NCBI GenBank assembly: GCA_016203455.1
Contig: JACQMR010000015.1
Coordinates: 137 to 64,136 of the forward strand
Length of the DNA stretch: 64,000 nt
Direction: 5' to 3'
Source: Candidatus Wildermuthbacteria bacterium
Lineage (GTDB): Bacteria > Patescibacteriota > Minisyncoccia > Minisyncoccales > UBA10102
The number at the start of each line of letters is the position of its first letter. Positions within the stretch are counted from its first letter, which is position 1. The notes under the pieces are model-generated. The model was not told where the DNA came from. It ran no database searches and saw only the letters and a program-made list of their open reading frames with translations. The translations under genes were made by a program, and so were the position numbers. Shown here one piece after another: positions 1 to 64,000 of this stretch.

Positions 1-139
1 AAGGAATAAAACTTTCGCGTCATAGAATCATGTTGGTTGGAAAGAAAGTTAAGGAATGAAAAATCAAAATACTAAAACTCAAGAAACTGCATACTAGTAA
101 ACTTCTTTAAACTAAGTTATCCACACGCCTTTGCTTATT

Positions 140-355
140 TCACGGTAATCTTAACATTGATTCTATTACCGAGAAAATTAACAAACTAACGCCACTACCA
201 ACGAAGACAAAATGTTCGTCTAATTGAACCCTCGCAAGATATTGCCCATAATCTGAGACTAAACCTCGAAACCTTTTTATGCCCCCGAAGTCAAAATATG
301 TAAAAGTATTATGTTTCAACATAAGATCAACAGCCTTTTTGTATATTGTAGGCAT
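140..355 (-). CDS. hypothetical small protein (71 aa)
   Basis: ORF track only; no motif recognised; divergent from the 473-4964 operon. Confidence 0.25.
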   Translation of the reverse strand: MPTIYKKAVDLMLKHNTFTYFDFGGIKRFRGLVSDYGQYLARVQLDEHFVFVGSGVSLLIFSVIESMLRLP

Positions 356-472
356 CCTGAAAATTCGGGTGTCATAATCTATACTCTCAAGCCTGCAGAG
401 TTGTCCGGATTAATCAAATATATCCTCGCATAGAAACATTCTTTTGTATCTTAAACGCCTTGGCATAAGAAT

Positions 473-1723
473 ATGAGTAATGTAAATAAGTTATATATGG
501 TCCAAAAAACAAATACCCTCATTGAGAAAGCTCGTAATGCATTATACTACAGGAAGCTGTGGGGTAGCGCGGCCATGTTTAAAGACTTTCCCTTAGCAAG
601 TAAAGACTTGTTTGATTCTCGAAAAATAAAAGAATCTTTGGCTGTGAACGAGGATCAAGTCGCATATTATTACTTTTCTGCCGGCACCACGAGCAATCCT
701 AAAATGATACCCTTTACTGAACATGAGTGGGTTGGGCGCGGAAAATATCGAAAAGAATGTTATGAAATCGCAACGATTAATAAGCGAGACAAGGTAGCTA
801 TACTTCTGCCCTTTGGCCCATGGGTAGCAGGTCCATCAGCGCAAACAGCGCTTTTTATGCTAGGGTGTACCGTATTCCCAATGGGTTTACTAAGTAATAT
901 TGATGAGATTAGGGAACGATTCTCGATTTTTCAAAAACACAACATTGGTGTTGTCATTACAACACCTAGTTTCGCGCAAAGATTACTCTACGTAAACGAA
1001 ATGCTCGGGCGCGAAACACGCATTAAAAAAATTATTACTTCTGGAGAATATATTAGCGACACCTTAAGAGAAAAACTCCATGATTCTTTTGGAGCCACTG
1101 TATACTCGTCGTACGCTTCAAGCGAAAGCTTTATCGGCATTGAATGCTCTATTCATAACGGGTTCCATTTCGATCCAAAACAGCTGATCGTGGAAACGAT
1201 AGACCAGCACACCTACCTGCCCACTCGAGGCGTGGGACTTCTTGTTATCACTTCGCTCGTTTCAGAAGCCATCCCCCTGATCCGTTATCCGTTAGGGGAT
1301 CTTGGCTTGATTGATTATGCCCAATGCCCTTGTGGGAGAAGTTGGCCAAGGATAATATGGGAAGGAAGAGTCCAAGAAACTTTTAAGGTTTCCGGCGGTG
1401 TCAAAGTACATTCATATCAGATTCGTGAGGCACTTTCAAAAAGCCATATTCCAATATGCCGGTGTAAAATAGAAGTATCGGACAACGAAATGGGAGAAAG
1501 TTTTGTAGTATTCAATCTTTACACGGCAACTGAAATCGGTACGCAAAAGCATGTATTGCTGGAAGAACTTTCCAGTTTATTGACCAATATGTCTATAGAT
1601 TTTAGCGATGTAGTGTATCATAAAATCGTACGCATGAGCATCGGTTTGATGTATGAAGAAAATGCGAAAAAAAATATGAAAATAAAGATAGAGGTGCTCG
1701 ACAAACAAAAGTATGCTAGATAG
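473..1723 (+). CDS. PaaK-like adenylate-forming enzyme (phenylacetate-CoA ligase / coenzyme F390 synthetase family)
   Basis: SAGTTSNPK adenylation motif, TSGEYIS, IRYPLGDLG, CPCGR, typical PaaK-family layout; 11-nt overlap with next ORF. Confidence 0.75.
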   Translation: MSNVNKLYMVQKTNTLIEKARNALYYRKLWGSAAMFKDFPLASKDLFDSRKIKESLAVNEDQVAYYYFSAGTTSNPKMIPFTEHEWVGRGKYRKECYEIATINKRDKVAILLPFGPWVAGPSAQTALFMLGCTVFPMGLLSNIDEIRERFSIFQKHNIGVVITTPSFAQRLLYVNEMLGRETRIKKIITSGEYISDTLREKLHDSFGATVYSSYASSESFIGIECSIHNGFHFDPKQLIVETIDQHTYLPTRGVGLLVITSLVSEAIPLIRYPLGDLGLIDYAQCPCGRSWPRIIWEGRVQETFKVSGGVKVHSYQIREALSKSHIPICRCKIEVSDNEMGESFVVFNLYTATEIGTQKHVLLEELSSLLTNMSIDFSDVVYHKIVRMSIGLMYEENAKKNMKIKIEVLDKQKYAR

Positions 1724-2843
1724 CGACATAAAAACGACTCTTACGAGGCTAAAGAGTACTAAGATATATGGAAACTTGTATGATGGCATAGACGATGTTC
1801 ATGATTTTACTCAAATTCCTTTTCTGGACGAAAGCAGAATTCGCAACGCTGATTTTGGTTCTCTCAAAAAAGAAGACAAAGGTTTATATGTATATTTTAC
1901 GAGCGGAACCACTTCTAAACCGAAGGCAATCTATTATAATGCAGATTCCATAGAATATGCTACGGAATATCTTAAATGGTTTTGCGAAATAGAAGGAATA
2001 GCCGAAAAAGAAAGGGTTGTTGTGCTAATGGACCAGTATTTCTGGGGTGTAGGATATTTTACTACCCAAGGACATGTACGCGCAGGGAATACCGTTATCC
2101 CAATTGATACAGATTTACCCAGAGAAGTAATAGGAGATCTTATAAAAGCTTCCCATCCTACCGTCATTTCGTCACTTCCATCGGTTCTCATCGAGCTCAA
2201 AGATGTCTTAAGGAGTCCAGATGTCAAAATATTGGAAACAACTGGCGAACTTCTAGCAAAACAGACGAGGCGCGAAATAGAAACATACTTCAACGCCGAA
2301 ATATTTGATGCTTATGGATTGACGGAAGGAATTATAGGGGTAGAATGTCGTTTCCATGACGGCTACCATTTTTTGCCGAACAAAGCTTATCTGGAGATAA
2401 TAGATCTAGAAACGGATAAGGTACTGCAAGAGGATAAATGGGGCGAGCTCGCAATAACTACTTTTTCTCATGCCGTTACCCCGATTACTAGGTATAAAAC
2501 AAAAGACATATGCAAAATATCTCAAAAAAAGTGTCCTTGCGGAGATAAAAGTCCAAGGGTTTGGGTAAAGGGAAGGAACCAAGAAACAATTCTTTTGCAC
2601 GAGGGTTCAGAATTGGCAGTCAAAGATTTAGAAGCCATCATTTCTAAAGTTTATGGCAAATTAATCAAACATAAGATCGATTTCCAAAAAGAGGGTAGTA
2701 CAACTATCTTGCGAATTTGGACTATCGATACTGACGCCGAAAAGACCAAACTGATGAAATCAAAAATAGTTAACTTCAATTACGAAACAATGCACCTCTC
2801 AAAACGGAACAAATTGCGCGTTGTTATTAACGGCGAAGTATGA
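1713..2843 (+). CDS. PaaK-like adenylate-forming enzyme, paralogue of the preceding gene
   Basis: TSGTTSKPK, AYGLTEG, ITRYKTKDI, CPCGD; ATGA overlap with next ORF. Confidence 0.75.
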   Translation: MLDSDIKTTLTRLKSTKIYGNLYDGIDDVHDFTQIPFLDESRIRNADFGSLKKEDKGLYVYFTSGTTSKPKAIYYNADSIEYATEYLKWFCEIEGIAEKERVVVLMDQYFWGVGYFTTQGHVRAGNTVIPIDTDLPREVIGDLIKASHPTVISSLPSVLIELKDVLRSPDVKILETTGELLAKQTRREIETYFNAEIFDAYGLTEGIIGVECRFHDGYHFLPNKAYLEIIDLETDKVLQEDKWGELAITTFSHAVTPITRYKTKDICKISQKKCPCGDKSPRVWVKGRNQETILLHEGSELAVKDLEAIISKVYGKLIKHKIDFQKEGSTTILRIWTIDTDAEKTKLMKSKIVNFNYETMHLSKRNKLRVVINGEV

Positions 2844-4018
2844 ACTTACACTTTCTGTGGAGAGAACATTATGTGGATTATCTTTGGGCGAGCAATGTTA
2901 CGGCGCAAGCGTACTTTTTGCATAGCGGCGTGTTGCTTTATGAAGATGGTGTTTTGACCGCCTATGCCTCTGATCAAGAATTAAAAACAGTTCAGAAGAC
3001 GACCGCTCATCTCATAAAAAATCCAAAGAAGATACTGCAGCTTAAAAAGGAATTTCAAAAGATGCGAGAAAAGACAAACAAAATGTCTCCTCGTTATACA
3101 AAGCAAAATATACAAAAAGTCGCAAGCAAAGAGCTGTATAAGTTATTCCTTGAGTTGCTATCTCTCATTCAGGAAATGATAGTGACCTACCGGCTTACGG
3201 AGCCGCACTTTGTTAAGCATATTGAAGAGATGGCCTTGAATGCCGTGCATTCCAAGCTAGTACACTACAAAAATCCGGGAAAACTTTTTTCGCGCATAGT
3301 AGCAGACAAAAGCTGCCTTCTTTCCAAAAAATACGGAATCGACACAGAAGGATTAAAGCTGATAAAGCTTATGCATCGCGTTGCCCAAATGCGCTTTAAG
3401 GCAAAACGGACGAGTTTTTCTGTTGGCGATTATGCCGAATTGCTCTTGCGAGAAACAGCTAGAAGAACATATCTTGCAATTCCACAAGTATCAAATTTAC
3501 AACTACAAGAGCTTAAATCCCTACTTCTTGAAGGCAAAGAGCCGAATTTAACATCAGTCAATAAAAGACAGAAAAATTTCGCGCTTAAAATATGTATGGC
3601 GGAATCCCCGCATGCGAAAGAAGTGTCAAATACGGAACTCCAGAATCTCATTCGTTATGAACGCGATCAATCCCGGGTAACTTCTTTCAAAGGGTCAATA
3701 GCCTATCCAGGAAAAGTGGTGGGCGTGGCGCGTGTTTTGCCGCTCATATCAACAACTCACGAGTACAAACAATATATGTGTAGTCTTAAAAAAACGGATA
3801 TTCTCATTGCTCCCATGACCGCGCCAAGCCTCACGCGGGCATTTTCTATAGTCAAAGCAGTGGTGACTGACGAAGGGGGATTAATGTCTCATGCATCCTT
3901 AATAGCAAGAGAAAAACAGATACCTTGTATTATTGGAACGAAAATCGCAACCCGTGCATTGCACGATGGAGATACAATAACAGTTGATGCAAATAGCGGC
4001 ATTGTAACAAAACATTAA
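2840..4018 (+). CDS. PEP-utilising-enzyme mobile (phosphohistidine swivel) domain protein with unassigned N-terminal ~280 aa
   Basis: C-terminus VTDEGGLMSHASLIAREKQIPCIIGT...DGDTITVDANSG matches the swivel His domain of PEP synthase/PPDK/rifampin phosphotransferase. Confidence 0.75.
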   Translation: MNLHFLWREHYVDYLWASNVTAQAYFLHSGVLLYEDGVLTAYASDQELKTVQKTTAHLIKNPKKILQLKKEFQKMREKTNKMSPRYTKQNIQKVASKELYKLFLELLSLIQEMIVTYRLTEPHFVKHIEEMALNAVHSKLVHYKNPGKLFSRIVADKSCLLSKKYGIDTEGLKLIKLMHRVAQMRFKAKRTSFSVGDYAELLLRETARRTYLAIPQVSNLQLQELKSLLLEGKEPNLTSVNKRQKNFALKICMAESPHAKEVSNTELQNLIRYERDQSRVTSFKGSIAYPGKVVGVARVLPLISTTHEYKQYMCSLKKTDILIAPMTAPSLTRAFSIVKAVVTDEGGLMSHASLIAREKQIPCIIGTKIATRALHDGDTITVDANSGIVTKH

Positions 4019-4028
4019 AAAACTATCT

Positions 4029-4964
4029 ATGTTTACGGTCGCATTAGAGCAAAAAAATATTAACCGTGAAGCCCTCAAACATATAGGAGGAAAAGCCCTT
4101 CCGCTTTTTGAGTTGCGCGTATATAAAATTCCTGTACCAAAGGGGTTTGCAATAACCACGAAAGCATACGGCCTTTTCTTAGAAGCAAACGGCATCACAA
4201 ATGACATAAAAAAGCTTTCTCAAGTGAAATCTCATCCTGCTATTCAAAAAAAAGTAGCAAAAATCAGGAATTCTATTCTTAATGGCAATATCCCAAAAGA
4301 GATGGAGTTTGAGCTACATGACCGCCTTGCGCAGTACGGATTAAAACACTATGTGGTAAGATCCTCGGCAAATGTGGAAGATGCGGGCACAAAATCATGG
4401 GCCGGCGCGTTTGAGAGTTATTTGAATATCCCGCAAAAAGATGTTCTCAGCGCTGTAAAACAATGCTGGGCTTCTGTATTTAATGACAGGGTTATCCATT
4501 ACATAAACAATATAAAGCGGCTTGCGTCCATAAAAATGGCTGTAATCGTTCAAGAATATATCGACAGCGATATCTCGGGCGTATGCTTTACCAGAAACCC
4601 CCTTGACTCAAAAGATAACAATATCTTGATAGAAGCAGTGTTCGGGCTCGGAGAACTTCTTGTTCAGGGCGAAATAATACCAGACAAATATAAAGTAGAG
4701 CGGGAGAGCAACATTATTCTTGAGGCTGATGTGCAAGAACAAAACAGAGCTACCAAGGCAGCAAAAAACAGCGGTACAAAATTGGTATCCATGCAAAAAA
4801 GTTTGAAACAAAAACTCTCTGGAAGACAAATCATCGAGTTGGCAAATATAGCTCAAAAAATAGAGCGCATTCACGGCAAAGGGTGCGATATTGAGTGGTG
4901 CAGAAAAGATGATGTATTCTATATTGTACAATCTCGGCCCATTACTACTAATCGGAAAAGATAG
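4029..4964 (+). CDS. PEP/pyruvate-binding (PPDK_N, ATP-grasp) domain protein
   Basis: GGKALPLFEL, VVRSSANVEDAGTKSWAGAFESYLN, MAVIVQEYI, DIEW... typical of the N-terminal nucleotide-binding domain of PEP synthase family. Confidence 0.75.
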   Translation: MFTVALEQKNINREALKHIGGKALPLFELRVYKIPVPKGFAITTKAYGLFLEANGITNDIKKLSQVKSHPAIQKKVAKIRNSILNGNIPKEMEFELHDRLAQYGLKHYVVRSSANVEDAGTKSWAGAFESYLNIPQKDVLSAVKQCWASVFNDRVIHYINNIKRLASIKMAVIVQEYIDSDISGVCFTRNPLDSKDNNILIEAVFGLGELLVQGEIIPDKYKVERESNIILEADVQEQNRATKAAKNSGTKLVSMQKSLKQKLSGRQIIELANIAQKIERIHGKGCDIEWCRKDDVFYIVQSRPITTNRKR

Positions 4965-5311
4965 TACACAGGTTAAATTGACGAGATACCATATTTATGG
5001 CAAAAAACTACTGCCTACTCATGAAGAGTGGGGTTCTTTGTATAGAGATGCTGATTGGAGAGGACGCATTTTTTAAAACAAGGGAAGAAATTGGAAAAAG
5101 CTCATCTCTTCGGGAGATTCTGACAGGATTTACATGAAAAAAAGAATCTCCGAATGAAACGCGAGACAATACGCCTATCCAGTGTCTCATTTGTCTTGTC
5201 CTAGTAGTAGAACTTCGTTCACTGGGGGACAGGTTTTGTGCTAAAATAGACCCGACCGAGACGGGTCAGGGGAGTATCCTTTAAAGTCCTCAAAATCCCT
5301 CTTATGCAGGA

Positions 5312-5332
5312 TGTGCAAGTCCGACTTGCACA
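5312..5332. repeat. palindromic hairpin element, copy 1 (TGTGCAAGTC-N-GACTTGCACA)
   Basis: 10-bp perfect inverted repeat; same core at 6614, 18146, 20195. Confidence 0.7.
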
Positions 5333-5383
5333 GCTTACACACTAATTGAAAAGAAAAATCGCCTGACGCCTATTTTCCTTTTT

Positions 5384-5641
5384 ATGAAATTCCATGTGTA
5401 TATCGTTGAGTGCGCCGACCAATCGTTGTATACCGGATGCGCGAATAATCTTGCCAAGCGGCTCAAAGAACACAATCAATCAAAGAGGGGAGCTCGATAT
5501 ACAAAAGCCAGGCGGCCGGTTATGTTAAAATATACCGAGGCGTTTACCAATATAAAAGATGCCAGGAAACGCGAGGCGGAAATAAAACGCTGGTCCAGAA
5601 AAAAGAAGCTCAACCTGATCACATTCAAATCCCCATCTTGA
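5384..5641 (+). CDS. GIY-YIG nuclease family protein
   Basis: FHVYIVEC..SLYTGCANNLAKRLKEHN...REAEIKRW, classic short GIY-YIG (URI) domain. Confidence 0.8.
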   Translation: MKFHVYIVECADQSLYTGCANNLAKRLKEHNQSKRGARYTKARRPVMLKYTEAFTNIKDARKREAEIKRWSRKKKLNLITFKSPS

Positions 5642-5684
5642 AAACAGAACTCAACCAATAGAAAATCTGATTTTTATTCATACT

Positions 5685-6131
5685 ATGGCAAAAGAAAGAT
5701 TTAAAATAACACCTGCGGTATACTTGGTGTTAATCAAAGAAAATGAAATTCTTCTTTCCAAAAGATATAACACAGGATATTTTGACGGGTATTACAGTTT
5801 TCCGGCAGGACATCTTGATGGCGGTGAAACACTCACGCAAGCCATGGTGAGGGAAGCAAAAGAAGAAGCGGGGATTGATATTACGCCAGAAAACTTACGC
5901 CTTGTTCATACTATGAACAAATTAGTCCCGGGCAACGAACGGATTGATTTCTTTTTTACAACCGAAAAATGGCGAGGCGAACCAAAAAACATGGAACCGG
6001 AAAAGTGCAGTGATCTTAGCTGGTTTGGCCTCAACACCCTGCCCGAAAACATTATTCCCTACATACAACAGGCGATTGACTGCGTTATGAAAAACATACC
6101 ATACAGCGAACGGGAAGGTACGGAGCAATAA
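5685..6131 (+). CDS. NUDIX hydrolase
   Basis: Nudix box GHLDGGETLTQAMVREAKEEAGI. Confidence 0.85.
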   Translation: MAKERFKITPAVYLVLIKENEILLSKRYNTGYFDGYYSFPAGHLDGGETLTQAMVREAKEEAGIDITPENLRLVHTMNKLVPGNERIDFFFTTEKWRGEPKNMEPEKCSDLSWFGLNTLPENIIPYIQQAIDCVMKNIPYSEREGTEQ

Positions 6132-6149
6132 ATACAGAAAGCATCACAC

Positions 6150-6614
6150 ATGGACACAGAAGCATTGCGCGAATTTCTCATTGAAAGCAACAAGCAAGGA
6201 TACGCCGCGGGAAAAGAAATCACCACAGAACCAGACGGGTCTCATGCAATTTTCTTTGCGAAAGGGGATTGGAAATCGCATGACAACTTTTTTGGCGGGG
6301 AGCCCTATGGCGGGAGAATAGCGGTTTCTTACAAAGGAAAATCCGTATGGATAATGGTGTATTATGGACGGGTTATAGAAAACGAGAATCCAAACGCCAT
6401 ATACGCTGTCTTAAGAAATGCCCTCATGCGTATGCCCGAAGAACACCCCTTTAGAGGCCCCGAAAAATATGCCAAGGGAAACCTTGCATACACAAACTCC
6501 TGGACGGGCGTTCTGGAAAAATTCTCCGGAGAGGAACAAATCACGCGAGACGGAAAAGTCATATACGAAGCCCGCTATATGGGAGGACTTGTTGATCAAA
6601 GAGAAGGAATATGA
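6150..6614 (+). CDS. conserved hypothetical protein (154 aa)
   Basis: clean ORF with short gap to neighbours; no motif I can name with certainty. Confidence 0.5.
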   Translation: MDTEALREFLIESNKQGYAAGKEITTEPDGSHAIFFAKGDWKSHDNFFGGEPYGGRIAVSYKGKSVWIMVYYGRVIENENPNAIYAVLRNALMRMPEEHPFRGPEKYAKGNLAYTNSWTGVLEKFSGEEQITRDGKVIYEARYMGGLVDQREGI

Positions 6615-6640
6615 GCTGTGCAAGTCGGACTTGCACAGCT
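6614..6640. repeat. palindromic hairpin element, copy 2 (13-bp perfect stem)
   Basis: AGCTGTGCAAGTC-G-GACTTGCACAGCT, starts at the stop codon of the preceding ORF. Confidence 0.75.
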
Positions 6641-6707
6641 TGACAATAATTCAGGATTTGACAGATATCGCTTCCTCATATACTAGTAGAATCAGTTTTT
6701 AATCCAG

Positions 6708-7340
6708 ATGGCAAACAGGGGGGGGAGCATGTCATACGAACAATATGAACAAACTGCCGCAAGCATACAGATGATGGTTAGAGGGACTATCATCTACATA
6801 TCCGGCGGGGTTTATGATATTTTTCGCGGAGAAGGATCTCAAAGAAACCTCCAACTGCTAATAAACTCTTTTCCGACTCTTGCCGAACGCGCCGCACAAG
6901 CGCGAAAGCACGCCGTATCCTACAGGGGGTTCCATGTAGGTTGCGCGGCTTTAGCATCAAATCCCGAAGAAAAAGGGGCAGACCAGACCGCAATCTTCTT
7001 AGGGTGCAACGAAAAGACGGCGTCTGACGCGCAAACCGTCTGCGCGGAACGGGTGGCCGTGCAGAGCGCGTTGGCATGGGGATATCGCCACATTGTGGCA
7101 ATTGCAATTGAAGGCCCTCCCCAAGAAGACCACGGAAGCGGCATTAAAAGCCCAACTCTGCACCCCTGCAAAGATTGCCGCGCGGCATTCCAATATACTC
7201 CCAATGTATCCCCCAATACATATATAATCACACTCAATCCAATGAGCGGACAGGGGCAAATATGCCTCTTTCGCGAACTTATCCTAATTCACCACGGTCC
7301 AAACCATCTTCAATGGCACGCTCTTGGCCGCCCTACCTAA
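6708..7340 (+). CDS. cytidine/deoxycytidine deaminase-like zinc enzyme with N-terminal extension
   Basis: CAERVA (Zn ligand + catalytic Glu) and HPCKDCR (PCxxC) motifs; alternative ATG at 6729; locally GC-rich. Confidence 0.65.
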   Translation: MANRGGSMSYEQYEQTAASIQMMVRGTIIYISGGVYDIFRGEGSQRNLQLLINSFPTLAERAAQARKHAVSYRGFHVGCAALASNPEEKGADQTAIFLGCNEKTASDAQTVCAERVAVQSALAWGYRHIVAIAIEGPPQEDHGSGIKSPTLHPCKDCRAAFQYTPNVSPNTYIITLNPMSGQGQICLFRELILIHHGPNHLQWHALGRPT

Positions 7341-7401
7341 CAGAGGCGGCCGTTTTCTTTTGCTTCTTTTCATGCGTACCGCCCCCGTGATACAAAGAAC
7401 T

Positions 7402-7830
7402 ATGCAAAAGTACACGCTTGGATTCATTTTTACCCAAGACCTGTCCCGCGTGCTTCTTGTGGAAAAAAATAGGCCGGAATGGCAAAAAGGAAAACTTAAT
7501 GCCGTTGGCGGAAAAATAGAAACGGGAGAAGCAAGCATCGCGTGCGTAGTACGCGAAATTTTTGAAGAAACCGGACTTAAAACCACAGAAACCGACTGGA
7601 TATTCTTTGGAGAACTGCGTGGGAAAACATGGCAAGTGGACGCGTATGTTCTTTTGCACCAGGGCGACCCAAAAGACGCGGTGACAAAAACCGATGAAAA
7701 AATACAATGGTTTTCGGTGAAAGACATACCGGAACACGCGCTGGATAACATTCCCTGGCTTATTCATCTCGCGCTTGATAAGATACGGCATAACGAGTTT
7801 AAAAATTTCTTTATACAATATCACGCATAA
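7402..7830 (+). CDS. NUDIX hydrolase
   Basis: Nudix box GGKIETGEASIACVVREIFEETGL; start moved to MQKYTLGF (ORF track start 7324 overlaps previous gene). Confidence 0.8.
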   Translation: MQKYTLGFIFTQDLSRVLLVEKNRPEWQKGKLNAVGGKIETGEASIACVVREIFEETGLKTTETDWIFFGELRGKTWQVDAYVLLHQGDPKDAVTKTDEKIQWFSVKDIPEHALDNIPWLIHLALDKIRHNEFKNFFIQYHA

Positions 7831-7834
7831 AAAT

Positions 7835-8596
7835 ATGTTTGACCTCGCCAACAAAGTAGCAATGGTAACCGGCGCCAGAAGGGGAATGGGCAAGGCCCAC
7901 GCCTTAGCATTGGCCCGGCAAAAAGCCAGTGTTATTGTTACTGACATTAACAAAGACGAGTGCCAAAAGGTGGCAGATGAAATACAAGCCGGCGGGGGAA
8001 AAGCAATAGCTTTCCAGATGGATGTTACAAACGCAAAAGAAATACAAGCCGTCTTTCAAGAAGCGATAAGAGCATACGGGAAAATAGATATACTGGTGAA
8101 CAACGCGGGAATCTTTTTTCAAAAACCCGCGCTTGAACTCACGGAACAAGAATGGGATCAAACCTTGAACATCAACCTGAAAGGGCAGTTTCTGTGCGCC
8201 CGGCAGGCCGCGAAAGAAATGGCAAAACAAAAATGGGGCCGCATTATAAACATTGCTTCCATTGCTTCCGGGCAAGTTGGCATTGGGTTTGCGGGCGCGG
8301 CTCACTACGCGGCCTCAAAAGGCGGCATCATTGGCATGACAGAGTCCCTGGCCGCGGAATGGGCTTCTTTGGGCATTACCGTTAATGTCGTGGCTCCGGG
8401 GGCCATTGATACGCCCATGACTCCTGTGGCAGATATGTCAAAAACGGAATTGGATTCCATTATATCCAGAATCCCTATGAAAAGGGTGGGACAAGCCAAA
8501 GAAGTAGCGTCTCTCGTGGCATTTCTCGCCTCGGAAGAATCAAGCTACATAACCGGCTCCACCTTCTTTGCGGACGGCGGCTGGCTCGCTTCGTAG
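7835..8596 (+). CDS. SDR family oxidoreductase (FabG-like)
   Basis: TGARRGMGKA, NNAG, YAASKGG (YxxxK); start moved to MFDLANKVAMVTGA. Confidence 0.9.
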   Translation: MFDLANKVAMVTGARRGMGKAHALALARQKASVIVTDINKDECQKVADEIQAGGGKAIAFQMDVTNAKEIQAVFQEAIRAYGKIDILVNNAGIFFQKPALELTEQEWDQTLNINLKGQFLCARQAAKEMAKQKWGRIINIASIASGQVGIGFAGAAHYAASKGGIIGMTESLAAEWASLGITVNVVAPGAIDTPMTPVADMSKTELDSIISRIPMKRVGQAKEVASLVAFLASEESSYITGSTFFADGGWLAS

Positions 8597-8800
8597 AAAA
8601 TTCAAAAAATATCTTTTCGCGATATAACCGAACGCGTCTCGGCTTTTTTAGGTTCTCCGTTGTTATGGACTGTCTTAACAGCGGAAATTTGACGGGAATA
8701 TTAAAAACCTATATGGTATTATTCCAATAAAGTTATTGGAAGCACCTACCACAATGCAATATATACTGGCAAGGAAAACCCCTGACGCAAGGAGGAGTGT

Positions 8801-10162
8801 ATGCCAAACCAGAACTATGAAGACGAGGAACTAGCTCTTCCGGAAGACGCGGAGGAAGAGGAATACGACGACCCCGAAGAGGGGGCCCAGAGAAATTCAA
8901 TACAAGAATATCTCAATGCCTTGCCAAAAAATCTGCTAACCCGCGAGAACGAAGCAGATATTGGAAGGGCCATGGAAACGGGAGCATACCTGAAAAAGCT
9001 AGAGCAGAGTATGCACGAAATCCATGGGCATCCCCCAGAGGCATGGGAAATCGTTTCCCATATTCTCCAACTTCTCTCAAAGGAACTGCCTCTTGTTAGT
9101 GCCTTGAGACAATCTTTGGGCCTGCATCCCGGCTCCACCCTTATGCATGCCATGGAAATTCGCGATGCCATTGACGGGGTCATAACCACGGAAACGGACA
9201 TCGTGAAAAGAGTAGCTCAAGTTCTCAACGAGAAAGCAGAAAAAACCGCGGAACGAATCATCGCTCTGTCGTGCGGGCTACGGCTACTGCCTCCCGAAGC
9301 AACAGACATCATGGGAAGCACGCCGCTACTGGAATTAGATCCAGATGACATACTTCTCAACTCCCGCAACGCGCTGTTCCGCCCCTACTACCGCAAAATC
9401 CATGCTGACGCAAAAGCGGCCGCGATTCGGCTGACGGAATACAACCTGCGGCTGGTTGTAAGCATCGCCAAACGATACCGCGGCAAAGGTGTTGAACTCC
9501 TGGACATGATTCAGGAAGGCAACATGGGTCTCATGCAGGCGGTAAAAAAGTTCAGCTATCGCCGAGGAAACAAGTTCAGCACCTACGGCAACTGGTGGAT
9601 CCGTCAATTCGTCGGCCGCGCGTGCGCAGAACAAGAGTACTTAATCTGCGTTCCGGCAAAAGTTCAAACTGATATAAAAGAAGTCCTCCGGGCGCGCAGA
9701 GATTTTCTTCAAAACAGCGGACGCGAACCGAGTCCGGAAGAACTGGCAGAGATACTCGGGGAAACCGCTGACCATGTGAGCAAAACCCTGCGGGCCCAAT
9801 ATATTCAGCACACACAATCACTTTCCCTGCTGGTTGGTCCCGAAAATGACACCCCCATTGAGGATTTCCTGGCAGACCCAAACGCAATAGACCCTGGAGA
9901 TATCATCGCAAACACGCCATTGAATTATCGTGCCCTCCAGCAAATCTTACTGGAAGCGGGGCTTACACCCCGCGTGTTTGAGGCCATATGCGCGCGCTTC
10001 GGCATAAACGAAAGCGGCGCCGCCAAAACACTGGAAAAAACAGGATCACAACTCGGTGTAAGCCGAGAGCGGGCCCGCCAGCTGGAGGCCAAGGCCATGA
10101 AAGCTCTGCGGCAGCCGGCAATACAAGAGAAACTTCAGAAATTTTTTGGACTCATGCCATAA
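8801..10162 (+). CDS. rpoD: RNA polymerase sigma-70 family factor (RpoD-like) with acidic N-terminus
   Basis: region 2 YNLRLVVSIAKRYRGKGVELLDMIQEGNMGLMQAVKKF, WWIRQ, region 4 GVSRERARQLEAKAM; RBS AGGAGG upstream. Confidence 0.85.
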   Translation: MPNQNYEDEELALPEDAEEEEYDDPEEGAQRNSIQEYLNALPKNLLTRENEADIGRAMETGAYLKKLEQSMHEIHGHPPEAWEIVSHILQLLSKELPLVSALRQSLGLHPGSTLMHAMEIRDAIDGVITTETDIVKRVAQVLNEKAEKTAERIIALSCGLRLLPPEATDIMGSTPLLELDPDDILLNSRNALFRPYYRKIHADAKAAAIRLTEYNLRLVVSIAKRYRGKGVELLDMIQEGNMGLMQAVKKFSYRRGNKFSTYGNWWIRQFVGRACAEQEYLICVPAKVQTDIKEVLRARRDFLQNSGREPSPEELAEILGETADHVSKTLRAQYIQHTQSLSLLVGPENDTPIEDFLADPNAIDPGDIIANTPLNYRALQQILLEAGLTPRVFEAICARFGINESGAAKTLEKTGSQLGVSRERARQLEAKAMKALRQPAIQEKLQKFFGLMP

Positions 10163-10189
10163 AGGAAAGCCGTAGCTTTCCTTTTTTTC
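10163..10189 (+). terminator. intrinsic terminator after rpoD
   Basis: GGAAAGC-CGTA-GCTTTCC followed by T7. Confidence 0.6.
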
Positions 10190-10223
10190 TTTCTGCAGAA
10201 GCAATCGGCACAGCACCTCCGTC

Positions 10224-10250
10224 ACTGTTGCTACAGCACCTTCGGCTTGA
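10224..10250 (+). repeat. 27/28-nt conserved intergenic motif, copy 1 (CACTGTTGCTACAGCACCTTCGGCTTGA)
   Basis: near-identical motif at 12123 and weaker at 33944; 3' end supplies a -35-like TTGA. Confidence 0.5.
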
Positions 10251-10280
10251 TTTATTCTTAAAACACAGTACATTTGGAGC

Positions 10281-11534
10281 ATGAATGCCATATCTCAAAA
10301 CAATTTCTTTGATGTAATCGTTGTTGGCGGAGGGGCTTCCGGAATGATGGCCGCGGGCAGGGCGGGGGAGCGGGGCAAACGGGTGCTTTTGCTTGAAAAA
10401 AACAGGGAACTCGGCAAAAAACTAAAAATCACGGGCGGGGGGAGGTGCAACATTACCAGCGCAGAATTCAACGCCAAAGAACTGCTCGCTCGGTACGGCA
10501 AAGCGGAACCATTTCTGCATTCTCCATTTTCCCAATTCGGCGTAAAAAACACATTCTCTTTTTTTGAATCCAAGGGATTGCCCCTTGTCGTACAAGAAAA
10601 CAAGCGCGCGTTCCCCAAAACGGAAAAGGCGCTTGATGTCTTTCGCGCGTTGGAACGCTATCTTTCAAAAAATCATATCGCCATACAAACCGGCGCGAGA
10701 GTTTCTCAAATCCTCACCAAGGACAAAACCGTCTCCGGCGTTCTCGCCAATGGCAAAGAGTACGGGTGTTCCTCTGTTATTTTGGCATCCGGCGGCATGT
10801 CTCATCCGGAAACCGGGTCCACCGGAGACGGTTTTGCAATGCTGAAAAACCTGGGTCATTCCGTGCAAACTCCAACGCCAAGCATTGTTCCTTTAACAGT
10901 TCAAGATCCGTGGGTGAAACGATTGGCGGGAATATCCTTGCCCTTGGCCCGCATATCATTTTTCCTCAATGGAAAGAAAATCTTTTCAAAAACAGGAGAA
11001 ATCCTGTTTACCCATTTTGGACTATCCGGCCCGTGCGTGTTAAACAGCGCGCAAAAAGTGGGGGATATGCTCCATGAAGGAGAAGTAACCGCGGCCATTG
11101 ACCCGTATCCAAATGTAAGCTGGCAAACGCTGGAAAAACAGATTCTCAACGCGTTCCAGACAAACCCAAACAAAACAGTTGTAAACGCTCTCAAAAAGAT
11201 TCTTCCCCAAGGAACCGCGCGCGTATTTTCTTTTTTGGTTCAGGGCGTGACAGGAAAAGAAAAGAGCAACAGCGTTACCCGAGAGCAAAGAGACCGTATC
11301 GCCCATGCCCTGAAAAACCTGACCGCAACCGTTACCGGCCTTATGGGGCTAGACAAAGCCGTGGTTGTAGACGGCGGAGTGGATCTCAAAGAAATAGACA
11401 CGAAAACCATGCAATCAAAACTATGCGCCAACCTCTTTGTAACCGGAGACCTCTTGCACATCAACAGACCTTCGGGCGGATACTCCCTGCAACTCTGCTG
11501 GACAACGGGGTATGTTGCGGGAAATAACGCGTAG
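10281..11534 (+). CDS. HI0933/BaiN-like NAD(P)/FAD-dependent oxidoreductase
   Basis: DVIVVGGGASGMMAAG dinucleotide fold, GGGRCNIT, C-terminal GGYSLQ...TG motif typical of the family. Confidence 0.85.
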   Translation: MNAISQNNFFDVIVVGGGASGMMAAGRAGERGKRVLLLEKNRELGKKLKITGGGRCNITSAEFNAKELLARYGKAEPFLHSPFSQFGVKNTFSFFESKGLPLVVQENKRAFPKTEKALDVFRALERYLSKNHIAIQTGARVSQILTKDKTVSGVLANGKEYGCSSVILASGGMSHPETGSTGDGFAMLKNLGHSVQTPTPSIVPLTVQDPWVKRLAGISLPLARISFFLNGKKIFSKTGEILFTHFGLSGPCVLNSAQKVGDMLHEGEVTAAIDPYPNVSWQTLEKQILNAFQTNPNKTVVNALKKILPQGTARVFSFLVQGVTGKEKSNSVTREQRDRIAHALKNLTATVTGLMGLDKAVVVDGGVDLKEIDTKTMQSKLCANLFVTGDLLHINRPSGGYSLQLCWTTGYVAGNNA

Positions 11535-11622
11535 GAGTATACTAGAAAACAGGAAAATAGGAATTAGCTGGTAGCTTATAGAAAATTTTCCATGCAATGC
11601 AATAGATAACTAATAAAAACTT

Positions 11623-12078
11623 ATGAAACAATTATTCATCGGGATTGTTCTTCTGGCAATCCTGGGAGTAGCGGGATATTTCCTGTCTCCAAACAAAAAA
11701 AGCGGGGCAACGCAAGAACAACCTAATCAAAATCAAGAACCCATGGCAGACCAATTTCAAATTGAGGACATAACAATAGGGGAAGGCAAAGAGGCAGTCG
11801 CGGGATCTCTCATTACCGCGCACTACACCGGAACCTTCAAAGACGGAACAAAGTTTGACAGCTCTCTTGACCGCGGAACTCCGTTTGAGTTCATGCTCGG
11901 CAGAGGCCAGGTTATCAAGGGCTGGGATGAAGGATTCGCGGGCATGAAAGAAGGCGGCAAAAGAAAACTCACCATACCCTATGACCTGGCGTATGGAGCG
12001 CAGGGAAGGCCCGGCATTCCGCCTTTTTCCACGCTCATTTTTGAAGTAGAACTGATCTCGGTACAGGCCGCGGAATAA
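11623..12078 (+). CDS. FKBP-type peptidyl-prolyl cis-trans isomerase with N-terminal membrane anchor
   Basis: [38 protein letters not shown]...LIFEVEL. Confidence 0.9.
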
Positions 12079-12122
12079 ATTAGTCCGCGCCTTTGGACTC
12101 CTAAAAATCCATGGGCGCTCGG

Positions 12123-12150
12123 CACTGTTGATACAGCGCCTTCGGCTTGA
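12123..12150 (+). repeat. 27/28-nt conserved intergenic motif, copy 2
   Basis: CACTGTTGATACAGCGCCTTCGGCTTGA; overlaps -35 of the promoter below. Confidence 0.5.
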
Positions 12151-12175
12151 CAGGCAAGAACCCCCGGTCTATAAT
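12147..12175 (+). promoter_or_regulatory. consensus sigma-70 promoter TTGACA-17-TATAAT
   Basis: TTGACA 12147-12152, 17-nt spacer, TATAAT 12170-12175. Confidence 0.55.
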
Positions 12176-12330
12176 ACAGGTGGAAGGGAAGAGCAAGGGT
12201 TCGTCTCCTTGCACATTAACCCCTTCTAAAACAAGCGAACTTCAAAGTTCCAAACGCGCCTTAAAGCCGCGAATGGAGCGCACGAAGCTCGCCAACCAAT
12301 GTTCGCACCCGATCCAATCAAGAAATAGTC
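12176..12330 (+). promoter_or_regulatory. ~155-nt structured leader or small RNA of unknown class
   Basis: lies between the consensus promoter and a strong terminator hairpin; nested stems (GAAGGG/CCCTTC around GCAAGG/CCTTGC; GCGAAC/GTTCGC enclosing three short hairpins); no credible RBS-preceded ORF. Confidence 0.3.
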
Positions 12331-12369
12331 GAAAAGAGAAAGACGCCCCAAAGGCGTCTTTCTCTTTTC
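12331..12369 (+). terminator. terminator/attenuator hairpin upstream of the tRNA-binding protein gene
   Basis: GAAAAGAGAAAGACGCC-CCAAA-GGCGTCTTTCTCTTTTC, 17-bp stem with U-rich 3' arm. Confidence 0.6.
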
Positions 12370-12405
12370 TATTGCGCAAATGAAAATACAAGATATACTT
12401 AAACC

Positions 12406-12726
12406 ATGGCAACCGTTGAAGATCTGCAACATATAGGATTGAAAACCGCGAAAATCCTGGAGGCAGACCGGGTGGAAGGATCGGAAAAACTTCTCAAGCT
12501 CCAAGTTTCTCTGGGAGAGGAACGCAGACAAATTGTGGCAGGCATAGGAAAAACACACAGCCCCGAATCGCTCATCGGGAAAACCATTGTCATTGCCTCC
12601 GCTTTAGAACCAAGAATGCTCATGGGCATAGAGTCGCAGGGAATGTTGCTGGCGGCAAGCAAAGACGGGGAACCGGTACTCCTGACAACAGAACACGAAG
12701 TGGAACCGGGAACAGCAATACGATAA
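12406..12726 (+). CDS. tRNA-binding domain protein (CsaA/EMAP-like OB fold)
   Basis: GLKTAKILEADRVEGSEKLLKLQVSLGEERRQIVAGI...IESQGMLLAA. Confidence 0.8.
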   Translation: MATVEDLQHIGLKTAKILEADRVEGSEKLLKLQVSLGEERRQIVAGIGKTHSPESLIGKTIVIASALEPRMLMGIESQGMLLAASKDGEPVLLTTEHEVEPGTAIR

Positions 12727-12743
12727 CTCACTAACAAACAACC

Positions 12744-13514
12744 ATGACGGAACAACTCAAAAAATACCTCTCTATAGCCGGGATCGCGGCCCTGGGAACA
12801 TTCTCTCTTGCCGCTCTTCAGTTTGGATCTTCATATTCAAGAAGCGTAGACCAGAATTTATCTCGGAGTTTCTCCGCGACCGCGCAAGGAGAAGTAACCG
12901 CCATACCGGATGTGGCGACATTTAGCTTTGGCGTACTCACGCAGGGCAATCTGGATCTCGGCGTTTTGCAGGAAGAAAACGCCAAAAAAACAACCGCGGC
13001 CATTGAATATATAAAGTCAAAAAGCGTAGAAAGCAAAGATATTTCCACGCAATCATATTCCGTGGAACCCCGCTACCAGTATTACAACTGCGGGAATGAT
13101 ACCTCCGTATGCCCGCCTCCAGATATTGTGGGATACACGGTTTCTCAACATATCCTAGTAAAAGCGCGGGACTTTGCGGTAGCCGGAGATCTCCTCGCCG
13201 GAGTGGTGAAAAACGGTGCCAACTCGGTTTCCCAGCTTTCTTTCTCTCTGGACGACCCGGAAGAGGCGCAAAACGAAGCTCGAGCAAAAGCAATTGCCAA
13301 AGCAAAAACAAAAGCCCAGATGCTGGCAAAAGCAGGGGGCTTTAGCGTTGGACGGCTTCTTTCAATCCAAGAAAATCAAGACATGCCCTACCCGTATCCC
13401 GCGATCTATGAAGCATACGGCAAGGGAGGAGCCGATTCAGCGCCGGTTCCTTCCATAGAGCCGGGATCCCAAAAAATACGATCTACCATAACGCTTGTAT
13501 ACGAAATCCGCTAA
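12744..13514 (+). CDS. SIMPL (DUF541) domain protein, secreted/membrane-anchored
   Basis: N-terminal signal anchor; family-typical layout ...GYTVSQHILVKARD...ARAKAIAKAKTKAQMLAKAGG...IEPG. Confidence 0.75.
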   Translation: MTEQLKKYLSIAGIAALGTFSLAALQFGSSYSRSVDQNLSRSFSATAQGEVTAIPDVATFSFGVLTQGNLDLGVLQEENAKKTTAAIEYIKSKSVESKDISTQSYSVEPRYQYYNCGNDTSVCPPPDIVGYTVSQHILVKARDFAVAGDLLAGVVKNGANSVSQLSFSLDDPEEAQNEARAKAIAKAKTKAQMLAKAGGFSVGRLLSIQENQDMPYPYPAIYEAYGKGGADSAPVPSIEPGSQKIRSTITLVYEIR

Positions 13515-13537
13515 CACAGTAAAATTCATAGACGAAA

Positions 13538-13708
13538 AATGAACACTTGGGGTATGCGAGGAACCGCTGCTTTCTAGCGAGCTCTCGCAGGCGGTTTTGC
13601 ATGGTCCCGAACAGCAGTGAGGGAAAACCGCCGAGAGTGCAACCCGTCCGCCCCGCTGGGGGCGGAATGTGGTGGTCGCAGGAAAACAGCGGGCAGAGCA
13701 TACCCTGA
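13538..13708. ncRNA. candidate structured RNA, class and strand unknown
   Basis: GC-rich gap between convergent genes. Closing stem GGGTATGC/GCATACCC plus CCGCTG/CAGCGG. Internal helix CTCTC..GGCGGTTTT/AAAACCGCCGAGAG. 8-bp hairpin TCCGCCCC-GCTG-GGGGCGGA. Confidence 0.3.
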
Positions 13709-13736
13709 AACTTACAGAAAATTCAAACAAGCGAAT

Positions 13737-14297
13737 TCACACCCGTTTTACATATTCGCCGGTTTCCGTGTTCACCTCAATTGTATCTCCTTCCTCCACA
13801 AACAAAGGAACCTGTATGTTTGCCCCGCTTTCTAAAACCGCGGATTTTGTGCCTCCTTGCGCCCTATCTCCTTTGATTCCAGGCGGGGATTCCACAACTT
13901 TGAGCTGAACTTTAATTGGCGGGGCAATATTGATAATTTTGCCCTCAAACCGGATGCCCTCCACCACTTCATTGGGCTTTAAGAACGAAACGGTTTCCCC
14001 AACAAGCTCTTGGGGCAGTTCAAATCTCACGGCGGGGTTGTCATGCTCCACAAATACAAACTTACCCCTGTGATTGTACAAAAACTTTGCCTTAAACTTT
14101 GAAAGTTCAGCTTCATCAAACTTGTCTGACTGGTGAAAGTTTCTGGGGATAACCTTTCCGGTAATCAGATTGCGAACCTTGGTTTGAACCACAGACACAT
14201 CCTGCGCTTTTCTCATCTGTTTCCACTCCAACACTTCATACGGCTGGCCCTCCAGCATGAACAGTACGCCTTTTCTTAGATCAAAATAGGTAAGCAT
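13737..14297 (-). CDS. efp: elongation factor P
   Basis: MLTYFDLRKGVLFMLEGQPYEVLEW... full-length EF-P pattern; start moved to M21 of the ORF. Confidence 0.9.
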   Translation of the reverse strand: MLTYFDLRKGVLFMLEGQPYEVLEWKQMRKAQDVSVVQTKVRNLITGKVIPRNFHQSDKFDEAELSKFKAKFLYNHRGKFVFVEHDNPAVRFELPQELVGETVSFLKPNEVVEGIRFEGKIINIAPPIKVQLKVVESPPGIKGDRAQGGTKSAVLESGANIQVPLFVEEGDTIEVNTETGEYVKRV

Positions 14298-14360
14298 AAT
14301 GGTAGTTTTTAGTTTGTAGTGTTTAGTTTTTAGAAAAGACTGCCTTCGGTATCGCAACCT

Positions 14361-15317
14361 TTACTCCAAAACTTTTCCCATGATGTCTTTGTGGCCTAAA
14401 AGGAACTCGCGCGCTGACATTGGTTTTCCTCCTTCTGCCTGAAGTTCTTCAATGACAAGCGCGTCTTTCCCGCATGCGACCGCGAATGAATTCTGAAAGG
14501 GGAGTATGGCGCCGGGATGCCCGCCTTCAAGAACTTCAACGTGGGCATTCAGTATCTTTATTATCTTGCCCTCCAAAAGTGTATAGATGCCGGGCCAAGG
14601 AAAGAACGCCCGCATCCGCCTCTCTATATACAAGGCATCTTTAGTCCAGTCAATGCGGCCGTCTTCTTTCTCAATTTTCTTTGTAAATGTTGCTAAGCCA
14701 TGCTTTTGCGGTATTGCCCGCAAGGTTCCTGATATCCAGCCGGGCAGTATCTCAACCAGCAAATCTCCCCCGATATCCGCCAAACGGTCGTGCAGTTCCG
14801 GATACAAGGGTCTTCCTTTTCCAAGTTTGAACTGATCAGATTCCATGAGGCATTCTCTTTGAATGATAACGGGGCCGTGATCTATTTCTTCGTCCATCTC
14901 CATGATACTCACGCCGGTCTTCTCCTCTCCTAAAAAAATGGCGTATTGAATCGGGGAAGGCCCGCGAAATTTGGGAAGCAAAGACGGATGCGCATTTAAA
15001 GCTCCGCGCGGAGCAACTTGAAGCAGAGCCCCGGGTATGATTTTCCCATACGCCGCCAGTAAAAGAATGTCCGGGCGCACTTCTTGAATTCTCGCCACAG
15101 CTTCTATGCCCAACTTCTCTGGCTGGTATACAGCAATATCATGTTCCAGAGCAACTGACTTAACGGGCGGGGGAGTGAGCGTTTGCTTTCTACCCACAAG
15201 AGCATCCGGGGCGGTAACAACAAGCGCGGGAGAATACCCTCCCGCGATTAGTTTTCGCAGTATGCGAGCGCCAAACTCCGATGTTCCAAAAAATACAACC
15301 CTTACCATGTCTACCAT
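14361..15317 (-). CDS. fmt: methionyl-tRNA formyltransferase
   Basis: VVFFGTSEFG, NAHPSLLPKFRGPSPIQ, C-terminal formyltransferase domain. Confidence 0.9.
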   Translation of the reverse strand: MVDMVRVVFFGTSEFGARILRKLIAGGYSPALVVTAPDALVGRKQTLTPPPVKSVALEHDIAVYQPEKLGIEAVARIQEVRPDILLLAAYGKIIPGALLQVAPRGALNAHPSLLPKFRGPSPIQYAIFLGEEKTGVSIMEMDEEIDHGPVIIQRECLMESDQFKLGKGRPLYPELHDRLADIGGDLLVEILPGWISGTLRAIPQKHGLATFTKKIEKEDGRIDWTKDALYIERRMRAFFPWPGIYTLLEGKIIKILNAHVEVLEGGHPGAILPFQNSFAVACGKDALVIEELQAEGGKPMSAREFLLGHKDIMGKVLE

Positions 15318-15359
15318 AAATTTATTCAGCTTTATTTGTATTTTTGGTTACCGTGCTTT

Positions 15360-15528
15360 CTTCCCATTCCCTCTCTCCAGAACCGCTTGTCCCCGCCTCC
15401 AGCTGGCGGGGCAGGCCCCGACGAGTATATCGGGGCAAGCTTGGCTCTCGCCCTGCCGACCCCTCGTCTCTACTCGGGGACCAAGCTCGGCAGGACTGCG
15501 AGGCATTCTTCCGATAGGAAATGGGAAG
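15360..15528. ncRNA. candidate structured RNA / leader upstream of fmt, class unknown
   Basis: Outer stem CTTCCCATT/AATGGGAAG encloses three GC-rich hairpins: 15391-15411 CCCCGCC/GGCGGGG, 15415-15436 GCCCCGA/TCGGGGC, and 15452-15494 CCTGCCGA/TCGGCAGG. Confidence 0.3.
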
Positions 15529-15572
15529 AAAACAAGATTCAAACCAATGCTTATTAAATTCACCTATTTGCC

Positions 15573-16070
15573 TTATTTTCGCTCCTCCAGCCATTCAATG
15601 GCATCTTCATTGTCGGCAAACTCAAACCATTCTCCGTCTTTAATCACGAACCATTTCTTTTTTGACTCGTCCCATACCATGGGATTTCCGCGATAAAATG
15701 CTTTCCTTTTCTTTATTTTTGGCCGCAACGAATCCAGCTCCAGCCACCGTTTGCACACGGTTTCTATGGTGTAATCCAGCCCGCGAGATTGAGCCCACGC
15801 GGCAACCTTGTTTATCGCGTCTTTTGCCGCATCAAGAGAACCGGCCAAAATCAAAAGGTCTCTCGCGGGCCTTGTATATCTTGAATACAAAATTTTCTTT
15901 TTCTTCGCGTCTTCTTTTATCTGCTCCAAGGTAAGCCCCTTGGTAAAAAAATAGTGGTTCACCGCCTGCTGGATAGGGGACTCTTTCTCCTCTTCCTTAA
16001 GCACTACAAGGTTTGCGCGCACCGCCGCCTTATTCGCTGATTTTGGCTTCTTTGTCATAATCGCTTTCAT
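15573..16070 (-). CDS. hypothetical protein (165 aa)
   Basis: clean ORF; lysine-rich; no motif recognised. Confidence 0.5.
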   Translation of the reverse strand: MKAIMTKKPKSANKAAVRANLVVLKEEEKESPIQQAVNHYFFTKGLTLEQIKEDAKKKKILYSRYTRPARDLLILAGSLDAAKDAINKVAAWAQSRGLDYTIETVCKRWLELDSLRPKIKKRKAFYRGNPMVWDESKKKWFVIKDGEWFEFADNEDAIEWLEERK

Positions 16071-16101
16071 TCTAGGGCTTTTGTGCTAAAATTCAACTGC
16101 G

Positions 16102-16665
16102 ATGAAACGAATTTTCTTTGGCATACTCCTGGAGGAAAAGACAAAAAAAGAACTCCTGGAATACAGCGCCCAGTGGCCTGATATGCCTTGCCGCCGTACA
16201 GACAAAGAAAACCTGCACGCAACCCTGCTTTTTTACGGAAACGCTTCAGACAGAGAACTGCCGGAAATTACCCGCCTAGCCAAAGAAACGGCAGGGGAGC
16301 AAAAGTCATTTTTCATTGAGCTTTCTGAAATAGCATACGGCCCCGCCGAGAAAAACCCGCGCATGATATGGGTAACGGGCAAACCTTCGCAAAAACTGAT
16401 TTCTCTCCGCAATAAGCTCGCTCAATCTTTAAGCGCGTCTCAAAAACTCAAGTTTATGCCGGACCCCAGGCCCTTTTCTCTCCACATTACGCTCGCGCGC
16501 CTGAACGAACCGGAGTTTAAATCCCTGGAATTGGAAGAACGGCCCCGGATACAAGAATCAATTTCTCTTACGATTCCGGTAACATCCTTTGCTCTCATGG
16601 AAAACGAACCTGCAAAAACCGGAGCAACATATACAATTCTTGAACGATTTATCTTTGGTAATTGA
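16102..16665 (+). CDS. thpR: RNA 2',3'-cyclic phosphodiesterase (2H phosphoesterase, LigT/ThpR)
   Basis: two HxT motifs: HATLLF and HITLAR. Confidence 0.8.
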   Translation: MKRIFFGILLEEKTKKELLEYSAQWPDMPCRRTDKENLHATLLFYGNASDRELPEITRLAKETAGEQKSFFIELSEIAYGPAEKNPRMIWVTGKPSQKLISLRNKLAQSLSASQKLKFMPDPRPFSLHITLARLNEPEFKSLELEERPRIQESISLTIPVTSFALMENEPAKTGATYTILERFIFGN

Positions 16666-16672
16666 AATTCAG

Positions 16673-18130
16673 ATGAACATTCATTTTATCGGCATAGGAG
16701 GAATAGGAATATCCGCGCTCGCCAAATACTATCTCGCCAAAGGATGGAAGGTTTCGGGGTGCGATCTTTCATCGTCTGAAATAACGGATCAGCTAAAAAC
16801 CCTGGGCGCGTCCATACGCATTGGACAGCCCGACCCCTCATGCGTCTCGCCCGACACTAATATGGTCGTTCACACGCCCGCAGTCCCTCCAATGCATCCT
16901 GAGATATTACAAGCTAAAAACTATAAACTGCAACCGAAAACCTATCCTCAAGCGCTTGGAGAACTCACCAAGGAGCACTTCACCATTACAGTGTCTGGAT
17001 GCCACGGCAAAAGCACCACAACCGCCATGGTAGGCCTCCTGCTGATGAAAGCGGGGCTCAACCCGACCATTATCGTTGGCACAAAAATAAAAGAACTCGG
17101 CAACAGCAACTTTCGCATGGGCGGAGAGCCAACCACAAATAACCAACAACGAATAACGAATAACAAAGTGCTGATTACAAGCTACCCTTCGACACTGCTC
17201 AGGGTAAACCAACGACAAACTACAAACTATCTGGTCATTGAAGCGGACGAACACTTTTCCTCATTTTTAAATTACTCCCCGCGCATTGCCATAGTCACCA
17301 ATGTTGAAAGAGACCACTTGGATTTTTATAAAAACCTCGCGAACATTAAAAAGGCGTTCAAAACATATATCGCAAAGATCCCAAAAGAGGGGACTCTGGT
17401 GATAAACAAAGACGATAAAGAAGCAAAAACAATCGTGCCAAAACGCGCGCCATACGGCGTTGTTTGGTATTCAACCAAATCGGCAGACGCAAAAAAGCTT
17501 GGGCCAAATATGCGCCTCCCGGGAATCCACAACTTGTCTAACGCCATGGCCGCCCTGCAAGCGGCGCGACTGCTCAACATACCGGACAACATAAGTTTTG
17601 CCGCCCTTTCTTCATACAAAGGATCGTGGAGAAGGTTTGAGATATTTAAACTAAAAACCGCAAACAATGCGCCATACACCCTTGTTTCTGATTACGGGCA
17701 TCATCCCACGGAAATCCGCGCAACCTTGCAGGCGGCCAGGCAAAAATGGCCTCTCAACCCTGCCCGGGGCAAATCCAAAAACATCTGGCTGATTTTCCAG
17801 CCCCATCAGCACCAGCGCACATTTTTCTTATGGAAAGATTTTATAAAAACCCTTTCGTCTCTGCCCATACAAAAACTGGTGCTGTTGGACATTTTTGATG
17901 TAGCCGGAAGAGAAGAAACCGATATTAACAAAAAGGTGTCTTCCGCGAAATTACTCAAAGCGATTCAAAAGAAAAACCCCACATACGAAACACTGCGTAT
18001 TCCAACAACGCAGGAAGCAGAAATATATCTCAAAGAAAATATAAAGGGGGGCGAAATTGTATTGGTCATGGGCGCGGGAAACATTTACAACCTTGCCCTG
18101 CGGTTGACTCAAAATAAACCCTCCGATTAA
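16673..18130 (+). CDS. murC: UDP-N-acetylmuramate--L-alanine ligase, with a low-complexity in-frame insertion
   Basis: MNIHFIGIGGIGISALA, VSGCHGKSTTTAM, EADEH, DYGHHPTEI; start moved to 16673. Confidence 0.9.
   Translation: MNIHFIGIGGIGISALAKYYLAKGWKVSGCDLSSSEITDQLKTLGASIRIGQPDPSCVSPDTNMVVHTPAVPPMHPEILQAKNYKLQPKTYPQALGELTKEHFTITVSGCHGKSTTTAMVGLLLMKAGLNPTIIVGTKIKELGNSNFRMGGEPTTNNQQRITNNKVLITSYPSTLLRVNQRQTTNYLVIEADEHFSSFLNYSPRIAIVTNVERDHLDFYKNLANIKKAFKTYIAKIPKEGTLVINKDDKEAKTIVPKRAPYGVVWYSTKSADAKKLGPNMRLPGIHNLSNAMAALQAARLLNIPDNISFAALSSYKGSWRRFEIFKLKTANNAPYTLVSDYGHHPTEIRATLQAARQKWPLNPARGKSKNIWLIFQPHQHQRTFFLWKDFIKTLSSLPIQKLVLLDIFDVAGREETDINKKVSSAKLLKAIQKKNPTYETLRIPTTQEAEIYLKENIKGGEIVLVMGAGNIYNLALRLTQNKPSD
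17137..17168 (+). repeat. heptamer low-complexity repeat (AATAACN) inside murC coding sequence
   Basis: AAATAACCAACAACGAATAACGAATAACAAAG; same repeat type as 60058-60160 (opposite strand). Confidence 0.6.
18059..18114 (+). repeat. 56-bp direct repeat, copy 1 (murC 3' end)
   Basis: identical base for base to 18747-18802. Confidence 0.95.
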
Positions 18131-18145
18131 CATGCCGCATTTCAC

Positions 18146-18172
18146 ATCTGTGCAAGTCGGACTTGTACAGAT
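18146..18172. repeat. palindromic hairpin element, copy 3
   Basis: ATCTGTGCAAGTC-G-GACTTGTACAGAT; outer pair changed compensatorily relative to copy 2. Confidence 0.7.
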
Positions 18173-18204
18173 ACATGCTCGAACAAAGATAATATACAAG
18201 CATT

Positions 18205-18747
18205 ATGAAGAGAAACATCCAGACAAAATTACTACAAGTCAAGCCATTTCAAGAAACCCTCCGCGGCGGTTATTGCGGACCTGCAAGCTTAAAGATTGTG
18301 CTGGACTACTATGGGATGCGGAAAAGCGAAAAAGAAATCGCAAATCGTTGCGGACGAAATTCTAAACTTGGCACGGATGATATTTCGATCAAACGAGTCG
18401 CTGAATCTTACGGCCTAAAAGCAGAAATCAAGAACGAAGCAACCTTTGCCGACATTGAAAAATGGCTTACCAGAGGAATACCCGTTATCGTCAACTGGTT
18501 TACTCGCGGCCGATCCGACTATTCTGATTCAGAGATTGCAGACGGCCATTATTCAATTGTCATGGGATTAGATAAAAGCAACATTTATCTTCAAGATCCA
18601 GAAATTGGCGCCATGCGCGCGATCAAAAGAAATGATTTCTTGAGTGTTTGGTTTGATTTCAGAAAAGATTACATTACCTCATGGAAGGATATGATCCTTC
18701 GCCAGATAATCGCCGTATATCCCAAAACACACAAAGGAAAGAGATAG
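18205..18747 (+). CDS. C39-like (papain-fold) cysteine peptidase domain protein
   Basis: GYCGPASLKIVLDYYG (Cys), DGHYSIVMGLD (His), YLQDP (Asp). Confidence 0.7.
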   Translation: MKRNIQTKLLQVKPFQETLRGGYCGPASLKIVLDYYGMRKSEKEIANRCGRNSKLGTDDISIKRVAESYGLKAEIKNEATFADIEKWLTRGIPVIVNWFTRGRSDYSDSEIADGHYSIVMGLDKSNIYLQDPEIGAMRAIKRNDFLSVWFDFRKDYITSWKDMILRQIIAVYPKTHKGKR

Positions 18748-18802
18748 TATTGGTCATGGGCGCGGGAAACATTTACAACCTTGCCCTGCGGTTGACTCAA
18801 AA
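18747..18802 (+). repeat. 56-bp direct repeat, copy 2 (displaced murC 3' end fragment)
   Basis: identical to 18059-18114; the reading frame continues into a remnant resembling the tail of the 21624 ORF. Confidence 0.95.
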
Positions 18803-18976
18803 ACCGCAACCCTTTTCTCGCTTGCCGCAAAATTCTCCTCCCAGCGCGACATAAAAAGAAATCCCAATACGGTAGCGCCGCTTGCATCCCGCACCTCCGG
18901 AAGACCGGGGTTTTTGTGTATGGCATAAAGCTACTCTATCGCAAAGTGGCGCAAGGATATTGAGCCAATAAAAAAC

Positions 18977-19005
18977 TTGACATAAATAATAATCCATGCT
19001 AATAT
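18977..19005 (+). promoter_or_regulatory. sigma-70-like promoter TTGACA-17-TAATAT
   Basis: TTGACA 18977-18982, 17-nt spacer, TAATAT 19000-19005. Confidence 0.5.
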
Positions 19006-19043
19006 ATTTGTGCAATGTAGAGCAGTTCTTTGATACGGATTTC

Positions 19044-19133
19044 ATAGCGGCAAAGTGAACATTAGCCCAGATAGACTCAAGATTGTTGAATGATTGGAGC
19101 GAATAACAGAGTTAGTGTTCGCCTTGCCGCTAT
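19044..19133 (+). promoter_or_regulatory. long imperfect stem-loop in the leader of the 19406 ORF
   Basis: 19044-19065 pairs with 19112-19133 over 22 positions (1 mismatch, 3 G.U on the + strand). Confidence 0.4.
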
Positions 19134-19155
19134 AAAGTATTCCAGGTAGACCAAG

Positions 19156-19246
19156 GGGAAGCGTGCGTGTTTCACTGACGCGCACGCTTCCCTCCACAAT
19201 TCAGCTCTTCAGGAATGAAGGGCTGAACAGTGGAAAGTCCTTTCAA
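19156..19246 (+). repeat. 91-bp double-hairpin direct repeat, copy 1
   Basis: Hairpin A has a 14-bp stem 19156-19169/19179-19192 and loop TTTCACTGA. Hairpin B is 19194-19233 with a GGAA loop. 80 of 91 positions match copy 2 in my ungapped hand alignment. Confidence 0.85.
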
Positions 19247-19405
19247 ATATTCTTTCCTTCGGATGCAGAGTTCATACATTTATTTGTGGATTTTGTACCC
19301 GGAGGAAAGCTAATCTGTACGGGTCTGTGCGGTAAAATTTTAATGCCGCATAGCTGGCCTACAAGGCCACCAGCGAAAACTGGAACAGAACCTAGGAGGT
19401 TCAAA

Positions 19406-19978
19406 ATGGCCAATCAGTTTAAAGTTAATTTTCCGTTTCATATTCGTATGGGAGCAAATGTGGCGTACGCCGTCGCCGAGGAGGTCGCAGGCTCCCGCCC
19501 CGATCTCTTGTCTATTGGTGGGGAAATCCCCACCTTCAGGTTCCAAGGGGGGGTGGTGGTCAAGGTATACATGGTTAACCTTGACCAGTTCACGGAGTCC
19601 TGGCGGACTCCTCACAGTAAGGATTTCGTAGTAACGCACTGCGAAGTGCGTTACTATCCCCGCTGGGTAGCGGGGTACCCCGATGGGAACAAAGTCTCGG
19701 AGGTCTGGGGAGCCGAAAAGCTCCTCGATCTGAAGACTCGGCGGCAGTGGCATGATCCTCGGGTGGTCCATATCGCATCGATTAAGGGGAGCGTCGGCGT
19801 GTTTATCAACGCTGCCGCCGACACTGGATACATCTCGGTTGACCCCGAGAAGAACCAGGATGGTTATTCCATCCTGTATGACAAAGTAGAATACGCTCGG
19901 TTCGTCGAGGGTGACCTCGACAGGGCTAAGGAAGAGGCCCAAAAGCTACTTGACGGTCATTTGACCGTCAACGGTTAG
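19406..19978 (+). CDS. orphan hypothetical protein (190 aa), GC-rich relative to flanks
   Basis: AGGAGG RBS 7 nt before ATG 19406; no recognisable domain; the ORF-track start at 19163 runs through the non-coding hairpin repeat. Confidence 0.6.
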   Translation: MANQFKVNFPFHIRMGANVAYAVAEEVAGSRPDLLSIGGEIPTFRFQGGVVVKVYMVNLDQFTESWRTPHSKDFVVTHCEVRYYPRWVAGYPDGNKVSEVWGAEKLLDLKTRRQWHDPRVVHIASIKGSVGVFINAAADTGYISVDPEKNQDGYSILYDKVEYARFVEGDLDRAKEEAQKLLDGHLTVNG

Positions 19979-20056
19979 TTCGCTCAAAAAGAGCAACTAA
20001 TATCCAAAAAAGGAAAAAGGAATCGGTTCTATCCCGACCTTTCTCCTCCTATCAAT

Positions 20057-20147
20057 GGGAAGCGCGCGTGTTTCACTGACACGCCCGCTTCCCTCCACAA
20101 TTTAGTTCTTCAACAATGGAGGGCTGAACAGTGGAGAGTTCTTTGAA
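20057..20147 (+). repeat. 91-bp double-hairpin direct repeat, copy 2
   Basis: offset 901 bp from copy 1; same two hairpins (20057-20093, 20095-20134). Confidence 0.85.
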
Positions 20148-20194
20148 GCAGATTACTAGCGGCAAAGTGATCCTCCTCATTGTTTTCGCGGGCA

Positions 20195-20220
20195 GTTGCG
20201 CAAGTCGGATTTGCGCTAAC
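20195..20220. repeat. palindromic hairpin element, copy 4 (diverged)
   Basis: GTTGCGCAAGTC-G-GATTTGCGC(T)AAC; the T-A pair of other copies is replaced by C-G. Confidence 0.6.
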
Positions 20221-20228
20221 ACATGCTT

Positions 20229-21521
20229 TTATTTGCCTTTTCTAGAGGCAAGATACGCGCCGTTTAGTATGACGCCCTCTATAGATCGGATATGTGAAAT
20301 ATTTTTTAGCGGGTTCTTGCCAAGAAGCGCGAGATTCGCGATTTTCCCTTCTTGAATCGTTCCTAAATCAGAAAGCGCGTCAAGAAATAACGCCGCGTTA
20401 TATGTTGCCGCCTCCAATGCTTGATGCGGCTGCAATCCGGAATCAACAAGAAGTTCTAACTCCTCAAAGAGCGAAACGCCGGGAATGACAAACGGATTTG
20501 GAGTGTCAGACCCCGCGAGAATAATGCTGTGTTTCCAGAGAAACGGAAGAATGCGGCGAACGCGTTCGCTCACAACGCCTGAATTTTTAAAATAGAGAGG
20601 CGGCAGACCCTTAATATACGCTAAACTTTGAGAATGATTCGGGCTCCACTCAACATTTCTGTAATGGTCAGGGAGAAGAGCCGCTTCCTTGCTGTGCCGG
20701 AGTTTGGAATAATCGGCGAGCTGGGACAGTTTTTTATCCACGACAAGAGTGGGGCATAAAAACACCCGTCTTTTCTTGAGCGACAAACCCAATTCCTTTA
20801 CCTTGGCTCTGTCTATTTTCACATCAATAAATCTCCTATATTCAGGATAATTTTTCAAACGAGCGTCTACGGCAATAAGACGGCCCATGATGTGCGCGCT
20901 CACATCGGACATATGCTCAAACCCGTCCTGGCCCATTTCCACGGCTTTTTTAATGCCTACGGATTCCGGAATATGCCCTGTTACCTTGAGACCTTGCGCA
21001 TGAGCTTCTCTAAGAATAGCCGCGTGCACTTCCGGTTTAAGCGTATGATACACCTTAATAAAATCCGCCCCTTGACGCTTTAACTCCTTTACGGCAGATA
21101 CGCCTTCTTTTTTATTCTTTACCACGCGAAACCCCTTCCACAACGGGGGGTCGCCTTCCAAAATCGGGCCCGCGATAAACACGCGGGGACCAAGAATTTT
21201 CCCCGCGTTTATTTGATTTCTCCACAAAAATATCTCTTTTTTGGAATTTCCCATTTCTCTAATGGCGGTAACGCCGCATTGAAGAAAAAGAGAAAGAAAA
21301 TCTTTTGACTCCAGATGCGCGTGCATGTCAAAAAGACCGGGAATAAGAAACTTTCCCGTTCCGTTAATAACGCGGCCCGCGAATTTTTCATTCTTTTGAT
21401 CTCTTGAAGGAAAAATCTTTGTTACGCGCGCTCCCTCAATCAAAACATCATACCCGCGCAATACGCGGGGACCCGGCATCGGGATGATATTCACATGCTT
21501 AATAAGAATAGATGATGTCAT
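20229..21521 (-). CDS. amidohydrolase family metallo-hydrolase
   Basis: GLFDMHAHL (HxH), later His/Asp ligands (TGHIPE, GFEHM, AGSDTP) typical of the amidohydrolase superfamily. Confidence 0.85.
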   Translation of the reverse strand: MTSSILIKHVNIIPMPGPRVLRGYDVLIEGARVTKIFPSRDQKNEKFAGRVINGTGKFLIPGLFDMHAHLESKDFLSLFLQCGVTAIREMGNSKKEIFLWRNQINAGKILGPRVFIAGPILEGDPPLWKGFRVVKNKKEGVSAVKELKRQGADFIKVYHTLKPEVHAAILREAHAQGLKVTGHIPESVGIKKAVEMGQDGFEHMSDVSAHIMGRLIAVDARLKNYPEYRRFIDVKIDRAKVKELGLSLKKRRVFLCPTLVVDKKLSQLADYSKLRHSKEAALLPDHYRNVEWSPNHSQSLAYIKGLPPLYFKNSGVVSERVRRILPFLWKHSIILAGSDTPNPFVIPGVSLFEELELLVDSGLQPHQALEAATYNAALFLDALSDLGTIQEGKIANLALLGKNPLKNISHIRSIEGVILNGAYLASRKGK

Positions 21522-21623
21522 ACTGCATAGCGTAGCTTACCCCGCATTTCAATGTAAATCCATTGACACAAAAACCGCAAAGGGAGAAGATAGAAACATA
21601 ACAAACCATTAAGCGCAAAAACC

Positions 21624-21884
21624 GTGACCCTTTTCATTATTATCCTCATCATCATTGGAGTTGCCGCGGCAACATGGTATCTGGCAAAAGGCAGAAAACA
21701 TGAAAATCTGCCCGTGGCGTATACATCTCACCTGCCGCAACATAGTCAAAGCAGGCCCGCTACGCCCGAAGAAAGACCGGTTCCTCCTTTGGCGCAAGAA
21801 TCGCAAAGCGCGACTCCGCCGCCCCCTCCGTTCAGGCCAAATCCTCCCCAGCCGCCGCAAAATCCTCCTTCCAGCGCTATATAA
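21624..21884 (+). CDS. small membrane-anchored proline-rich protein (86 aa, GTG start)
   Basis: N-terminal TM helix LFIIILIIIGVAAATWYL followed by a P/Q-rich tail; its 3' end is duplicated at 18824-18872. Confidence 0.4.
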   Translation: MTLFIIILIIIGVAAATWYLAKGRKHENLPVAYTSHLPQHSQSRPATPEERPVPPLAQESQSATPPPPPFRPNPPQPPQNPPSSAI

Positions 21885-21993
21885 AAATAAATCCGACAAA
21901 ATACGACCTTATCCAAAGAGGCAATCTTATATTTGAAAAAAGAAAGATTGACAAAAAACTCCAAACAAGAGAGAACAGGGATATATTCCCCGT

Positions 21994-23550
21994 ATGAAAT
22001 CCTCACTCACGCTTGACGGCAACAATCTCACCATTGAGACCATAGATACATTCTCCCGCAACACGGAAATATCAGTGGATATTGCTCCGTCCGCACTCCT
22101 TAAGGTTCAAAACTCAAGAGAATTCCTGGAAAAAGAAGTGCAAAGAAGCATCGTGTACGGAGCCAACACCGGCTTTGGCCCCATGGCTTCCAATATCATC
22201 AACCACACCCAGCTTACGCTCCTGCAAGCAAACCTCATTCGTAGCCATGCCGTGGGAATAGGCGATCCATTGCCCGAAACATATGTCCTTGCGGCAATGC
22301 TTGTGCGGCTTAATACGCTCCTAAAAGGATACTCCGGAGTATCTCCGGAACTTATCCGCCACCTCCAAACTTTTATCAACAAACGAATCTTGCCCATCAT
22401 ACCGGAACATGGAGCGGTCGGAACGAGCGGGGATCTTGTCCAGCTTGCACATATCGCGCTTGCACTCACAGGAGAAGGAGAGGTCATGTATAGAAAGAAA
22501 AGGCGTAAGAGCGTTGCGGTATTAAAAGAATGCGGCATCTCTCCCTATGCCCTCAAACCCAAAGAGGGACTCTCACTCATCAATGGGACATCCGCAATGA
22601 CCGGCATTGGAGCTCTTTTGTGCGCCCGCGCCGAACACATTCTCTCTTTCGCGATACGCTTTGGAGCGTTATCACTTGAGCTTGTTCACGCCTTTGACGA
22701 TAGCATATCGGAACATCTTCATAACACGCGCCCTCACAAGGGGCAGATTGAAGTAGCGCGCCGCTTGCGCTCCCTCCTGGAATCTTCCCGGATGCTTAAA
22801 AAAAGGGACGAACTGCGCCAACCCTCTGAAAACGGAGCGGATGTGGTGCATATCTCTGAAACCGTGCAAGAATTCTACTCCCTACGATGCATCCCCCAAG
22901 TACTCGGCCCTGTACTAGACACGCTTGCCAACACAAAAAATATCCTAGAAACGGAGATGAATTCGGCGAGCGATAATCCCATCGTAGATACCGAACACAA
23001 GCTGATTCTCCACGGGGGAAACTTCCACGGGGATTATGTCGCTTCGGCCGTGGATCAACTAAAAATTGCTCTTGTGAAACTGGGTATGTTGTCAGAGCGA
23101 AGAACCAATTTTTTTCTAAATCATGAAATCAATAAGTTTTTCCCTCCGTTCATGAACCTGCGAACCCCAGGGCTCACGCTCGGACTCCAAGGACTGCAAT
23201 TCGTAGCAACTTCTACCGCGGCGCAAAACCAAACTCTCGCGTTCCCTCATTACATACATTCCATCCCCACAAACGGAGATAATCAAGATATCGTAAGCAT
23301 GGGTACGGACGCGGCTTTGTTCGCCACAAAAGTAGCAAACAATGTGAACATCATCCTTGCCGTGGAATTAATCACGCTGGCTCAAGCCGTACACTTTAGC
23401 AACAACCCGTCCGAACTCTCTGATTCTTCCCAAAAACTTATTCAACAGATAACCGAAATCTTTCCACCAATTATAGAAGACAGAACACTCGTGGATCAAC
23501 TACCCAAAGTTGTCGCTTTCATTCAAGATGAAAAGAAAGGCAATGTATAG
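21994..23550 (+). CDS. aromatic amino acid ammonia-lyase/aminomutase family (HAL/PAL/TAL, MIO-dependent)
   Basis: GAVGTSGDLVQLAH (MIO triad is Thr-Ser-Gly here), YGANTGFG, SLINGT, NFHGDY, QDIVSMG. Confidence 0.85.
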   Translation: MKSSLTLDGNNLTIETIDTFSRNTEISVDIAPSALLKVQNSREFLEKEVQRSIVYGANTGFGPMASNIINHTQLTLLQANLIRSHAVGIGDPLPETYVLAAMLVRLNTLLKGYSGVSPELIRHLQTFINKRILPIIPEHGAVGTSGDLVQLAHIALALTGEGEVMYRKKRRKSVAVLKECGISPYALKPKEGLSLINGTSAMTGIGALLCARAEHILSFAIRFGALSLELVHAFDDSISEHLHNTRPHKGQIEVARRLRSLLESSRMLKKRDELRQPSENGADVVHISETVQEFYSLRCIPQVLGPVLDTLANTKNILETEMNSASDNPIVDTEHKLILHGGNFHGDYVASAVDQLKIALVKLGMLSERRTNFFLNHEINKFFPPFMNLRTPGLTLGLQGLQFVATSTAAQNQTLAFPHYIHSIPTNGDNQDIVSMGTDAALFATKVANNVNIILAVELITLAQAVHFSNNPSELSDSSQKLIQQITEIFPPIIEDRTLVDQLPKVVAFIQDEKKGNV

Positions 23551-23562
23551 TATGTTGTACTT

Positions 23563-24591
23563 ATGCTTACCGGTCCTCAATTTTTTCAAAAAGAAGAAAA
23601 TATCCCTCGTGGAGCGCGCATTATAGACAAATTCGCGGATGCCACTCAAGAACTCTTTATTATTGAACGCTCCGAGCTCAAGCACTCTTTTTCAAGGGAA
23701 ACCCCCGCGTTCCAAAATTTCTTACACGAACGAGAACAGCAAGCACTATGGGTCTACTATCCATGGAACAACACGGCGATTCGCATATATCCGGAACAAG
23801 AGTACTGTAAAATACGCACCGCGCGAAACAGAAACATCATCACGAAAGAAGAGCAGGAACGATATAGAAATACCAGCGTTGGCATAGCCGGGCTTTCCGT
23901 TGGCTCCGCTGTTCTTTCCGCCTTAACCATGACCGGAGGCCCCAGGTGTCTCAAGATAGCCGATTTTGACACCCTAGAACTTTCTAATCTCAATCGCATC
24001 AAAGCGACGCTTCTTGACCTCGGCGCGAAAAAAACCGATATTGCGGCAAAAAATACATGGGAAATTTATCCCTTCGCAAATATTTCCTTGTTTGAAACGG
24101 GGTTGAACGAACAAAATCTAGAGGAGTTCCTCCGGGGAAATCCCAAACTGGATGTTTTTATTGATGAAATGGATAATATCTCAATGAAGATACGAGTCCG
24201 ACGATCCTGCAGAACACATCGCATTCCCGTTATTATGGTAACCGACAACGGCAATGGAGTTATTTTAGACATTGAGCGATTTGACGCAGAACCCGAACGA
24301 CCGCTACTCCACGGCATCATGGAAGACATGGACCCTGAAACCATAGAACATCTGGACTTCCAGAATTGGACCAAGGTCGCCAATAAAATCGTGGGATCAG
24401 AATCCCTAAGCGAACGCATGCTTCAATCTATCCAAGCCATTGGCACCTCCCTCTCTGGCATACCCCAGCTGGGAACCAGTGCGTCTGTAGGAGGAGCAGT
24501 TGCCGCATTCTCCGTACGCGCCATTGCCAACAACCTGCCCATGCCGTCTGGAAGATACCATATTAACTTTGAAACATTGTTTTTAGCATGA
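23563..24591 (+). CDS. ThiF/MoeB/E1-like adenylyltransferase superfamily protein
   Basis: VGIAGLSVGSAV...LKIADFDTLELSNLNRI...DVFIDEMDN, Rossmann-like E1 core; ATGA overlap with next ORF. Confidence 0.7.
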   Translation: MLTGPQFFQKEENIPRGARIIDKFADATQELFIIERSELKHSFSRETPAFQNFLHEREQQALWVYYPWNNTAIRIYPEQEYCKIRTARNRNIITKEEQERYRNTSVGIAGLSVGSAVLSALTMTGGPRCLKIADFDTLELSNLNRIKATLLDLGAKKTDIAAKNTWEIYPFANISLFETGLNEQNLEEFLRGNPKLDVFIDEMDNISMKIRVRRSCRTHRIPVIMVTDNGNGVILDIERFDAEPERPLLHGIMEDMDPETIEHLDFQNWTKVANKIVGSESLSERMLQSIQAIGTSLSGIPQLGTSASVGGAVAAFSVRAIANNLPMPSGRYHINFETLFLA

Positions 24592-26027
24592 TACCCGGCT
24601 TTCAAAAAGCTTTAGAAATATTTCGAAGTGCAAGCGAACGCGTCCCCGCGTACGGCATGCTGTTGAAACATGGAGGGATAAACCCTCGCGCGGTGCGGGG
24701 AATCAAGGACTTTAAAACACTCCCGATTATAGAAAAGAAAACATACATATACCGATACCCCTTAAACGATCTGTTCCCCGAAAGAAAAATCCCTTCCATG
24801 GGATACGCGAGTTCCGGATCTTCCGGAAAACCCACACTATGGTTTCTTGACGACATCCAGGAACAACAAGGAGGGGACCTCCACGAACGCATCTTTCGGG
24901 ATATATTTAAAATACAAAAAAAAGATACAACGCTCATGATCGTATGCTTTGCCATGGGCATATGGATCGCGGGAATATATACTCTCGCTTCATGCAGAAA
25001 TGTCGCAAGAAAAGGGTATGCCCTTACCACAATAACCCCGGGCATAGAACAAAAAGACATTCTGCGTATTCTCAAAGACCTCGCCCCCCGCTTCAAACAC
25101 ACGATCATAGCTGGATACCCTCCGTTCCTCATGAATGTGTTCTCCGAAATGAAAAAGAAACAAATCCCCGCTCCCAAAAACATACGAGTCCTCACGGCGG
25201 GGGACAAGTTTTCAGAAACATGGCGAAAAGATGTGGCGACACTCCTTGGCATGCGTACGCCGGACGAATCCATCATCAACATATACGGGTGCGCGGACGC
25301 CGGCATGCTGGGGTTTGAAACTCCTCTCTCCATATTCTTGCGGAAAAAATCGGAGAGCGTGCCGGGGCTTTCTCGAGATTTATTTGGAACAGTCAAAAAT
25401 CTGCCTGGCATCTTTCAATACAATCCTAACCATGTGTTCTTTGAAGAACACGAGCAAGAACTCCTGTTGACTGTTTCAACATCCGCGCCGCTCGTACGCT
25501 ACAACATCCACGATATTGGAAATGTTTTCCCGCATAAAACCATGCGAACATTCTTAAAAACCCATGCGCTAGAAAAAGAAACGGAGGCGCACGGACTCTC
25601 GCAATGGACATGGCCTTTTGTAACGGTCAAAGGTAGAACCGATGTCGCGGTAACTTTTTACGCCCTCAACATCTATCCCGAACACATTAAACAGGGACTT
25701 GAAGACGCAAGAATTTCACGGTTCCTTTCGGGAAATTATTTTGCCCACAATCAAACCACAAACCACAGTAAAACGCAGACACTGCATATTGATGTTGAGC
25801 TTGCTCCGGGCGTTCGTCCAACGAAAACCATTTCACAAAATGTCCGTACCGCGGTAAGCGAATGCCTTCTGCGGGTCAATATGGAATTCCACAAGCTCCA
25901 TTCAATTTTGGGCGGAAAAGCCCTCCCACTTATCGCCCTAAAACAATACGGTGAAACGAATTTTCACAACAGCGACTCAAAAGGTATACTGAATATACAA
26001 GGAAAGAAACCAAAAATGTCCTCATAA
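24588..26027 (+). CDS. PaaK/GH3-like adenylate-forming enzyme
   Basis: YASSGSSGKPTLWF adenylation motif, TAGDKFSE, YGCADAG, VRYNIHDIG. Confidence 0.65.
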   Translation: MIPGFQKALEIFRSASERVPAYGMLLKHGGINPRAVRGIKDFKTLPIIEKKTYIYRYPLNDLFPERKIPSMGYASSGSSGKPTLWFLDDIQEQQGGDLHERIFRDIFKIQKKDTTLMIVCFAMGIWIAGIYTLASCRNVARKGYALTTITPGIEQKDILRILKDLAPRFKHTIIAGYPPFLMNVFSEMKKKQIPAPKNIRVLTAGDKFSETWRKDVATLLGMRTPDESIINIYGCADAGMLGFETPLSIFLRKKSESVPGLSRDLFGTVKNLPGIFQYNPNHVFFEEHEQELLLTVSTSAPLVRYNIHDIGNVFPHKTMRTFLKTHALEKETEAHGLSQWTWPFVTVKGRTDVAVTFYALNIYPEHIKQGLEDARISRFLSGNYFAHNQTTNHSKTQTLHIDVELAPGVRPTKTISQNVRTAVSECLLRVNMEFHKLHSILGGKALPLIALKQYGETNFHNSDSKGILNIQGKKPKMSS

Positions 26028-26032
26028 ACGCG

Positions 26033-27091
26033 ATGGAAGAAATAATCACAACAATACTCAAGGAAGCAAATAACGCTCCGTCCGGACACAACTACCAGCC
26101 ATGGAAATTTCGCATACAGAATTCCGCGCTCTTGATATACAATCTTCCCGAACGGGACACGACGATATATAACTTTCTCCAGCGGGGATCTCTCGTAAGC
26201 CATGGAGCTCTGATTGAAAATATTCAGATTGCGGCATCTCAACATGGCTATGCAACGACCGTACGGCTTTTCCCTGAAGGAAAAATGGGGGATTGCGTGG
26301 CTCGCGTAGAATTCCGGCATTCTCCAGAAATTTCGCAAGACAATCTTTTCAATGCCATCTGCAAACGAACCACAAACCGAAAACCTTACAAAAATATCCC
26401 GCTTCAAGAAGCGCACCGAAAAAGAATTCTGGAGGCGGGGAACCAAAACGGCAATACGACACGGCTCCGGCTCATTGAAGATCCCGCGCAAAAAAAACTT
26501 TTGGCAGACGCGTTTTCAGCAAACGAACGACTCATCATGGAAAACCGCGCGGTGCATCAATCCCTGTTCCCGCATATTATCTGGACCGAACAAGAAGAAC
26601 TCGCGCGAAGAAGCGGGCTATATGTAAAAACATTTGAACTGCCTCCTCCGGCGCGCGTTGCTTTCCGACTCTTTTCGCATTGGGGACTCGTGAATATCGT
26701 GGGCAAGCGGGGACTCTCAAAAAGCGTGGCATCACAGAACGCGAAAATATATGCTTCGTCTTCGGCAATGGGACTTATTGATATGCAAGACAACTCTCGC
26801 GAAAGCTTTGTCAACGCTGGCAGAACGCTTGAAAGAGTATGGCTTACCGCGACCGCATTGCAAATCAGTTTCCAGCCTGTAACAGCGGTTCTGTATTTGC
26901 GCCAGAGGATCGCTTCGGGAGACACCAAACAATTCTCCATGGATCACATTAACCTTGTGCAACAGGCATACGACACTATTCAGAATGTCTTTGGCGCGTC
27001 GTCTCGAGTCATGGCAATAACCTTTCGCATCGGATACGGCGGGACTCCGAGTGCATATTCTTCAAAACTTCCTCCTCATATAGAAATATGA
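26033..27091 (+). CDS. tandem nitroreductase-fold FMN oxidoreductase (Acg-like)
   Basis: APSGHNYQPWKFRI at the N-terminus, RTTNRKPY, ~350 aa two-lobed layout. Confidence 0.7.
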   Translation: MEEIITTILKEANNAPSGHNYQPWKFRIQNSALLIYNLPERDTTIYNFLQRGSLVSHGALIENIQIAASQHGYATTVRLFPEGKMGDCVARVEFRHSPEISQDNLFNAICKRTTNRKPYKNIPLQEAHRKRILEAGNQNGNTTRLRLIEDPAQKKLLADAFSANERLIMENRAVHQSLFPHIIWTEQEELARRSGLYVKTFELPPPARVAFRLFSHWGLVNIVGKRGLSKSVASQNAKIYASSSAMGLIDMQDNSRESFVNAGRTLERVWLTATALQISFQPVTAVLYLRQRIASGDTKQFSMDHINLVQQAYDTIQNVFGASSRVMAITFRIGYGGTPSAYSSKLPPHIEI

Positions 27092-27092
27092 C

Positions 27093-28715
27093 ATGAACTA
27101 TTTCTATCTCATCAACCTTGACATTCTGTGGCTTGGAATCGGGGTTGCCGCAAACGCGCTATTGGCTTTGGCCGTATTCCTGAACAACCGCCAAAACACG
27201 ACCAACCGGGCGTTTCTTTTCTTTGCCATTCTTACTATATGCTGGAGCGTCACGAACTTCCTTGTTTCTCGCTCCAGCGCACCATCAACAACTCTTTGGC
27301 TTTTGAGATTCGCCGTGTTCTTCGCGACATGGCACGCGTTTTCTTTTTTCCATCTTTTTTATGTATTTCCCAGAAATAAAATAACATATCCGCGGATGTA
27401 TGCGCTCCTTGCTATTCCGATCGTCTTAATCACATCGCTTCTCACTCTTACCCCCTTGGTATTCAAACAAATCGCGACATTTTCAAATACAGGGCAGGCC
27501 GCGAGTGCCGTAAACGGACCCGCCATTGTCTTATTTGGAGCGGTTATCGTGATGAGCATCCTGGGAGGATTGCTATTGATGATAAAAAAAATGGCGCAAG
27601 CATCAGGCATGGAAAAGCTCCAGCTCAAGTACATATTCACCGGAGCATTCATTACATTCTTACTTCTGCTGACCTTTAATTTTATTCTTCCGGCCTTTTT
27701 TAATAACGCCCGATTTGTGTCTTTTGGAGCGCTCTTTATTCTGCCTTTTGCCTTTTTCACCGCGTACGCCATCATCCGGCATCATCTGCTAAACATAAAA
27801 ATGATCGCTACCGAAATTCTCACATTCGTCCTAGCAAGCGCGAGTATCATAGAGGTAGTTGTCGCTCGAGACATAGGCACCCTTATCTTGCGAATTTCAA
27901 TATTCCTCCTTTTGTTGATTTTTGGAATCCTGCTCATCAAAAGCGTGCGCAAAGAAATAGGACAAAAAGAGGAGCTCCAGCGGGCATACGCGAAATTAAA
28001 AGAACTGGACGAAGCAAAGTCGGAGTTTGTATCCATCACTTCCCATCAACTGCGCACTCCGCTCACCGCGATTAAAGGATACATCTCCATGATTTTGGAA
28101 GAAGCGTACGGCCCTCTCGCTGAAAAACAAAAACAGCCCATGCGCAATGTGTATGAGTCAAACGAACGGCTCATTCAGCTGGTAAACGACCTCCTGGATA
28201 TTTCCCGCATTGAGTCGGGCAAAACCCGAGTGGAACTAAAAACCGGTCAGCTCTATGATGTTGTGAAAACGGCTCTGGAAGAACTCCGCATTAAAGCCAA
28301 GGACAAACGGTTAAAACTTATATTTGAAAAACCGTCTGCCGACATGCCCGAATTTCAATTTGACGCGGTAAAAATACGCAATGTTATCATGAATATCGTG
28401 GACAATGCCATTAAATACACCGGAAAGGGGAGTATACGGGTTAGCTTGGCGGTAAACAAAAACAAGATCGAGCACGCCGGCAACGCGCTTATTACCATTC
28501 AAGACACCGGAGAAGGCATGTCAAAAGAAGAAATAAACCACTTGTTTGAAAGCTTCTCTCGGGGCAACGCCGGAAACAAATTCTGGACCGAAGGTTCCGG
28601 CCTTGGTCTCTATATCGCAAAACAGTTTGTCGTAATGCACAAAGGCAGAATATGGGCGGAAAGCGAAGGCAAAGGCAAAGGGAGCGCATTTTTCGTTGAG
28701 CTTCCGCTTGTATAA
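27093..28715 (+). CDS. sensor histidine kinase with ~7-TM N-terminal domain
   Basis: HisKA SHQLRTPLTAIKGY; HATPase_c N, G1, G2 boxes (DNAIKYT, QDTGEGM, GSGLGL); starts 2 nt after the previous stop. Confidence 0.85.
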   Translation: MNYFYLINLDILWLGIGVAANALLALAVFLNNRQNTTNRAFLFFAILTICWSVTNFLVSRSSAPSTTLWLLRFAVFFATWHAFSFFHLFYVFPRNKITYPRMYALLAIPIVLITSLLTLTPLVFKQIATFSNTGQAASAVNGPAIVLFGAVIVMSILGGLLLMIKKMAQASGMEKLQLKYIFTGAFITFLLLLTFNFILPAFFNNARFVSFGALFILPFAFFTAYAIIRHHLLNIKMIATEILTFVLASASIIEVVVARDIGTLILRISIFLLLLIFGILLIKSVRKEIGQKEELQRAYAKLKELDEAKSEFVSITSHQLRTPLTAIKGYISMILEEAYGPLAEKQKQPMRNVYESNERLIQLVNDLLDISRIESGKTRVELKTGQLYDVVKTALEELRIKAKDKRLKLIFEKPSADMPEFQFDAVKIRNVIMNIVDNAIKYTGKGSIRVSLAVNKNKIEHAGNALITIQDTGEGMSKEEINHLFESFSRGNAGNKFWTEGSGLGLYIAKQFVVMHKGRIWAESEGKGKGSAFFVELPLV

Positions 28716-28794
28716 TCTTTGGTGTACTCCTTTTGATTTTGCAAGATATATGGTATCCTCTAGTATTCTAGAGGAATTATTTTACCTAAAAAAC

Positions 28795-30189
28795 ATGCAA
28801 AGAACATACACGGCAGAAACGCCAAACAAAGTAGGGGAGACCGTAAAACTGGCAGGATGGATAGACACCCGAAGAGACCACGGAAAACTCGTATTTTTGG
28901 ACTTGAGAGACAAAGAGGGAATCATGCAAATTGTTTTTACGCCCCAAGAAGCGGAGGCGCATGGGCTTGTGCAAGAGGCGCGGCCCGAATGGGTTGTTGA
29001 AATAGAAGGGGAGGTGAAAGAACGCCCGGAAAACATGAAGAACAAAGAAATTGCCACCGGGGGCGTGGAACTGCTTGCCAGAAAACTCGTCATTTTATCC
29101 CAGGCAAAAACCATGCCGTTTGACATACACGGGGACGGATACGACATAGACGAAGAAAAACGGCTTACATACCGCTATCTTGATCTGCGGAGACCTCGCA
29201 TGGCAAAAAACTTAAAAATGCGGCACCTGTGCATTCAGTTTATGCGGGATTTCCTTCTCAAAGAAGGATTCACGGAAGTTGAAACGCCGGTAATCAGCAA
29301 ATCCACGCCCGAAGGAGCACGCGATTACCTCATACCGTCTCGTCTGTACGCGGGGAAATTTTACGCCCTGCCCCAAAGCCCCCAGCAATACAAACAGCTC
29401 CTCCAGGTGGCAGGCGTTGAAAAGTATTTCCAGATTGTGCGGTGTTTCAGAGACGAAGACCCCAGAGCCGACCGCCAGCCGGAATTCACCCAGTTAGATA
29501 TTGAAATGTCGTTCGTGGAACAAGAAGATGTTTTAAACCTGATTGAGCGGCTCTACACCCAGTTGGTAGGAAAATTCTTCCCTGAAAAGCGGGTTCAAAA
29601 AAGTCCGTTTCCAAGATATGAATATAAAGATGTCATGGCAAAATACAATTCAGACAAGCCGGATCTGCGCGAGAACGCGCAAGACCCCAACGAACTTGCC
29701 TTTGCCTTTGTGGTGAACTTCCCCATGTTTGAATGGAAAGAAAAAGAAGACAGATGGGACGCGGTGCATCACCCCTTTACGCGCCCCCAAACGGAAGACC
29801 TTGAGGAAATGAAAAAGAATCCGGGAGACATTCTGGCATTCCAATACGACCTAGTGCTCAACGGATATGAAATAGCGGGAGGCAGTTTGCGCACCTACCG
29901 CCCGGACATTCTTTCGGGAGTGTTTGAACTCATGGGCAACAAAAAAGAAGACATCCAGGCAAAGTTCGGCCACCTGCTTACCGCGTTTGAATACGGCGTG
30001 CCTCCGCACGGAGGAATCGCCTCCGGCCTTGACCGGTTTTTTGCAATCTCATTTGGGGAACCCAATATCCGAGAAGTCATCCCGTTCCCCAAAACAGGGG
30101 ACGCGAGAGACCCCTTAATGGACAGCCCAAGCGAAGTTACCGGAGAACAGCTCAAAGAACTGCACTTGGAAATTACAAAGAAAAAATAA
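28795..30189 (+). CDS. aspS: aspartate--tRNA ligase (short form, no large insertion domain)
   Basis: OB-fold N-terminus, FRDEDPRADRQPEFTQLDIEMSF, GGSLR, GIASGLDR; start moved to MQRTYTAE. Confidence 0.9.
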   Translation: MQRTYTAETPNKVGETVKLAGWIDTRRDHGKLVFLDLRDKEGIMQIVFTPQEAEAHGLVQEARPEWVVEIEGEVKERPENMKNKEIATGGVELLARKLVILSQAKTMPFDIHGDGYDIDEEKRLTYRYLDLRRPRMAKNLKMRHLCIQFMRDFLLKEGFTEVETPVISKSTPEGARDYLIPSRLYAGKFYALPQSPQQYKQLLQVAGVEKYFQIVRCFRDEDPRADRQPEFTQLDIEMSFVEQEDVLNLIERLYTQLVGKFFPEKRVQKSPFPRYEYKDVMAKYNSDKPDLRENAQDPNELAFAFVVNFPMFEWKEKEDRWDAVHHPFTRPQTEDLEEMKKNPGDILAFQYDLVLNGYEIAGGSLRTYRPDILSGVFELMGNKKEDIQAKFGHLLTAFEYGVPPHGGIASGLDRFFAISFGEPNIREVIPFPKTGDARDPLMDSPSEVTGEQLKELHLEITKKK

Positions 30190-30192
30190 GCA

Positions 30193-31161
30193 ATGACAAG
30201 GAACACGCGGATATTTCTTGGAGCGTTTTTGGCCAGCATTCCGTTCTGGCTTTTTGCCAATACGGTTTCTTCCGGCGCCCAAGAACTGTTGTTCTGGAAC
30301 AACATGGCAGACACCCAGCAAGCGTCCGCGCTTTCCTCGCTGGAAGACATGAAATGGCTGGCGCGCCCGGTTATAAAACAAACCGCGCCTTCCCTGGAGC
30401 TTGCCGCGCAATCCGCCGTTTCTGTTTTGATCAAAACCACCGGTGAAGAAAAAACGCTCTTTAAAAAAAATGAGGGAGAATCCCTGCCCATTGCCTCTTT
30501 GTCAAAACTCATGACTGCTTTGGTAGCGGCGCGAACATTCAACCCGAAAGACATTATAACGATAAGCAGGGAAGCTGTGCGGGAAGAAGAAAGCTTTGGC
30601 CTGCTCAAAGCCGGAGACGCGTTTTTCGCCAAAGACCTGCTGTACCCCATGCTCATTGAATCTTCAAACGACGCGGCGGCCGCGTTTGCCCTGGAGATTG
30701 GAAAACAACCGTTCGCAGACCTCATGAACCTTGAGGCAAAACGACTTGAACTTTCTAAAACCCGTTTTACAAACTACGCGGGACTAGATCCGGATAGTCC
30801 CGAAGAACCGGTCAATCTTTCAAGCGCTTTAGATGTAGCGCGCATTGTCCGGGAATTGAAAGACCAGTATCCCGATATCTTTTCCATCTTGCGCGTCCAG
30901 GAGCTCCCGCTGTACGACAGCAGGGGTTGGTTTCATCACGACATGATAAACACCAATGAACTGCTCTCGTTTACATCGTGGCCCACGAAAGTTCTTGGAG
31001 GAAAAACCGGATGGACTCCTCTCGCGCAAGGAACCCTGGCGCTTGTTCTTGAAAGCCCCAAACAAAAAGGATACATTATCAATGTTGTCTTGGGATCGCC
31101 CGACCGATTCTCCGACATGAAACGACTGGTTAACTGGACATATAATTCGTATGCTTGGTAA
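30193..31161 (+). CDS. D-alanyl-D-alanine carboxypeptidase (S11 serine peptidase)
   Basis: SLSKLMT (SxxK), SSND (SxN), GKTGWT (KTG). Confidence 0.8.
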   Translation: MTRNTRIFLGAFLASIPFWLFANTVSSGAQELLFWNNMADTQQASALSSLEDMKWLARPVIKQTAPSLELAAQSAVSVLIKTTGEEKTLFKKNEGESLPIASLSKLMTALVAARTFNPKDIITISREAVREEESFGLLKAGDAFFAKDLLYPMLIESSNDAAAAFALEIGKQPFADLMNLEAKRLELSKTRFTNYAGLDPDSPEEPVNLSSALDVARIVRELKDQYPDIFSILRVQELPLYDSRGWFHHDMINTNELLSFTSWPTKVLGGKTGWTPLAQGTLALVLESPKQKGYIINVVLGSPDRFSDMKRLVNWTYNSYAW

Positions 31162-32270
31162 CGCGCATGATTTCTCTCCTTTCTTTCAGCATCATCAAAA
31201 TAGCCGTGATTACAGGCATGAGCTTTCTCATTGGTTTTCTCGCGACTCCCGCGCTCTTGCGCGTCATGCATAAATACAAACTCTGGCGGAAAACCGTTCG
31301 CCAAACGGCATTGGGCGGAGGGGCCCTGCCCGTGTTTCAAAAATTTCACACGGAAGGCGAAGTAAAAACCCCGCGATTCGGAGGCGTGCTCGTATGGCTT
31401 GTTCCCCCTTTGGTGGCAATAATTCTCTGGTTGCTTTCCAAAACAGGAAACCCGTGGCTGGAAGCTATGAACTTTCTCACGCGCTCTGAAACCTGGCTCC
31501 CCATGGGAACTCTCCTTGCCGCGTCTTTCGTGGGGTTTTTAGACGACATGCTCCAGGTGATCTCTGCTCCCGGCAACGCGTTTTTACGATCGCTTTGGGA
31601 AAAAACCAATAAATACATTGCCGGAGGACTTTCCCTGAAGCACCGTTTCGCGCTTGTAACCCTCATAGGACTTACGGGGGCGTGGTGGTTTTTCTACAAA
31701 CTCGGCTGGGATACGGTGCATATTCCCGGAGGAGGGGACATCGTTTTGGGCTGGCTTATTATCCCATTTTTCGTACTCGTTATGCTTGCAACCTATTCGG
31801 GAGGAGTGCTGGACGGCATAGACGGACTCGCCGGGGGATCGTTTGCCTCCATGTTTACCGCGTACGGACTCATCGCGTTTTCCCAACAACAAGTTGATCT
31901 CGCCGCATTCTGCTTTGCCATTACCGGAGCATTACTCGCGTTTCTCTGGTTCAATGTGCCTCCCGCGAAGTTTTACATGACCGAGGTTGGAACAATGGGA
32001 CTTACCGCGACTCTCACGGTCGTGGCATTCCTCACGGATGCCGTATTGGTATTGCCCATTATAGGCATACTGCTGGTTATAGAGTCGGGATCCGTCATTC
32101 TTCAGCTTCTCTCTAAAAAACTGCGCGGCGGAAAAAAGATATTCAAAGCCGCTCCTTTTCACCATCACCTTGAAGCAGGGGGCTGGCCTTTGCACACCAT
32201 TACCATGAGATTCTGGATTATAGGCATTGTGGCCGCGTTTATCGGCGTGGCAATCCAGCTACTGGGATGA
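31155..32270 (+). CDS. mraY: phospho-N-acetylmuramoyl-pentapeptide transferase
   Basis: GFLDDMLQV, DGIDGLAGG, APFHHHLE; multi-TM. Confidence 0.9.
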   Translation: MVTRMISLLSFSIIKIAVITGMSFLIGFLATPALLRVMHKYKLWRKTVRQTALGGGALPVFQKFHTEGEVKTPRFGGVLVWLVPPLVAIILWLLSKTGNPWLEAMNFLTRSETWLPMGTLLAASFVGFLDDMLQVISAPGNAFLRSLWEKTNKYIAGGLSLKHRFALVTLIGLTGAWWFFYKLGWDTVHIPGGGDIVLGWLIIPFFVLVMLATYSGGVLDGIDGLAGGSFASMFTAYGLIAFSQQQVDLAAFCFAITGALLAFLWFNVPPAKFYMTEVGTMGLTATLTVVAFLTDAVLVLPIIGILLVIESGSVILQLLSKKLRGGKKIFKAAPFHHHLEAGGWPLHTITMRFWIIGIVAAFIGVAIQLLG

Positions 32271-33679
32271 AATATTCATCCTTAAGAAAAACGCATCCGA
32301 AATTCTTTTATCATTCATGCAAAACGGAACGCGCCGGGAAAGACCTGCGGGTCAGTTTTGAATTTTCAATTCCTCCCGGGATTTCGTTTAGCCCCGCTCT
32401 TATTATACGCGACATTCCGGTAAAGCGCGTTAAAGAAATAGGGAAAGAAATACTCAACAATCTTGTGTTCAACCTCGGCTTGGTTGAAATGATCAGCTAC
32501 TGGAAAGCAACCTGCTCTCCTGAAATCGTTGTTGAGGCGGGTCCCCTGGATCAAAAACAAAAAGCGTGGTTCAAAAACCTCATTCTCAAAGGAATGGGGG
32601 AGTACTTTTACAAAAACAAAATCAATTTTACCTCCCCGAATTTTCTAAAAATCGCCTCATTAACCACCTCCTTAACCCCGTTAAGTTATCCACACCTTAA
32701 CGGGGTTAAGGAAAATCAACAAAGAACGCTGGTGCCGGTTGGCGGGGGGAAAGACGGCGCGGTCACTCTGGAACTGCTAAAAGAAACAAACATCAAGCTC
32801 CGGCCGTTTTTACTCAACCCAAAGAAAGAACAAAGAGATGTGCTTGAAGCGGCGGGCATAAAAAACCCCGTTATCGTTGAAAGAACCATAGACCCAAAAC
32901 TTTTAGAGCTGAACCGCAAAGGATATCTCAATGGGCATACGCCGTTTTCGGCGTATCTGGCGTTTCTCACAACACTCGCCGCGGCTCTCTTTGGATATAA
33001 ATATATAGCGCTCTCAAACGAAGAGAGCTCAAACGAAGGGAACCTGCGCTATCTTGGCAAAACAATCAACCACCAGTATTCCAAGACATACGAGTTTGAA
33101 GAAAACTTCCGCGAGTACTGCGAGATATATCTTTCTCCGGATATAGAATACTTCAGCTTCCTGCGGCCGCTTTCAGAACTCCAAATAGCAAAAATCTTTG
33201 CCCGGTATCCTCAATACTTTCCGGCATTTTTAAGCTGTAACACGGCCCACAAAACATACTCCGGCACAAAACACCCCGAAAGAACCTGGTGCAAAACATG
33301 CCCCAAATGCCTGTTTGTGTTTGCCATACTCTATCCTTTTGTCCCAAGCCAAACGCTTGTTGAAACATTCGGCGGAAACCTTTTTGAAAACCCCGCCCTT
33401 ATTCCTCTCATGCAAGAACTTACGGGAGAAAAGCGGTTCAAACCCTTTGAATGCGTTGGGACCGCCAAAGAAAGCATAGCGGCGTTTTTCTTAAGCGCAA
33501 AGAAAGCGGAGAGAGAAGACGGAGAATTGCCGGGGCTTCTTGTATATTTCAAAAAACGCATCCTGCCCCGCCGCAAAAACATCGCGAAAACAGCGGCGCG
33601 CATTTTATCGTCCTGGAACCGCAGACACTTCCTGCCTGCGCAATTTGAAGATATACTAAAAAAACACGCTCAATCATGA
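32267..33679 (+). CDS. dcw-cluster protein with PP-loop-like motif; possible MurL-type UDP-MurNAc-L-Ala-L-Glu epimerase (inference)
   Basis: VPVGGGKDGAV resembles the SGGxDS ATP-pyrophosphatase loop; CKTCPKC cysteine cluster; sits between mraY and murD with ATGA overlaps on both sides. Confidence 0.5.
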   Translation: MKYSSLRKTHPKFFYHSCKTERAGKDLRVSFEFSIPPGISFSPALIIRDIPVKRVKEIGKEILNNLVFNLGLVEMISYWKATCSPEIVVEAGPLDQKQKAWFKNLILKGMGEYFYKNKINFTSPNFLKIASLTTSLTPLSYPHLNGVKENQQRTLVPVGGGKDGAVTLELLKETNIKLRPFLLNPKKEQRDVLEAAGIKNPVIVERTIDPKLLELNRKGYLNGHTPFSAYLAFLTTLAAALFGYKYIALSNEESSNEGNLRYLGKTINHQYSKTYEFEENFREYCEIYLSPDIEYFSFLRPLSELQIAKIFARYPQYFPAFLSCNTAHKTYSGTKHPERTWCKTCPKCLFVFAILYPFVPSQTLVETFGGNLFENPALIPLMQELTGEKRFKPFECVGTAKESIAAFFLSAKKAEREDGELPGLLVYFKKRILPRRKNIAKTAARILSSWNRRHFLPAQFEDILKKHAQS

Positions 33680-33918
33680 AAATCCATGTAACGGCAAAAC
33701 CCCTTGCCAAAGAACAGCGGGTGGAAAAAACAGGAGAGTACACATTCTCGGTGAGTGTGAAAGAACCTCCCAAAGAAGGCAAAGCAAACCGCGCCATTAT
33801 TTCGGCTTTAGCTGACTATTTCAGCATTCCGCAATCCAGCATTCGTCTTGTATCGGGTTTTTCTTCAAAACAAAAAGTTTTTGAAATTCCTCTTTCTCTC
33901 ACGCGGGATTATCCTTAG
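33676..33918 (+). CDS. DUF167 (YggU-like) family protein
   Basis: VKEPPKEGKANRAIISALADYFSIPQSSIRLVSGFSSKQKVFEI. Confidence 0.75.
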   Translation: MKIHVTAKPLAKEQRVEKTGEYTFSVSVKEPPKEGKANRAIISALADYFSIPQSSIRLVSGFSSKQKVFEIPLSLTRDYP

Positions 33919-33943
33919 CAGGAAAAACAGGGGGTTAGGAATT

Positions 33944-33971
33944 AACGCTGTTGTTAGAACACCTTCGGTTC
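33944..33971 (+). repeat. 27/28-nt conserved intergenic motif, copy 3 (diverged)
   Basis: ACGCTGTTGTTAGAACACCTTCGGTTCG. Confidence 0.35.
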
Positions 33972-34094
33972 GTAGTTGGTAATTTCCGGCGTAACCCTCT
34001 CTAAACTAAGTTATTTGGATAAATATAAAAAAGGGGGGCGGTATACAGATATATATGAATAGCGACCCCTCAAAACTTGTCTACGAGAAAGACC

Positions 34095-34394
34095 TTATTT
34101 GGTTTCTTCTTGTTCCTTCGCGTTGCACGATTCCTGAAGGAACATGATGCCATTTACAACAGTAATCGCTTGGGCGATCGCAAGCAACCAACCTCCTGCG
34201 GTAATCATGGCGATAAAAAGCCCTAAAGCTCCCCATCCCTTATATGCAGCAGGAAAAGGAAATATCGTCACCGCCAGGCATAGAACCACAAGGAGGGCCC
34301 AAGTCGCGCCCCACCAGGTTTTCGCTGATCTTTGAATCTCTCTCCTTAATATATCCCATTTTTGTTGCGGTGTCAGCATAACCAAACCTCCCAC
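34095..34394 (-). CDS. small membrane protein (about 95 aa)
   Basis: two predicted TM helices; GGGAGG RBS upstream; interrupts the + strand dcw cluster. Confidence 0.4.
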   Translation of the reverse strand: MGGLVMLTPQQKWDILRREIQRSAKTWWGATWALLVVLCLAVTIFPFPAAYKGWGALGLFIAMITAGGWLLAIAQAITVVNGIMFLQESCNAKEQEETK

Positions 34395-34485
34395 ACGCCT
34401 TACTAAGTTTTAGTGTAGCATAAACTTAACCGAGCTACCTAAAGTTTTATGATATGATATGTATCTATGGTAAACTCAAAACGAT

Positions 34486-35760
34486 ATGGACATAAAAGAT
34501 ATTAAAGACAAAAAGATACTTATTCTTGGGTTTGGCAGAGAAGGCCGAGACACATTTTTATTTTTAAGAAAGATGTTCCCCGGCAAGATATTCGGCATCG
34601 CGGATAAGAGTCCCGATATTCCCAACTTGCCAAAACAACACGCGCCGTTCGTGGCGCTTCACCTGGGAGAAACATACCTCAACGCAATAGGGGAGTATGA
34701 GATCATTGTGAAAACCCCGGGGATTCCGCTCAAAACCCTAACGCCGCTTCTCAAGAAGTCCCACAAAGTTACCAATCAAACGGAACTCTTTTTTTCCGCG
34801 TGCCAGGGAACCATCATAGGAGTAACCGGCACAAAAGGCAAAAGCACCACTTCATCTCTCATACATAAAGTTTTGACGGACGCCGGATACAAAACAAAGC
34901 TTTTGGGCAACATAGGAACACCCGCGTTGTCCTTTTTGAAAAACCATTCTCCGGAAGACATCTTCGTGTATGAACTTTCCAGCTTTCAATTGGAAACCAT
35001 GCGGCAAAGTCCACATATTGCCGTACTGCTTAATCTCTATGAGGAGCACCTTGACCATCACAGAGGCATGGCAGAGTATAAAAAGGCAAAAGGAAACATA
35101 GCAACATACCAGGGTCCCGCCGATTTTCTCTTGTACAACGAACAAGACCCGTTCTGCAGTGCGATTGCCAAAAAGAGCAAGGCCCAGACGATTCCTTTTC
35201 GGGCTACTTCAAAAAAGAGGGGAGCGTTATTCCTGGCGTCTCCGGAGCCGGCGATACTTGTTGGAAAACTCTTTGGAATTCCCCAAAAAAAGATAATACA
35301 AAGCATTGAAACATTCAAACCGCTCCCGCACCGCCTGGAACCCGCGGGCGTATGGCAGGGCATTGAGTTTATCAACGACTCTCTCGCGACCATTCCGGAA
35401 GCAACCATAGGAGCGTTGGAATCCCTCAAAGGAAAAATCGGCGCACTTATAACGGGCGGTTTTGACAGGGGCGTCTCATACAAACGCCTCGCCTCCTACC
35501 TGGAGAACAGCAAGATTCCCGCGCTTATCCTTTTTCCCGACACGGGGAAAAAAATCATACAACTCATGAAACGCCCGCCTCAACACTTTTTCGCCGGTTC
35601 CATGAAAGAGGCCGTACAGCTCTGTTTTGCAAACACCCCGAAAGGAAAAATCTGCTTGCTTTCTCCGGCCGCCTCCAGCTTTAATATGTTTAAGGACTAC
35701 GCAGACAGGGGAGACCAGTTTAAAAAATGGGTTGCAGTATATGGTAAAAAAACGGCTTAA
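34486..35760 (+). CDS. murD: UDP-N-acetylmuramoylalanine--glutamate ligase (MurD family)
   Basis: GFGREG, GVTGTKGKSTTSSL, Mur ligase middle and C-terminal domains. Confidence 0.85.
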   Translation: MDIKDIKDKKILILGFGREGRDTFLFLRKMFPGKIFGIADKSPDIPNLPKQHAPFVALHLGETYLNAIGEYEIIVKTPGIPLKTLTPLLKKSHKVTNQTELFFSACQGTIIGVTGTKGKSTTSSLIHKVLTDAGYKTKLLGNIGTPALSFLKNHSPEDIFVYELSSFQLETMRQSPHIAVLLNLYEEHLDHHRGMAEYKKAKGNIATYQGPADFLLYNEQDPFCSAIAKKSKAQTIPFRATSKKRGALFLASPEPAILVGKLFGIPQKKIIQSIETFKPLPHRLEPAGVWQGIEFINDSLATIPEATIGALESLKGKIGALITGGFDRGVSYKRLASYLENSKIPALILFPDTGKKIIQLMKRPPQHFFAGSMKEAVQLCFANTPKGKICLLSPAASSFNMFKDYADRGDQFKKWVAVYGKKTA

Positions 35761-36898
35761 CTTTACGGCAGACCCCTGGTTATTCGGAATATGCGGAACG
35801 CTCGTGTTTCTCGGCGTTATCATGCTTGCCAGCGTTTCCGCGTCGTTCTCTTTGGAAAGATACGGAACCACATTTTATTTCCTTAACCACCAGATTCTTT
35901 TTGGACTGCTTCCCGGACTCCTTCTTGGAGGCATACTATTCTTTTTGCCGCGAGAAACAATACGCGCATTGAGCATCCCCGCGTTTCTTTTCTCGCTATT
36001 CTTATGCCTTATGGTATTTATTCCATTTGTGGGCATAGAAGCCGGGGGAGCGCACCGATGGATACATGTGGGCGGATTCACATTCCAGCCCTCTGAATTG
36101 CTCAAGCTCGGATTTATTCTTTACCTCGCCGCGTGGTTATCGGCAAAAATCAAAAAATCAAAGAAAAAACCGGAGCCGGATTCCGCCAAAACTAAAAATC
36201 TCGCGACATCTTTTCTCACGGCTGGGGACGGCTCCCTTGTTTCATTCTTACTTATTATGGGAGGCATTGGCGCCATCCTGATTGCGCAACCGGATGTTGG
36301 CACGCTGGGGGTCATATGGATAATCGGGGGCATCATGTACTTTACGGCCCACACTCCTCTCTGGCACACGATAACCCTCGCCCTTGCGGCGCTCGGATCT
36401 CTTATCTCTCTCATTCATATCGCCCCATACCGCCTATCCCGCCTGGCCGTATTTCTTGACCCCTCTTTGGACCCCCTGGGGCAGGGATACCATGTAAAAC
36501 AAGCTCTTATCGGCATAGGATCGGGCGGCATAGTGGGGGCGGGTCTTGGGCTAAGCGCTCAAAAATTCGGATTATTGCCAGAACCCATGTCTGATTCCAT
36601 ATTCGCCGTCATCGCGGAAGAAACGGGATTTATCGGAGCATGTTTTCTGGTATTGCTGTTCGCGGCTCTCTGCTGGCGAGTCATGGTTCTCGCGCAACGC
36701 ATGGAGGACCGGTTTGCCAAGATCGCGTGCATAGGCATTGTTTCGTGGCTTTGCGTACAGGCCTTTATCAACATGGGCGCCATAACAGGCATTCTGCCTT
36801 TAACAGGCATCCCCCTGCCCTTTGTAAGCTACGGCGGCTCGGCTCTCCTTACTGAAATCCTGGGTCTTGGCATCCTTCTCAATCTCACAAAACGCTAA
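35741..36898 (+). CDS. ftsW: SEDS family peptidoglycan polymerase FtsW/RodA
   Basis: multi-TM; FQPSELLKL, PDVGT, GIPLPFVSYGGSALL; start moved to MVKKRLNF. Confidence 0.85.
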   Translation: MVKKRLNFTADPWLFGICGTLVFLGVIMLASVSASFSLERYGTTFYFLNHQILFGLLPGLLLGGILFFLPRETIRALSIPAFLFSLFLCLMVFIPFVGIEAGGAHRWIHVGGFTFQPSELLKLGFILYLAAWLSAKIKKSKKKPEPDSAKTKNLATSFLTAGDGSLVSFLLIMGGIGAILIAQPDVGTLGVIWIIGGIMYFTAHTPLWHTITLALAALGSLISLIHIAPYRLSRLAVFLDPSLDPLGQGYHVKQALIGIGSGGIVGAGLGLSAQKFGLLPEPMSDSIFAVIAEETGFIGACFLVLLFAALCWRVMVLAQRMEDRFAKIACIGIVSWLCVQAFINMGAITGILPLTGIPLPFVSYGGSALLTEILGLGILLNLTKR

Positions 36899-36938
36899 CC
36901 AACTTGGCGAAGCCAAATCCAAATGGTATCGTAATAGC

Positions 36939-38066
36939 ATGAAAATACTCTTTGCCGGAGGAGGGACGGGAGGACATATTCTCCCTATTGTTGCGGTTGC
37001 CAGAGAACTGCGAAAACAAGCCGGAACTCAAAAAACGGAGTTTTTTTACATGGGGCCCAAAGACGATTTTTCAGACATGATCTCGTCGCAAGAAGGCATA
37101 CGGATCATGCGCATAAGCGCGGGAAAAGTGCGCAGAGACGGGTCTTTCGCCGCCATAAGCAAAAACATACTGGACACATTCATAAAAACTCCTCTCGGCA
37201 TTCTCCAGGCGTTTTTCCGCATATTCTTTCTCGCTCCAGATCTCATATTCTCCAAAGGCGGATATGGGTCGGTGCCTTCCGTGCTTGCGGGATGGATTCT
37301 GCGCGTCCCCATTATCTTGCACGAATCAGATGTCATGCCTGGCGTGGCAAACCGCGTTTCGGGAAAATTCGCCAACGATATTTTCATTTCTTTTCCGGAA
37401 ACACCCGGATTCCCAAGAAAAAAAGTCCAGCAAGTGGGAAACCCCATACGCGAAGACCTGCTCTCCGGCTCTCTTCAGGAAGCAAACCGCCTGTTTTCTC
37501 TGCAGGGCGGAAAACCTGTCATTTTGATTATGGGCGGATCCCAGGGCTCTCAACGAATCAACGACATGCTCGTAAACATCGCCCGCGAAATGCTGAAAGA
37601 GTATGAAATTATCCACCAGACGGGAGACAAGAACTTTCAGGAAACCAAAAAAGAGGCGGAGGTGGCGATACCAAAAGAACTTTTGCCGTTTTATCATCCG
37701 GTTCCTTTCTTAAAAGAAACAGACCTCAAGCACGCGTTCTCGGTTGCCGATCTTGTGGTAAACAGAGCGGGGGCCGGGTCTATCTTTGAAATAGCGGCCT
37801 TGGGCAAACCCTCAATTCTCGTTCCGTTGCCAGAAGCCGCGCAAAACCACCAGCTGGAAAACGCGTATGCTTACAACAAGGCCGGGGCTTGCATTGTGCT
37901 GGAAGAATCCAATCTTACCCCGCATTTTTTTCTGGAACGGGTACACTTTCTCATCTCAAACAAAGAAGAATACGCGAGAATGTCGCGCGCCGCTCTGGCG
38001 TTTTCACGCCCGCGCGCGGCAAAAGCCATAGCCGCGTATATCATTGAGTATCTCTCCGCCCCGTGA
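36939..38066 (+). CDS. murG: undecaprenyldiphospho-muramoylpentapeptide beta-N-acetylglucosaminyltransferase
   Basis: MKILFAGGGTGGHILP, GGSQGS, RAGAGSIFE, NHQLENA; start moved to 36939. Confidence 0.9.
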   Translation: MKILFAGGGTGGHILPIVAVARELRKQAGTQKTEFFYMGPKDDFSDMISSQEGIRIMRISAGKVRRDGSFAAISKNILDTFIKTPLGILQAFFRIFFLAPDLIFSKGGYGSVPSVLAGWILRVPIILHESDVMPGVANRVSGKFANDIFISFPETPGFPRKKVQQVGNPIREDLLSGSLQEANRLFSLQGGKPVILIMGGSQGSQRINDMLVNIAREMLKEYEIIHQTGDKNFQETKKEAEVAIPKELLPFYHPVPFLKETDLKHAFSVADLVVNRAGAGSIFEIAALGKPSILVPLPEAAQNHQLENAYAYNKAGACIVLEESNLTPHFFLERVHFLISNKEEYARMSRAALAFSRPRAAKAIAAYIIEYLSAP

Positions 38067-38078
38067 TACGATTGGCTC

Positions 38079-39497
38079 ATGAATGTACGGGTTCGCTTTC
38101 CTCCTTCGCCCACGGGCCCTCTGCACATGGGCAATGTGAGAACTCTGCTGTTTAACTTCCTTTTCGCGAAAAAAGAAGGCGGAGTTTGCATACTGCGCGT
38201 AGAAGACACGGACAAGGAACGGTCAAAAAAAGAATGGGAGCAAGACATTATTGAAAATCTCCAATGGCTGGGCATTACCTGGGACGAAGGACCCTACCGC
38301 CAGTCGGAACGCACAGAAATCTATAAAAAATACCTGGAAAAACTCCTGAAAGAAAACAAAGCGTACTGGTGTTTTTGCTCCGAGGATATTTTGGAAACCG
38401 TTCGCCAAGAACAGCAGAGCAGGGGAGAAGCGCCCCGGTACCCGGGGATATGCAGAGAAATCCCAACAAAAGAACAGGAAGACCGTATCGCCAACGGAGA
38501 AAAAGGGGTTGTGCGATTTATCGTTGAACCGAAGAAAGTTTCGTTCACCGATCTCATCCGCGGCGAGATTGTTTTTGACATGGCCCTTTCCGGAGATATT
38601 GTTATAGCCAAAGACATGGAGACGCCGCTTTATAACTTTACCGCGGCGGTTGACGACCGCGAGATGCGCATTACCCATGTTATTCGCGGGGAAGACCATA
38701 TCACCAATACGCCAAAACAGATTCTCCTTTGGGAAGCGCTCGGGTTTGGCCCCGCGCCTTTATACGCCCATCTTCCCCTTATCATGGCTGAAGACCATAC
38801 CAAACTAAGCAAGCGGCACGGCAACAATAGCGTAACCAGATACAGACAAGAAGGATACTTGCCTTCAGCTATCATAAACTTTCTTGCTTTGCTCGGGTGG
38901 AACCCCGGAGACAACAGAGAAATATTCTCCCTGCAAGAACTCTGCAAAGAATTTTCGCTGGAGCGCGTGCAAAAATCCCCGGCCGTGTTTTCACTAGAGC
39001 GACTGGACTGGATTAACGGAGAATACATCAGAGTCATGGCGCCGGACACGCTCCTCAAAGCATGCGCGCCGTTTCTGCCAGATACCGCAAGCATGAACCA
39101 AGAAACACTCGCCGCGATTGTGCTCCTGCAAAAAGAACGGCTAAAAAAACTTTCAAACATTACGGAACTTTCTGAATTTTTCTTTGCAAAAAAACTCACA
39201 TATGACACGGCCATTCTTCCCTGGAAAGGCGCGGCTTTAAAAGCAACGAAAAACTCGCTGGAAGCAACCTTGAGAATCCTGGAAGGCATTGAAGAAAACG
39301 ACTGGAATAAAGAACGCCTGGAAACAATTCTCATGCCTGAAGCACGGAAAACGGGGGACCGGGGAGCCATGCTTTGGCCCCTGCGGGTTGCTCTTACCGG
39401 CAAAAAAGGATCCCCGGGCCCTTTTGAAGTTGCCGCCATTCTTGGAAAAGAAAAAAGCATTGCCCGGGTCAAATCAGCAATAGAAAAACTCCAATGA
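38079..39497 (+). CDS. gltX: glutamate--tRNA ligase
   Basis: PSPTGPLHMGNVRT (HIGH), KLSKR (KMSKS), class I fold and anticodon-binding domain. Confidence 0.9.
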   Translation: MNVRVRFPPSPTGPLHMGNVRTLLFNFLFAKKEGGVCILRVEDTDKERSKKEWEQDIIENLQWLGITWDEGPYRQSERTEIYKKYLEKLLKENKAYWCFCSEDILETVRQEQQSRGEAPRYPGICREIPTKEQEDRIANGEKGVVRFIVEPKKVSFTDLIRGEIVFDMALSGDIVIAKDMETPLYNFTAAVDDREMRITHVIRGEDHITNTPKQILLWEALGFGPAPLYAHLPLIMAEDHTKLSKRHGNNSVTRYRQEGYLPSAIINFLALLGWNPGDNREIFSLQELCKEFSLERVQKSPAVFSLERLDWINGEYIRVMAPDTLLKACAPFLPDTASMNQETLAAIVLLQKERLKKLSNITELSEFFFAKKLTYDTAILPWKGAALKATKNSLEATLRILEGIEENDWNKERLETILMPEARKTGDRGAMLWPLRVALTGKKGSPGPFEVAAILGKEKSIARVKSAIEKLQ

Positions 39498-40324
39498 ACA
39501 TCGTCAAGGCGTCTGGCGAACGCGAGGCATACAGCAGGGAAAAGTTTTGCGATTCCCTGAAAAACACCGGGGTTTCCGAGGATCTTGTGAACCGCGTCTG
39601 TCTTGTTGTGGAAAAACAGGTTAAAGAAGGCATGACCACGGAAGAAATTTTCCAAAAAACCGCGGCGGCTCTTTCAAAAGAAAGTCCGGCCCTCGCGGCA
39701 AGATATTCCTTAAAGCGGGGGATTATGGATTTAGGGCCTTCCGGATTCTTGTTTGAGCAATATATCGCGGCGGTATTGCGGGAGTACGGATACCAAACCA
39801 ACACAAACCAGATTATCAGAGGCGCGTGCGTTTCGCATGAAATAGACATTGAAGTCCGCGCGAAGGACGCGCATTATTTCGTGGAAGCAAAGTATCACAA
39901 CAGCAGGGGAGTGGTGTCTGACATCCAGGTTGTCATGTACATGCATGCGCGCCTCTTGGATATTACCGAATATCATGAGAAGATAGAACGAGACGCGCCG
40001 GTATCCCACAGGGCTTGGCTGATCACCAATACCAGGTTTACCGAAAAAGCAATCGCGTACGCGAAATGCAAAAACATAAGAATAACCGGGTGGCGATACC
40101 CCCGCGCGGAAGGACTGGAACGGCTTATTGAAGCGAAAGGATTATACCCCGTAACTTTACTGCCCGGGGTCAACCAATACGCCAAGGATCAATTCGCGAA
40201 ACGGGGAATCTACTTTGCAAAAGACCTGATCAATTTTTCTCCGGAAAACTTCCAGCATCTTTTCGGCATATATCAAAGGGCGGCAAAACAAATACAACAA
40301 CAAGCAAAAGAACTATGCGTGTAA
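39494..40324 (+). CDS. ATP-cone domain fused to Mrr-like PD-(D/E)xK restriction endonuclease domain
   Basis: N-terminus MNIVKASGEREAYSREKFCDSL... (ATP-cone); C-terminus HEIDIEV...YFVEAKYH (D...ExK). Confidence 0.7.
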   Translation: MNIVKASGEREAYSREKFCDSLKNTGVSEDLVNRVCLVVEKQVKEGMTTEEIFQKTAAALSKESPALAARYSLKRGIMDLGPSGFLFEQYIAAVLREYGYQTNTNQIIRGACVSHEIDIEVRAKDAHYFVEAKYHNSRGVVSDIQVVMYMHARLLDITEYHEKIERDAPVSHRAWLITNTRFTEKAIAYAKCKNIRITGWRYPRAEGLERLIEAKGLYPVTLLPGVNQYAKDQFAKRGIYFAKDLINFSPENFQHLFGIYQRAAKQIQQQAKELCV

Positions 40325-40701
40325 TTTTCAATCTCCTCATTGTCTTCTTTTTTCTGGGCATTATAGCAACGGTTATTCAGGCAAACCCGGCTCTTAGCCA
40401 AAATCCCATCATCCAGGGCATTACTTCCGTTGCCAGCGGACTCTTTGAAAAACTTCCCGCTCCCGTCCAAAATTTTTGGAATACTGCCGTAGCCCCCGTT
40501 TTCACCTCAATTCATACTTTCTTAAAAGGCCTCTGGGACCAGTATGCCGCGCCCGCCGTTAAAGCATTGCTCTCGCAAATACTTGGGCTGTTTGGGCAAG
40601 AAACCGACAATCCCATAGAATCGCTGAAGAACATAATCACCGGCATTCTCAAAGGGCTTTTTACCAAGAGCGCGCCCTCGGAAACCCCCGCGGCAGAATA
40701 G
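40315..40701 (+). CDS. small secreted/membrane protein
   Basis: N-terminal hydrophobic signal/anchor; no other motif. Confidence 0.4.
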   Translation: MRVIFNLLIVFFFLGIIATVIQANPALSQNPIIQGITSVASGLFEKLPAPVQNFWNTAVAPVFTSIHTFLKGLWDQYAAPAVKALLSQILGLFGQETDNPIESLKNIITGILKGLFTKSAPSETPAAE

Positions 40702-40714
40702 CGCCGCTCAGCTC

Positions 40715-41323
40715 TTGCGCATGAGCAAAAACAAACAGCGATGTCCATGGTCCGCATCATCACGCGAAATGACCGCGTATCATGACGCGGAGTGGGGGAC
40801 TCCAACACGGAATGATAAAAAAATTTGCCGAGCGTTCTTTTTGGATACTTTCCAGGCGGGATTAAGCTGGGCAATCATTCTTTCAAAAAGAGAAAACTTT
40901 GCGCGGGCTTTCAAAAATTTTGATCCCGCAACCATCGCCAAATTTTCTCAAAAAGACGCGGCGCGATTGGCGCAGAACCCCGGCATTATACGCAACCGGC
41001 TCAAAATTGAAGCCGCCATACGCAACGCGCGCCTGATTCTCGGCATTCAAAAAGAACACGGATCGTTTGCCAAATACCTCTGGAGTTTCGTTGGCAAAAA
41101 AGCAAAACAACGCGCCCCCAAGAAAGAAGGGGAGATACCCGCGACTTCAACGGAGGCGCAAGCCCTGGCCAGAGACCTGAAAAGCAGGGGATTTAAGTTT
41201 ACGGGCCCCACAACCGTTTACGCGTTTATGCAGGGCATCGGCATGGTAAATGATCATCTTGTTTCTTGTTTCAGATACAAAGAAATCAAAACCAAAAACG
41301 CGCTTTTAAAAAAAGTGCGATAG
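40715..41323 (+). CDS. tag: DNA-3-methyladenine glycosylase I
   Basis: CPW...YHDAEWGTP, LDTFQAGLSW, VNDH. Confidence 0.85.
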   Translation: MRMSKNKQRCPWSASSREMTAYHDAEWGTPTRNDKKICRAFFLDTFQAGLSWAIILSKRENFARAFKNFDPATIAKFSQKDAARLAQNPGIIRNRLKIEAAIRNARLILGIQKEHGSFAKYLWSFVGKKAKQRAPKKEGEIPATSTEAQALARDLKSRGFKFTGPTTVYAFMQGIGMVNDHLVSCFRYKEIKTKNALLKKVR

Positions 41324-41332
41324 AAAATCATC

Positions 41333-41360
41333 TTGACAGCACTAGGGGAGAAGCTAAAAT
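41333..41360 (+). promoter_or_regulatory. sigma-70-like promoter TTGACA-16-TAAAAT
   Basis: TTGACA 41333-41338; TAAAAT 41355-41360. Confidence 0.45.
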
Positions 41361-41444
41361 GAGAATATCAGCTATGCGCATAATTTAACTTAAACGAACC
41401 ATAAGGCCCCACAGTTACACAATAAGGCAAAAGCCCTCTCCCCT

Positions 41445-42392
41445 ATGGAAAAATCAAAAAAACCGGTTTCCCAGCATATTTCTGATTTTTTGGACTGGCT
41501 GGATATTGAAAAAGGATTATCCGTAAAATCCCAGCAAAATTATCACAATTTTTTAAAACGATTTCTTTCCTGGCTCCCCCAACAAAACCTCCAGACGGTT
41601 TTGCCCCACGAACTTTCTCCCGACCTTGTCAGCAAATACCGCCTATACCTCTCCAGGGCCCTTTCTTTAAAGAAATCCACCCAGAACTACTACTTAATAG
41701 CCCTGCGGTCTCTTTTGGGCTATTTTTCCGAAAAAGAGATACTCTCGCTCGCGCCAGATAAAATAAAACTCGCCCGTGAAAAAGAAGAGCGGGAAATCCA
41801 TATTCTCACCCTGGAACAGCTAAAAACCCTGCTGGAAGCATGCGACATTTCAACATTCCACGGCATGCGGGATCGCGCCATTCTGGAAACCTTCTTTTCC
41901 ACGGGCTTGCGCATTGCAGAACTCATTTCTCTTGACCGAGAGCACATACATTTCCCAAAAAACCAAACAGACGAACTGGAGACAACCATCAAAGGAAAAG
42001 GCGGCAGAATAAGAACCGTGTACTTTTCCAGGCGCGCGCTGGATTGGTTGGGGCGGTACTTGGATAAACGAACCGACAATCATAACGCCCTCTTTATCAC
42101 CTACCGCAGTGAACAAAAGAAAACCGATCCCCGCAGAATCAGCCCGCGCATGATACAAGAAGCAATGAAACGGTGCGCGGTGAAAGCTGGTGTATCCGCT
42201 CGGCTCATTCACCCGCACGCATTGCGGCACTTGTTCGCGAGCGATTTATTGGGCCAAGGCGTTGACATTCGCACCCTTCAAGAATTCTTGGGACACAAAA
42301 ACATAGCCGCGACCCAGATATACGCGCATGTTACCAGCAAACAACTGCGCGACATCCACAAAAAATTTCACAGCGGCAAACGGCTGGAATAA
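41445..42392 (+). CDS. tyrosine recombinase (XerC/XerD-like)
   Basis: SAM-like N-domain; catalytic GLRIAEL (Arg), HALRHLFAS (HxxR), GHKNIAATQIYAHV (Tyr). Confidence 0.85.
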   Translation: MEKSKKPVSQHISDFLDWLDIEKGLSVKSQQNYHNFLKRFLSWLPQQNLQTVLPHELSPDLVSKYRLYLSRALSLKKSTQNYYLIALRSLLGYFSEKEILSLAPDKIKLAREKEEREIHILTLEQLKTLLEACDISTFHGMRDRAILETFFSTGLRIAELISLDREHIHFPKNQTDELETTIKGKGGRIRTVYFSRRALDWLGRYLDKRTDNHNALFITYRSEQKKTDPRRISPRMIQEAMKRCAVKAGVSARLIHPHALRHLFASDLLGQGVDIRTLQEFLGHKNIAATQIYAHVTSKQLRDIHKKFHSGKRLE

Positions 42393-42487
42393 CCGTTGCG
42401 TTTAATTTTTTAGTTACTTCCCCACCGCTATTGTTTAGCAAGAAAAAAGCCGGGCGAATCAAAAAGAAACGCACGGCCCCATAAAAA

Positions 42488-42838
42488 TCAAATACCCGAC
42501 ATTACCCGCATACGCGCGAGGAAATCGCGTTGCGCGAAAGGCAAGTGTACCAACGCTTGCCGTTTCACAATTTCTGGCGCCCACTTGGCAAATGCCTGGG
42601 CTGGGATAAATTTATCCGCGTCTTCCTCCGGGAGTATAAGAAGCGGAACAAGTTGCCCCACCGGGAACACAAAGACAGAACCGTTATCAAGCGCCGTTTC
42701 GCAACGGAATTCTTGATATCTCCCCGTGGAGTCCAGCACCTGACGCACAATCCCAAACTTCACTCCCCCGCTCTCCCGAATATCGGCCAGTTGAGGATCC
42801 GCCGTATCCAGAATCAGTACCAGCATCCCCTTTTGCAT
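42488..42838 (-). CDS. hypothetical protein (116 aa)
   Basis: GGGAGG RBS 8 nt before ATG 42838; no motif recognised. Confidence 0.4.
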   Translation of the reverse strand: MQKGMLVLILDTADPQLADIRESGGVKFGIVRQVLDSTGRYQEFRCETALDNGSVFVFPVGQLVPLLILPEEDADKFIPAQAFAKWAPEIVKRQALVHLPFAQRDFLARMRVMSGI

Positions 42839-42927
42839 GAAATAACCTCCCACACGAGTCCAAAGATACCAACACAAACATAAATTAAATACACCACTAA
42901 GTCAAACAACCGTACATTTCTTGAATA

Positions 42928-43092
42928 TCACTCTCTTTTTTCGTTTGCCTTCCTAAAAACCTCCTGTAATTCTGACATAGTTGGATTTTTCCCTTGCGCT
43001 TGCATGGTTTTTGTAAACTGACAGACAGGACAATCGTCAAAAAAATCGTCGTCGTCAAATTTATCGCTTGTCTTAATTGTATTCTTTTTCAT
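42928..43092 (-). CDS. small acidic hypothetical protein (54 aa) with CPVC motif
   Basis: AAGGAG RBS before ATG 43092; DDDDFFDDCPVC. Confidence 0.35.
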   Translation of the reverse strand: MKKNTIKTSDKFDDDDFFDDCPVCQFTKTMQAQGKNPTMSELQEVFRKANEKRE

Positions 43093-43148
43093 TTTCTTTC
43101 TCCTTATACTATCATACAATACCAATCCCCTTTCATACATTACAAAAC

Positions 43149-43709
43149 TTAATCGCCTTTCTTAATTTCGGGAAACAACAAGAGGGACTCTGGAACTTCC
43201 GCAACATCAAAATGACCATATCCGTTTGAAATATGAACGCTTGCCTTATCTCCAAGCATCTCCTTGAGATACTCCACATTCTTCATGGGCAAGATATGAT
43301 CGGTAGTATCATGAAAAATGTCAAACTGGCCAACGAGATTTTTAATGTTTCTAAAATCCAGCTTCTGCATCCCCTCAACATACGCTTTCAATGGAGGTCT
43401 TGTTTCAATAATTCCCTCCCAAAACATGGGGCAACCAACCAATACAACTCGTTCCGCCCGAACATTGTGTTGATCTATACACGCAAGGATAGCGCGACAT
43501 CCTAAACTGTGTCCTACAAAAATAACAGGATCATCTGTGCAAGACCTCCCAATGCACTCAACCCACTCTTTTTCAGATGGTGCTAAAGGGCTTGGCAGTT
43601 CAAGCACCTGCGCCTCATAGCCCCGGGCGCAAAGTGCTTGAGCCAGCCATGTGTACCAATTTTCAGAAGGCAGGGCCTTATATGCGTGGCAAATGAGAAC
43701 TTGCTTCAT
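43149..43709 (-). CDS. alpha/beta hydrolase (YdeN/RBBP9-like serine hydrolase)
   Basis: nucleophile elbow GHSLG; ~186 aa single-domain layout; C-terminal GHF. Confidence 0.75.
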   Translation of the reverse strand: MKQVLICHAYKALPSENWYTWLAQALCARGYEAQVLELPSPLAPSEKEWVECIGRSCTDDPVIFVGHSLGCRAILACIDQHNVRAERVVLVGCPMFWEGIIETRPPLKAYVEGMQKLDFRNIKNLVGQFDIFHDTTDHILPMKNVEYLKEMLGDKASVHISNGYGHFDVAEVPESLLLFPEIKKGD

Positions 43710-43904
43710 GCCCTCTATCTTATCAAAAAACCTCCTGTCTGGCGATTGTAAAGAAAACGGAACACCTGTTAAAGATCCCCATGATTATATCTAATACCTC
43801 CCGCGCTACATGCTCTAACGATATGTGCTGACCGCAGACTCCTCGCCAACCGCTAATTCCCTAAGAGGATATCAAGGTTGCACAATTATTCGATTATATT
43901 TATA

Positions 43905-43933
43905 TTGACATTCACGATACCGTGTCATACAAT
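43905..43933 (+). promoter_or_regulatory. sigma-70-like promoter TTGACA-17-TACAAT
   Basis: TTGACA 43905-43910; TACAAT 43928-43933. Confidence 0.5.
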
Positions 43934-43970
43934 AAACGCGCTACAAAATTCGGATCAGTAAGGAGGGAGA

Positions 43971-44270
43971 ATGCCATCATATAAGGTAATACTACAACAA
44001 AAACAGGGGGGCAAAGGTAACCGATGGCCCGCCGAAACCGACCCATTTTCTTTCGTGCTTGAACTGCCAAATGAGATACGCTTAAACGAAGAAATAATTA
44101 TTAGCATCCCTCTTGATTGCGAAGCTCCGTGGGCTAGGGGAGGATACTGGAAGGTAATCCGGGTAGTCCATGAAAAAGTGCATGGAACGCAGTTTAGATC
44201 CTACAACCCCCAGAGGATCTTGTATCTTGTTCTTTCAGACGCGCTCCCCTACGGTAGGGACGAAGCATAA
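43971..44270 (+). CDS. hypothetical protein (99 aa)
   Basis: own promoter, AGGAGGGAG RBS and terminator; no motif recognised. Confidence 0.5.
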   Translation: MPSYKVILQQKQGGKGNRWPAETDPFSFVLELPNEIRLNEEIIISIPLDCEAPWARGGYWKVIRVVHEKVHGTQFRSYNPQRILYLVLSDALPYGRDEA

Positions 44271-44289
44271 AAAGAATAAAAACGATTTC

Positions 44290-44320
44290 AGCCCTTTCTC
44301 ATGGAAAAAGGGCTTTTCTT
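44290..44320 (+). terminator. intrinsic terminator
   Basis: AGCCCTTT-loop-AAAGGGCT followed by a T-run. Confidence 0.6.
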
Positions 44321-44360
44321 TGACAAAAAATGGTTGCTCTCCATACTCTATATCTTCTTA

Positions 44361-45509
44361 TCAGATCTTCTTTTCTGTTTTAGGAAAAAAGTATTTCTTG
44401 CCGGCAAGTTTCTCCGGCAGAAAATCGTCTGCGGTATACATTTCATATCCTTTGCCGTACTCCAAATCTTTCATTAACTCGGTTGGCGCGTTTCTTATTT
44501 TTAAAGGAACCGGCACATTGCCGTATTTTTTTACATCTTCCACTGCCGCGAAATACCCCTCATACGAACTCCTGTCTTTTTTGCACTCGCACAAATACGC
44601 CACGCCATGCGCCAGGTTTATGGCGCACTCGGGCAACCCGATAATCTCCACCGCCCTAAACACCGCGTTTGCCACAACCAAAGCCGTTGGATGAGCCAAA
44701 CCAATATCTTCTGAAGCAAAGATAACCATTCTTCTTGCTATAAACTTGGGGTCTTCCCCAGCGTCAATCATGCGCGCCAGATAATACAACGCCGCGTCCG
44801 GCTGGGAGGCCCTCATGCTTTTGATAAACGCGGAAATAGTATTGTAATGCTCCTCACCTTTTTTGTCATACCGCAAAAATTTTGCCTGAAGCGTCTCTTT
44901 GAGCGTTTGCAAAGTTATCCCGCCATACAGCTCTTTTGTATGCTCAAGCATGGAAATTGCCTGTCTGGCGTCCCCGTTTGCCATGGCGCAAAGCCAGTCG
45001 CTCGCCTCTTTATCAACTTCATACCCGGTGCGCGTTATGATCTTTTCCATATCCTCTTTTGAAAGCTCGTTCAGCACAAAAACCCGGCACCGCGAAAGCA
45101 AAGCCGAGATGACTTCAAAACTCGGGTTTTCGGTTGTTGCTCCAATTAAGGTAATCTCTCCCGATTCCACGAACGGCAAAAGAAAATCCTGCTGGGCTTT
45201 GTTAAACCTGTGAATTTCGTCAAGAAACAGCACCTTGGGCCTATCCCCCGCCTTGTCTGCCAAAACCGCCTTAATATCCGCTTTGCCCGCGGAAACAGCG
45301 GAAAGCTCGTACAAATTCGCGTTAAGATTGCTTGCGTAAATCTTTGCCAGCGTTGTTTTGCCAGATCCCGGCGGTCCCCACAGAATAAACGAAAACAAAT
45401 GCTTTTGATCAATAGCAGAAGACAAGGGCTTGCCCTCCCCTACCAAATGCTCCTGGCCTACAAAATCCTCCAATTTCACGGGGCGTATTTTTGAAGCAAG
45501 GGGTTCCAT
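44361..45509 (-). CDS. rarA: replication-associated recombination protein A (AAA+ ATPase)
   Basis: [42 protein letters not shown], MgsA C-terminal domain. Confidence 0.9.
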
Positions 45510-45526
45510 AAGATAATTTCATGGTA

Positions 45527-45565
45527 CCAAAAAACCGCCCCGCGCGTTAGCGGGGGCGGCTTTTT
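45527..45565 (-). terminator. bidirectional-looking intrinsic terminator after the cold-shock gene
   Basis: CCGCCCCGC-loop-GCGGGGGCGG flanked by A-run and T-run. Confidence 0.6.
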
Positions 45566-45578
45566 GTCAACTCGCGGG

Positions 45579-45779
45579 TTATGCGCGCGTTACATTCTTG
45601 GCGGCCGGGCCTTTGTCGGTGTCTACCACCTCAAAAGAAAGAGTGTCTCCTTCTTTCAATTCCTCAAAAGTCACGCCGGACAAATCCTTGGAGTGAAAGA
45701 AAAGCTCTTTTTCCTCTCCTTCGCGGGAGATGAATCCAAAACCTCTTTCAGCAACAAGTTTCTTGATTGTTCCTGTCAT
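45579..45779 (-). CDS. cold-shock domain protein
   Basis: GTIKKLVAERGFGFISREGEEKELFFH (RNP-1/RNP-2-like). Confidence 0.9.
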   Translation of the reverse strand: MTGTIKKLVAERGFGFISREGEEKELFFHSKDLSGVTFEELKEGDTLSFEVVDTDKGPAAKNVTRA

Positions 45780-45929
45780 GTATTTGTTTTACATTATGTT
45801 AATCTCGCTTTCCTCGTAGAAACCCGACCTCGTCTCTTAAGTTCTAAAGCATTATCATGCTACTATACATTATAGATTTTGTCAATAGCTTCAAGTCCCA
45901 CTCCCCGGCAAGTCACAGGAATGTTTTAT

Positions 45930-46520
45930 CTACGCTATCACGCGGCGTTTTAACTCTTTTCTTCTGTCCGCGTAGTCGGGAATAGTTCTGGCAACCAAAT
46001 CCCAAAACTTTTTTGCGTGATTCTGTTCTTGAAGGTGGCACAACTCATGCGCCACGATATAATCGCCCAGCCGTTGAGACAACAATACTATCCTATAATT
46101 AAAATTAAGGTTGCCGCGCCTTGAGCAACTCCCCCATCGGGTTTTTTGATTTTTTACGGCTATACCGGCAATGCAAAAACCGTAAAACCGGTTGAAATGC
46201 TCAACTCTTGCCAGAACAAGCGCGCGCGCTTGCTCTTTATGCCGCGCGTATTCTTTCTTCCCTCCTTTTTTAGAAACAATAAACTTATGGCGCGAAAAAA
46301 ACGCCATCTTTGAAAACAGCCAGGAGATTTTTTCTCGCATAAACCGCTCAATAACCGCCTCGTCAAAAAACATGGGCGCCGTTACGGACACGCAAGCATC
46401 CGGATGCACGGTAAGCGACACTCGCTTTGCGCGCTTGCTTTGGTAAAGCACATACGCCACTCCCCCCGCCTTGCCGGGCAGATTATCAAGCGTTTTTGCC
46501 TTTCCTTTCATCATAATCAT
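45930..46520 (-). CDS. YgjP-like (DUF45/M48-type) metal-dependent hydrolase
   Basis: HELCHL zinc motif, family-typical layout. Confidence 0.8.
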   Translation of the reverse strand: MIMMKGKAKTLDNLPGKAGGVAYVLYQSKRAKRVSLTVHPDACVSVTAPMFFDEAVIERFMREKISWLFSKMAFFSRHKFIVSKKGGKKEYARHKEQARALVLARVEHFNRFYGFCIAGIAVKNQKTRWGSCSRRGNLNFNYRIVLLSQRLGDYIVAHELCHLQEQNHAKKFWDLVARTIPDYADRRKELKRRVIA

Positions 46521-46621
46521 TATGCTCCATGTAGCGCGAACTTTCCATATTCATAAAAGAAAATAAGATCGGCGTCTTGTTTCAAAATCACAAAATCTCC
46601 ATATCTTATATATCTTGTTTC

Positions 46622-46645
46622 AAAATTGTGCAATTGCACAATTTT
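46622..46645. repeat. 24-bp perfect palindrome AAAATTGTGCAATTGCACAATTTT
   Basis: immediately 3' of the 46649-47212 gene; shares the TGCAATTGCA core with 47271-47290. Confidence 0.8.
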
Positions 46646-46648
46646 ACT

Positions 46649-47212
46649 TCAAAAAAAATAGCGGCGCAACGCCGCGTCATTGGTAATGGAGTCGGCAACA
46701 ATACTATGCACAAACCGCGAAACTCCGTAAAATTCAGCGAGAAACCGTATCTCGTTCTCGCAAGGGTACGCATGCGCCCATACGCTTTTTTGAAATACGC
46801 AAAATCCGAGTTTCTTTAATTTTATCGTAAACGCGTTGCGGATACTTTTGTGAAATGTCTTGGGAATATCAAAAATAATGATGCGCCATTTTCCATCCCA
46901 GCGTTCAAGCGGAAGAATTTTGAGTTCATCATATTCTATTTCTTTCAATTTTCTTTTCCCCTTCTCTGACAATTCCACAAGGAATTTCCCCTCTGATTTT
47001 TCCCTTACAATAATCAGTTTGCTCCGTTTTGCGCTAGCAAGAGCTTGCGCTATTCTCCTTATCTGCGCTTGCTCTGGGGAAATCTTTTTGAAACTCGCGT
47101 ATAAACGAGCCATACCCACAAGCGCGTGGGGAGCAGTGACGGCAACCCCAAGAACGCCCGCAAAAGCAATATACGCTAAAATTTGCCGAGTTATTTCGCT
47201 TCCCTTGCTCAT
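46649..47212 (-). CDS. PaaX-like / Cas2-fold-containing putative transcriptional regulator
   Basis: RWDGKWRIIIFDIPKTFHKSIRNAFTIKLKKLGFCVFQKSVWAHAYP is the PaaX-type signature as I recall it; the N-terminus is hydrophobic. Confidence 0.55.
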   Translation of the reverse strand: MSKGSEITRQILAYIAFAGVLGVAVTAPHALVGMARLYASFKKISPEQAQIRRIAQALASAKRSKLIIVREKSEGKFLVELSEKGKRKLKEIEYDELKILPLERWDGKWRIIIFDIPKTFHKSIRNAFTIKLKKLGFCVFQKSVWAHAYPCENEIRFLAEFYGVSRFVHSIVADSITNDAALRRYFF

Positions 47213-47270
47213 CTCCCTTGTTTTGCCAATATTATATAGACATCATGCCAAAATCCCGTCCTTGAGTCAA

Positions 47271-47290
47271 TTCTATGCAATTGCATAGAA
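47271..47290. repeat. 20-bp perfect palindrome TTCTATGCAATTGCATAGAA
   Basis: 58 nt upstream of the 47212 start codon; operator-like. Confidence 0.8.
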
Positions 47291-47314
47291 TTGCAACAGA
47301 AGGGTTATGTGGAA

Positions 47315-47478
47315 CCATGCCCTAACTAGAAGGATCGTGACCTAACTCGTCATGACCTAACTCGGTTAATGCATACATCATGTGAGAATATTTTAAGGAT
47401 CATGCCTTAACTCGGTTAAGGATGCGCCACTAGAATATTTTAGAGCTTATGCTTTAGCTTGATTAGGGCGCGCGCCAC
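47315..47478. repeat. degenerate tandem/iteron-like repeat array
   Basis: Five copies of ATG(A/C)CYTAACTCGGTTAA-like units, including the perfect palindrome CCTTAAC-TCG-GTTAAGG at 47405-47421. Two ~48-bp units (47384-47430, 47431-47478) both start (G/T)AGAATATTTTA and end GCGCCAC. Confidence 0.65.
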
Positions 47479-47565
47479 TGCAAAATTAAATGATACAAAG
47501 AAAAAACGCTGTTGCGGTTATGCAACAGCGTTAGAAATCTTTTACTTGCGGCAGAGATCGTGCTC

Positions 47566-47976
47566 TTACGCGCCGATCTTTAAGCCATGCAGGGCAAGAA
47601 CTGCTTGGATCGCCACCAGGTGCGAATCCCCAAAACCAGGGGTTCTTCGCAGATCTCTTTCCGTGAGCGAGAGGATGTCGCCCACGGTCTTGAACCCCTT
47701 GCGCCGCAAGGCGCGTACAGCACGCGTTAGCGTGCTACTCTGTTTTATTTGCGCGGCCGCCGCCTTCGCGGGGGTGAAAAAATCCTCCAATGGGAGGTCC
47801 ACAATAGGAACCCCCATACTCTCACTCCGAACCGCCCTAGGGAAACTCTGAACAGACATGGTAAAAACGATTTGCTCCCTGGGATCAAGTCCCAGGGCCT
47901 CTGCAAGCGCGTCCAGCTCCCTTTGAATGCTGGCCGCCTTTACAGCAATAAGAACTTCCCTCTTTTCTGGATCCAT
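47566..47976 (-). CDS. stand-alone RNA polymerase alpha-subunit C-terminal domain (alphaCTD)-like protein
   Basis: C-terminus STLTRAVRALRRKGFKTVGDILSLTERDLRRTPGFGDSHLVAIQAVLALHGL matches the alphaCTD helix-hairpin-helix pattern; GGAGGTG RBS before ATG 47976; GC-rich. Confidence 0.55.
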   Translation of the reverse strand: MDPEKREVLIAVKAASIQRELDALAEALGLDPREQIVFTMSVQSFPRAVRSESMGVPIVDLPLEDFFTPAKAAAAQIKQSSTLTRAVRALRRKGFKTVGDILSLTERDLRRTPGFGDSHLVAIQAVLALHGLKIGA

Positions 47977-48087
47977 ATTCACACCTCCAGCGTATAGCAT
48001 AAGGCCAACTACACCATAGATTACACGCGACATGTATTTTGTCAAAAATACTTGCAAAACTTAGCCGATCTGCAGAATAAGAACACG

Positions 48088-48125
48088 AAACAAAAACAGC
48101 CCGCCAATAAGGCGGGCTGTTTTTC
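48088..48125 (-). terminator. intrinsic terminator (bidirectional-looking)
   Basis: AACAGCCCGCC-AATAA-GGCGGGCTGTT flanked by A-run and T-run. Confidence 0.6.
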
Positions 48126-48167
48126 TTGCGATTACCGCTCCCCTGCAATGCAAGGACACGAGCGACT

Positions 48168-48443
48168 TTATTCTTTTGACGCACTGTGCTTTCGCCAGGC
48201 CTCGGCCGCGCCGGGCTCTGTCATGTCCAGTTGAACCAAAACCGCGTCTCCAATTTCAGAAGACGCGATGCTTTCCGCGGCTTGCGCAACCCCAAGAGCC
48301 GCGGGCAAAACCTGCGCCACAACCTGCGCCGTTCTCTCGTCTGAAAGTCCCGCGTCTTCACACGCCAATTCAATAGACGCCTTGATTTTGCCCTCCTCAA
48401 AGGGCTGAACGGATCCGTCTTTTTTTGTAACAGTTGTCGCCAT
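48168..48443 (-). CDS. stand-alone ATP-cone domain protein
   Basis: VTKKDGSVQPFEEGKIKASIELAC... ATP-cone pattern; ATG at 48443 preferred over the upstream TTG. Confidence 0.6.
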   Translation of the reverse strand: MATTVTKKDGSVQPFEEGKIKASIELACEDAGLSDERTAQVVAQVLPAALGVAQAAESIASSEIGDAVLVQLDMTEPGAAEAWRKHSASKE

Positions 48444-48569
48444 AGTATATTTCCGCAATTTAATTGGTAAGCGACCTTTGCAATACTACGCTCTTATCTT
48501 CTCATGAGCCGGCAAATTCGCCAAACCGCTCAACCTTAGTTTGCCTTAGTTATCCACAGCTTAGGCAGA

Positions 48570-49718
48570 CTAAGGTTTAGAAACGGCAGAAGCTACGGTT
48601 TTCACAACGCGGGGGTCAAACAAAGAAGGCATAATATTCCCGGGGCCGGGTTTTCGCACAAGTTTTGAAAGATTCTCTGCTATCCGTATCATGGTTCCCG
48701 GCGTAATCTCTGAAATCTTGGCAGAAAGAAGTCCCTTAAACAATCCCGGGAACACCAGCGCGTTATTTATCTGATTTGGATAATCAGACCTGCCCGTTGC
48801 CATAATATACACCCCCGCCTCTTTGGCATCTTTTGGGTCAATCTCCGGCGTGGGATTGGCCGCGGCAAACACAATAGGTTTTTCAGCCATTGAAACAACC
48901 ATGGATTTTGTGAGTATATTTCCCACGGAAAGCCCGATAAACACATCCGCGCCCCGGATTGCCTCCGCGAGTCCTCCCCTCTTTTTGGGGTTCGTGAGAC
49001 GAGCAATCTCTGCCTGATATGAATGCATGCCTTTTGCGCCCGGGTACAAAATTCCCTGCCTGTCCACGGCAATGATATGCCGCACTCCGTACGCGCGCAA
49101 CAGATGGACGGTGGCGATGCCCGCGGCTCCGGCTCCGTTTACCACAACCTGAATTTCCTCTTTCTTTTTCTTTACCAAAGAAAGCGCGTTGATAAGACCT
49201 GCCAAAACGACAATGGCGGCCCCGTGCTGATCGTCATGAAATACGGGGATGGAAAGCAATTTTTTGAGAGCTCGTTCAATTTCAAAACACCTGGGCGCGG
49301 AAATATCCTCAAGATTAACGCCCGCGTAGTTCACGGCAAGAGCGCGCACGATCTCAATAATCTTTTTTGGATCTTTTTCATTCAAAGAAATAGGGTAAGC
49401 GTCAATGCCCGCGAATGACTTAAAAATAGCGGACTTGCCTTCCATAACCGGAATGGCGGCCTCCGGGCCAATATCCCCCAGTCCCAAAACCGCGGTGCCG
49501 TCCGTAATAACAGCCACGCTATTCCCTTTATTAGTATATATCCGGTCTGTTGAAACATCCCCCGCTATAGCTTGGCACGCAAACGCAACGCCAGGGGTGT
49601 ATGCCAAACGCAAATCCTCCTTTGCAAGAATTGGATTCTTCACGGAAATTTCAATCTTCCCGCGCTTTTTCTTGTGATACGCGAGCGCTTTTGTCTTTAA
49701 ATCATCCATAAAAACCAT
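48570..49718 (-). CDS. NAD(P)-dependent malic enzyme
   Basis: LAYTPGVA, AVITDGTAVLGLGDIG, FHDDQHGAAIV, VVNGAGAAGIA. Confidence 0.9.
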   Translation of the reverse strand: MVFMDDLKTKALAYHKKKRGKIEISVKNPILAKEDLRLAYTPGVAFACQAIAGDVSTDRIYTNKGNSVAVITDGTAVLGLGDIGPEAAIPVMEGKSAIFKSFAGIDAYPISLNEKDPKKIIEIVRALAVNYAGVNLEDISAPRCFEIERALKKLLSIPVFHDDQHGAAIVVLAGLINALSLVKKKKEEIQVVVNGAGAAGIATVHLLRAYGVRHIIAVDRQGILYPGAKGMHSYQAEIARLTNPKKRGGLAEAIRGADVFIGLSVGNILTKSMVVSMAEKPIVFAAANPTPEIDPKDAKEAGVYIMATGRSDYPNQINNALVFPGLFKGLLSAKISEITPGTMIRIAENLSKLVRKPGPGNIMPSLFDPRVVKTVASAVSKP

Positions 49719-49761
49719 GATTCCCTTATATGACTTCAGTATAACAAATCCTGCTCATAGT

Positions 49762-49799
49762 AAAAAGCTCAATCGCGAAAGATATCGCGATTGAGCTTT
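49762..49799 (-). terminator. intrinsic terminator after the 49821 ORF
   Basis: 15-bp perfect stem AAAGCTCAATCGCGA/TCGCGATTGAGCTTT followed by a T-run on the minus strand. Confidence 0.6.
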
Positions 49800-49820
49800 C
49801 AAAAAGGAGATCCGGGGCTA

Positions 49821-50171
49821 TCACGCCTCTGGAGAAAAACAGCCCTCTTGTTCCCTATGAAATTGGGTATGAAAGAAAAAAAGCGCATGGAACACGGTCT
49901 GCTTGCAAAACTCCGCAAGTAACCAGTCCCGCTCCGCCTCGCCTTGAGTGAATTGCCTGATCAGGAGCAAAACATCCTCAAGCAAAGGACCGCATTCATA
50001 AGGACTGGGATCCTGCCCAAGCCGGCGCGCAGAAAGATACGCCAACGCGCCTTGCGCAATATTAAAAGCCCGCCCCGCGTTCCCCGCAAGATCATCGCGC
50101 ACGACTTTTTCCCGCAACATGCGGAGCAGTGTTTCTTGCTCCAATAACCGTTGCCCCTGCAGTGAAGGCAT
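49821..50171 (-). CDS. hypothetical protein (116 aa)
   Basis: ORF with its own terminator; no motif recognised. Confidence 0.35.
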   Translation of the reverse strand: MPSLQGQRLLEQETLLRMLREKVVRDDLAGNAGRAFNIAQGALAYLSARRLGQDPSPYECGPLLEDVLLLIRQFTQGEAERDWLLAEFCKQTVFHALFFFHTQFHREQEGCFSPEA

Positions 50172-50236
50172 GCTCCCTCCAATACTTAAAGTCCCGCGCG
50201 TCTGTCATATATATAAGAAAAAATGAGAAAGAAGTC

Positions 50237-50265
50237 AAAAAAGAAACCGGCGGTGTAACCGCCGG
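50237..50265 (-). terminator. intrinsic terminator
   Basis: CCGGCGG-TTACA-CCGCCGG then a T-rich run on the minus strand. Confidence 0.65.
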
Positions 50266-50287
50266 ATTCTTAACCAGGAAAACCCGC

Positions 50288-50491
50288 TTAACAGCACTTG
50301 CACATGCCCTTGGTCAGTTTCATTAAACCTCCGGCTATCACCAAGGCCGGCCAACCCAGGTTAACCACCTGATCCCCTACCATTCCAAGTTCTTTAAGCA
50401 GAAACAACAAACCGAATGCCACCACAAACAACGGGATCATCTTATGGTGCGGGCAAGCGCATGTTCCTCCTTTTGCATCTCCGTTCATCAT
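50288..50491 (-). CDS. small Cys/His-rich membrane protein (67 aa)
   Basis: GGTCACPHH at the N-terminus, two TM helices, C-terminal CKCC; ATGA overlap with the upstream transporter gene. Confidence 0.5.
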   Translation of the reverse strand: MMNGDAKGGTCACPHHKMIPLFVVAFGLLFLLKELGMVGDQVVNLGWPALVIAGGLMKLTKGMCKCC

Positions 50492-51135
50492 ATAAAATAG
50501 TGAGCGTTATTTATATTCTTGTCCGACCTTTTTTCCTTCTTTTCCATCTTGACACTCGCAAGCGAAGGAAACAACCGTCTCCGCGCCAAAAACAGCAACC
50601 CGGAAGAAAGAAGTCCAAAACATGAAACCAGCAAAAACACCGCCTGAAACCCAAGCGCGGTTGCCAAAATCCCTCCAAACGCCGCCGCGAAACCCGCGGC
50701 AAAGCCAAGCGCGGTGCTTTCAACGCTCCAGGAAAACGCCTCCCATCCTTTGGCGATATGCCTGGTAAAAATGGCGGACCACGAAGGCACCACGGCGGCC
50801 ATGGCAACACCGCGAATAATCTCCAGCAAAAACACCTGCCAAAACTCGGTTACAAACAGATATCCCAAAGGAACCGTATTGGCAACGAACATTCCAATAA
50901 CCAAAAAAGAAAAATCGTCTCTCTCGCCTTTCTTGGTATCTAGATAATGCGCGAGAAAGGGCTGGATCACGGATTTCACAATCCAATATGCCGCGACTAC
51001 AAATCCAACCATAACAGCCGTCCCTCCGGCAATCTGCTCGGTCAAAAATAACGCGAATATCGGCCCTATCAACCCCCATCCCGCCTGAAGCAAAAAATCA
51101 GACGCGATCAGGATAACAAGAATCCTCGTAATCAT
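50488..51135 (-). CDS. MFS-like transporter, half-size (about 6 TM)
   Basis: hydrophobic repeats with MFS-like loop YLDTKKGERDD; only 215 aa. Confidence 0.55.
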   Translation of the reverse strand: MITRILVILIASDFLLQAGWGLIGPIFALFLTEQIAGGTAVMVGFVVAAYWIVKSVIQPFLAHYLDTKKGERDDFSFLVIGMFVANTVPLGYLFVTEFWQVFLLEIIRGVAMAAVVPSWSAIFTRHIAKGWEAFSWSVESTALGFAAGFAAAFGGILATALGFQAVFLLVSCFGLLSSGLLFLARRRLFPSLASVKMEKKEKRSDKNINNAHYFI

Positions 51136-51156
51136 GCACCCAGCATACCATAAACA

Positions 51157-51669
51157 CTACTCGGGTTGATACCTCCAAAGAGAAGATTGACACGGTTTGC
51201 CGGCTTTTATCCATGCCTCTTTTGTTGGATATAACCCTCTGTTAATAGCAAAGACGCGCTTTTTCATTGCCCCCTTTTCATACCATCTCGTATAATAACA
51301 AAGATACGAAAGATTCCCGGAGTCCACAACGCGCGAAGCGGAATACAGGCGATCAATCGCGCTCTCTCTGCGCGGGAAATAGTTCTCCGGTATCTCTACC
51401 AAAAATATCATGCGGGCGTTTCCCTTCGCGTCCATAACCAAAACATCCACCTCCTCGGCTTCTCCTCCGTTTTTGAATCCAACCAAATAATTCACATGAA
51501 TAAGACCGGGAGGATACCCCCACTGATCCATAAGCTCCACCACAAGATGCGCTTGAACAAGGTCTTTTTCTTGCGGAAGACGCCACCCGCCGTAAAAATC
51601 GCTTGCGGTTTCTCTGATCTCCGGCTGTTTTACGGCGCCAAATATAAGCGCGAACATTTCACGGTTCAT
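51157..51669 (-). CDS. hypothetical protein, possible PD-(D/E)xK (HsdR N-terminal-like) fold
   Basis: EEVDVLVMD...MIFLVEIPE resembles the D...ExK-type core; weak. Confidence 0.35.
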   Translation of the reverse strand: MNREMFALIFGAVKQPEIRETASDFYGGWRLPQEKDLVQAHLVVELMDQWGYPPGLIHVNYLVGFKNGGEAEEVDVLVMDAKGNARMIFLVEIPENYFPRRESAIDRLYSASRVVDSGNLSYLCYYTRWYEKGAMKKRVFAINRGLYPTKEAWIKAGKPCQSSLWRYQPE

Positions 51670-52373
51670 AGCATGCGCAAATCACGAAAACTTGTATATC
51701 CCGACTTTCCTATTATAACATGATCCGCGACTTCTATGCCCAATATCTTTCCGGCCTGGACAAGACGGCGGGTAATCTCGCGATCTTCCAAAGACGGCTC
51801 CGGGTCTCCGGAAGGATGGTTGTGAGCCACAATAATATGATGGGCGTGCCTGCGTATGGCAACTTCAAATGTCTCTCTGGGGTGCACCAAGCTCGCGTTC
51901 AAAGTTCCCACAGATACCGTATCTGCGCCGAGAAACATATTGCGCACATCAAAAGAAAGCACTACAAATCGTTCTTTGGCATACCCCTCCAACTCACCTT
52001 TTACCAATTCATACGCGTCTCTTGAAGAAATCACTCTGCGCCTGTCTTTCTTATCTTGTCTCTCATCTTTCGCTTGCGATCTCCTGGAAATCTCAAGACA
52101 CGCCTTCAATTGAGTTGCTTTCGCAACGCCAACGCCTCTCACGCTCCGCAAATCCTCCAAAGAGGCGGAAATAACTCCCTCTAACGACCCAAATGAAGAT
52201 AGCAGTCGTTGAGAGATCATCATAACCGGCTCCCCTTGGATTCCCCTGCCAAGAATAAGTGCCAGCAACTCTTGCGCTGACAAAGCTTCAGGCCCCAGCA
52301 AAGTCAGCCGCTCTCTTGGGCGTTCGGGCACGGGAAGATCTTGCACGGTAAAAGATTGCTTCATGCGTATCAC
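51666..52373 (-). CDS. radC: RadC-family JAB domain protein
   Basis: HhH N-terminus (LLALILGRG), JAMM motif HNHPSGDPEPS. Confidence 0.85.
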   Translation of the reverse strand: MIRMKQSFTVQDLPVPERPRERLTLLGPEALSAQELLALILGRGIQGEPVMMISQRLLSSFGSLEGVISASLEDLRSVRGVGVAKATQLKACLEISRRSQAKDERQDKKDRRRVISSRDAYELVKGELEGYAKERFVVLSFDVRNMFLGADTVSVGTLNASLVHPRETFEVAIRRHAHHIIVAHNHPSGDPEPSLEDREITRRLVQAGKILGIEVADHVIIGKSGYTSFRDLRML

Positions 52374-52630
52374 TAGTATTCAACACTCCCCCGATGTTTT
52401 GCTCTCACGATAACAATTTTTCTTTGCGAGGAAAACACAATATAAAAAATACGGTACGGCCAAACTTTTAATTTCATTATATCCGCGTATTCACCCTGCA
52501 TGCGTTCTCCAAGAAACGGCTTTTCGCGCAACAAATCCATCGCGCGCCATATACGGTTTCTCCACGGCAAAGGAATACTCCGTATCTGCTTTGCCACGCG
52601 CTTTGGAATCTCAATCTCATACCTATCCAT
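52373..52630 (-). CDS. type II toxin, RelE/ParE family
   Basis: 85 aa; KLKVWPYRIFYIV...IVIVRAKHR pattern; 5 nt after the antitoxin gene. Confidence 0.8.
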   Translation of the reverse strand: MDRYEIEIPKRVAKQIRSIPLPWRNRIWRAMDLLREKPFLGERMQGEYADIMKLKVWPYRIFYIVFSSQRKIVIVRAKHRGSVEY

Positions 52631-52635
52631 AGATT

Positions 52636-53007
52636 CTATACTTTTTTACGCGCGCTTTTCTTTTTCTTGATCACCGATCTTATCCCATATTTCTCTTTTC
52701 CCTCCTCGCGCACAGCCAATGCCTCATGCCAACGAACGCCAAACTCCTTTTTCAACTCCTCCAAGCTTATATATTCTCCATTTTTGTATTCTCTTTCCGC
52801 TTCCTGAATCTCTTTTAAAAGATCGGGGTCGCTATAAATATCCAAATCATCCAGCAAGTCCTCAAAATTTTCCGCCGACAAAATCACGGCTTTCGGTTTG
52901 CCGTTTTCCGTAAGCGTATAATAAGCGTCCGGTTTTTGCACCTCGTCTATAATTTCAAAAATGCGCTTTCTTGCTTCAGACACCGAAATGGTTCTCTTGC
53001 TATCCAT
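52636..53007 (-). CDS. type II antitoxin, Phd/YefM family
   Basis: ISVSEARKRIFEIIDEV...GKPKAVILSAENFEDL. Confidence 0.8.
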   Translation of the reverse strand: MDSKRTISVSEARKRIFEIIDEVQKPDAYYTLTENGKPKAVILSAENFEDLLDDLDIYSDPDLLKEIQEAEREYKNGEYISLEELKKEFGVRWHEALAVREEGKEKYGIRSVIKKKKSARKKV

Positions 53008-53050
53008 ATATGTACATAATAGCGTACATCAAAGCGGCGTGTCAATACTC

Positions 53051-53494
53051 TTATTTAAACCGGATCGGCACCCGCAACTCATCATCATGTTCGGGGAGTC
53101 CGGAAGGATTATCTTTTACAAACAAAATCGCGCCCTGCTTTGTTTCTGGGGTTTTAAACTCCAATTCCATCTGAAAAGGCACAAATTCTTCCGTCATCCA
53201 GTCCCCTTGCGCTTGAGCAATGCCCGCGCCCAGAATGTTCCCGTTTTGATCAACCGCGCGCACGGGAAAGCTCGCCTCAAAAAACCACCCGCCTCTCGCT
53301 TTTCCCTCTATGCGCAAAGGACTCTCTACAACATCGTTTGACTCGGGGATAGAAACTCTAATCAAATCAAACTTCTCCAGCGCGTTCCCCAAAACCACCT
53401 CCTCAACAGAATTGCTTTGCGAAAAAAAATATCCCGCTATAGAAATCACCGACACGACCCCCAATAAAAAAAGCGCAAAGAAATATCGTTTCAT
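53051..53494 (-). CDS. Gmad2 immunoglobulin-like domain protein (secreted)
   Basis: signal anchor; SPLRIEGKARGGWFFEASFPVRAVDQNGNIL...WMTEEFVPF. Confidence 0.65.
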   Translation of the reverse strand: MKRYFFALFLLGVVSVISIAGYFFSQSNSVEEVVLGNALEKFDLIRVSIPESNDVVESPLRIEGKARGGWFFEASFPVRAVDQNGNILGAGIAQAQGDWMTEEFVPFQMELEFKTPETKQGAILFVKDNPSGLPEHDDELRVPIRFK

Positions 53495-53877
53495 TGTTTT
53501 ATATCCTTACGCAACCCCAAGCATATTGAATTGATGCAATATCTTTTCCCGCCTTTCTCTTCGGGACCGTCCTCAAAAACATGACCGAGATGAACGCCGC
53601 AATTCTTACAGCGCACTTCCACGCGCGTCATGCCATGAGTGGCGTCTTGAAACAACGCAATATTTTTTGTATTGGCAGGATTTGAGAAGCTCGGCCATCC
53701 GGTTTCAGAATCAAACTTTTCTTCAGAAGAGAACAGCTCTGCTCCGCAGGAAGCGCATACATACATGCCCTGCTCATGCGAATTCCAGTACGCTCCCGAA
53801 AACGGAGCTTCGGTGCCTTGCTCGCGCATAACCCGATACTGCTCCCGGCGTATCTTTTTTTCCGGTTCTCTACTCAT
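53491..53877 (-). CDS. msrB: peptide-methionine (R)-S-oxide reductase
   Basis: CASCGAELF, GWPSF, CKNCGVHLGHVF, RYCINS. Confidence 0.9.
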   Translation of the reverse strand: MSREPEKKIRREQYRVMREQGTEAPFSGAYWNSHEQGMYVCASCGAELFSSEEKFDSETGWPSFSNPANTKNIALFQDATHGMTRVEVRCKNCGVHLGHVFEDGPEEKGGKRYCINSICLGLRKDIKQ

Positions 53878-54407
53878 GCTCTTGCCAATATATTTTTTAC
53901 CTTTTTAACTTTTGGCGCAATAACCGCTTGGCTGTACGGCGTGTACGGATTTTTATCGTAGTAATCCCTGTGATGCGCCTCGGCGGGATAAAAATTTACA
54001 AACGGACGAATCTCCGTTTGCACAACATTCCCTTGCCGCGCGATAACCGCCTTTGAGGCAAGCGCTTCCTCTTTCTGGGATTCCGTATGATAAAAAATAA
54101 CCGCTCGGTATTGAGACCCCACATCCGCCCCTTGGCCGCCTTTTTGCGCGGGATCATGGACTTCCCAAAAAATCTTGAGTATATCGGCGTACGATACCCG
54201 CAAAGGATCGTACTCAATCTGCGCGACTTCGCTATGACCCGTAGTACCACGCGAAACCTCTTCATAGGTTGGATGCTCGCCAGTTCCCCCCGCGTATCCC
54301 GGCATCACAGAAACCACTCCAGGCAAAAGCTTAAAAGCCGCTTCGGCACACCAAAAACACCCTACTCCCAGTGTCGCTTTCTCCTTCTTTTGAACTCCCT
54401 GAATCAT
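53874..54407 (-). CDS. msrA: peptide-methionine (S)-S-oxide reductase
   Basis: GCFWCAEA active site, GYAGG, HSEVAQIEYD; start moved to MIQGVQKK to remove the overlap with rdgB. Confidence 0.9.
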   Translation of the reverse strand: MIQGVQKKEKATLGVGCFWCAEAAFKLLPGVVSVMPGYAGGTGEHPTYEEVSRGTTGHSEVAQIEYDPLRVSYADILKIFWEVHDPAQKGGQGADVGSQYRAVIFYHTESQKEEALASKAVIARQGNVVQTEIRPFVNFYPAEAHHRDYYDKNPYTPYSQAVIAPKVKKVKNILARA

Positions 54408-54415
54408 AGATCGTA

Positions 54416-55027
54416 TTATACCATATTGATCTCCCCGGCCATGGCAAGCAAAAACGGCATTGCTTTTTGCGCGGCCTGTTCTCTGTGAAGATTCGCGAGT
54501 TCCTCCATGGAGGATTCGGCCAGCACGCGATCTGACCCTTTTGGGCAAAAAAGAGAACGGTACGGCAAACCCGGAACTATGGGGTAATACGCCTTCTCCG
54601 CGAGAATCCCCTCCAAAACACCTTCAAATATCCGTATGTCGCCCGGATCTTTTGCTACGGCAAGAACTGCGCGAAATCTCGCTGTTCTTTTGCCTTCCGG
54701 AATTCCTTTCATGCGAGAAATCGCATATGCCACAAGCTCCTCATCCCCCGCCTTGTATCCGGGCCATCTTCTCGCGTGAATGCCCGGCTCTCCTCCCAAA
54801 GCGTCAATCTCCAGGCCGGTGTCGTCCGCGAGCGTTGGAATACCGCTTTTCTCCGCGTAAAACCTGGCTTTTAAGATCGCATTCTCCTCCAGAGTCGCGC
54901 CGGTTTCCTCGGGTTCTTCCGTAATGCCCAAATCAGAAAGCAAAACCAGCTCAAAAGGAGCGGCCCGTAAAAGACGCTGATACTCCCCCATTTTGCCTTG
55001 ATTAGTAGTTGCGATAAGTAATTTCAT
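54416..55027 (-). CDS. rdgB: non-canonical purine NTP pyrophosphatase (Ham1/RdgB)
   Basis: IATTNQGKMGEY, EETGATLEENA, DDTGLEIDALGGEPG, ARF. Confidence 0.9.
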   Translation of the reverse strand: MKLLIATTNQGKMGEYQRLLRAAPFELVLLSDLGITEEPEETGATLEENAILKARFYAEKSGIPTLADDTGLEIDALGGEPGIHARRWPGYKAGDEELVAYAISRMKGIPEGKRTARFRAVLAVAKDPGDIRIFEGVLEGILAEKAYYPIVPGLPYRSLFCPKGSDRVLAESSMEELANLHREQAAQKAMPFLLAMAGEINMV

Positions 55028-55188
55028 AGCGACTCTTGGGACTGCTCAATACGCAAAGGTTCTTTAAACTGCTCTCGCGCCGCCAAATATCCCGCGCCAA
55101 AAGAAAATAAACACGCCAGCAGAGCCGCTGTTCCCAGAATTATATCCTGATGATATGCTTTGACAAATTCTTTCAACTTTGATACCAT
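55024..55188 (-). CDS. possible unannotated small membrane protein (54 aa)
   Basis: My own translation is MVSKLKEFVKAYHQDIILGTAALLACLFSFGAGYLAAREQFKEPLRIEQSQESL. It has one TM helix and its stop overlaps the rdgB ATG (ATGA). It is below the ORF-track size cutoff. Confidence 0.25.
   Translation of the reverse strand: MVSKLKEFVKAYHQDIILGTAALLACLFSFGAGYLAAREQFKEPLRIEQSQESL
55160..55188 (+). promoter_or_regulatory. promoter-like TTGACA-17-TACCAT placed 6 nt before the rpmA ATG (possible leaderless mRNA)
   Basis: TTGACA 55160-55165; TACCAT 55183-55188; ATG 55195; no SD sequence in between. Confidence 0.35.
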
Positions 55189-55194
55189 AATCGC

Positions 55195-55491
55195 ATGTCA
55201 ACAACGAAAGCCGCCGGATCTACCAAACTCGGCCGCGACTCACAACCCAAATATCTCGGAGTCAAACTCTTCGCCGGCCAAAAAGCCAAAGAGGGTCAAA
55301 TTTTGGTTCGTCAGCGCGGGTCTCATGTTATCGCGGGCCTTAATGTCGCCATGGGAGGAGACAATACCCTGTTCGCGCTCAAAGAAGGAATCGTAAGCTT
55401 TGCCACCAAAAGAAAACGCGGTTTTGACGGATCCCAGCGACCCGTTAAGATCGTAAGCGTTACTCCTCAAGGCGACTCTCAAAAGAGCTAA
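55195..55491 (+). CDS. rpmA: 50S ribosomal protein L27
   Basis: AAGSTKLGRDSQPKYLGVKLFAGQ...ILVRQRG. Confidence 0.9.
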   Translation: MSTTKAAGSTKLGRDSQPKYLGVKLFAGQKAKEGQILVRQRGSHVIAGLNVAMGGDNTLFALKEGIVSFATKRKRGFDGSQRPVKIVSVTPQGDSQKS

Positions 55492-55516
55492 CCCAAAACA
55501 GACCGCCGGACTCTTT

Positions 55517-57151
55517 TCACTCCGGCTTTTTGTTTTTTACGCATGCCCGGATAAATTCCAGGAACAATGGATGCGGCTCCAACGGCCTGGACTTTAACTC
55601 GGGATGAAACTGCGTTCCCAGAAAAAACGGGTGGCCGCGCAATTCTCCGATCTCAACCAAATCGCGCTCCGGATTTATTCCTGAAAAGACCATGCCGTGT
55701 TTTTCCAAAAGTTTCCGGTATTCGTTGTTCACCTCATATCTGTGGCGGTGGCGTTCTGAAACCTCTTTTTTTGCATATGCCTTAAACGCAATGGTGCCTT
55801 CCGCGACTCTGCACGAATACGCGCCAAGCCGCATGGTTCCGCCGTATTTCTTCTCGCGCAAAAGACCCGCCTGATCCGGCATGACATCAATAACCGCCTC
55901 AATATCTTTTTTCTTGGCAAGCTCGGCGGAGTTGGCGTTTTTTAACCCGCAGACATGTCTTGCAAACTCAATAACCGCGAGTTGCAAACCAAAGCACAGC
56001 CCAAAATAAGGGATGCCGTTTTCTCTGCAAAACCGTATGGCTTGTATTTTTCCCTCCACTCCCCTATTGCCAAATCCGCCGGGAACAATAATGCCGTCAA
56101 AAGATTTTAACTCTGCGGCCGCCCCGGCATCTTTTTCATATTTCTCCGCGGAAAGCCAGGTGATCTCCGGCTTTCTCTTTGCGGCCCAGGCGGCATGCTT
56201 GATCGCCTCTATAACCGAAAGATACGAGTCCATAAGAGTAAAGTCCCCGGTTTCAAAATACTTGCCCACAATCCCCACTCGCACGGGCTCTTTTACGGAA
56301 TGAATCGTGCCAACCAAAGATGTCCATTCTTTCATGTCCCGCTTGAGGGGCCTTGCGCCAAATTTCTTTAGTATCTGTTCTCCCAACCGTTCTTTTTCAA
56401 AGTTAATGGGAATCTCATAGATTGAACCCACATCGGGAGCTGAAATGACGCATTCGGGCGCCACATTGCAAGACACCGAAATCTTCCGCTTCCTGGGCTC
56501 ATCCACCGCCTGGGTTGCCCTGGCAATGATAATATCTGGCTGAATGCCGGCCGCGTTTAAAGTTCTCACCGCGTTTTGCGTGGGCTTTGTCTTCATCTCC
56601 CCCAGGTTTGGAGGAACAGGCAAATAACTCACCATAACAAACAGCACCCGTTTTGGCGACTCAATTTTCATCATGCGCGCCGCCTCCAAAAACAGCATAT
56701 TCTGATACTCCCCCACCGTGCCTCCAACCTCAATAACAACAAAATCCGCCTTGTCTTGCTTGGCGGCTTTTTTAATGCGCGAGATCACTTCTTCCGGAAT
56801 ATGAGGCACCACCTCAACGCATTTTCCTCCGTACTCCAAATTCCGCTCCCTGCGGATCACAGAGTCATACACGCGGCCCGTAGTCATGTAATTCACCTGG
56901 CTGAACGACTGGCCAAGAAACCGCTCGTAATTCCCCAGGTCCTGATCTGACTCCGTGCCGTCGTCTGTCACGAAAATCTCGCCGTGTTCCAAAGGATTCA
57001 TGGTTCCGGCATCCACATTCACATAGGGGTCAATCTTGACCGCGCTTACGCGAAATCCCTTGCTTTGCAGAATTTTCCCGATAGACGCCGTGGCAACCCC
57101 TTTGCCAACGCCAGACATTACGCCGCCCGTAACAAAAATATACCTTGTCAT
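55517..57151 (-). CDS. pyrG: CTP synthase
   Basis: YIFVTGGVMSGVGKG, synthetase domain, glutaminase GLCFGLQ...HRHRYEVN. Confidence 0.95.
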   Translation of the reverse strand: MTRYIFVTGGVMSGVGKGVATASIGKILQSKGFRVSAVKIDPYVNVDAGTMNPLEHGEIFVTDDGTESDQDLGNYERFLGQSFSQVNYMTTGRVYDSVIRRERNLEYGGKCVEVVPHIPEEVISRIKKAAKQDKADFVVIEVGGTVGEYQNMLFLEAARMMKIESPKRVLFVMVSYLPVPPNLGEMKTKPTQNAVRTLNAAGIQPDIIIARATQAVDEPRKRKISVSCNVAPECVISAPDVGSIYEIPINFEKERLGEQILKKFGARPLKRDMKEWTSLVGTIHSVKEPVRVGIVGKYFETGDFTLMDSYLSVIEAIKHAAWAAKRKPEITWLSAEKYEKDAGAAAELKSFDGIIVPGGFGNRGVEGKIQAIRFCRENGIPYFGLCFGLQLAVIEFARHVCGLKNANSAELAKKKDIEAVIDVMPDQAGLLREKKYGGTMRLGAYSCRVAEGTIAFKAYAKKEVSERHRHRYEVNNEYRKLLEKHGMVFSGINPERDLVEIGELRGHPFFLGTQFHPELKSRPLEPHPLFLEFIRACVKNKKPE

Positions 57152-57600
57152 GATTTTACTTCCTCGGCGATGATAAGACGAATCTCGGCCTCCAAGTTAT
57201 GATCCAAACTAATTTTAACAGGAAACTCGCCCGATTCTTTAATGGGCTCTTCAAGCTTTATCTGCGTCTTTTTTATTTCGTATCCGAGTTCTTTGAGGCG
57301 ATCCGCGATTTTTTGCGCGTTTATATGCTCAAACAGCTGGCCTTCTTCACCGATCTTCACCGGCAGAGAAATTTCAGCGTCATCTAGTTTGGAAGCAAGC
57401 TCTTGGGCAATCTGCAAATTGCCCTCCGCTTTTTTTTCCGCGAGTTCTTTTTGCAGTGCAAGCCACTCCAGCGCTTCTTTGGTTGCCTGCTTTGCAAGAT
57501 TTCTGGGAAACAAAAAATTCAAGGCATGGCCGTCGGCAACCTCTTTCACATCGTGTTTTTTGCCAATCTTTGGCACATTCTGCAGGAGAACGACTTTCAT
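57148..57600 (-). CDS. rplI: 50S ribosomal protein L9
   Basis: MKVVLLQNVPKIGKKHDVKEVADGHALNFLFPRNLA. Confidence 0.9.
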   Translation of the reverse strand: MKVVLLQNVPKIGKKHDVKEVADGHALNFLFPRNLAKQATKEALEWLALQKELAEKKAEGNLQIAQELASKLDDAEISLPVKIGEEGQLFEHINAQKIADRLKELGYEIKKTQIKLEEPIKESGEFPVKISLDHNLEAEIRLIIAEEVKS

Positions 57601-57615
57601 AATATATCCATTCTC

Positions 57616-58827
57616 TCAAAGATTTCGTACAAATTCAAGCGCGGCGTCCAATTGCGGGTCTCTCTTTGCCTCATAGTCGTCCGAAGTCATCTCAACCGCT
57701 ATATCGGGGTCCAAACCAACGCCGGTGATAAGCGACCGGTTCGGGGTAAGCCAGTTTGCCACCGTAACCTTCAGCGAGGACCCTCCGCGCAAATCTTCCA
57801 CTTCCTGCACGGACCCCTTGCCAAAGGACTTGTCTCCGATAAGCGTAATGCCCTTTTGATCGCGCAAAGCCCCGGCAAGAATTTCGGAGGCAGACGCCGA
57901 TCCTTCGTTCATCAATACAACAACGGGATAATCACCCAATCTGCCGTTGCCACGAGCTTCATATGCTTTCTCTCGGCCTTCTTTTCCAAAATCCTCAATA
58001 ACTACGGTCTGGCCCCGCTCCAAAAACCAGCCCGCGATATCCACGGAAACATCCAGATAGCCGCCGGGATTTCCCCTCAAATCAAGTATGATGCTTTTTG
58101 CTTTAGAACGGAGAATTTCCTGGGCTGTTCCGGAAAACGCGGAACCCGCCTGCCGTGAAAACTGATACAGTTTTACATACGCGACATCTCCGTCTTTCAT
58201 TTCCCATTTCAAAGAAGGAACCTGAATAAGGTCGCGTGTAATGGAAATATCTTTGGGCTCCTTCCAGCTTTCCCTGGCAACAGAAAGCGTAACCTCTGTG
58301 CCCTTGGGTCCCCGAATAAGCAAAATCGCCTGGTCCAAAGACATATCCTTGGTAAATTCCTCTCCTATTTTTAAAATTGAATCGCCCGGCAACAATCCCG
58401 CCTTTTGCGCGGGAGTCCCCTCCAGGGGAGCAACCACTTTGAGTGTTTTCTCTTTAATGCCAATCTCCATGCCAACTCCCTCAAAAGACCCCTCTATGTC
58501 CTCCTGGAATCGTTTGGTTTCTTCAGGATCCATGAACACGGTATAGGGATCATCCAAGCTCTCCACCATGCCGGCTATCGCGCCGTACACCATTGCCTGG
58601 GAGTTAAGATCTCCGCTTTTCGCGTATTTCTCCTGCACGACTCTCCATGTGTCCCAAAACAAAGAAAAATCCGCGCCGGCAGGCTGTCCAAGCTCCAAAC
58701 TAGAAACACCGGCAATGGGAACAATCAATGCCTGGCCTTTTCCAAGAGAAACACCCAAGAAGAAAGCGGTTACCAGGGCAATGCCGCATATCAAAAGCCC
58801 GTATTTTCTCACTCGTTCTCTTTCCAT
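57616..58827 (-). CDS. S41 family C-terminal processing peptidase
   Basis: PDZ domain (GTPAQKAGLLPGD), LDLRGNPGG, GSASASEILAGAL, FGKGSVQ; start moved to MERERVRKYG. Confidence 0.85.
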   Translation of the reverse strand: MERERVRKYGLLICGIALVTAFFLGVSLGKGQALIVPIAGVSSLELGQPAGADFSLFWDTWRVVQEKYAKSGDLNSQAMVYGAIAGMVESLDDPYTVFMDPEETKRFQEDIEGSFEGVGMEIGIKEKTLKVVAPLEGTPAQKAGLLPGDSILKIGEEFTKDMSLDQAILLIRGPKGTEVTLSVARESWKEPKDISITRDLIQVPSLKWEMKDGDVAYVKLYQFSRQAGSAFSGTAQEILRSKAKSIILDLRGNPGGYLDVSVDIAGWFLERGQTVVIEDFGKEGREKAYEARGNGRLGDYPVVVLMNEGSASASEILAGALRDQKGITLIGDKSFGKGSVQEVEDLRGGSSLKVTVANWLTPNRSLITGVGLDPDIAVEMTSDDYEAKRDPQLDAALEFVRNL

Positions 58828-58931
58828 AACAAACGCATTGTACCACAAATGGCATGCGTCTACAACCGTATGCCAGGTATATTTAAAAAAGAAAGGCCCG
58901 GCGATTGTTATAATCGCCGGGACCAAAAACC

Positions 58932-59306
58932 TTAGCCCAGGGCCTTCTCCACGGCCCTGATAAGGGGCCACATGTTCCCCTCTTTGGGGACGAATACGAC
59001 ATCGTCCCCGAAAGGAGTTGCCACCGAGGCGGACGCCCCAGAAAAGATGATCACCGTAAGGTTCCCGTGCAACGCCCTACGGCGTCGCAAGAACATTTGT
59101 ACCAAGGTAAGGCCTATGGTCTCACCCTCCTTGAAACCACCCCCCACCACCACTATATCCCCCCCAGAAATTCGGGAGGGATAACCATTAAAGAGATACT
59201 CATTTAAACCGAGAGCAATGACCTCCGCCGAAAAGGCGGAGAAAACGGCGACGGCGAGCCGCCTCATGCTTTCGTCCTCGTTGAAAAAAAATATACTTCG
59301 TGCCAT
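58932..59306 (-). CDS. hypothetical protein, degenerate receiver (CheY-like) fold suspected
   Basis: IFFFNEDES...DIVVVGGG...TVIIFSGAS...VFVPKEG follows the beta-alpha rhythm of a receiver domain but lacks the phospho-acceptor Asp; GC-rich. Confidence 0.35.
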   Translation of the reverse strand: MARSIFFFNEDESMRRLAVAVFSAFSAEVIALGLNEYLFNGYPSRISGGDIVVVGGGFKEGETIGLTLVQMFLRRRRALHGNLTVIIFSGASASVATPFGDDVVFVPKEGNMWPLIRAVEKALG

Positions 59307-59463
59307 TGGGCACCTCCTCGCTTGCCTCAAAAATCTGTACAATGTATAACATGTCCTGTCGGTTATGTCAACTCTTTCATGCGGCAAGATATTGACATAT
59401 TGCCTCTTCCGTTACATGCTGATGGTAGCTGGAAAACAACTCAAAAAACGAGGAGCAAGTACC

Positions 59464-59808
59464 ATGGCGACTCAAACTGCTGTGTCCCCAAAAAAACGGG
59501 GGAATCTTCTCCTCCCCCTAATCGCCGCCCCTATCATGGCAATTCTCATTCTGGCTACGGCCGGATCGGCCGTAGCGTCGTATTATTTCATTGAGGGATC
59601 GTGGAGAACGGTCGCGATCATATTCGCGGCGCTTCAGACGGTTCTGGGCATCTGGGCGTTCCGCGACCTCCAAAGGGTCATCCGCCCAAAAGAAGAGGAC
59701 TACCGGCTTGGAATTTTTCTCGCTAGCCCTGTCGGGCTAGTGGGATCCATCCTCGCATGCGTTTTAATGTTTTTTGACCGCTCTCTGCCAAGATGGCTGG
59801 TCAAATAA
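59464..59808 (+). CDS. small membrane protein (114 aa)
   Basis: AGGAG RBS before ATG 59464; three hydrophobic helices; GC-rich. Confidence 0.45.
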   Translation: MATQTAVSPKKRGNLLLPLIAAPIMAILILATAGSAVASYYFIEGSWRTVAIIFAALQTVLGIWAFRDLQRVIRPKEEDYRLGIFLASPVGLVGSILACVLMFFDRSLPRWLVK

Positions 59809-59907
59809 ACTCCCCCTGCGGTATCTACGGATACCGCTTTTTTATTGCTCGCCAAATAAACCAAGCCATCCTTACCTTGGTTCAACATTTATACAAAAAA
59901 GTTATTG

Positions 59908-59983
59908 TGGTGCTTCGGGTGGGACTCGAACCCACAACCACTTCCTTAAAAGGGAAATGCTCTACCAATTGAGCTACCGAAGC
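59908..59983 (-). tRNA. tRNA-Lys (anticodon UUU), CCA encoded
   Basis: Hand-folded cloverleaf: acceptor GCUUCGG/CCGAAGC, D arm GCUC-AAUUGGUA-GAGC, anticodon arm UUUCC-CUUUUAA-GGAAG, T arm GUGGG-UUCGAGU-CCCAC, then ACCA. Confidence 0.9.
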
Positions 59984-60057
59984 AAAAAACACCTTGTTTC
60001 TCCAAAGAAAAGAGTATCATATTCTTCTATTTTTCTCAAGAAAACTGGTATTATGAA

Positions 60058-60160
60058 TCAGTTGTTATTGATTATTCGTTATTCGTTATTAGTTATTTGT
60101 TAGCTAGTTGTTATCAGTCAGCTGTTATTCGTTATTTGTTATTGGTTATTTGTTATTTTT
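60058..60160. repeat. degenerate heptamer tandem repeat (GTTATTN on + strand, ATAACNA on - strand), about 14 units
   Basis: GTTGTTATTGATTATTCGTTATTCGTTATTAGTTATTTGTTA...; lies between the dnaJ stop and tRNA-Lys. Confidence 0.8.
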
Positions 60161-60164
60161 CCCC

Positions 60165-61268
60165 CTATATTCCTTCTCTCTGCAACCGTTCCAACAAATC
60201 TTTCTGTTCTTTGGTGAGTTTCTTGGGAATCACCACAACCACCTCCACAAACATACTGCCTCTGCCAAGACCTGAAAAATGGGGTATGCCTTTGCCCTGT
60301 ATTCTGAACACCTGCCCGGCCGAGGTGCCGGCTGGCATGGAAAGGCCAACCGCGCCTCCTTCCACGGTAGGCACTTCAAGTTGCGCGCCCAGGGCCGCCT
60401 GCGAAAACAAAATGGGCATTTTTACATACAAGTCATCCCCCTCGCGCTTAAACGCGGGGTGCTCTTTTATAAATATCCGCAGATACAAATCCCCTGTTCT
60501 GCCTTTTCTCCTCCCCGCCTCTCCTTTGCCGGCAACTTTCAATATCTGGTTGCTGTCCACGCCTGCCGGAATCTGCACTTTAATGGTTTCTTCGGTTGCC
60601 ATTCTCCCTTCTCCTTTGCACACAATGCAATTTTTCTCGGGATTCAACCCCTCTCCCTTGCATTCGGGACACGGCCCAACCCGCGTAAAAGAACCAAACG
60701 CGGTTCTTCTAATCTGTTGAACCTGCCCCGTGCCTCGGCAAGAAAAACATTCTTTTACTTTGGTGCCGGGTTCCGCCCCAATCCCCTGGCACCGAGAACA
60801 GCTAACCTGCCTCTTTATTTTTATATGTTCCTCCTTGCCTTTCACCACTGCCTCCAACGGAATCTCCACGCGCATTTCAATGTCTCTCCCCCGTTTCACA
60901 TCTTTCTCCGGTCTGCCTCCGCCAAAAAAGTCCTCAAATATGTCGCCCAGGTCAAAATCAAAGCCCGCGCCTTCTCCGTCTTCGCCGTCATGGGCATGCC
61001 CGCCTTGCTGGCCCCAGCCCCAGTTAAATCCGTTAAATCCCTGCCCCTGCTGGCTCGCGCCGCCCTCAAACACGCGCCCGAACTTATCGTACTGGGCCCG
61101 CTTATCTGAATCAGAAAGTATCTGATATGCCTCGCTCACTTCTTTAAACTTGCCCGCGTCCCCTCCTTTATCGGGATGGTATTTGTGAGCGAGCCGTCTG
61201 TATGCTTTTTTAATGTCTTCCTCCGTGGCTCCCTTTTCAACGCCAAGGATGTTGTAATAGTCCTTCAT
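60165..61268 (-). CDS. dnaJ: molecular chaperone DnaJ
   Basis: J domain with HPD (KYHPDK), G/F region, four CxxCxGxG zinc repeats. Confidence 0.95.
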
Positions 61269-61305
61269 GATTTTTTTCTACAAACTAAAAACTATATACT
61301 AAAAA

Positions 61306-63165
61306 CTAGCTTTCCGCGTTCCCTCCAGCTCCCGGAGCTTGCTCCGGCCCTTGGCCCTGCTGGGGATTTTGATACAAAGCGGCTCCAACCTTTTGGATCG
61401 CCTGCGACAACTCCTCGGTCGCCTTTTGTATGACGGGTCCGTCTTCACCATCTTTCACTTTCTTTAACGCGTCAAGTTTTTCTTCCACGGATTTTTTGTT
61501 TTCTTCGGAGACCTTGTCCCCGGCTTCTTTAAGGGTTTTCTCCGTGGCGTAAATTAAAGCATCCGCCGCGTTTCTCGCCTCTATCGCCTCTTTCTTTTTC
61601 TTATCATCCGCCTCGTGAAGTTCCGCCTCTTTTCTCATGCGTTCCGCGTCTTCTTTGGAAATTCCGGAAGACCCCTCAATCCGTATGGTTTGGGTCTTTC
61701 CTGATGCTTTATCTTTGGCGGTTACGCTTAAAATCCCGTTGGCGTCAATGTCAAAAGAAACCTCAACCTGCGGAATACCGCGGGGAGCCGAAGGAATCCC
61801 GTCTAAAATAAATCTGCCAAGCGACTTATTGTCTTGCGCCATGGGCCTTTCTCCCTGAACCACATGAATCTCAACCGAGGTTTGATTGTCCGCCGCGGTA
61901 GAAAACACCTGGCTTTTTGAAGTGGGGACCGTGGTATTTTTAGAAATCAGCACGGTATTCACGCTTCCCAGCGTTTCAATGCCCAAAGACAAAGGAGTTA
62001 CATCCAGCAATAAAATATCCTTCACTTCTCCTTGCAAAATACCCCCCTGCACTGCCGCCCCAAGGGCAACCACCTCGTCGGGGTTAATGGTGCGGTTCGG
62101 CTCTTTGCCGAAAAACTTTTTAACCGCCTCTTGTATGGCGGGCATTCTTGTCTGTCCTCCCACCAGCACCACCTCATTGATATCTTTAATTGCTATTTTT
62201 GACTCTTTCAGAGTTTGCTCAACCAATTGAATGGAGCGATCCAAAAATTCTTGCACCAAACCCTCCAGCTGGGCCCTGGTCATTTTGTAATACAAATGCT
62301 TTGGGCCTCCGGAGTCAGAAGTAATAAAGGGAAGATTCACTTCGGTTTCCATGGAACTGGAAAGCTCTATTTTTGCTTTCTCCGCTCCTTCTTTTAGCCG
62401 CTGGAGGGCGAGCGGATCTTTTGACAGGTCAATGCCTTCGTCTTTTTGGTACTGGGAAATCAGCCACGCCATGATCTTTTGATCAAAGTCCTCTCCTCCC
62501 AGGTGCGTGTCTCCGCCCGTGGATTTCACTTCAATGGTATCGGCGGAAACCTCAAGCACGGAAATATCAAAAGTGCCTCCTCCAAAGTCATACACAACGA
62601 TTTTCTCGTCTTTCTTTTTATTCATGCCATATGCCAAAGCCGCGGCTGTCGGTTCGTTGAGTACGCGCTTTACATCCAAACCGGCTATCTCTCCGGCAAT
62701 CTTGGTTGCCTTTCTCTGACTATCGTCAAAATAGGCGGGAACCGTAATAATGGCCTCGGTAATTTTTTCGCCTAGCTTTTCTTCCGCGTCATTTTTTAGC
62801 TTGCGCAAAATCATGGCTGAAATTTCAGCCGGTTTTAACCACTTCTCCCCCATTTTCACCTCAACGCTTCCGTCAGACGCCTCGCGAATTTCAAATGGAA
62901 GCCATGCTTTGTCTCTCTGCACCTCCGCGTCCTGAAATCTTCTTCCCATAAGCCGCTTTACCTGAAACACGGTGTTGCGCGGATTGGTTACCTGCTGGCG
63001 TCTTGCCTGCACGCCCACAAGCTGTTCCCCGCTTTTGGAAAACGCGGCTACGGAGGGCGTGGTTCTCGCCCCTTCTTTGTTTTCTATAATCTTTGGCTCT
63101 CCGGCTTCGGTAACTGCCATTGCCGAAAATGTCGTGCCCAGATCAATGCCCAATATTTTTGCCAT
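61306..63165 (-). CDS. dnaK: molecular chaperone DnaK (Hsp70)
   Basis: [31 protein letters not shown]... C-terminal lid. Confidence 0.95.
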
Positions 63166-63189
63166 ATCAATACTATATAAATATGTGTC

Positions 63190-63735
63190 TTATTGATTTC
63201 CCGTTATGCCAACTTTTACCTTTGCCGCTCTCAATACCCGTTCTTTTATTCTATACCCTTTTTCCACAACCTGCGCCACGCGCCCGGATTGTTCAGGCAA
63301 CCCTTCCGTTTCTCCAACTGCTTCATGCAACGCGGGATTAAACTGTTCCCCAAGCGCGTGTATTTCCTCTGCCCCTTGGTTTTTTAAAAATTCCCGCAAC
63401 TGCTTTGCTATCTGCATGAATCCTTGCGTTACGGGGTCTTTTGCTTGTTCTTCGGGAATACCCTGCTCCGCCCTTTCCAAATTGTCCAAAACCGGAAGCA
63501 AATTGAGAACGCACGATTCATTCGCGTATGCTACCATTTTTTCCAACCGCTCTCGTTCCTCTTTTTTATAATTCAACAAATCGGCTTTTGCTCTCTGCCA
63601 GCCGGCAAGATACTCGGCGGTCTCTTTTTCTAGCGCCCCAAGCTTCTCTTTCAAACTCTGGCTTTCCACAGATCCCGCGGATTCGCCGGCAGACGGCTCC
63701 GCATCAGGAGGGGTTTCTTTATTCATAGACATCAT
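63190..63735 (-). CDS. grpE: nucleotide exchange factor GrpE
   Basis: coiled-coil N-terminus, LLPVLDNLERA, C-terminal beta domain GYRIKERVLRAAKV. Confidence 0.9.
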   Translation of the reverse strand: MMSMNKETPPDAEPSAGESAGSVESQSLKEKLGALEKETAEYLAGWQRAKADLLNYKKEERERLEKMVAYANESCVLNLLPVLDNLERAEQGIPEEQAKDPVTQGFMQIAKQLREFLKNQGAEEIHALGEQFNPALHEAVGETEGLPEQSGRVAQVVEKGYRIKERVLRAAKVKVGITGNQ

Positions 63736-64000
63736 GTTTTATATCGTTAATGAATGATCGTAAAAGCCGTATATTTTTGTCATACGCCATGCGCTTGGGA
63801 CCCAAAATGGCAATGGTCATGCTCTCTGTGCCGGGCAAAACGCGCTCCGCCATCATCATGCTGAAACCGTCAACGCGTGAGAATGTGTTCTCCCTGCCAA
63901 TAAGAACTTCTATATCCGCTTCAAAATCAATCCTCTCTCTGTTCTTTTGGAAATCCTCCACAAACTTTGCAAAATCAAGGAGATTGCTTTGTTCTTTAAA
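63719..64000 (-). CDS. hrcA: heat-inducible repressor HrcA, C-terminal part (continues beyond the window)
   Basis: IAILGPKRMAYDKNIRLL tail typical of HrcA; the frame stays open to position 64000; operon order hrcA-grpE-dnaK-dnaJ. Confidence 0.8.
   Translation of the reverse strand, partial: FKEQSNLLDFAKFVEDFQKNRERIDFEADIEVLIGRENTFSRVDGFSMMMAERVLPGTESMTIAILGPKRMAYDKNIRLLRSFINDIKHDVYE

Follow-up and report, generated by a model that had tools for sequence, protein, structure and literature searches.

A conserved four-gene module of CPR bacteria encoding paired PaaK-like ligases and a putative two-subunit dikinase, with genomic links to polyamine synthesis

We analyzed a window of 64,000 nucleotides, the whole stretch of DNA considered here, from a CPR bacterium labelled Candidatus Wildermuthbacteria, and found that four adjacent genes (g1 to g4, positions 473–4964) form a module whose gene order recurs in 17 non-redundant loci of Patescibacteria (CPR). 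The module encodes two paralogous PaaK-type adenylate-forming ligases and two proteins that look like the subunits of a His-swivel dikinase. Because the operon lies inside the polyamine-synthesis clusters of relatives, it probably makes or modifies a polyamine-derived compound. We hold with moderate confidence that this CPR-restricted module combines two activities, a small-molecule dikinase and adenylate-forming ligases, and that it uses ligation and phosphorylation to build or modify a small molecule derived from a polyamine. A description of the four-gene module was not found in the literature.

Organization and conservation of the module

The four ORFs are intact in the window and lie on the forward strand: g1 at 473–1723 (416 aa), g2 at 1713–2843 (376 aa), g3 at 2840–4018 (392 aa) and g4 at 4029–4964 (311 aa). 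The original prediction had described them as tightly coupled, and direct reading of the sequence confirmed the coordinates and junctions. The ATG of g2 at 1713 is placed 11 nt ahead of the TAG stop of g1 (1721–1723), g2 and g3 share an ATGA overlap (2840–2843), and a 10-nt gap separates the TAA stop of g3 (4016–4018) from the ATG of g4 at 4029. A consensus scan placed a terminator-like hairpin on the same strand at 5014–5032, 50 nt past the g4 stop; the scan found 13 such sites in the region, a modest excess over the shuffle expectation of 5.9 ± 2.5, and the hairpin is weak evidence for the operon end. None of g1 to g4 matched the PADLOC models of anti-phage defence.

The gene-neighbourhood comparison that had been proposed for the module revealed strict co-conservation of the four genes. 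Across diverse CPR lineages, 17 non-redundant loci keep the order g1-g2-g3-g4 at 35–56% identity, and their neighbouring genes overlap or abut; such an arrangement is far beyond chance. g4 lies directly 3΄ of g3 in 16 of the 17 full loci and in four of five fragments; the sequence of the fifth fragment (L030) ends inside g3. A 2OG-Fe(II) oxygenase gene in the opposite orientation lies between g3 and g4 in L004, and L008 contains g3 with no g1, g2 or g4 within 10 kb.

In 13/17 loci, a count that includes a remnant in the window, the module is joined by a class-I aminotransferase. The earlier statement that no partner was visible was incomplete in this respect, since a decayed class I/II aminotransferase gene lies just upstream of g1 on the reverse strand (125–487). 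Only about the first 115 codons of this pseudogene are left. In tblastn searches, it matched the aminotransferases of seven related loci with 40–57% identity (E 1e-21 to 1e-29) over query residues 1–128 only, and in-frame stops lie in or near it (TAA 410–412, TGA 140–142 and TAA 107–109). No aminotransferase similarity was detected by tblastn below position 125 or elsewhere in the window. Because the aminotransferase has decayed, the pathway in this window may be incomplete or altered.

The module of relatives is adjoined by enzymes of polyamine biosynthesis, by phosphohydrolases of various families and by an Amidohydro_2 protein. Genes for SpeD, SpeE and pyruvoyl arginine decarboxylase (PvlArgDC), identified by NCBIfam equivalog-level matches, abut it in 9/17 loci, and the order g4-SpeE-SpeD-aminotransferase, often translationally coupled, was observed in L031/L105, L034 and L009. 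The remaining eight loci, including the entire 64-kb window, lack polyamine genes in the sequence covered. Four of these eight (type A) carry, between g4 and the aminotransferase, an Amidohydro_2 gene whose product matches uncharacterised structures only (3irs). The phosphohydrolases comprise His_Phos_1 (L104), LMWPc (L103), Phosphodiest (L002), NUDIX (the window, L024 and L105) and CYTH (L001 and L009); this pattern is soft because NUDIX genes are common in CPR genomes. Part of the gene adjacency could also be incidental because CPR genomes are small and gene-dense.

In agreement with the reduced-genome host that had been predicted, the genomes of CPR bacteria are minimal and reveal very few biosynthetic pathways that can be recognised. 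The conserved investment nevertheless amounts to six to eight genes (two ligases, a two-subunit dikinase, an aminotransferase and polyamine enzymes), and such strict conservation in minimal genomes suggests that the product is needed by the host.

The paired ligases and the putative dikinase subunits

Pfam AMP-binding (PF00501) matched both g1 (E 7.7e-15) and g2 (E 3.8e-19) above the gathering cutoff, and the two proteins are 30% identical over 277 aa (E 3e-35), which bears out their earlier description as PaaK-type paralogues. A 25-sequence alignment contained the ANL P-loop (S/T)GTTxxPK and a downstream YxxxE motif; by sequence, g1 and g2 belong to the PaaK-like subgroup of the ANL adenylate-forming superfamily. 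g1 orthologues are present in every full-length locus, and the relatives of g1 form approximately 30 protein clusters (34–56% identity), beyond which similarity falls sharply to ordinary PaaKs. Those of g2 form approximately 47 clusters (40–54% identity), whose taxon labels, where given, are all CPR. Among 14 g2 orthologues, the P-loop FTSGTT(S/G)xPKA hardly varies, with FTGGTS in one of them. The g1 P-loop is degenerate in 2/11 orthologues (L034 and L031), and g1 may therefore lack catalysis in some genomes.

We rejected the assignment of g1 and g2 as true PaaKs. They scored 58.9 and 92.3 bits, respectively, against the 646.3-bit cutoff of the PaaK equivalog TIGR02155, and their families lack PF14535 (AMP-binding_C_2), a domain present in the genuine PaaKs that these searches returned. 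All NCBIfam scores of g1 were far under cutoff (DVU_1553 family, 118 bits versus 300). The PDB entries nearest to g1 were PaaK (9s3l and 4r1l), followed by the ester-forming ligases AjiA1 (6wuq) and 6siw, the latter of which we take to be NatL2 of nataxazole biosynthesis; NCBIfam neighbours of g1 and g2 include BagE/FevW and FlxY. The missing PaaK C-terminal domain signature and these ester- or amide-forming structural cousins suggest, by analogy, that an amine or hydroxyl, and not CoA, is probably the acceptor of the acyl group. In one protein cluster (P0152), a g2-like ligase is fused to a Spermine_synth (aminopropyltransferase) domain; the neighbours of its gene are AdoMet_dc and a g1-like gene, and a dikinase is absent there.

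PPDK_N is the sole Pfam domain of g4 (E 1.2e-75), as expected for the stand-alone ATP-grasp, or nucleotide-binding, subunit that had been predicted. Pfam PEP-utilizers (PF00391, E 3.5e-22) identified the swivel domain of g3 at residues 317–387 (3788–4000), with the catalytic His351 encoded at 3890–3892, and found no domain in residues 1–316. The motif TDEGGLMSH (T343 to H351) is invariant in 20 family members and agrees with the swivel signature T/SxxGGxxxH (PMC12167813). These features support the proposal that g3 and g4 form a two-subunit dikinase, in which g3 would be the His-carrier and presumed substrate subunit; the chemistry would follow from homology.

The original prediction had assigned to g3 the swivel domain only, behind an unassigned region of about 280 residues. 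The swivel domain and the unmatched character of the first ~215 residues (2840–3484) stood. However, the similarity to RPH- and PigC-type enzymes extends beyond the swivel alone: residues 216–392 match their C-terminal end, with an RPH/PigC-like linker and arm at residues 216–316 (3485–3787). The NCBIfam models of RPH, PigC and RedH align from residue 216–238 through the C-terminus, and the PRK08296 models, presumably representatives of PpsA and HpeH, align to residues 263–390 only. An AF2 model of full-length g3 (pLDDT 91.4) gave Listeria RPH (rifampin phosphotransferase) as the best Foldseek matches (E 3e-10, TMq 0.45). The N-terminal 280 residues modelled alone reached pLDDT 91.3, and the structure search that had been suggested for them returned no significant match in the PDB (best E 0.29; RPH E 1.1, TMq 0.31). 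Residues 1–215 form a family-restricted domain, with only 37 representatives among the 1.84 billion searched (E ≤ 1e-3). As modelled, the N-terminal region is a well-folded, conserved domain; since no solved structure is significantly similar to it, we presume from its location within g3 that it is where the substrate binds.

Separately, CPR and DPANN genomes were seen to contain one ATP-grasp subunit gene beside up to seven different His subunit genes. This observation suggests a kinase system with one ATP module and many substrate modules, which has not been described before.

Proposed function and alternative explanations

The embedding of the module, in relatives, in polyamine operons of the spermidine or agmatine type, the company of the aminotransferase and the g2-aminopropyltransferase fusion lead us to propose, by genomic association, that a polyamine-derived conjugate is most probably assembled or modified. 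In the proposed mechanism, g4 would bind ATP, the β-phosphate would pass to His351 on the g3 swivel domain with release of AMP and Pi, and the swivel would re-dock on the N-terminal domain of g3 and phosphorylate an oxygen (hydroxyl or carbonyl/enol) of the bound small molecule. g1 and g2 would each turn a carboxylate into an acyl-AMP, the aminotransferase would supply an amino or keto acid partner, and the ligases would make one or more amide bonds to polyamine nitrogens. The phosphate added by the dikinase might activate the molecule or protect it transiently, and a neighbouring phosphohydrolase may take it off later. More tentatively, we suggest a CPR-only pathway to an undescribed polyamine-derived metabolite, in which the ANL ligases acylate the polyamine nitrogens and a miniaturised dikinase with a structurally novel substrate domain phosphorylates or activates the conjugate. 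If this is the case, these ultra-small episymbionts might use the end product as a new cofactor, as a surface or lipid head-group or for signalling.

The polyamine genes and the fusion would fit equally well a modification of macromolecules or of the envelope, in which the ligases and aminopropyltransferases would place a polyamine-like or aminoacyl appendage on a protein, lipid or peptidoglycan instead of a free small molecule, and the dikinase would phosphorylate either the acceptor or a pathway intermediate. Acyl-protein synthetases, LuxE among them, belong to the PaaK-like clade, and in L105/L031 and L034 the module is flanked by LPG_synthase_C genes, which encode an aminoacyl transferase domain like the MprF C-terminus. 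However, the latter are confined to one sub-lineage, the conserved core has no candidate acceptor protein, carrier protein or membrane protein, and the characterised RPH- and PpsAB-type dikinases are all small-molecule enzymes (PMC12167813, PMC4844700); we consider such a modification unlikely.

We give a somewhat lower probability to a pathway that, on the model of PpsAB, CreHI and HpeHI, would scavenge or ferment aromatic or phenolic compounds. Here, the aminotransferase would convert Tyr or Phe to aryl-pyruvates, the PaaK-like enzymes would form aryl-acetyl or aryl-carboxyl CoA thioesters, the dikinase would phosphorylate a phenolic hydroxyl, and Amidohydro_2 would be a phenolic-acid (de)carboxylase. 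The Amidohydro_2 family includes reversible phenolic-acid decarboxylases. Both this protein and the aminotransferase recur as neighbours, the top-scoring solved relatives of g1 and g2 are phenylacetate-CoA ligases, and all two-component dikinases characterised so far phosphorylate phenols (PMC12167813). Nevertheless, the g3 substrate domain is unrelated in sequence to the PRK08296 models, g4 is nearer to RPH than to HpeI, and both the PaaK equivalog scores (59–92 bits versus 646) and the absence of PF14535 disagree with CoA ligases. No carboxylase, 2-oxoacid:ferredoxin oxidoreductase, CoA-utilising or ring-reducing enzyme was present in any locus, and the polyamine-gene linkage and the g2-SpeE fusion would be left unexplained.

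Since RPH is the best solved match of g4 and the best Foldseek match of full-length g3, and its relatives are a large family with unknown substrates (PMC4844700), the two proteins might also be a resistance kinase that inactivates a xenobiotic or antibiotic, with incidental neighbours. This is very improbable: the RPH equivalog (NF041857) scored 230 bits with g4 and 64 bits with g3 against a cutoff of 999, the rifampin-binding domain was not recovered in g3 residues 1–280, and the invariant operon coupling to two ligases in 17 loci argues for a pathway and not for a stand-alone resistance gene. Finally, although PPDK_N and PEP-utilizers also occur in PEP synthase and some NCBIfam matches bear its name, a frameshifted or rearranged PEP synthase pseudogene, which had been named as a possible refutation together with a lack of co-conservation, is refuted with near certainty because both genes are intact and conserved, with catalytic motifs invariant in at least 20 same-length homologues, the split and the gene order kept in every locus, a well-folded N-terminal region in g3 (pLDDT 91) and no PEP/pyruvate-binding domain found by Pfam in either protein.

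The polyamine-conjugate pathway, if confirmed, would open a new branch of polyamine metabolism in bacteria and give the His-swivel dikinases a new class of substrate. The module itself extends the two-component small-molecule dikinases, recognised only recently, past aromatic catabolism, into another phylum and another metabolic context, with a putative substrate-binding domain without structural precedent. The g2-aminopropyltransferase fusion provides a concrete experimental handle.

Comparison with known systems

PaaK (4r1l, 2y27 and 9s3l) shares with g1 and g2 the compact PaaK-type ANL fold, the P-loop, YxxxE and a C-x-C-G...P-R/K motif, whereas identity is only ~28% and the CPR proteins form a separate, CPR-only clade that always occurs as a paralogous pair. 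Ester- and amide-forming PaaK-like ligases (6siw, AjiA1, BagE/FevW and FlxY) pass the acyl-adenylate straight to a hydroxyl or amine without CoA. They rank high among the neighbours of g1 and g2 in the PDB and NCBIfam, but similarity is low (E 1e-8 to 1e-15) and no aminohydroxybenzoate-pathway genes occur here. In benzoxazole systems, the ligase is paired with an amidohydrolase, a pairing resembled by Amidohydro_2 in the type-A loci.

PigC, RedH and TamQ are prodiginine and tambjamine condensing enzymes, in which ATP activates a carbonyl oxygen for condensation with a pyrrole or amine. PigC and RedH are of the same domain family, with a C-terminal swivel, and their models align to g4 and to the C-terminal part of g3. 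However, they are single chains of ~880 aa, the scores (approximately 199–225 bits on g4) are far under the cutoffs of 1300–1350 bits, and no pyrrole-pathway genes occur here. By analogy, their chemistry is a plausible template for a reaction that would link a polyamine nitrogen to a carbonyl compound.

PEP synthase and PPDK have the PPDK_N ATP-grasp and the PEP-utilizers swivel domain in common with g3 and g4, but they are single chains with a PEP/pyruvate TIM-barrel, which g3 and g4 lack; TIGR01418 (PEP_synth) scored 66 bits with g3 and 215 bits with g4 against a cutoff of 740. The order ATP-grasp, substrate domain, His domain, originally attributed to PEP synthase, PPDK and RPH alike, holds for RPH and PigC, whereas PEP synthase and PPDK have a central His domain (PMC4844700) and that of g3 is C-terminal. 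The genes, described earlier as order-swapped, are therefore not so relative to the known two-component enzymes. In RPH (5fbs, 5hv1), the best solved match of g4 and of g3 residues 216–392, the swivel is C-terminal, behind the substrate domain, and the swivelling mechanism and the products AMP plus Pi are established (PMC4844700); the same phospho-His mechanism would be expected for g3 and g4. RPH differs in being a single 865-aa chain, and its RIF-binding domain (residues 327–754) has no recovered counterpart in the N-terminal region of g3.

The precedent of phenylphosphate synthase (PpsAB), with the His subunit encoded first, holds, and 4-cresol kinase (CreHI) and hydroxyphenylethanone kinase (HpeHI) have since been added to it; in all three, the ATP-grasp and swivel subunits are separate, both are needed, and the His is essential (PMC12167813). 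These two-component enzymes are relatives of RPH. The module shares this separation of an ATP-grasp subunit from a substrate-plus-swivel-His subunit, the gene order and the T/SxxGGxxxH motif, and the expected reaction is likewise one in which ATP would yield AMP, Pi and a phosphorylated substrate. It differs in that g3 has 392 aa versus ~640 aa (71 kDa) for HpeH and does not correspond to a ~70-kDa H/A subunit with N-terminal RIF-binding homology of the PRK08296 type, its first ~215 residues having neither detectable similarity to those models nor a PDB match. The top PDB match of g4 is the ATP-grasp domain of Listeria RPH (5hv6 and 5fbs, E 4e-50), nearer than HpeI (9goj, E 1e-27), and the context is that of polyamine genes and ligases in a CPR host instead of aromatic catabolism. 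The split dikinase is thus an architecture already known, of which g3 and g4, by sequence comparison, constitute a divergent and shortened member.

Organization and conservation of the four-gene module

The operon was found in a MAG of Candidatus Wildermuthbacteria, a CPR lineage (candidate phyla radiation, Patescibacteria). An ORF check of the window located all four predicted genes exactly at the expected coordinates on the forward strand: g1 at 473–1723 (416 aa, Pfam AMP-binding), g2 at 1713–2843 (376 aa, Pfam AMP-binding), g3 at 2840–4018 (392 aa, Pfam PEP-utilizers at residues 317–387 only; identical to NCBI protein HY482_02565) and g4 at 4029–4964 (311 aa, Pfam PPDK_N). The claimed tight coupling was confirmed by reading the junctions, which consist of an 11-nt overlap (g1/g2), an ATGA overlap (g2/g3) and a 10-nt gap (g3/g4), and g1 and g2 are indeed paralogous (30% identity, E 3e-35).

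We gathered related loci from the contigs of individual homologues and by scanning both GTDB representative genomes and JGI metagenomes; the loci were then compared through BLAST at the ORF level and through clustering. This gene-neighbourhood comparison, proposed together with the original prediction, recovered the complete module in 17 non-redundant loci (the window, L001, L002, L004, L005, L006, L007, L009, L023, L024, L028, L031/L105, L033, L034, L103, L104 and L106), with the order g1-g2-g3-g4 in 17/17 and stop/start codon overlaps as the usual junction. All taxon labels, where given, were CPR (Wildermuth-, Moran-, Andersen- and Peribacteria, Minisyncoccales and 'Saccharibacteria'). In L004, g3 and g4 are separated by an inserted gene for a 2OG-Fe(II) oxygenase on the opposite strand; locus L008 carries an orphan g3 homologue (9989–11155) with g1, g2 and g4 absent within 10 kb, and L101/L102 carries the ligase pair only. 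In L007 (2142–3320), g3 appears as two ORFs of 170 and 216 aa, as the result of a frameshift or of misassembly.

Approximately 20 full-length relatives of g3 (382–402 aa, 37–52% identity) were identified, among which TDEGGLMSH and His351 are invariant. These relatives, the invariant motif and the strict co-conservation refute the reading of g3 and g4 as a broken PEP synthase pseudogene. Because g3 is intact and conserved and g1–g4 are kept together, the prediction withstands both objections that it had anticipated, namely a pseudogene origin and a lack of co-conservation.

Downstream of g4, the window encodes a GIY-YIG nuclease-domain protein (5384–5641), a NUDIX protein (5685–6131), a DUF5680 protein (6150–6614), a cytidine/dCMP-deaminase-like protein (6708–7340) and a second NUDIX protein (7324–7830). 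Two NUDIX genes come immediately after g4 in L024, NUDIX is likewise present in L105, and DUF5680 is near the module in L002 as well. The module genes showed a GC content of 0.385–0.411 (GC3 0.35–0.40), compared with approximately 0.45–0.52 (GC3 0.46–0.55) for most flanking genes; in other words, the operon occupies a low-GC segment at the contig edge (positions 1–6000 compared with 6000–64 000), which also includes the adjacent NUDIX gene (GC 0.42). The low GC content hinted at recent horizontal acquisition, but a very recent insertion is unsupported, because the window and the distantly related locus L002 have flanking genes in common (DUF5680, 47% identical; HI0933-like, 61%), while the modules between these genes show just 40–44% identity. 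Sigma-70-like promoter sites were not found above the shuffle expectation (18 versus 14.1 ± 4.2), and we therefore claim no promoter. Rfam and tRNA scans of the window returned nothing near the operon, their only result being a tRNA-Lys at 59908–59983, and a PADLOC scan of g1–g4 yielded no defence-system match.

Structure of the dikinase subunits

In PDB searches, the closest solved relative of g4 was the ATP-grasp domain of Listeria rifampin phosphotransferase (RPH; E 4e-50), and g4 also matched HpeI (PDB 9goj, E 1e-27). For g3, residues 216–392 could be aligned to the C-terminal end in the RPH, PigC and RedH models as well as in RPH structures. The swivel domain is C-terminal in RPH, PigC and RedH, as in g3, whereas it is central in PEP synthase and PPDK (PMC4844700).

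The AF2 model of full-length g3 (pLDDT 91.4) gave RPH as its top structural match (E 3e-10, TMq 0.45). The N-terminal ~280 aa had been described as unassigned, and this description was upheld by the structure search originally suggested: residues 1–280 modelled alone (pLDDT 91.3) had no significant PDB match (best E 0.29; RPH E 1.1, TMq 0.31). It is thus residues ~216–392 that account for the RPH match, and we dropped the notion of a RIF-binding-like N-terminal domain. A phmmer search of 1.84 billion representative proteins with residues 1–280 returned only 37 matches at E ≤ 1e-3, nearly all of 380–500 aa, with no single-chain enzyme of ~850 aa among them. The invariant or near-invariant polar residues of this domain (E9, E47, R185, K189, E205, R209 and Q216) may form the second phosphotransfer site of g3; the corresponding site of RPH contains a conserved Gln together with Arg/Glu/Lys (PMC4844700).

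Related swivel-His subunits were also found in co-directional arrays around a single PPDK_N gene. Seven paralogous subunits (352–623 aa, one with an N-terminal HTH domain) are present in the candidate division Kazan bacterium RBG_13_50_9 (L010, 7325–20035), five in archaeon GW2011_AR5 (L019) and three in the Komeilibacteria locus L013. These arrays suggest that, in CPR and DPANN genomes, a single ATP subunit serves many subunits that each have their own substrate specificity. Some distant g3 relatives that share the swivel domain (P0026, P0052 and P0097; ~580 aa) bear N-terminal DNA-binding domains of the HTH_3/HTH_31 type, which suggests phospho-His-coupled transcription regulators.

Divergent ligases and their genomic neighbours

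Both g1 and g2 are PaaK-type ANL enzymes that fail every equivalog test. Their scores were 59 and 92 bits, respectively, against the PaaK model TIGR02155 (cutoff 646), and 118 and 135 bits against DVU_1553 (cutoff 300), the highest-scoring family. The C-terminal signature PF14535, carried by true PaaKs in the same searches, was absent from both. Each ligase forms a compact, CPR-only clade (~30 clusters for g1, ~47 for g2), separated from ordinary PaaKs by a sharp fall in score. In alignments of orthologues, the P-loop of g2 is near-invariant (FTGGTS in one orthologue) and that of g1 is degenerate in two orthologues; a C-x-C-G...P-R/K motif and a C-terminal lysine-rich motif are kept in both ligases. 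Besides PaaK, the closest solved or curated relatives are AjiA1 (6wuq), 6siw, BagE/FevW and FlxY, ligases whose acyl-adenylate reacts directly with a hydroxyl or an amine, not with CoA.

Polyamine genes adjoin the module in 9 of the 17 loci, and comprise AdoMet_dc/SpeD, Spermine_synth/SpeE and pyruvoyl arginine decarboxylase (PvlArgDC). These assignments are backed by NCBIfam equivalog models, above cutoff in several cases. The overlapping series g4-SpeE-SpeD-aminotransferase is frequent (e.g. L009, L031/L105 and L034), and PvlArgDC lies upstream of the module, divergent in L031/L105 and L034 and co-directional in L006. The complete operon of this kind (type B) in L105 spans 7129–14753 and comprises PvlArgDC, g1–g4, SpeE, SpeD and the aminotransferase. 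In CPR genomes, SpeD paralogues can act as decarboxylases of ornithine or arginine (PMC10407285); where a cluster has two SpeD homologues, it therefore plausibly encodes the entire spermidine pathway. A natural gene fusion, P0152 (605 aa), joins a g2-type ligase to a Spermine_synth domain and is preceded by AdoMet_dc and a g1-type gene (39% identical to g1). In L101/L102 (7465–10818), AdoMet_dc, the g1-like ligase and P0152 occur without the dikinase or the aminotransferase. Defence-type genes (HEPN and GmrSD) and a fragment of a phage integrase lie next to this minimal variant, pointing to a mobile island.

A class I/II aminotransferase of ~400 aa accompanies the module in 13/17 loci (42–65% mutual identity). 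In the window, it persists as a pseudogene on the reverse strand (125–487), whose 5΄ end overlaps the g1 start. It retains ~115 N-terminal codons (40–57% identity, E 1e-21 to 1e-29, to the seven homologues tested), interrupted by in-frame TAA (410–412) and TGA (140–142) codons, and the remainder of the gene is missing. No remnant of Amidohydro_2, SpeE or SpeD, or of the missing part of the aminotransferase, was detected below E 0.04 in the 4965–5383 gap or in positions 1–140. Methionine salvage, in which the aminotransferase would take keto-methylthiobutyrate as its substrate once SpeE has released MTA, was not adopted, because it leaves two ligases and a dikinase unexplained and other salvage genes are not recurrent at the loci.

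The closest relatives of the window (L104, L005 and L007) belong, with L001, to loci designated type A, in which Amidohydro_2 instead lies between g4 and the aminotransferase; the type A operon of L104 spans 1062–7583. Because this protein matched only uncharacterised PDB entries, a possible analogy with benzoxazole formation by a ligase and an amidohydrolase is a lead only.

Phosphohydrolase families beside the module vary by lineage: His_Phos_1, an RHGE/THGG-motif protein, LMWPc, Phosphodiest (alkaline-phosphatase-like), NUDIX and CYTH. The RHGE/THGG protein of L004 (3554–4456; 300 aa, no Pfam match) lies between two SpeD paralogues by the module, and its motifs are typical of the histidine-phosphatase superfamily; a 43%-identical homologue is encoded inside the DPANN dikinase-subunit array of L019 (9799–10659). 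In Andersenbacteria-type loci, the module is flanked by two LPG_synthase_C genes, whose aminoacyl transferase domain resembles the MprF C-terminus (L105, 2671–3600 and 15938–16852; homologues in L031 and L034), and by a ~360-aa gene that has no annotation. A histidine kinase gene is upstream of the module in L005, L009 and L031/L105, accompanied by response regulators in L105, and kinase genes are also nearby in L034 and L103.

Proposed reaction and relation to known systems

Given the domain identities, catalytic motifs, operon coupling, synteny and gene fusion observed here, we propose a phosphorylation alongside acyl activation. By homology, g4 would bind ATP and phosphorylate His351 of g3, yielding AMP and Pi; the swivel domain would then carry this phosphate to a small molecule bound by the g3 N-terminal domain, where an oxygen would accept it, and g1 and g2 would each make an acyl-adenylate. 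With lower confidence, gene association points to polyamine nitrogens as possible acyl acceptors and to the aminotransferase as a possible provider of the amino or keto acid partner. On similar grounds, the phosphate might activate a carbonyl for amine condensation, following PigC-like logic, or might be a transient group removed by a neighbouring phosphohydrolase, as in the Cre/Hpe pathways. In the window, the core four genes are intact, the aminotransferase is dead and tblastn of the whole 64 kb detected no polyamine genes; the pathway may be reduced here or completed by genes elsewhere in the genome.

The LPG_synthase_C neighbours of one sub-lineage would fit modification of a protein, lipid or the cell wall; however, no acceptor is conserved, and we regard this role as unlikely. 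Scavenging of aromatics or phenols, by analogy with PpsAB and HpeHI acting with aryl-CoA ligases, appears quite improbable, because the g3 substrate domain is unrelated, no carboxylase, oxidoreductase or CoA-dependent enzyme was found among the loci, and the polyamine gene linkage is left unexplained. An RPH-like resistance kinase formed by g3 and g4 is highly improbable, since the invariant coupling to two ligases would not be accounted for.

Full-text searching found no description of the four-gene module. Several features of the proposed phosphorylating and acyl-activating system appear to be undescribed: the reduced length of g3 and the orphan domain at its N-terminus, the obligate pairing with two divergent PaaK-type ligases, the CPR-only distribution and the embedding in polyamine operons. 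Its two-component dikinase architecture, in contrast, is already known. HpeHI, CreHI and PpsAB form a two-component subfamily in which a ~71-kDa subunit contains the substrate domain and swivel His and a ~40-kDa subunit contains the ATP-grasp domain; activity requires both subunits and the His, and members share the T/SxxGGxxxH signature (Dexter et al. 2025; PMC12167813). Although g3 is much shorter than HpeH, and its N-terminal region is not recognisable as the HpeH domain, g3 and g4 match these systems exactly in architecture, motif and gene order. This makes the split an already known kind of arrangement, and the gene order, originally considered swapped, is that of HpeHI, CreHI and PpsAB.

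Follow-up and report, generated by a model that had tools for sequence, protein, structure and literature searches.

RNase III processes hairpins between the cistrons of phage T7 early mRNA, and after the cut the upstream mRNA ends in a hairpin that protects its 3' side. Mobile cassettes of T4-type phages composed of a promoter and a stem-loop (PeSL) were reportedly described by Arbiol et al. in 2010. In IS200/IS605 elements and integron attC cassettes, hairpin-forming ends bound a passenger gene and genomic contexts vary. Single genes can lie between multiple hammerhead ribozymes, whose processing of polycistronic RNA has been seen both in vitro and in vivo (PMC3088659). Unrelated ribozyme classes have the same gene neighborhoods in common, and what genomic hammerheads and other small ribozymes do for the bacteria that encode them is for the most part still unexplained (PMC6765202).

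Here we analyze a cassette flanked by murC and hutI in chromosomal DNA (65-kb contig), within a 64-kb window, by which we mean the whole stretch of DNA under study. Like the hammerhead clusters of Perreault et al. 2011 (PMC3088659), it has structured RNAs of the same orientation that bracket the small genes of a polycistronic unit. Unlike these clusters, it contains no hammerhead core or known ribozyme signature, it resides in a CPR chromosome with no recognizable prophage genes, and its ribozyme slot forms part of a longer leader layout that is conserved. A homologous array, L011, is a textbook case of such a cluster, in which each of three cistrons has its own type III hammerhead.

Results

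The features of the cassette are listed in Table 1. Its promoter, found exactly where the preliminary description had placed it, is the top-scoring promoter-like site within 17900-20500 and has a TG preceding the -10 element. A homologous stand-alone gene in L001 is headed by a matching CTTGACA-17-TGCTAtATT promoter plus the box. Box 0 is also present after hammerheads HH1 and HH2 in L011, and further copies lie at L011 2632, L001 2643 and L014 2188. The long stem that had been reported after the promoter is real: it has 33-nt arms of 76% complementarity and an MFE of -35.8 kcal/mol (z -5.6), and its 5' arm and the box together match L014 2187-2229 at 84%. The second copy of this arm, also claimed before, is identical to 19045-19058 and belongs to a longer, 35-nt terminal repeat that also takes in the GTTCTTTGA box (19024-19058 versus 20137-20170, one indel). 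The R modules of L012 and L014 similarly lead into a box-like tail and CGCGGCAAGCAC.

Table 1. Positions of cassette features in the window
Feature	Position	Strand	Description
Sigma-70-type promoter TTGACA-17-(TG)cTAATAT	18977..19005	+	Cassette promoter; 10/12 matches, extended -10
Box 0 AGTTCTTTGA	19024..19033	+	Conserved element close to leader 5' end
Long stem-loop	19041..19136	+	Base GCGGCAAAG / CUUGCCGC resembles hairpin H0
R copy 1	19152..19246	+	Hairpin A 19156-19192, hairpin B 19193-19234, degenerate box 19236-19246
Long 'mid' hairpin after box 1	19251..19310	+	Counterpart of roughly 25-bp post-box hairpins of L011 and L001
Proximal leader, four hairpins	19325..19402	+	H0 19325-19353, H1 19355-19369, H2 19370-19383, H3 19388-19402
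ORF, 190 aa (ORF190)	19406..19978	+	Conserved uncharacterized protein family
R copy 2	20053..20147	+	Hairpin A 20057-20093, hairpin B 20094-20135, box 2 20137-20146
5'-arm copy TAGCGGCAAAGTGA	20157..20170	+	Read as truncated start of next unit

The two R copies are direct repeats spaced 901 nt apart that share 87% identity across 95 nt; over the 91-nt coordinates used previously the identity is 80/91, as had been counted by hand. They are the only two R copies in the 64-kb window, where the chance expectation is 0. Folding recovers the same pair of adjacent hairpins in both copies, again as claimed (z -9.8 and -7.0), with hairpin B of copy 1 reading CCAC-AA-12 bp-GGAA-12 bp-CA-GUGG. The preliminary description had further argued that substitutions between the copies preserve pairing on the + strand. 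This holds for the four changes it listed, but it omitted 19164 T>C and 19184 A>C, which convert a U-A pair of hairpin A to C.C. Two of the six stem substitutions between the window copies thus break a pair, and changes are only mildly rarer within the stems (6 in 62 paired positions) than outside them (6 in 33 unpaired). Because of these pair-breaking changes the two window copies alone are weak evidence of selection, and the strong evidence of selection on R comes from other loci and not from the window pair.

With a first covariance model of R, trained on the two window copies alone, + strand matches over the full length of the module appeared in L012 (33 bits, E 6e-7) and in L014 (29 bits), and a broader model added L014 72-167 and L018 931-1026 (about 30 bits, E about 1e-6). 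These three loci are unrelated metagenome contigs in which R brackets a homologous cassette, and the broader-model matches reveal that the L014 cassette of ORF-A and ORF-B is also bracketed by R modules. We define R as a hairpin A (12-16 bp) abutting a hairpin B (5-bp base and 12-bp upper stem, separated on the 5' side by an AA internal loop), and then an AAG..YUU..AA tail, in sense orientation and at a cassette boundary. Elements of this description are both window copies, L012 1224-1318, L014 1601-1714, L014 72-167 and L018 931-1026. In the alignment of five sequences, which is fitted to the model and represents about three independent lineages only, 96% of cells are paired (39-48% in slid controls) and both sides have changed in 21/33 pairs. 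We count 16 G.U cells on the + strand versus 2 would-be G.U on the - strand. One U.G pair is invariant in 5/5 sequences, and the sequences of loops A and B vary between lineages.

We scanned the window and 15 related loci with all Rfam 15 models (cmscan) at gathering and permissive thresholds. Matches were limited to an L10 leader, a tRNA and, below the gathering threshold, the L011 hammerhead; the R region of the window returned no + strand match at E<=5, and the R-like modules of L012, L014 and L018 returned none. A strict R pattern gave no match in GTDB representative genomes or IMG/VR. The comparisons indicate that R is a previously undescribed, evolutionarily conserved two-hairpin RNA module of the + strand, and it separates small genes lacking assigned function in ultra-small (CPR) bacteria. 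The preliminary description had read R as a strand-specific structured RNA and not as a neutral duplication, and had proposed a covariance search beyond the window; R indeed recurs in L012, L014 and L018 with its pairing kept, again bracketing the homologous cassette, and this recurrence, the covariation and the G.U strand bias all support the reading.

R fills one slot of a fixed intergenic layout. In 5' to 3' direction on the sense strand, this layout consists of the stop codon of the previous unit, a stable hairpin A, hairpin B, a GUUCUUU box, a hairpin of roughly 25 bp, H0, H1, H2, a hairpin that sequesters the Shine-Dalgarno (SD) sequence, and the ORF. The 400-nt leader folds far better than shuffled sequences (z -10.6), in line with the structured leader noted earlier. 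H3 corresponds to GAACCU-AGG-AGGUUC, in which predicted pairing sequesters the Shine-Dalgarno. The proximal leader is near-identical in L012 and L014; family-wide, as compared through independent single-sequence folds, its architecture is kept and the sequences differ. The layout is also found upstream of unrelated ORFs (L011 ORF226 and L014 ORF-B). Its proximal leader architecture occurs once in the 64-kb window, and the H1-H2 pattern has no match in IMG/VR.

The slot of hairpin B in the homologous array L011 is taken by three canonical type III hammerheads (3323-3373, 4248-4298 and 5146-5196). They share the same orientation and follow each cistron, their cores are invariant, pairing is 100% with compensatory changes in 9/15 pairs, and stem III sequences differ between successive copies. 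L011 thus has the at least two same-orientation self-cleaving ribozymes flanking genes that make a ribozyme-punctuated array; the flanking elements of the window share slot and orientation with them but are not demonstrable ribozymes. Both loci have the order hairpin / hammerhead or hairpin B / box GAGUUCUUU / long hairpin / H0-H3 / ORF, and the slot is closed by CCAA..UUGG or CCAC..GUGG pairs. The equivalence of hairpin B and the hammerhead is based on this order and on the flanks, their sequence similarity being insignificant (the R model scores L011 4219-4315 at 9.5 bits, E 1.8). Hairpin B can be aligned with a hammerhead scaffold minus its core (CCAC-AA-stem-CUGA-ACA-GUGG versus CCAA-UC-stem I-CUGAUGA-stem II-GAAA-UUGG), with just CUGA-ACA between the hairpin B stems. 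L030 contains a different structured repeat, a 90-nt three-way junction with no Rfam match and unrelated to R and to the hammerhead, which brackets a homologous ORF.

Searches for known ribozymes in the window element were negative. No Rfam hammerhead is detected in 18000-20600 even at E<=5, no CTGANGA..GAAA pattern occurs on the + strand of the element, and covariance models for twister, twister-sister, pistol, hatchet, HDV-like, hairpin and glmS ribozymes have no match at R. We discarded a hammerhead-like pattern on the minus strand of R1 (CUGAAGA..GAAA), which requires a melted hairpin A and is degraded in R2; such patterns are at chance frequency (3 found versus 5.8 expected). A hammerhead-plus-box pattern returned 120 matches in IMG/VR, all of them by chance, as none has stem II.

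The 190-aa ORF starts with AGGAGG and ATG 19406, as previously reported, and is a coding sequence. It had been called a GC-rich orphan. Its GC content is indeed elevated (0.53-0.57 versus 0.42-0.47 in the flanks), but it is not an orphan: we located 11 close homologues, and clustering at 50% identity yields about 90 clusters. Among 10 close homologues, 52 columns are invariant, and conserved basic positions are R14, R31, R67, R82, K96, R113, R165 and R173. The AF2 model (pLDDT 83) predicts an alpha/beta protein. Foldseek searches with this model against PDB and BFVD returned no fold match (the top matches, polo-box and ssRNA-phage coat proteins, are meaningless at TM below 0.2), and Pfam, PHROGs, PADLOC, NCBIfam and a PDB sequence profile gave no match. 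The earlier statement that the element matches no described family was correct. Phage and plasmid collections contain no match to ORF190, and no relatives were found in GTDB representative genomes and IMG/VR. Homologues occur in unrelated neighborhoods (leuS, rplL, recO, rpsO and murC), and the family is rare, uncharacterized and located in varied CPR genomic contexts. All R-bearing loci found encode it. Members in L001, L007, L021, L024 and L028 have a plain promoter and terminator and no flanking repeat, and the R module is therefore dispensable for the gene.

Discussion

We consider it slightly better than an even chance, by analogy with L011, that R1 and R2 are a conserved boundary module that acts as an RNA processing or stability "punctuation" signal. 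Because a hammerhead occupies the same slot of a related array, R probably marks the point of cutting or stabilization of a long RNA. This corresponds to the first of three readings in the preliminary description, RNA processing or regulatory modules flanking a cassette gene, which we favor; it is from the shared slot that we infer the role in cleavage or stability and the kind of enzyme that may act there. The R layout would then represent a standard intergenic architecture of small, horizontally shuffled gene cassettes in CPR bacteria (Patescibacteria). The L011 hammerheads would be expected to split the polycistronic RNA into single-gene mRNAs, each of which would end in hairpin A and start just upstream of the box. 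In the window, a presumably non-catalytic hairpin with a conserved AA internal loop may mark the same boundaries, with hairpin B either being cleaved by a double-strand-specific, RNase III-like host RNase or forming together with hairpin A an end structure that blocks exonucleases. This would yield a distinct, stable mRNA for ORF190, with the SD hairpin gating its translation. The intercistronic RNase III hairpins of phage T7 are similarly irregular and carry an internal loop; hairpin B resembles them in general shape (4-5 bp, a 2x2 or 2x3 internal loop, 12 bp and a tetraloop), but they have no sequence relationship with R, and the likeness is one of shape and position only. The direct repeats may reflect an array organization, with a unit 0 lacking an ORF, a unit 1 carrying ORF190 and a truncated unit 2, and could supply homology for cassette gain and loss through recombination.

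L011 and the R-bearing loci form a natural series in which one and the same slot, set in the same modular leader, contains a canonical hammerhead in the one case and a conserved hairpin module of non-hammerhead type in the other. This provides a direct and cheap experimental contrast of self-cleavage with host-RNase cleavage or simple end protection. If R does not self-cleave, hammerheads in such arrays would serve to make defined, hairpin-capped monocistronic mRNAs; if it does, R would define a new ribozyme class. The locus offers a candidate RNA motif, an SD-sequestering leader layout and a protein family, all new and CPR-specific, and to our knowledge CPR gene regulation is almost unexplored.

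It is rather unlikely that the repeats act mainly as DNA, as recombination substrates or as the ends of a small non-autonomous mobile cassette, with RNA structure being secondary. Variants of this idea invoke top-strand ssDNA hairpins, the GCGGCAAAG motifs as TIR-like ends, or PeSL-like modules for homologous recombination. The cassette context differs between genomes, and the cassette of the window lies within a nest of duplications downstream of murC. Relative to a duplicated murC-downstream hairpin, the inserted segment has its right edge at the 14-nt arm copy (20170), and 19119-19132 and 20157-20170 form a 12/14 inverted pair. The strand asymmetry of R is also compatible with a DNA-level role, as G.T pairs are tolerated in top-strand ssDNA too. 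Yet neither a transposase nor an integrase nor a HUH protein is encoded in the element, ORF190 bears neither a nuclease nor a recombinase signature (Pfam detects no Y1 HUH transposase (TnpA) or TnpB domain), no target-site duplication is seen, and the equivalent slot elsewhere is an RNA enzyme. The module is moreover always sense with the ORFs and adjoins translation-control hairpins. R is present at only one locus in the 64 kb and, by a strict pattern, has no match in GTDB representatives or IMG/VR, at odds with the multi-copy dispersal implied by the IS200/IS605-like reading that had been offered for the element.

IS200/IS605 elements have distinct left-end and right-end subterminal hairpins and a Y1 transposase, whereas both ends of the window element are the same module in direct orientation, single-copy in the window. 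An attC site is a single imperfect palindrome and R is two separate hairpins; the element has no IntI, and by inspection 19152-19246 and 20053-20147 contain no attC core sites (R'' RYYYAAC, R' GTTRRRY). PeSL modules, also repeated promoter and stem-loop units that flank small ORFs in plastic regions and can bring about gene shuffling when their copies recombine, differ from R in sequence and structure; the window does not come from a phage genome, and minicircles have not been documented.

We regard it as unlikely that R is an operator or packaging signal bound by the 190-aa protein, an RNA-binding autoregulator, with no cleavage involved. The presence of the ORF190 family at each R-bearing locus found would fit such a scheme, as would a conserved protein with an unmatched fold and basic residues at conserved positions, and the gating of translation that the SD hairpin already provides. 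However, most family members are without R, no RNA-binding fold is detected in ORF190, and in L011 the slot is a ribozyme and is found after two unrelated ORFs as well.

That R is a new self-cleaving ribozyme class, doing autonomously what the hammerhead does in L011, appears quite unlikely. Its fold would comprise hairpins A and B, the AA internal loop, a possible UCACUG:CAGUGG pseudoknot between loop A and the 3' strand, and the AAG..UU..AA tail. R shares its slot with a bona fide hammerhead, its conservation is accompanied by covariation, no Rfam model matches it, and the same kind of reasoning led to twister, pistol and hatchet (PMC6765202). The three-way junction of L030 adds a third, unrelated structured repeat around a homologous ORF. 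In essence, on the other hand, R amounts to a pair of plain hairpins in which very few of the unpaired nucleotides are conserved, covariation lends no support to the pseudoknot and the loops vary by lineage. Known small ribozymes have pseudoknots or junctions of several helices, with at least 10 invariant positions in the core. Three unrelated structured RNAs fill the slot (the hammerhead in L011, R, and the junction in L030), and we are equally skeptical of the broader proposal that R and possibly the L030 junction are new self-cleaving classes and that the ORF190 family is among the long-sought ribozyme-associated gene families. If true, the biology of this family would explain why bacteria retain such ribozymes.

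A decayed hammerhead relic with a recent local duplication, functionless today, could account for the alignment of hairpin B with a core-less hammerhead scaffold and for the broken pairs and only mild stem depletion in the window. We judge this very unlikely: compensatory changes keep the two-hairpin shape in three lineages and the U.G pair is invariant, neither of which is expected of a relic, and the covariation of hairpin B is already present in the five sequences.

Excision and circularization of the inter-repeat unit, to give a protein-coding circular RNA of roughly 0.9-1.1 kb akin to retrozymes, viroid-like RNAs or Obelisks, is highly improbable. The unit size (901-1113 nt) and the ORF of roughly 190 aa recall Obelisks, whose protein has about 200 aa; the unit also lies between direct repeats, and hammerheads of type III flank the L011 homologue. 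But the locus is encoded in chromosomal DNA, its RNA is not rod-like (median pair span 22-24 nt, about 5% of pairs spanning >200 nt), and the window repeats have no ribozyme core. In L011 itself, the differing stem III sequences mean that excised ends cannot re-form the ribozyme for self-ligation. Oblin-1, the Obelisk protein, is largely helical, whereas ORF190 is predicted to be alpha/beta.

We dismiss a type III toxin-antitoxin logic, in which the repeat RNA would be an antitoxin to an endoribonuclease toxin ORF190, as the preliminary description had suggested: as in ToxIN, CptIN and TenpIN, a repeated structured RNA adjoins a small uncharacterized protein, but here the repeats are 901 nt apart on either side of the ORF with no tandem array upstream, they are absent from most homologues, and the protein is unrelated, with no ToxN, AbiQ or CptN match (Pfam, PADLOC) and no Kid/MazF-like fold.

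The box recurs exactly at 30152 and 57287 of the window, both times inside a coding region; we attribute these copies to chance.

Structure of the ORF190 Locus

The promoter, long stem, repeats, ORF and copy of the 5' stem arm listed in the preliminary description are all present on direct reading of the region. The direct repeats R1 and R2 are the only copies of this module (R) in the 64-kb window; 80 of the 91 positions originally delimited are identical. Both fold into two abutting hairpins, A and B (z −9.8 and −7.0), and the whole 400-nt leader is much stabler than its shuffles (z −10.6). An exact 14-nt copy of the 5' arm of the long stem follows R2 and, together with the GTTCTTTGA box, makes up a terminal direct repeat. 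GC content is 0.53–0.57 in ORF190, the ORF between R1 and R2, versus 0.42–0.47 in its surroundings. R1 and R2 differ at 12 positions, six of them within stems. Pairing is kept at the four stem changes listed in the preliminary description; overlooked were the other two, at 19164 and 19184, which turn one U-A pair into C.C. Because two of six stem changes break a pair, the comparison is weak evidence of selection on structure from the window alone.

Coordinates of the features in the window and in related loci
Feature	Locus	Position	Properties
murC-like gene end and its copy	window	18036-18114, 18724-18802	last 79 nt, copy 688 nt downstream; 56 nt 100% identical
Hairpin after murC and its copy	window	18149-18179, 20197-20227	copy 2048 nt downstream
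C39-type cysteine peptidase ORF	window	18205-18747	180 aa
Terminator-like hairpin	window	18895-18910	closes preceding unit
Promoter TTGACA-17-TAATAT, TG extension	window	18977-19005	best sigma-70-like site in 17900-20500
Terminal direct repeat	window	19024-19058, 20137-20170	35 nt
Long stem	window	19041-19136	−35.8 kcal/mol, z −5.6
R1, R2	window	19152-19246, 20053-20147	95 nt, 87% identical, spacing 901
ORF190	window	19406-19978 (+)	190 aa
Antisense ORF (rejected)	window	19340-19942 (−)	200 aa
Small-ORF array	L011	2848-5261	142, 196 and ~200 aa
ORF190 homologue	L011	3569-4159	
Hammerheads	L011	3323-3373, 4248-4298, 5146-5196	one orientation
R, first model	L012	1224-1318 (+)	33 bits, E 6e-7
R, first model	L014	1601-1714 (+)	29 bits
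R, second model	L014	72-167	~30 bits, E ~1e-6
R, second model	L018	931-1026	~30 bits, E ~1e-6
R, second model	L014	2127-2189	weak
Long stem	L014	167-263	
Direct repeat	L030	3-92, 1351-1440	90 nt, 98% identical, spacing 1348
Palindrome AAATGTTCCACGTGGAACAATTT	L021	1504-1583, 2000-2731	at least 6 copies
Repeat field	L026	1595-2879	~322-nt period

R Is a Conserved RNA Motif

The preliminary description had taken the repeat for a strand-specific structured RNA or top-strand ssDNA module, and covariance searches support an RNA module. A model built from the two window copies alone returned full-length matches downstream of a two-gene cassette in two other contigs, L012 and L014. With these added, a second model also placed R upstream of this cassette, in L014 and L018, so that R-like modules bracket it in a second, independent locus; it gave, too, a weak match in L014 directly followed by a box and 5' arm 84% identical to window 19023-19065. 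In a five-sequence alignment, fitted to the model and representing about three lineages, 96% of cells pair and 21 of 33 pairs have changed on both sides, compared with 39–48% pairing in slid controls; one U.G pair is invariant. The four-sequence alignment A8 pairs at 97.5% on the plus strand versus 86% on the minus strand, with 16 G.U cells on the plus strand versus 2 positions that are G.U if read on the minus strand. Few unpaired positions are conserved, namely CAA ahead of hairpin A, the AA of the internal loop in hairpin B, and a tail, AAG..YUU..AA. R contains no hammerhead core and has no Rfam match at E ≤ 5, and a strict three-anchor pattern did not find it in GTDB representative genomes or IMG/VR.

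A Hammerhead Array Shares the Layout

A homologous ORF in contig L011 is flanked by direct repeats with CUGAUGA-GUCCGAAAGGAC-GAAA, which Rfam assigns to the type III hammerhead (E 0.007, below gathering). A full repeat scan located three copies, one 3' of each of three consecutive, mutually unrelated ORFs. The 11 core nucleotides and the UH site do not vary, and each copy forms all 15 stem pairs, nine of which carry compensatory changes (slid controls, 20–49% pairing). These hammerheads look functional and would divide a polycistronic RNA into segments of one gene each. Such processing of ribozyme-flanked single genes has been described and shown to work in other bacteria (Perreault et al. 2011, PMC3088659). 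None of the three array ORFs has a Pfam, PHROG or PADLOC match; after each come, in turn, a short tail that is conserved (GGCUUAGGCUUUACA), a variable hairpin and the hammerhead.

The L011 intergenic regions continue through a box, GUUCUUUACAA, a ~25-bp hairpin and a set of four small hairpins, ending in one that sequesters the Shine-Dalgarno (SD) sequence, to the start codon. The window runs from the promoter through box 0, the long stem and hairpins A and B (R1), B being closed by CCAC..GUGG, to box 1, a long "mid" hairpin, small hairpins H0–H3 and ORF190, and then through hairpins A and B of R2 to box 2 and the 5' arm of the next long stem. The module order is identical, and hairpin B occupies the hammerhead position: both have a like upstream hairpin, a 4-bp closing helix (CCAA/UUGG in L011, CCAC/GUGG in the window) and the same GUUCUUU-type box downstream. 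R2 and L011 HH2 share an exact 13-nt match, UGGAGAGUUCUUU. The box also lies shortly 3' of the promoter of a stand-alone homologue in L001, a promoter resembling that of the window, and thus belongs to the 5'-proximal part of the leader; hammerhead cleavage immediately 5' of the box would imitate a transcription start.

The small-hairpin leader recurs across the ORF190 family with differing sequences, both in H1 (UGGCCU/AGGCCA, GAGACU/AGUCUC, GAGGCU/AGCCUC) and in the SD-sequestering H3, its most consistent part (GAACCU-AGG-AGGUUC, GCUCUU-AAG-GAGAGC, UCAUCCU-AGG-AGGAUGA, AAACCUU-AAG-GAGGUUU). This leader grammar also precedes unrelated ORFs (L011 ORF226, L014 ORF-B) and occurs once in the window, and is therefore a trait of the cassette class rather than of the host genome or one gene.

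Role of R

Our conclusion is that R most likely punctuates a cassette array at the RNA level. We infer that it marks RNA ends: a host RNase may cut at R and so make these ends, or R with the GC-rich hairpin A may block exonucleases as a 3'/5' barrier. With its short base, its small internal loop and an upper stem of 12 bp, hairpin B is presumably similar in shape to the RNase III sites that separate the early genes of T7. Reading the locus as a cassette array explains three odd details, namely that the promoter-proximal unit (box 0 and long stem) lacks an ORF, that box and 5' arm restart after R2, and that this restart breaks off at 20170, the very point at which homology to the duplicated hairpin downstream of murC picks up again.

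An action of the repeats on DNA, in recombination or mobility, is unlikely: variable genomic contexts, nested duplications and a 12/14 inverted pair (19119-19132 with 20157-20170) speak for it, but there is no recombinase, target duplication or multi-copy dispersal, and every module lies in sense orientation, tied to translation signals. We consider it rather improbable that R is a binding site for the cassette protein. The slot is filled by three unrelated structures: the hammerhead, R and, bracketing a homologous ORF in L030, a 90-nt repeat that forms a three-way junction with a 14-bp closing stem (z ~ −7) and has no Rfam match, hammerhead core or match to the R model. This would favor R being a new self-cleaving ribozyme, yet R is structurally too simple and conserves too few unpaired bases, which leaves that reading a small probability. 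That R is a functionless hammerhead relic is very improbable and at odds with its covariation. A circular RNA, retrozyme or Obelisk fails as a reading and is very improbable, given a chromosomal locus, a unit without rod-like form and stem III sequences that are incompatible from one L011 hammerhead to the next. The type III toxin-antitoxin-like logic once considered fails both defining features and can be dismissed.

Ribozyme-flanked genes have been known since 2011; new are a conserved module, either no ribozyme or one not yet recognised, in the ribozyme slot, the shared leader grammar with its SD-sequestering hairpin and the associated uncharacterised ORF190 protein family, all in CPR bacteria.

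The ORF190 Family

ORF190 had been called an orphan. Among 5.8 billion proteins we found 11 close homologues (46–62% identity, the NCBI record of this Candidatus Wildermuthbacteria MAG included), and a profile search returned ~90 clusters at 50% identity; 52 columns are invariant across ten homologues. ORF190 is, on the evidence of its sequence relatives, a real gene. The NCBI annotation (HY482_02660) begins at Met15, giving 176 aa; the family's conserved N-terminal residues and the AGGAGG in the conserved SD-sequestering hairpin support a start at 19406 instead. The structural check advised earlier yielded a confident alpha/beta AlphaFold model (pLDDT 83) with no significant match in PDB or BFVD, and sequence searches gave none in Pfam, PHROGs, PADLOC, NCBIfam or PDB sequences. 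Homologues in different contigs adjoin unrelated housekeeping genes (leuS, rplL, recO, rpsO; murC/hutI in the window), and the gene therefore moves between contexts.

Within one set of members (P0004, P0005, P0012, P0016, P0020, P0031, P0013), some end in a conserved ~65-aa C-terminal extension (AVAVFYN.P.GEAY..D.P.GNYKGSGHHPF...EYPYD), long N-terminal fusions occur in two, and P0031 has a second, degenerate copy of the domain. The antisense ORF overlapping ORF190 was rejected as a gene: its BLAST "homologues" are antisense frames of homologous genes, and it is thus a by-product of the GC-rich coding strand.

Duplications and Other Repeats

Both the end of the murC-like gene and the hairpin following it are duplicated downstream. 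The peptidase ORF lies between the murC-end copies, and the ORF190 element between the second murC-end copy and the second hairpin copy; the region 3' of murC looks like a hot spot with nested insertions. In L014 and L018 an GCGGCAAG-like motif is on the 3' arm of the long stem, versus the 5' arm in the window, so that the stem appears inverted between lineages; in both, the same-sense copy recurs after the downstream R module. The perfect palindrome in L021, upstream of a family ORF, could be an operator or REP-like repeat. In L026, from the same organism as L025, the dense repeat field downstream of a distant family member also includes a run of 34-nt tandem repeats (TGCAATGGCTGCGGGATGACGGGGTCGCCGCGTA).

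Follow-up and report, generated by a model that had tools for sequence, protein, structure and literature searches.

The five-gene operon at positions 21994-28715 looks like a new version of a recently discovered oxazolone-making pathway. It lies in a 64-kb window (the whole stretch of DNA that was analysed) from a MAG contig of Candidatus Wildermuthbacteria, described as a tiny-genome groundwater organism. We judge the chances to be about even that the operon encodes an oxazolone or N-acyl-dehydro-amino-acid pathway coupled to a membrane sensor kinase of its own, a reading suggested by the homology of the ThiF-like enzyme and flavoenzyme, the tie between the ligase and ThiF, a deaminating first step and a conserved kinase. 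No description of this operon variant was found in the searchable literature.

The operon consists of five tightly packed ORFs (proteins MBI4138466-MBI4138470), all on the + strand, followed by a terminator-like hairpin:

21994-23550, + strand: lyase, an MIO-dependent aromatic amino-acid ammonia-lyase, 518 aa
23563-24591, + strand: ThiF/E1-like adenylating enzyme, 342 aa
24588-26027, + strand: PaaK-family (ANL superfamily) ligase, 479 aa
26033-27091, + strand: two-lobed nitroreductase-fold flavoenzyme, 352 aa
27093-28715, + strand: 7TM membrane sensor histidine kinase, 540 aa
28756-28775, + strand: terminator-like hairpin, with a T-rich tail after it, a pattern match only, from a consensus scan

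Read from the sequence in gene order, the first, third and fourth junctions are gaps of 12, 5 and 1 nt, and at the second the genes overlap by ATGA. The gene content and close spacing given in the initial annotation hold up, with every ORF at its coordinates and the family assignments far above chance level; only the last gap, which had been put at 2 nt, was a trivial slip. The hairpin starts 40 nt beyond the kinase stop codon and probably marks the end of the operon, which fits an operon that finishes after the kinase.

The ThiF-like enzyme and the flavoenzyme

The pairing of ThiF and nitroreductase domains had been regarded in the initial annotation as an architecture without a resolved function. 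This description is outdated, since the pairing, Rv1355c included, constitutes the oxazolone synthetases (OxzB, TyzB/TyzC and TrzS, which is Rv1355c), enzymes that cyclise and desaturate N-acyl aromatic amino acids (PMC10404671, PMC12856293, bioRxiv 10.1101/2020.06.11.147165). For TrzS, both reactions have been observed experimentally with N-acyl tryptophan (PMC12856293), and TyzB/TyzC are TrzS-type enzymes split over two genes (PMC10404671).

The window ThiF-like protein matches ThiF (E = 3e-22) and, with 313 bits over positions 39-338 of 722, the Rv1355c-family model NF005901; the next model scores 77 bits. It shares 37% identity (321 aa aligned) with the N-terminal half of a Rhodococcus protein named by PGAP as Rv1355c family, and its plasmid matches at E <= 1e-10 are all from Actinomycetota (15/15) and mostly annotated as Rv1355c family, the only close annotated relatives. 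Among the 34 cluster ThiF proteins compared, the Arg finger, G-loop, DFD..NLNR motif, Lys and the equivalent of MoeB Asp130 are kept, and the CxxC zinc motifs and the sulfur-transfer features of MoeB are absent. We predict that the enzyme is an ATP-dependent cyclase of the Rv1355c (TrzS)/oxazolone-cyclase clade. A standard MoeB or ThiF identity, a possibility raised in the initial annotation, was considered and rejected, given scores far below the cut-offs, the missing CxxC motifs and the lack of a sulfur-carrier ORF nearby.

The flavoenzyme matches the C-terminal halves of two ThiF-nitroreductase fusion models, PRK14851 (199 bits, positions 325-660 of 679) and the Rv1355c family (187 bits, positions 375-712 of 722). 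The latter is a moderate match, which counts against the oxazolone reading. Between them, the ThiF-like protein (39-338) and the flavoenzyme (375-712) account for nearly all 722 positions of the Rv1355c-family model. The flavoenzyme also shares 24% identity (281 aa aligned) with the C-terminal half of the Rhodococcus homologue, and it resembles Acg both at the family level (172 bits, cut-off 199) and in structure (2YMV, E = 3e-10). With the APSxxNxQPW and RxxxR motifs kept in 32 cluster homologues, it is predicted to be an Acg-like flavin-dependent oxidase acting as a C-alpha/C-beta desaturase. The Patescibacteria flavoenzymes do not conserve the Arg that lines up with position 540 of the Rhodococcus homologue, and the known enzymes of this flavin-dependent oxidase type use O2, whereas many Patescibacteria live in anoxic conditions; both points weigh against the oxazolone reading. 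Two loci, L058 and L059, contain no recognisable copy of the flavoenzyme, so desaturation may be dispensable.

The TyzACB system of Mycobacterium tuberculosis, which makes N-acyl tyrazolone (PMC10404671), has separate, adjacent genes for its cyclase and flavin-dependent oxidase, an arrangement similar to that of the window, and it is a small-molecule pathway based on an aromatic amino acid, as the window operon is predicted to encode. TyzACB obtains its N-acyl amino acid from TyzA, a fatty acyl-CoA N-acyltransferase, whereas the window has none and places a PaaK-family ligase between the two genes; TyzACB also comes from a different phylum and has neither a lyase nor a linked sensor kinase. 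The closest sequence family is that of TrzAS (Rv1356c/Rv1355c; N-acyl tryptazolone; PMC12856293) and OxzAB of Pseudoalteromonas rubra (bioRxiv 10.1101/2020.06.11.147165). In these systems the two domains are fused and partnered by an acyltransferase, in contrast to the split enzymes of the window with their adenylate-forming ligase, lyase and kinase, and the trzAS locus is near cyclic-di-GMP genes and not near a 7TM kinase.

The ligase and the exchangeable first step

The ligase has no Pfam match and matches the PaaK equivalog weakly (62 bits, cut-off 646). Its AF2 model (pLDDT 89) finds PaaK1/PaaK2 and BT_0428 as the best PDB matches in Foldseek, followed by NatL2, AjiA1 and ClxA, and the loop SSGSSGKPT is intact. 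Its relatives at E <= 1e-30 fall into 773 clusters (50% identity), and it is a member of a distinct, mostly Patescibacteria subfamily of the PaaK family. Natural fusions, namely ThiF-PaaK (880 aa), PaaK-ThiF (863 aa) and ScyB-like dehydrogenase-PaaK-ThiF (1242 aa), tie the ligase functionally to ThiF. No acyltransferase was found in the operon, in its neighbourhood or in the conserved families of 43 loci. We predict that the ligase activates the deaminated aromatic acid and then joins it to an amino acid; its product might also be a plain CoA thioester. PaaK-family enzymes are not known to N-acylate amino acids in any oxazolone pathway.

ClxA, NatL2 and AjiA1, which are PaaK-family enzymes with the same family of fold, are CoA-independent and adenylate an aryl acid that is handed to an amine or hydroxyl nucleophile towards a heterocycle (PMC12519233, PMC7204872). 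Structural alignments give 13-18% identity between them and the window ligase, and they work with an amidohydrolase partner to yield benzoxazoles, whereas the window has the ThiF/flavoenzyme pair.

The lyase matches Lyase_aromatic (PF00221) with E = 3e-163, and its MIO triad is Thr-Ser-Gly, within GAVGTSGDL, as had been read initially. Against NCBIfam models it scores 611 bits for the FlxA tyrosine ammonia-lyase (cut-off 700), 464 bits for hutH (cut-off 539) and 431 bits for Tyr 2,3-aminomutase. It thus falls under every curated cut-off, which counts against the oxazolone reading and leaves Tyr, His or another amino acid as candidate substrates; it may alternatively act as an aminomutase. Overall, this lyase ('type A') is closest in kind to the flexirubin-type tyrosine ammonia-lyases. 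A Bacteroidota lyase sited in an aryl-polyene/flexirubin-like cluster is 44% identical to it and has the 'RSH' and 'NQD' motifs in common with it, and the window lyase aligns with Tyr63 and Ser92-His93 of SgTAM. The low hutH score, the higher FlxA score, the absence of urocanase among the scanned window ORFs and the single weak, sub-threshold hutI match there speak against an ordinary hutH, a possibility raised in the initial annotation. A tyrosine ammonia-lyase and a PaaK-like acyl-CoA ligase are likewise paired in the flexirubin system (FlxA/FlxY; NCBIfam NF053541, NF053551), but the window ligase has no significant match to FlxY (related fusion proteins reach 27-28 bits) and the window is without polyketide or fatty-acid synthase genes.

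The lyase, found in 20 of 40 related loci, is an accessory, exchangeable first pathway step. The deaminating enzyme may be an FlxA-like lyase, a second lyase type or a ScyB-like tryptophan dehydrogenase, and in a Streptomyces version it is a BagA-like TAL; where present, it is always beside or fused to the ligase or ThiF, and its predicted role is always to deaminate an aromatic amino acid. About a third of the loci have no such enzyme, which again counts against the oxazolone reading.

The sensor kinase and the proposed pathway

Conservation of gene order in other genomes, on which the initial annotation had made its reading depend, is found in about 40 Patescibacteria loci, where ThiF, ligase and kinase are syntenic, usually with the flavoenzyme too, and ThiF is nearly always present. 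In 32 of 40 genome loci, which differ in their outer flanks, the kinase (HisKA_7TM, HisKA and HATPase_c domains in Pfam) adjoins the cluster, as it does in all six further loci found via the ligase family (L044, L045, L046, L058, L059, L060). In a reverse search from its 7TM region, the flavoenzyme gene lies directly upstream in 7/7 informative metagenome loci. This adjacency places the kinase in the system, as a dedicated, co-conserved partner of the biosynthetic genes and part of the conserved core. Its lack of an adjacent response regulator, pointed out earlier, extends to the whole 64-kb window, where receiver queries from related loci found no receiver domain; elsewhere, a stand-alone receiver adjoins the kinase in 10 of 40 loci and a receiver-PilB ATPase is encoded beside it in four.

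In the pathway that we propose, the MIO lyase would first deaminate an aromatic amino acid; tyrosine, the likeliest substrate, would give p-coumarate. The ligase would then adenylate the aromatic acid and attach it at the amino group of an amino acid, forming an N-aroyl amino acid and substituting for the N-acyl-amino-acid synthase (OxzA/TyzA/TrzA) of the known systems, a role suggested by the fusions, the operon position and the absent acyltransferase. By homology with TrzS, TyzB and OxzB, the ThiF-like enzyme would adenylate the carboxylate of this intermediate, allowing the amide oxygen to close the ring to an oxazol-5-one. The flavoenzyme, as judged from TyzC and the C-terminal domain of TrzS, would desaturate the C-alpha/C-beta bond to yield a conjugated arylidene-oxazolone or a ring-opened N-acyl dehydro-amino acid. 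The latter product would resemble those of the NAS-ThiF-nitroreductase(-methyltransferase) clusters, which make the N-acyl dehydrotyrosines stieleriacines, thalassotalic and kyonggic acids (PMC12479983). Those clusters combine ThiF and nitroreductase with optional methyltransferases, as in the related loci, but they use an N-acyl amino acid synthase and fatty acyl chains and have no PaaK-family ligase, lyase or kinase. The accessory methyltransferases in 6 of 40 related loci recall this arrangement.

The small-molecule route envisaged initially, with deamination of an aromatic amino acid, two carboxylate activations and a redox step, is the reading that the evidence favours. The earlier account is only partly supported as a whole, with the exchangeability of the lyase and the core status of the kinase added by the wider set of loci.

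As a final step, the 7TM kinase could sense the product or a related ligand in the style of an autoinducer circuit, which is the most plausible guess as to its role. Its signalling partner in other lineages would be a stand-alone receiver, and in four loci the adjacent receiver-PilB ATPase. The presence of the kinase in almost every related locus examined hints that a small aromatic product of the pathway is itself a signal. A doubtful but still credible alternative retains the biosynthesis as proposed and has the kinase sense an external cue such as host contact, envelope stress or the precursor acid, merely regulating the operon or other targets. Some kinase versions carry an extra GAF domain, and the neighbours of the kinase, stand-alone receivers or receiver-PilB ATPases, are not transcription factors. 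The two-way linkage is very tight, as is typical of producer-sensor pairs, and it is compatible with both readings.

Other products and substrates

A rather unlikely alternative is that the ligase makes an aryl-CoA or aryl-AMP, and that the ThiF-like enzyme and flavoenzyme convert this or another carboxylate to a product that is not an oxazolone. It might be a different heterocycle, a conjugate (amide or ester) with a lipid or cell-wall amine, or an activated acyl donor for onward transfer. As reviewed, ThiF-like enzymes give many outcomes from one acyl-adenylate chemistry. The missing acyltransferase, which defines the known oxazolone systems, the two loci in which the flavoenzyme is missing or unrecognisable, and the alpha/beta-hydrolase, methyltransferase and PlsC-type acyltransferase accessories of some loci are all consistent with this alternative. 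The operon also adjoins aspS and cell-wall genes in the window and in six other loci, but the variable outer flanks indicate that a cell-wall neighbourhood is not conserved. That the ThiF has Rv1355c-family proteins as its only close annotated relatives, and is paired with a flavoenzyme from the same fused family, favours the oxazolone reading instead.

Modification of a RiPP-like peptide or ubiquitin-like protein is improbable. Here, the ThiF-like enzyme would adenylate a C-terminus, the nitroreductase-fold protein would oxidise and the ligase would add an aromatic cap. ThiF-like enzymes of the MccB/PaaA type do act on peptide C-termini, and azole-peptide pathways contain pairs of E1-like and nitroreductase-fold proteins (both established knowledge, as reviewed). 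The N-terminal extension ahead of the ThiF fold might be taken in the same sense, but it is common to Rv1355c-family enzymes, whose substrates are small molecules. Across 40 loci, neither the clusters nor the 800 nt around them contain a conserved ORF of 15-70 aa, and the receiver domain is the lone small conserved family beside them; the window genes lie close together, -4 to 12 nt apart, and YcaO is absent. The peptide-modification option raised in the initial annotation is left unsupported by the missing small ORF.

Finally, catabolism or salvage of aromatic amino acids, in which the lyase and a CoA ligase feed metabolism, the kinase senses the substrate and the ThiF-nitroreductase pair is unrelated, is most improbable: the lyase and PaaK-like ligase (annotated at source as 'phenylacetate--CoA ligase family protein') do resemble the opening steps of coumarate or phenylacetate utilisation, but the PaaK equivalog score is far below its cut-off, no paa, hut or beta-oxidation genes were found where the window was scanned or in related loci, half of the loci dispense with the lyase whereas nearly all keep ThiF, sometimes fused to the ligase, and these fusions argue strongly against it.

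The operon and related loci

The five plus-strand open reading frames recognized in the initial annotation are all present in the window, and their products are identical to NCBI entries MBI4138466-MBI4138470. They encode, in order, an MIO lyase, a ThiF-like protein, a PaaK-family ligase, a nitroreductase-fold flavoenzyme and a 7TM histidine kinase. Read from the DNA, the four junctions are 12 nt, an ATGA overlap, 5 nt and 1 nt, and the G+C content is even across the region. Consensus scanning of the operon region for promoters returned sites no more commonly than in shuffled sequence. The elements of this arrangement are:

21994-28715, + strand, five-gene operon
28756-28775, + strand, terminator-like hairpin with a T-rich tail, 40 nt past the kinase stop (pattern match in a consensus scan)

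A profile search with the ligase led to 42 genome loci, annotated through tblastn searches and by grouping all of their ORFs into clusters; counts are taken over 40 independent loci, almost all from Patescibacteria. About 37 of these have ThiF, 33 have the flavoenzyme and 32 have the 7TM kinase, nearly always on one strand and with very short gaps. One locus labelled gammaproteobacterial has 40% G+C and Patescibacteria-like neighbours. Two others are from Streptomyces and combine the ligase and ThiF, variably, with a lyase or the flavoenzyme; Pfam annotation of these two was uninformative, simple ORF calling being poor at 70% G+C. The first (L035, 553-8634) has a high-G+C ligase-ThiF pair with an Acg-family flavoenzyme, an ABC exporter and an asparagine-synthase-like gene, and the second (L043, 8327-12164) a similarly high-G+C pair with a BagA-like TAL bearing a Phe-Leu selectivity motif. 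The 7TM kinase is found in neither, and both are possible culturable entry points for the cluster chemistry.

A lyase accompanies the cluster in only 20 of the 40 loci and is of two types. Type A is FlxA-like, 48-59% identical to the window lyase and encoded 5' of ThiF, and type B, which matched no specific model, is 31-35% identical and encoded between the ligase and the flavoenzyme. Five loci have a ScyB-like tryptophan-dehydrogenase homologue directly 5' of the ligase (288-293 bits, against a cut-off of 600), a BagA-like TAL (599 bits) is encoded at the Streptomyces lomondensis locus, and in about one third of the loci a deaminating enzyme is absent. Further accessory genes encode two methyltransferase families, an alpha/beta-hydrolase and an ABC exporter, the last found within 6 kb in five loci and in nine overall. 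At locus L006 (2463-9136), three paralogous multi-pass membrane proteins of 251-257 aa, none with a Pfam match, are interleaved with ThiF, lyase and ligase. They were considered as free 7TM sensor modules, an idea we dropped since an HMM of the kinase 7TM region misses them.

The enzymes and their relation to oxazolone synthetases

The ThiF-like protein matches the Rv1355c-family model NF005901 with 313 bits over positions 39-338 of 722, the runner-up model scoring 77 bits. Over 321 residues it shares 37% identity with the N-terminal half of a PGAP-named Rv1355c-family protein from Rhodococcus, and this match takes in an extension N-terminal to the Rossmann fold. Just 15 records matched in a collection of 72,556 plasmids, all from Actinomycetota and mostly annotated 'Rv1355c family protein'. 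These similarities would place it in the clade of cyclases comprising TrzS (Rv1355c), TyzB and OxzB. An alignment of 34 cluster ThiFs to E. coli MoeB shows conservation of the Arg finger, the G-loop, the DFD...NLNR motif, the Lys and the Asp130 equivalent (DEMDN), and the last of these aligns with 'EECD' of the Rhodococcus homologue. The adenylation residues of an oxazolone cyclase are present in the cluster ThiFs, with the Asp compared through MoeB and the Rhodococcus homologue. Mutation of one Asp abolishes the cyclase activity of TrzS (PMC12856293); the mutated TrzS residues, D217 and R540, were matched indirectly, through the Rhodococcus family member. We rejected an identity as a MoeB or ThiF sulfur-carrier adenylyltransferase: the protein is far below the cut-offs of the ThiF models (62 against 159 bits and 48 against 275) and of the MoeB models (52 against 266 and 45 against 377), both MoeB CxxC zinc motifs are absent from the 34 aligned cluster ThiFs, and no conserved small ORF lies nearby.

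The flavoenzyme matches the C-terminal halves of models for ThiF-nitroreductase fusions (PRK14851, 199 bits; Rv1355c family, 187 bits) and is 24% identical over 281 aa to the C-terminal half of a Rhodococcus Rv1355c-family protein. It scores 172 bits on the Acg family, whose cut-off is 199, and matches the Acg structure 2YMV with E = 3e-10. The flavin-binding motifs APSxxNxQPW and RxxxR are kept in 32 homologues, and the Arg at the position matched to R540 by way of the Rhodococcus member is not conserved in the Patescibacteria flavoenzymes. The flavin-dependent oxidase of an oxazolone synthetase accordingly has a family counterpart in the window, one gene apart from ThiF.

The initial annotation had described the joining of ThiF and nitroreductase domains as functionally unresolved, a view that published work on three systems has in fact superseded. 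OxzB is an oxazolone synthetase and the partner of the N-acyltransferase OxzA (bioRxiv 10.1101/2020.06.11.147165). In M. tuberculosis, the acyltransferase TyzA, the ATP-dependent ThiF cyclase TyzB and the flavin-dependent oxidase TyzC yield N-acyl tyrazolones (PMC10404671), and Rv1355c is now known as TrzS, an enzyme that takes N-acyl tryptophan made by TrzA through cyclisation and then desaturation (PMC12856293). In other phyla, N-acyl dehydrotyrosines have been associated with clusters of NAS, ThiF, nitroreductase and methyltransferase genes (PMC12479983). By sequence, the window ThiF and flavoenzyme qualify for the oxazolone-synthetase family. Unlike OxzAB, TyzACB and TrzAS, however, the operon is without the acyltransferase partner that defines those systems: no acyltransferase or GNAT-like protein was found in the operon, in 20 flanking window ORFs searched with Pfam or in any conserved gene family of 43 loci, and the position of the N-acyl-amino-acid synthase (OxzA, TyzA or TrzA) is held by the PaaK-family ligase. 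Because the acyltransferase is absent and the product only predicted, we regard the operon as one that would work like the oxazolone systems, and derive from them, and not as a plain member.

The ligase gave no match in a Pfam search. Its AF2 model (pLDDT 89) matches PaaK1/PaaK2 and BT_0428 best, followed by the CoA-independent ligases NatL2, AjiA1 and ClxA, by 2-hydroxyisobutyryl-CoA ligase and, more weakly, by GH3/JAR1. A phosphate-binding loop, SSGSSGKPT, and one C-terminal Lys are invariant, and at E <= 1e-30 the subfamily runs to 773 clusters (50% identity). The ligase is a member of the PaaK fold family and not a PaaK equivalog; a true phenylacetate-CoA ligase was rejected with only 62 bits against the 646-bit cut-off of TIGR02155 and no paa genes near the operon among window ORFs scanned with Pfam. 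Natural fusions link the ligase to ThiF, as ThiF-ligase (880 aa), ligase-ThiF (863 aa) and dehydrogenase-ligase-ThiF (1242 aa) proteins. The 7TM kinase recurs in the loci of these three fusions, and the flavoenzyme is also present in L044, L045 and L046.

The lyase belongs to PF00221 (E = 3e-163), and its best curated model is that of the flexirubin tyrosine ammonia-lyase FlxA (NF053541; 611 bits, cut-off 700), with 431 bits on the tyrosine 2,3-aminomutase model. It is not a member of HutH: it scores below the cut-offs of both hutH models (464 against 539 and 477 against 524), no urocanase occurs among the scanned window ORFs, and an upstream amidohydrolase reaches only 38 bits on the hutI model, against 298. 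Among PDB entries it is closest to the tyrosine aminomutase SgTAM (342 bits), with 256 bits for P. putida HAL. In a residue-level alignment, Tyr55 and the Ser-His of 'LIRSHAVG' correspond to SgTAM Tyr63 and Ser92-His93, of which His93 is presumably in contact with the phenol of tyrosine, and the 'NGDNQDIVSMG' segment likewise matches SgTAM; HAL has an additional Glu within the NQ(E)D segment. The closest relative in the plasmid collection, 44% identical, lies in a Bacteroidota aryl-polyene/flexirubin-like cluster with FabG, ketosynthases and ACP. The window and Bacteroidota lyases share the RSH and NQD(I/V)VSMG motifs, the Bacteroidota triad being ASG. Because FlxA is the best-scoring model, SgTAM aligns in this way and the flexirubin-like-cluster relative shares these motifs, tyrosine is the most likely substrate as judged from sequence; histidine or a mutase activity is also possible. 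The TSG triad is found in 15 of 17 aligned type-A lyases, the window's own counted, and by this alignment is a trait of the Patescibacteria type-A clade.

A proposed product and its sensing

We propose that the lyase would generate an aryl-acrylic acid, probably p-coumarate, which the ligase would adenylate and then couple to an amino acid. For this there is precedent in ClxA and NatL2, PaaK-family ligases reported to join aryl acids without CoA (PMC12519233, PMC7204872). ThiF would then adenylate the N-aroyl amino acid, closing the oxazolone ring, and the flavoenzyme would introduce the C-alpha/C-beta double bond; in some lineages methyltransferases, a hydrolase (possibly by ring opening) and an exporter might tailor or release the product. 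The suggestion in the initial annotation that a carboxylate is activated twice and the product oxidised agrees with this scheme. Taken as a whole, we consider the biosynthetic oxazolone-type model evenly balanced between right and wrong. That the same enzymes carry out some other chemistry seems rather unlikely to us. A peptide- or protein-modifying system is very improbable, since no substrate gene was found in the clusters: these hold no precursor peptide or ubiquitin-like protein of the kind used by RiPP systems of the MccB/PaaA type or by E1 systems, no family of 15-70-aa ORFs is common to the loci, in or around the clusters, and the receiver domain is the only small conserved family beside them. 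Least probable of all is the catabolism of aromatic acids, as no downstream genes were found and the ligase-ThiF fusions speak against it.

Four features of the cluster are treated nowhere in the literature that we found on oxazolone-type enzymology: what appears to be a PaaK-family ligase in place of the acyltransferase, an interchangeable aromatic-amino-acid-deaminating module, a linked 7TM sensor kinase (32 of 40 loci) and a wide distribution in Patescibacteria. Searches on the Patescibacteria cluster and on HisKA_7TM returned nothing relevant. The genomes of Patescibacteria are tiny and encode almost no biosynthesis, and a specialised-metabolite pathway conserved across many of their lineages together with its own kinase is therefore unexpected. 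From the cluster one would predict a new way of making N-acyl amino acids enzymatically, with a PaaK-family ligase in the role of the acyltransferase, and aryl-substituted oxazolones of a new class, of possible interest for biocatalysis.

The window kinase has HisKA_7TM, HisKA and HATPase_c domains. It keeps its place beside the biosynthetic genes while the genes beyond it differ from locus to locus (aspS, cysS-corA, receiver-PilB-PilC or bactofilin-DAGK). In a reciprocal search, patterns derived from the 7TM region alone (five sequences) were scanned against metagenome contigs and gave nine loci; all seven with upstream DNA carry the flavoenzyme gene directly 5', and ThiF and ligase are present wherever the contig extends far enough. 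More remote ligase homologues also precede HisKA_7TM kinases, some of which have an extra GAF domain. The 7TM kinase belongs to the biosynthetic system. An AF2 model of the 7TM domain (pLDDT 71) gave only weak matches to GPCR-like helical bundles in Foldseek (E > 0.01).

Queries with receivers from related loci found no receiver domain in the window, and so no cognate partner beside its kinase. A stand-alone receiver adjoins the kinase in 10 of the 40 loci, and also in L060, a further ligase-homologue locus; a receiver-PilB ATPase does so in four. In these four (L007, 15893-19295; L009; L010; L014) a receiver-domain::PilB/GspE secretion-ATPase fusion of about 580 aa is encoded after the kinase, with a stand-alone receiver ahead of the fusion in three and a PilC-like protein after it in all four. 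This order suggests that a phosphorelay controls type IV pili.

Our guess is that the kinase most plausibly detects the pathway product. The contrary reading, that it senses an external cue, is fairly unlikely. The full circuit, in which a conjugated aromatic oxazolone (or its dehydro-amino-acid form) is made and sensed by the cell's own 7TM kinase, with receivers, PilB and type IV pili engaged in some lineages, is quite unlikely to hold in every part. This candidate producer-sensor operon is common across the Patescibacteria loci sampled. Were the circuit real, no chemical communication system would have been described before it in the Candidate Phyla Radiation, and bacterial oxazolones would for the first time be assigned a physiological role, that of a signal recognised by a cognate receptor. 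The authors of the mycobacterial pathway call that role a major open question (PMC12856293), and the tight linkage of the kinase offers a concrete, testable hypothesis of signal and receptor. The cluster probably bears on how episymbiont Patescibacteria perceive one another or their hosts.

Genomic surroundings in the window

The operon has housekeeping neighbours in the window, among them Mur ligases, FtsW, MurG, AspRS, GluRS and GrpE-DnaK-DnaJ. The AspRS encoded at 28696-30189 (+) has only about 465-497 aa, and its match to the 590-position model of bacterial AspRS falls into two segments, a pattern that would fit absence of the bacterial insertion (GAD) domain. The TTG start of aspS, which overlaps the kinase, is probably wrong, the true start being a later ATG near 28795, after the terminator-like hairpin. 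Directly downstream, 30193-33679 (+) encodes a cell-wall run of an S11 D-Ala-D-Ala carboxypeptidase, an MraY-family transferase (139 bits, cut-off 192) and a homologue of MurL, the UDP-MurNAc-L-Ala-L-Glu epimerase of Xanthomonadales (284 bits, cut-off 700), which is unusual outside that order.

On the upstream side, the 472-nt gap 5' of the lyase contains an 86-aa ORF (21624-21884, +) with one predicted transmembrane helix and a proline-rich low-complexity tail; it has no Pfam match and no equivalent in the other loci, and may or may not be a real gene. The amidohydrolase (20229-21521, - strand) was considered as a NatAM-like ligase partner and rejected, as it is found in no other locus. At 18205-18747 (+) lies a 180-aa stand-alone C39-like cysteine peptidase domain of the bacteriocin-processing type, with no ABC transporter attached, and the ORF next to it (19163-19978, 271 aa) has no Pfam match. 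Positions 1-6000 have a G+C content of 38-41%, against 46-51% elsewhere, and hold four co-directional ORFs, the first encoding a 416-aa AMP-binding (adenylate-forming) enzyme; this segment may be a separate small island. Further along the window, a 276-aa protein (39494-40324, +) combines an ATP-cone, an Mrr-type restriction-endonuclease catalytic domain and an AF1548-like C-terminal domain in an unusual architecture.
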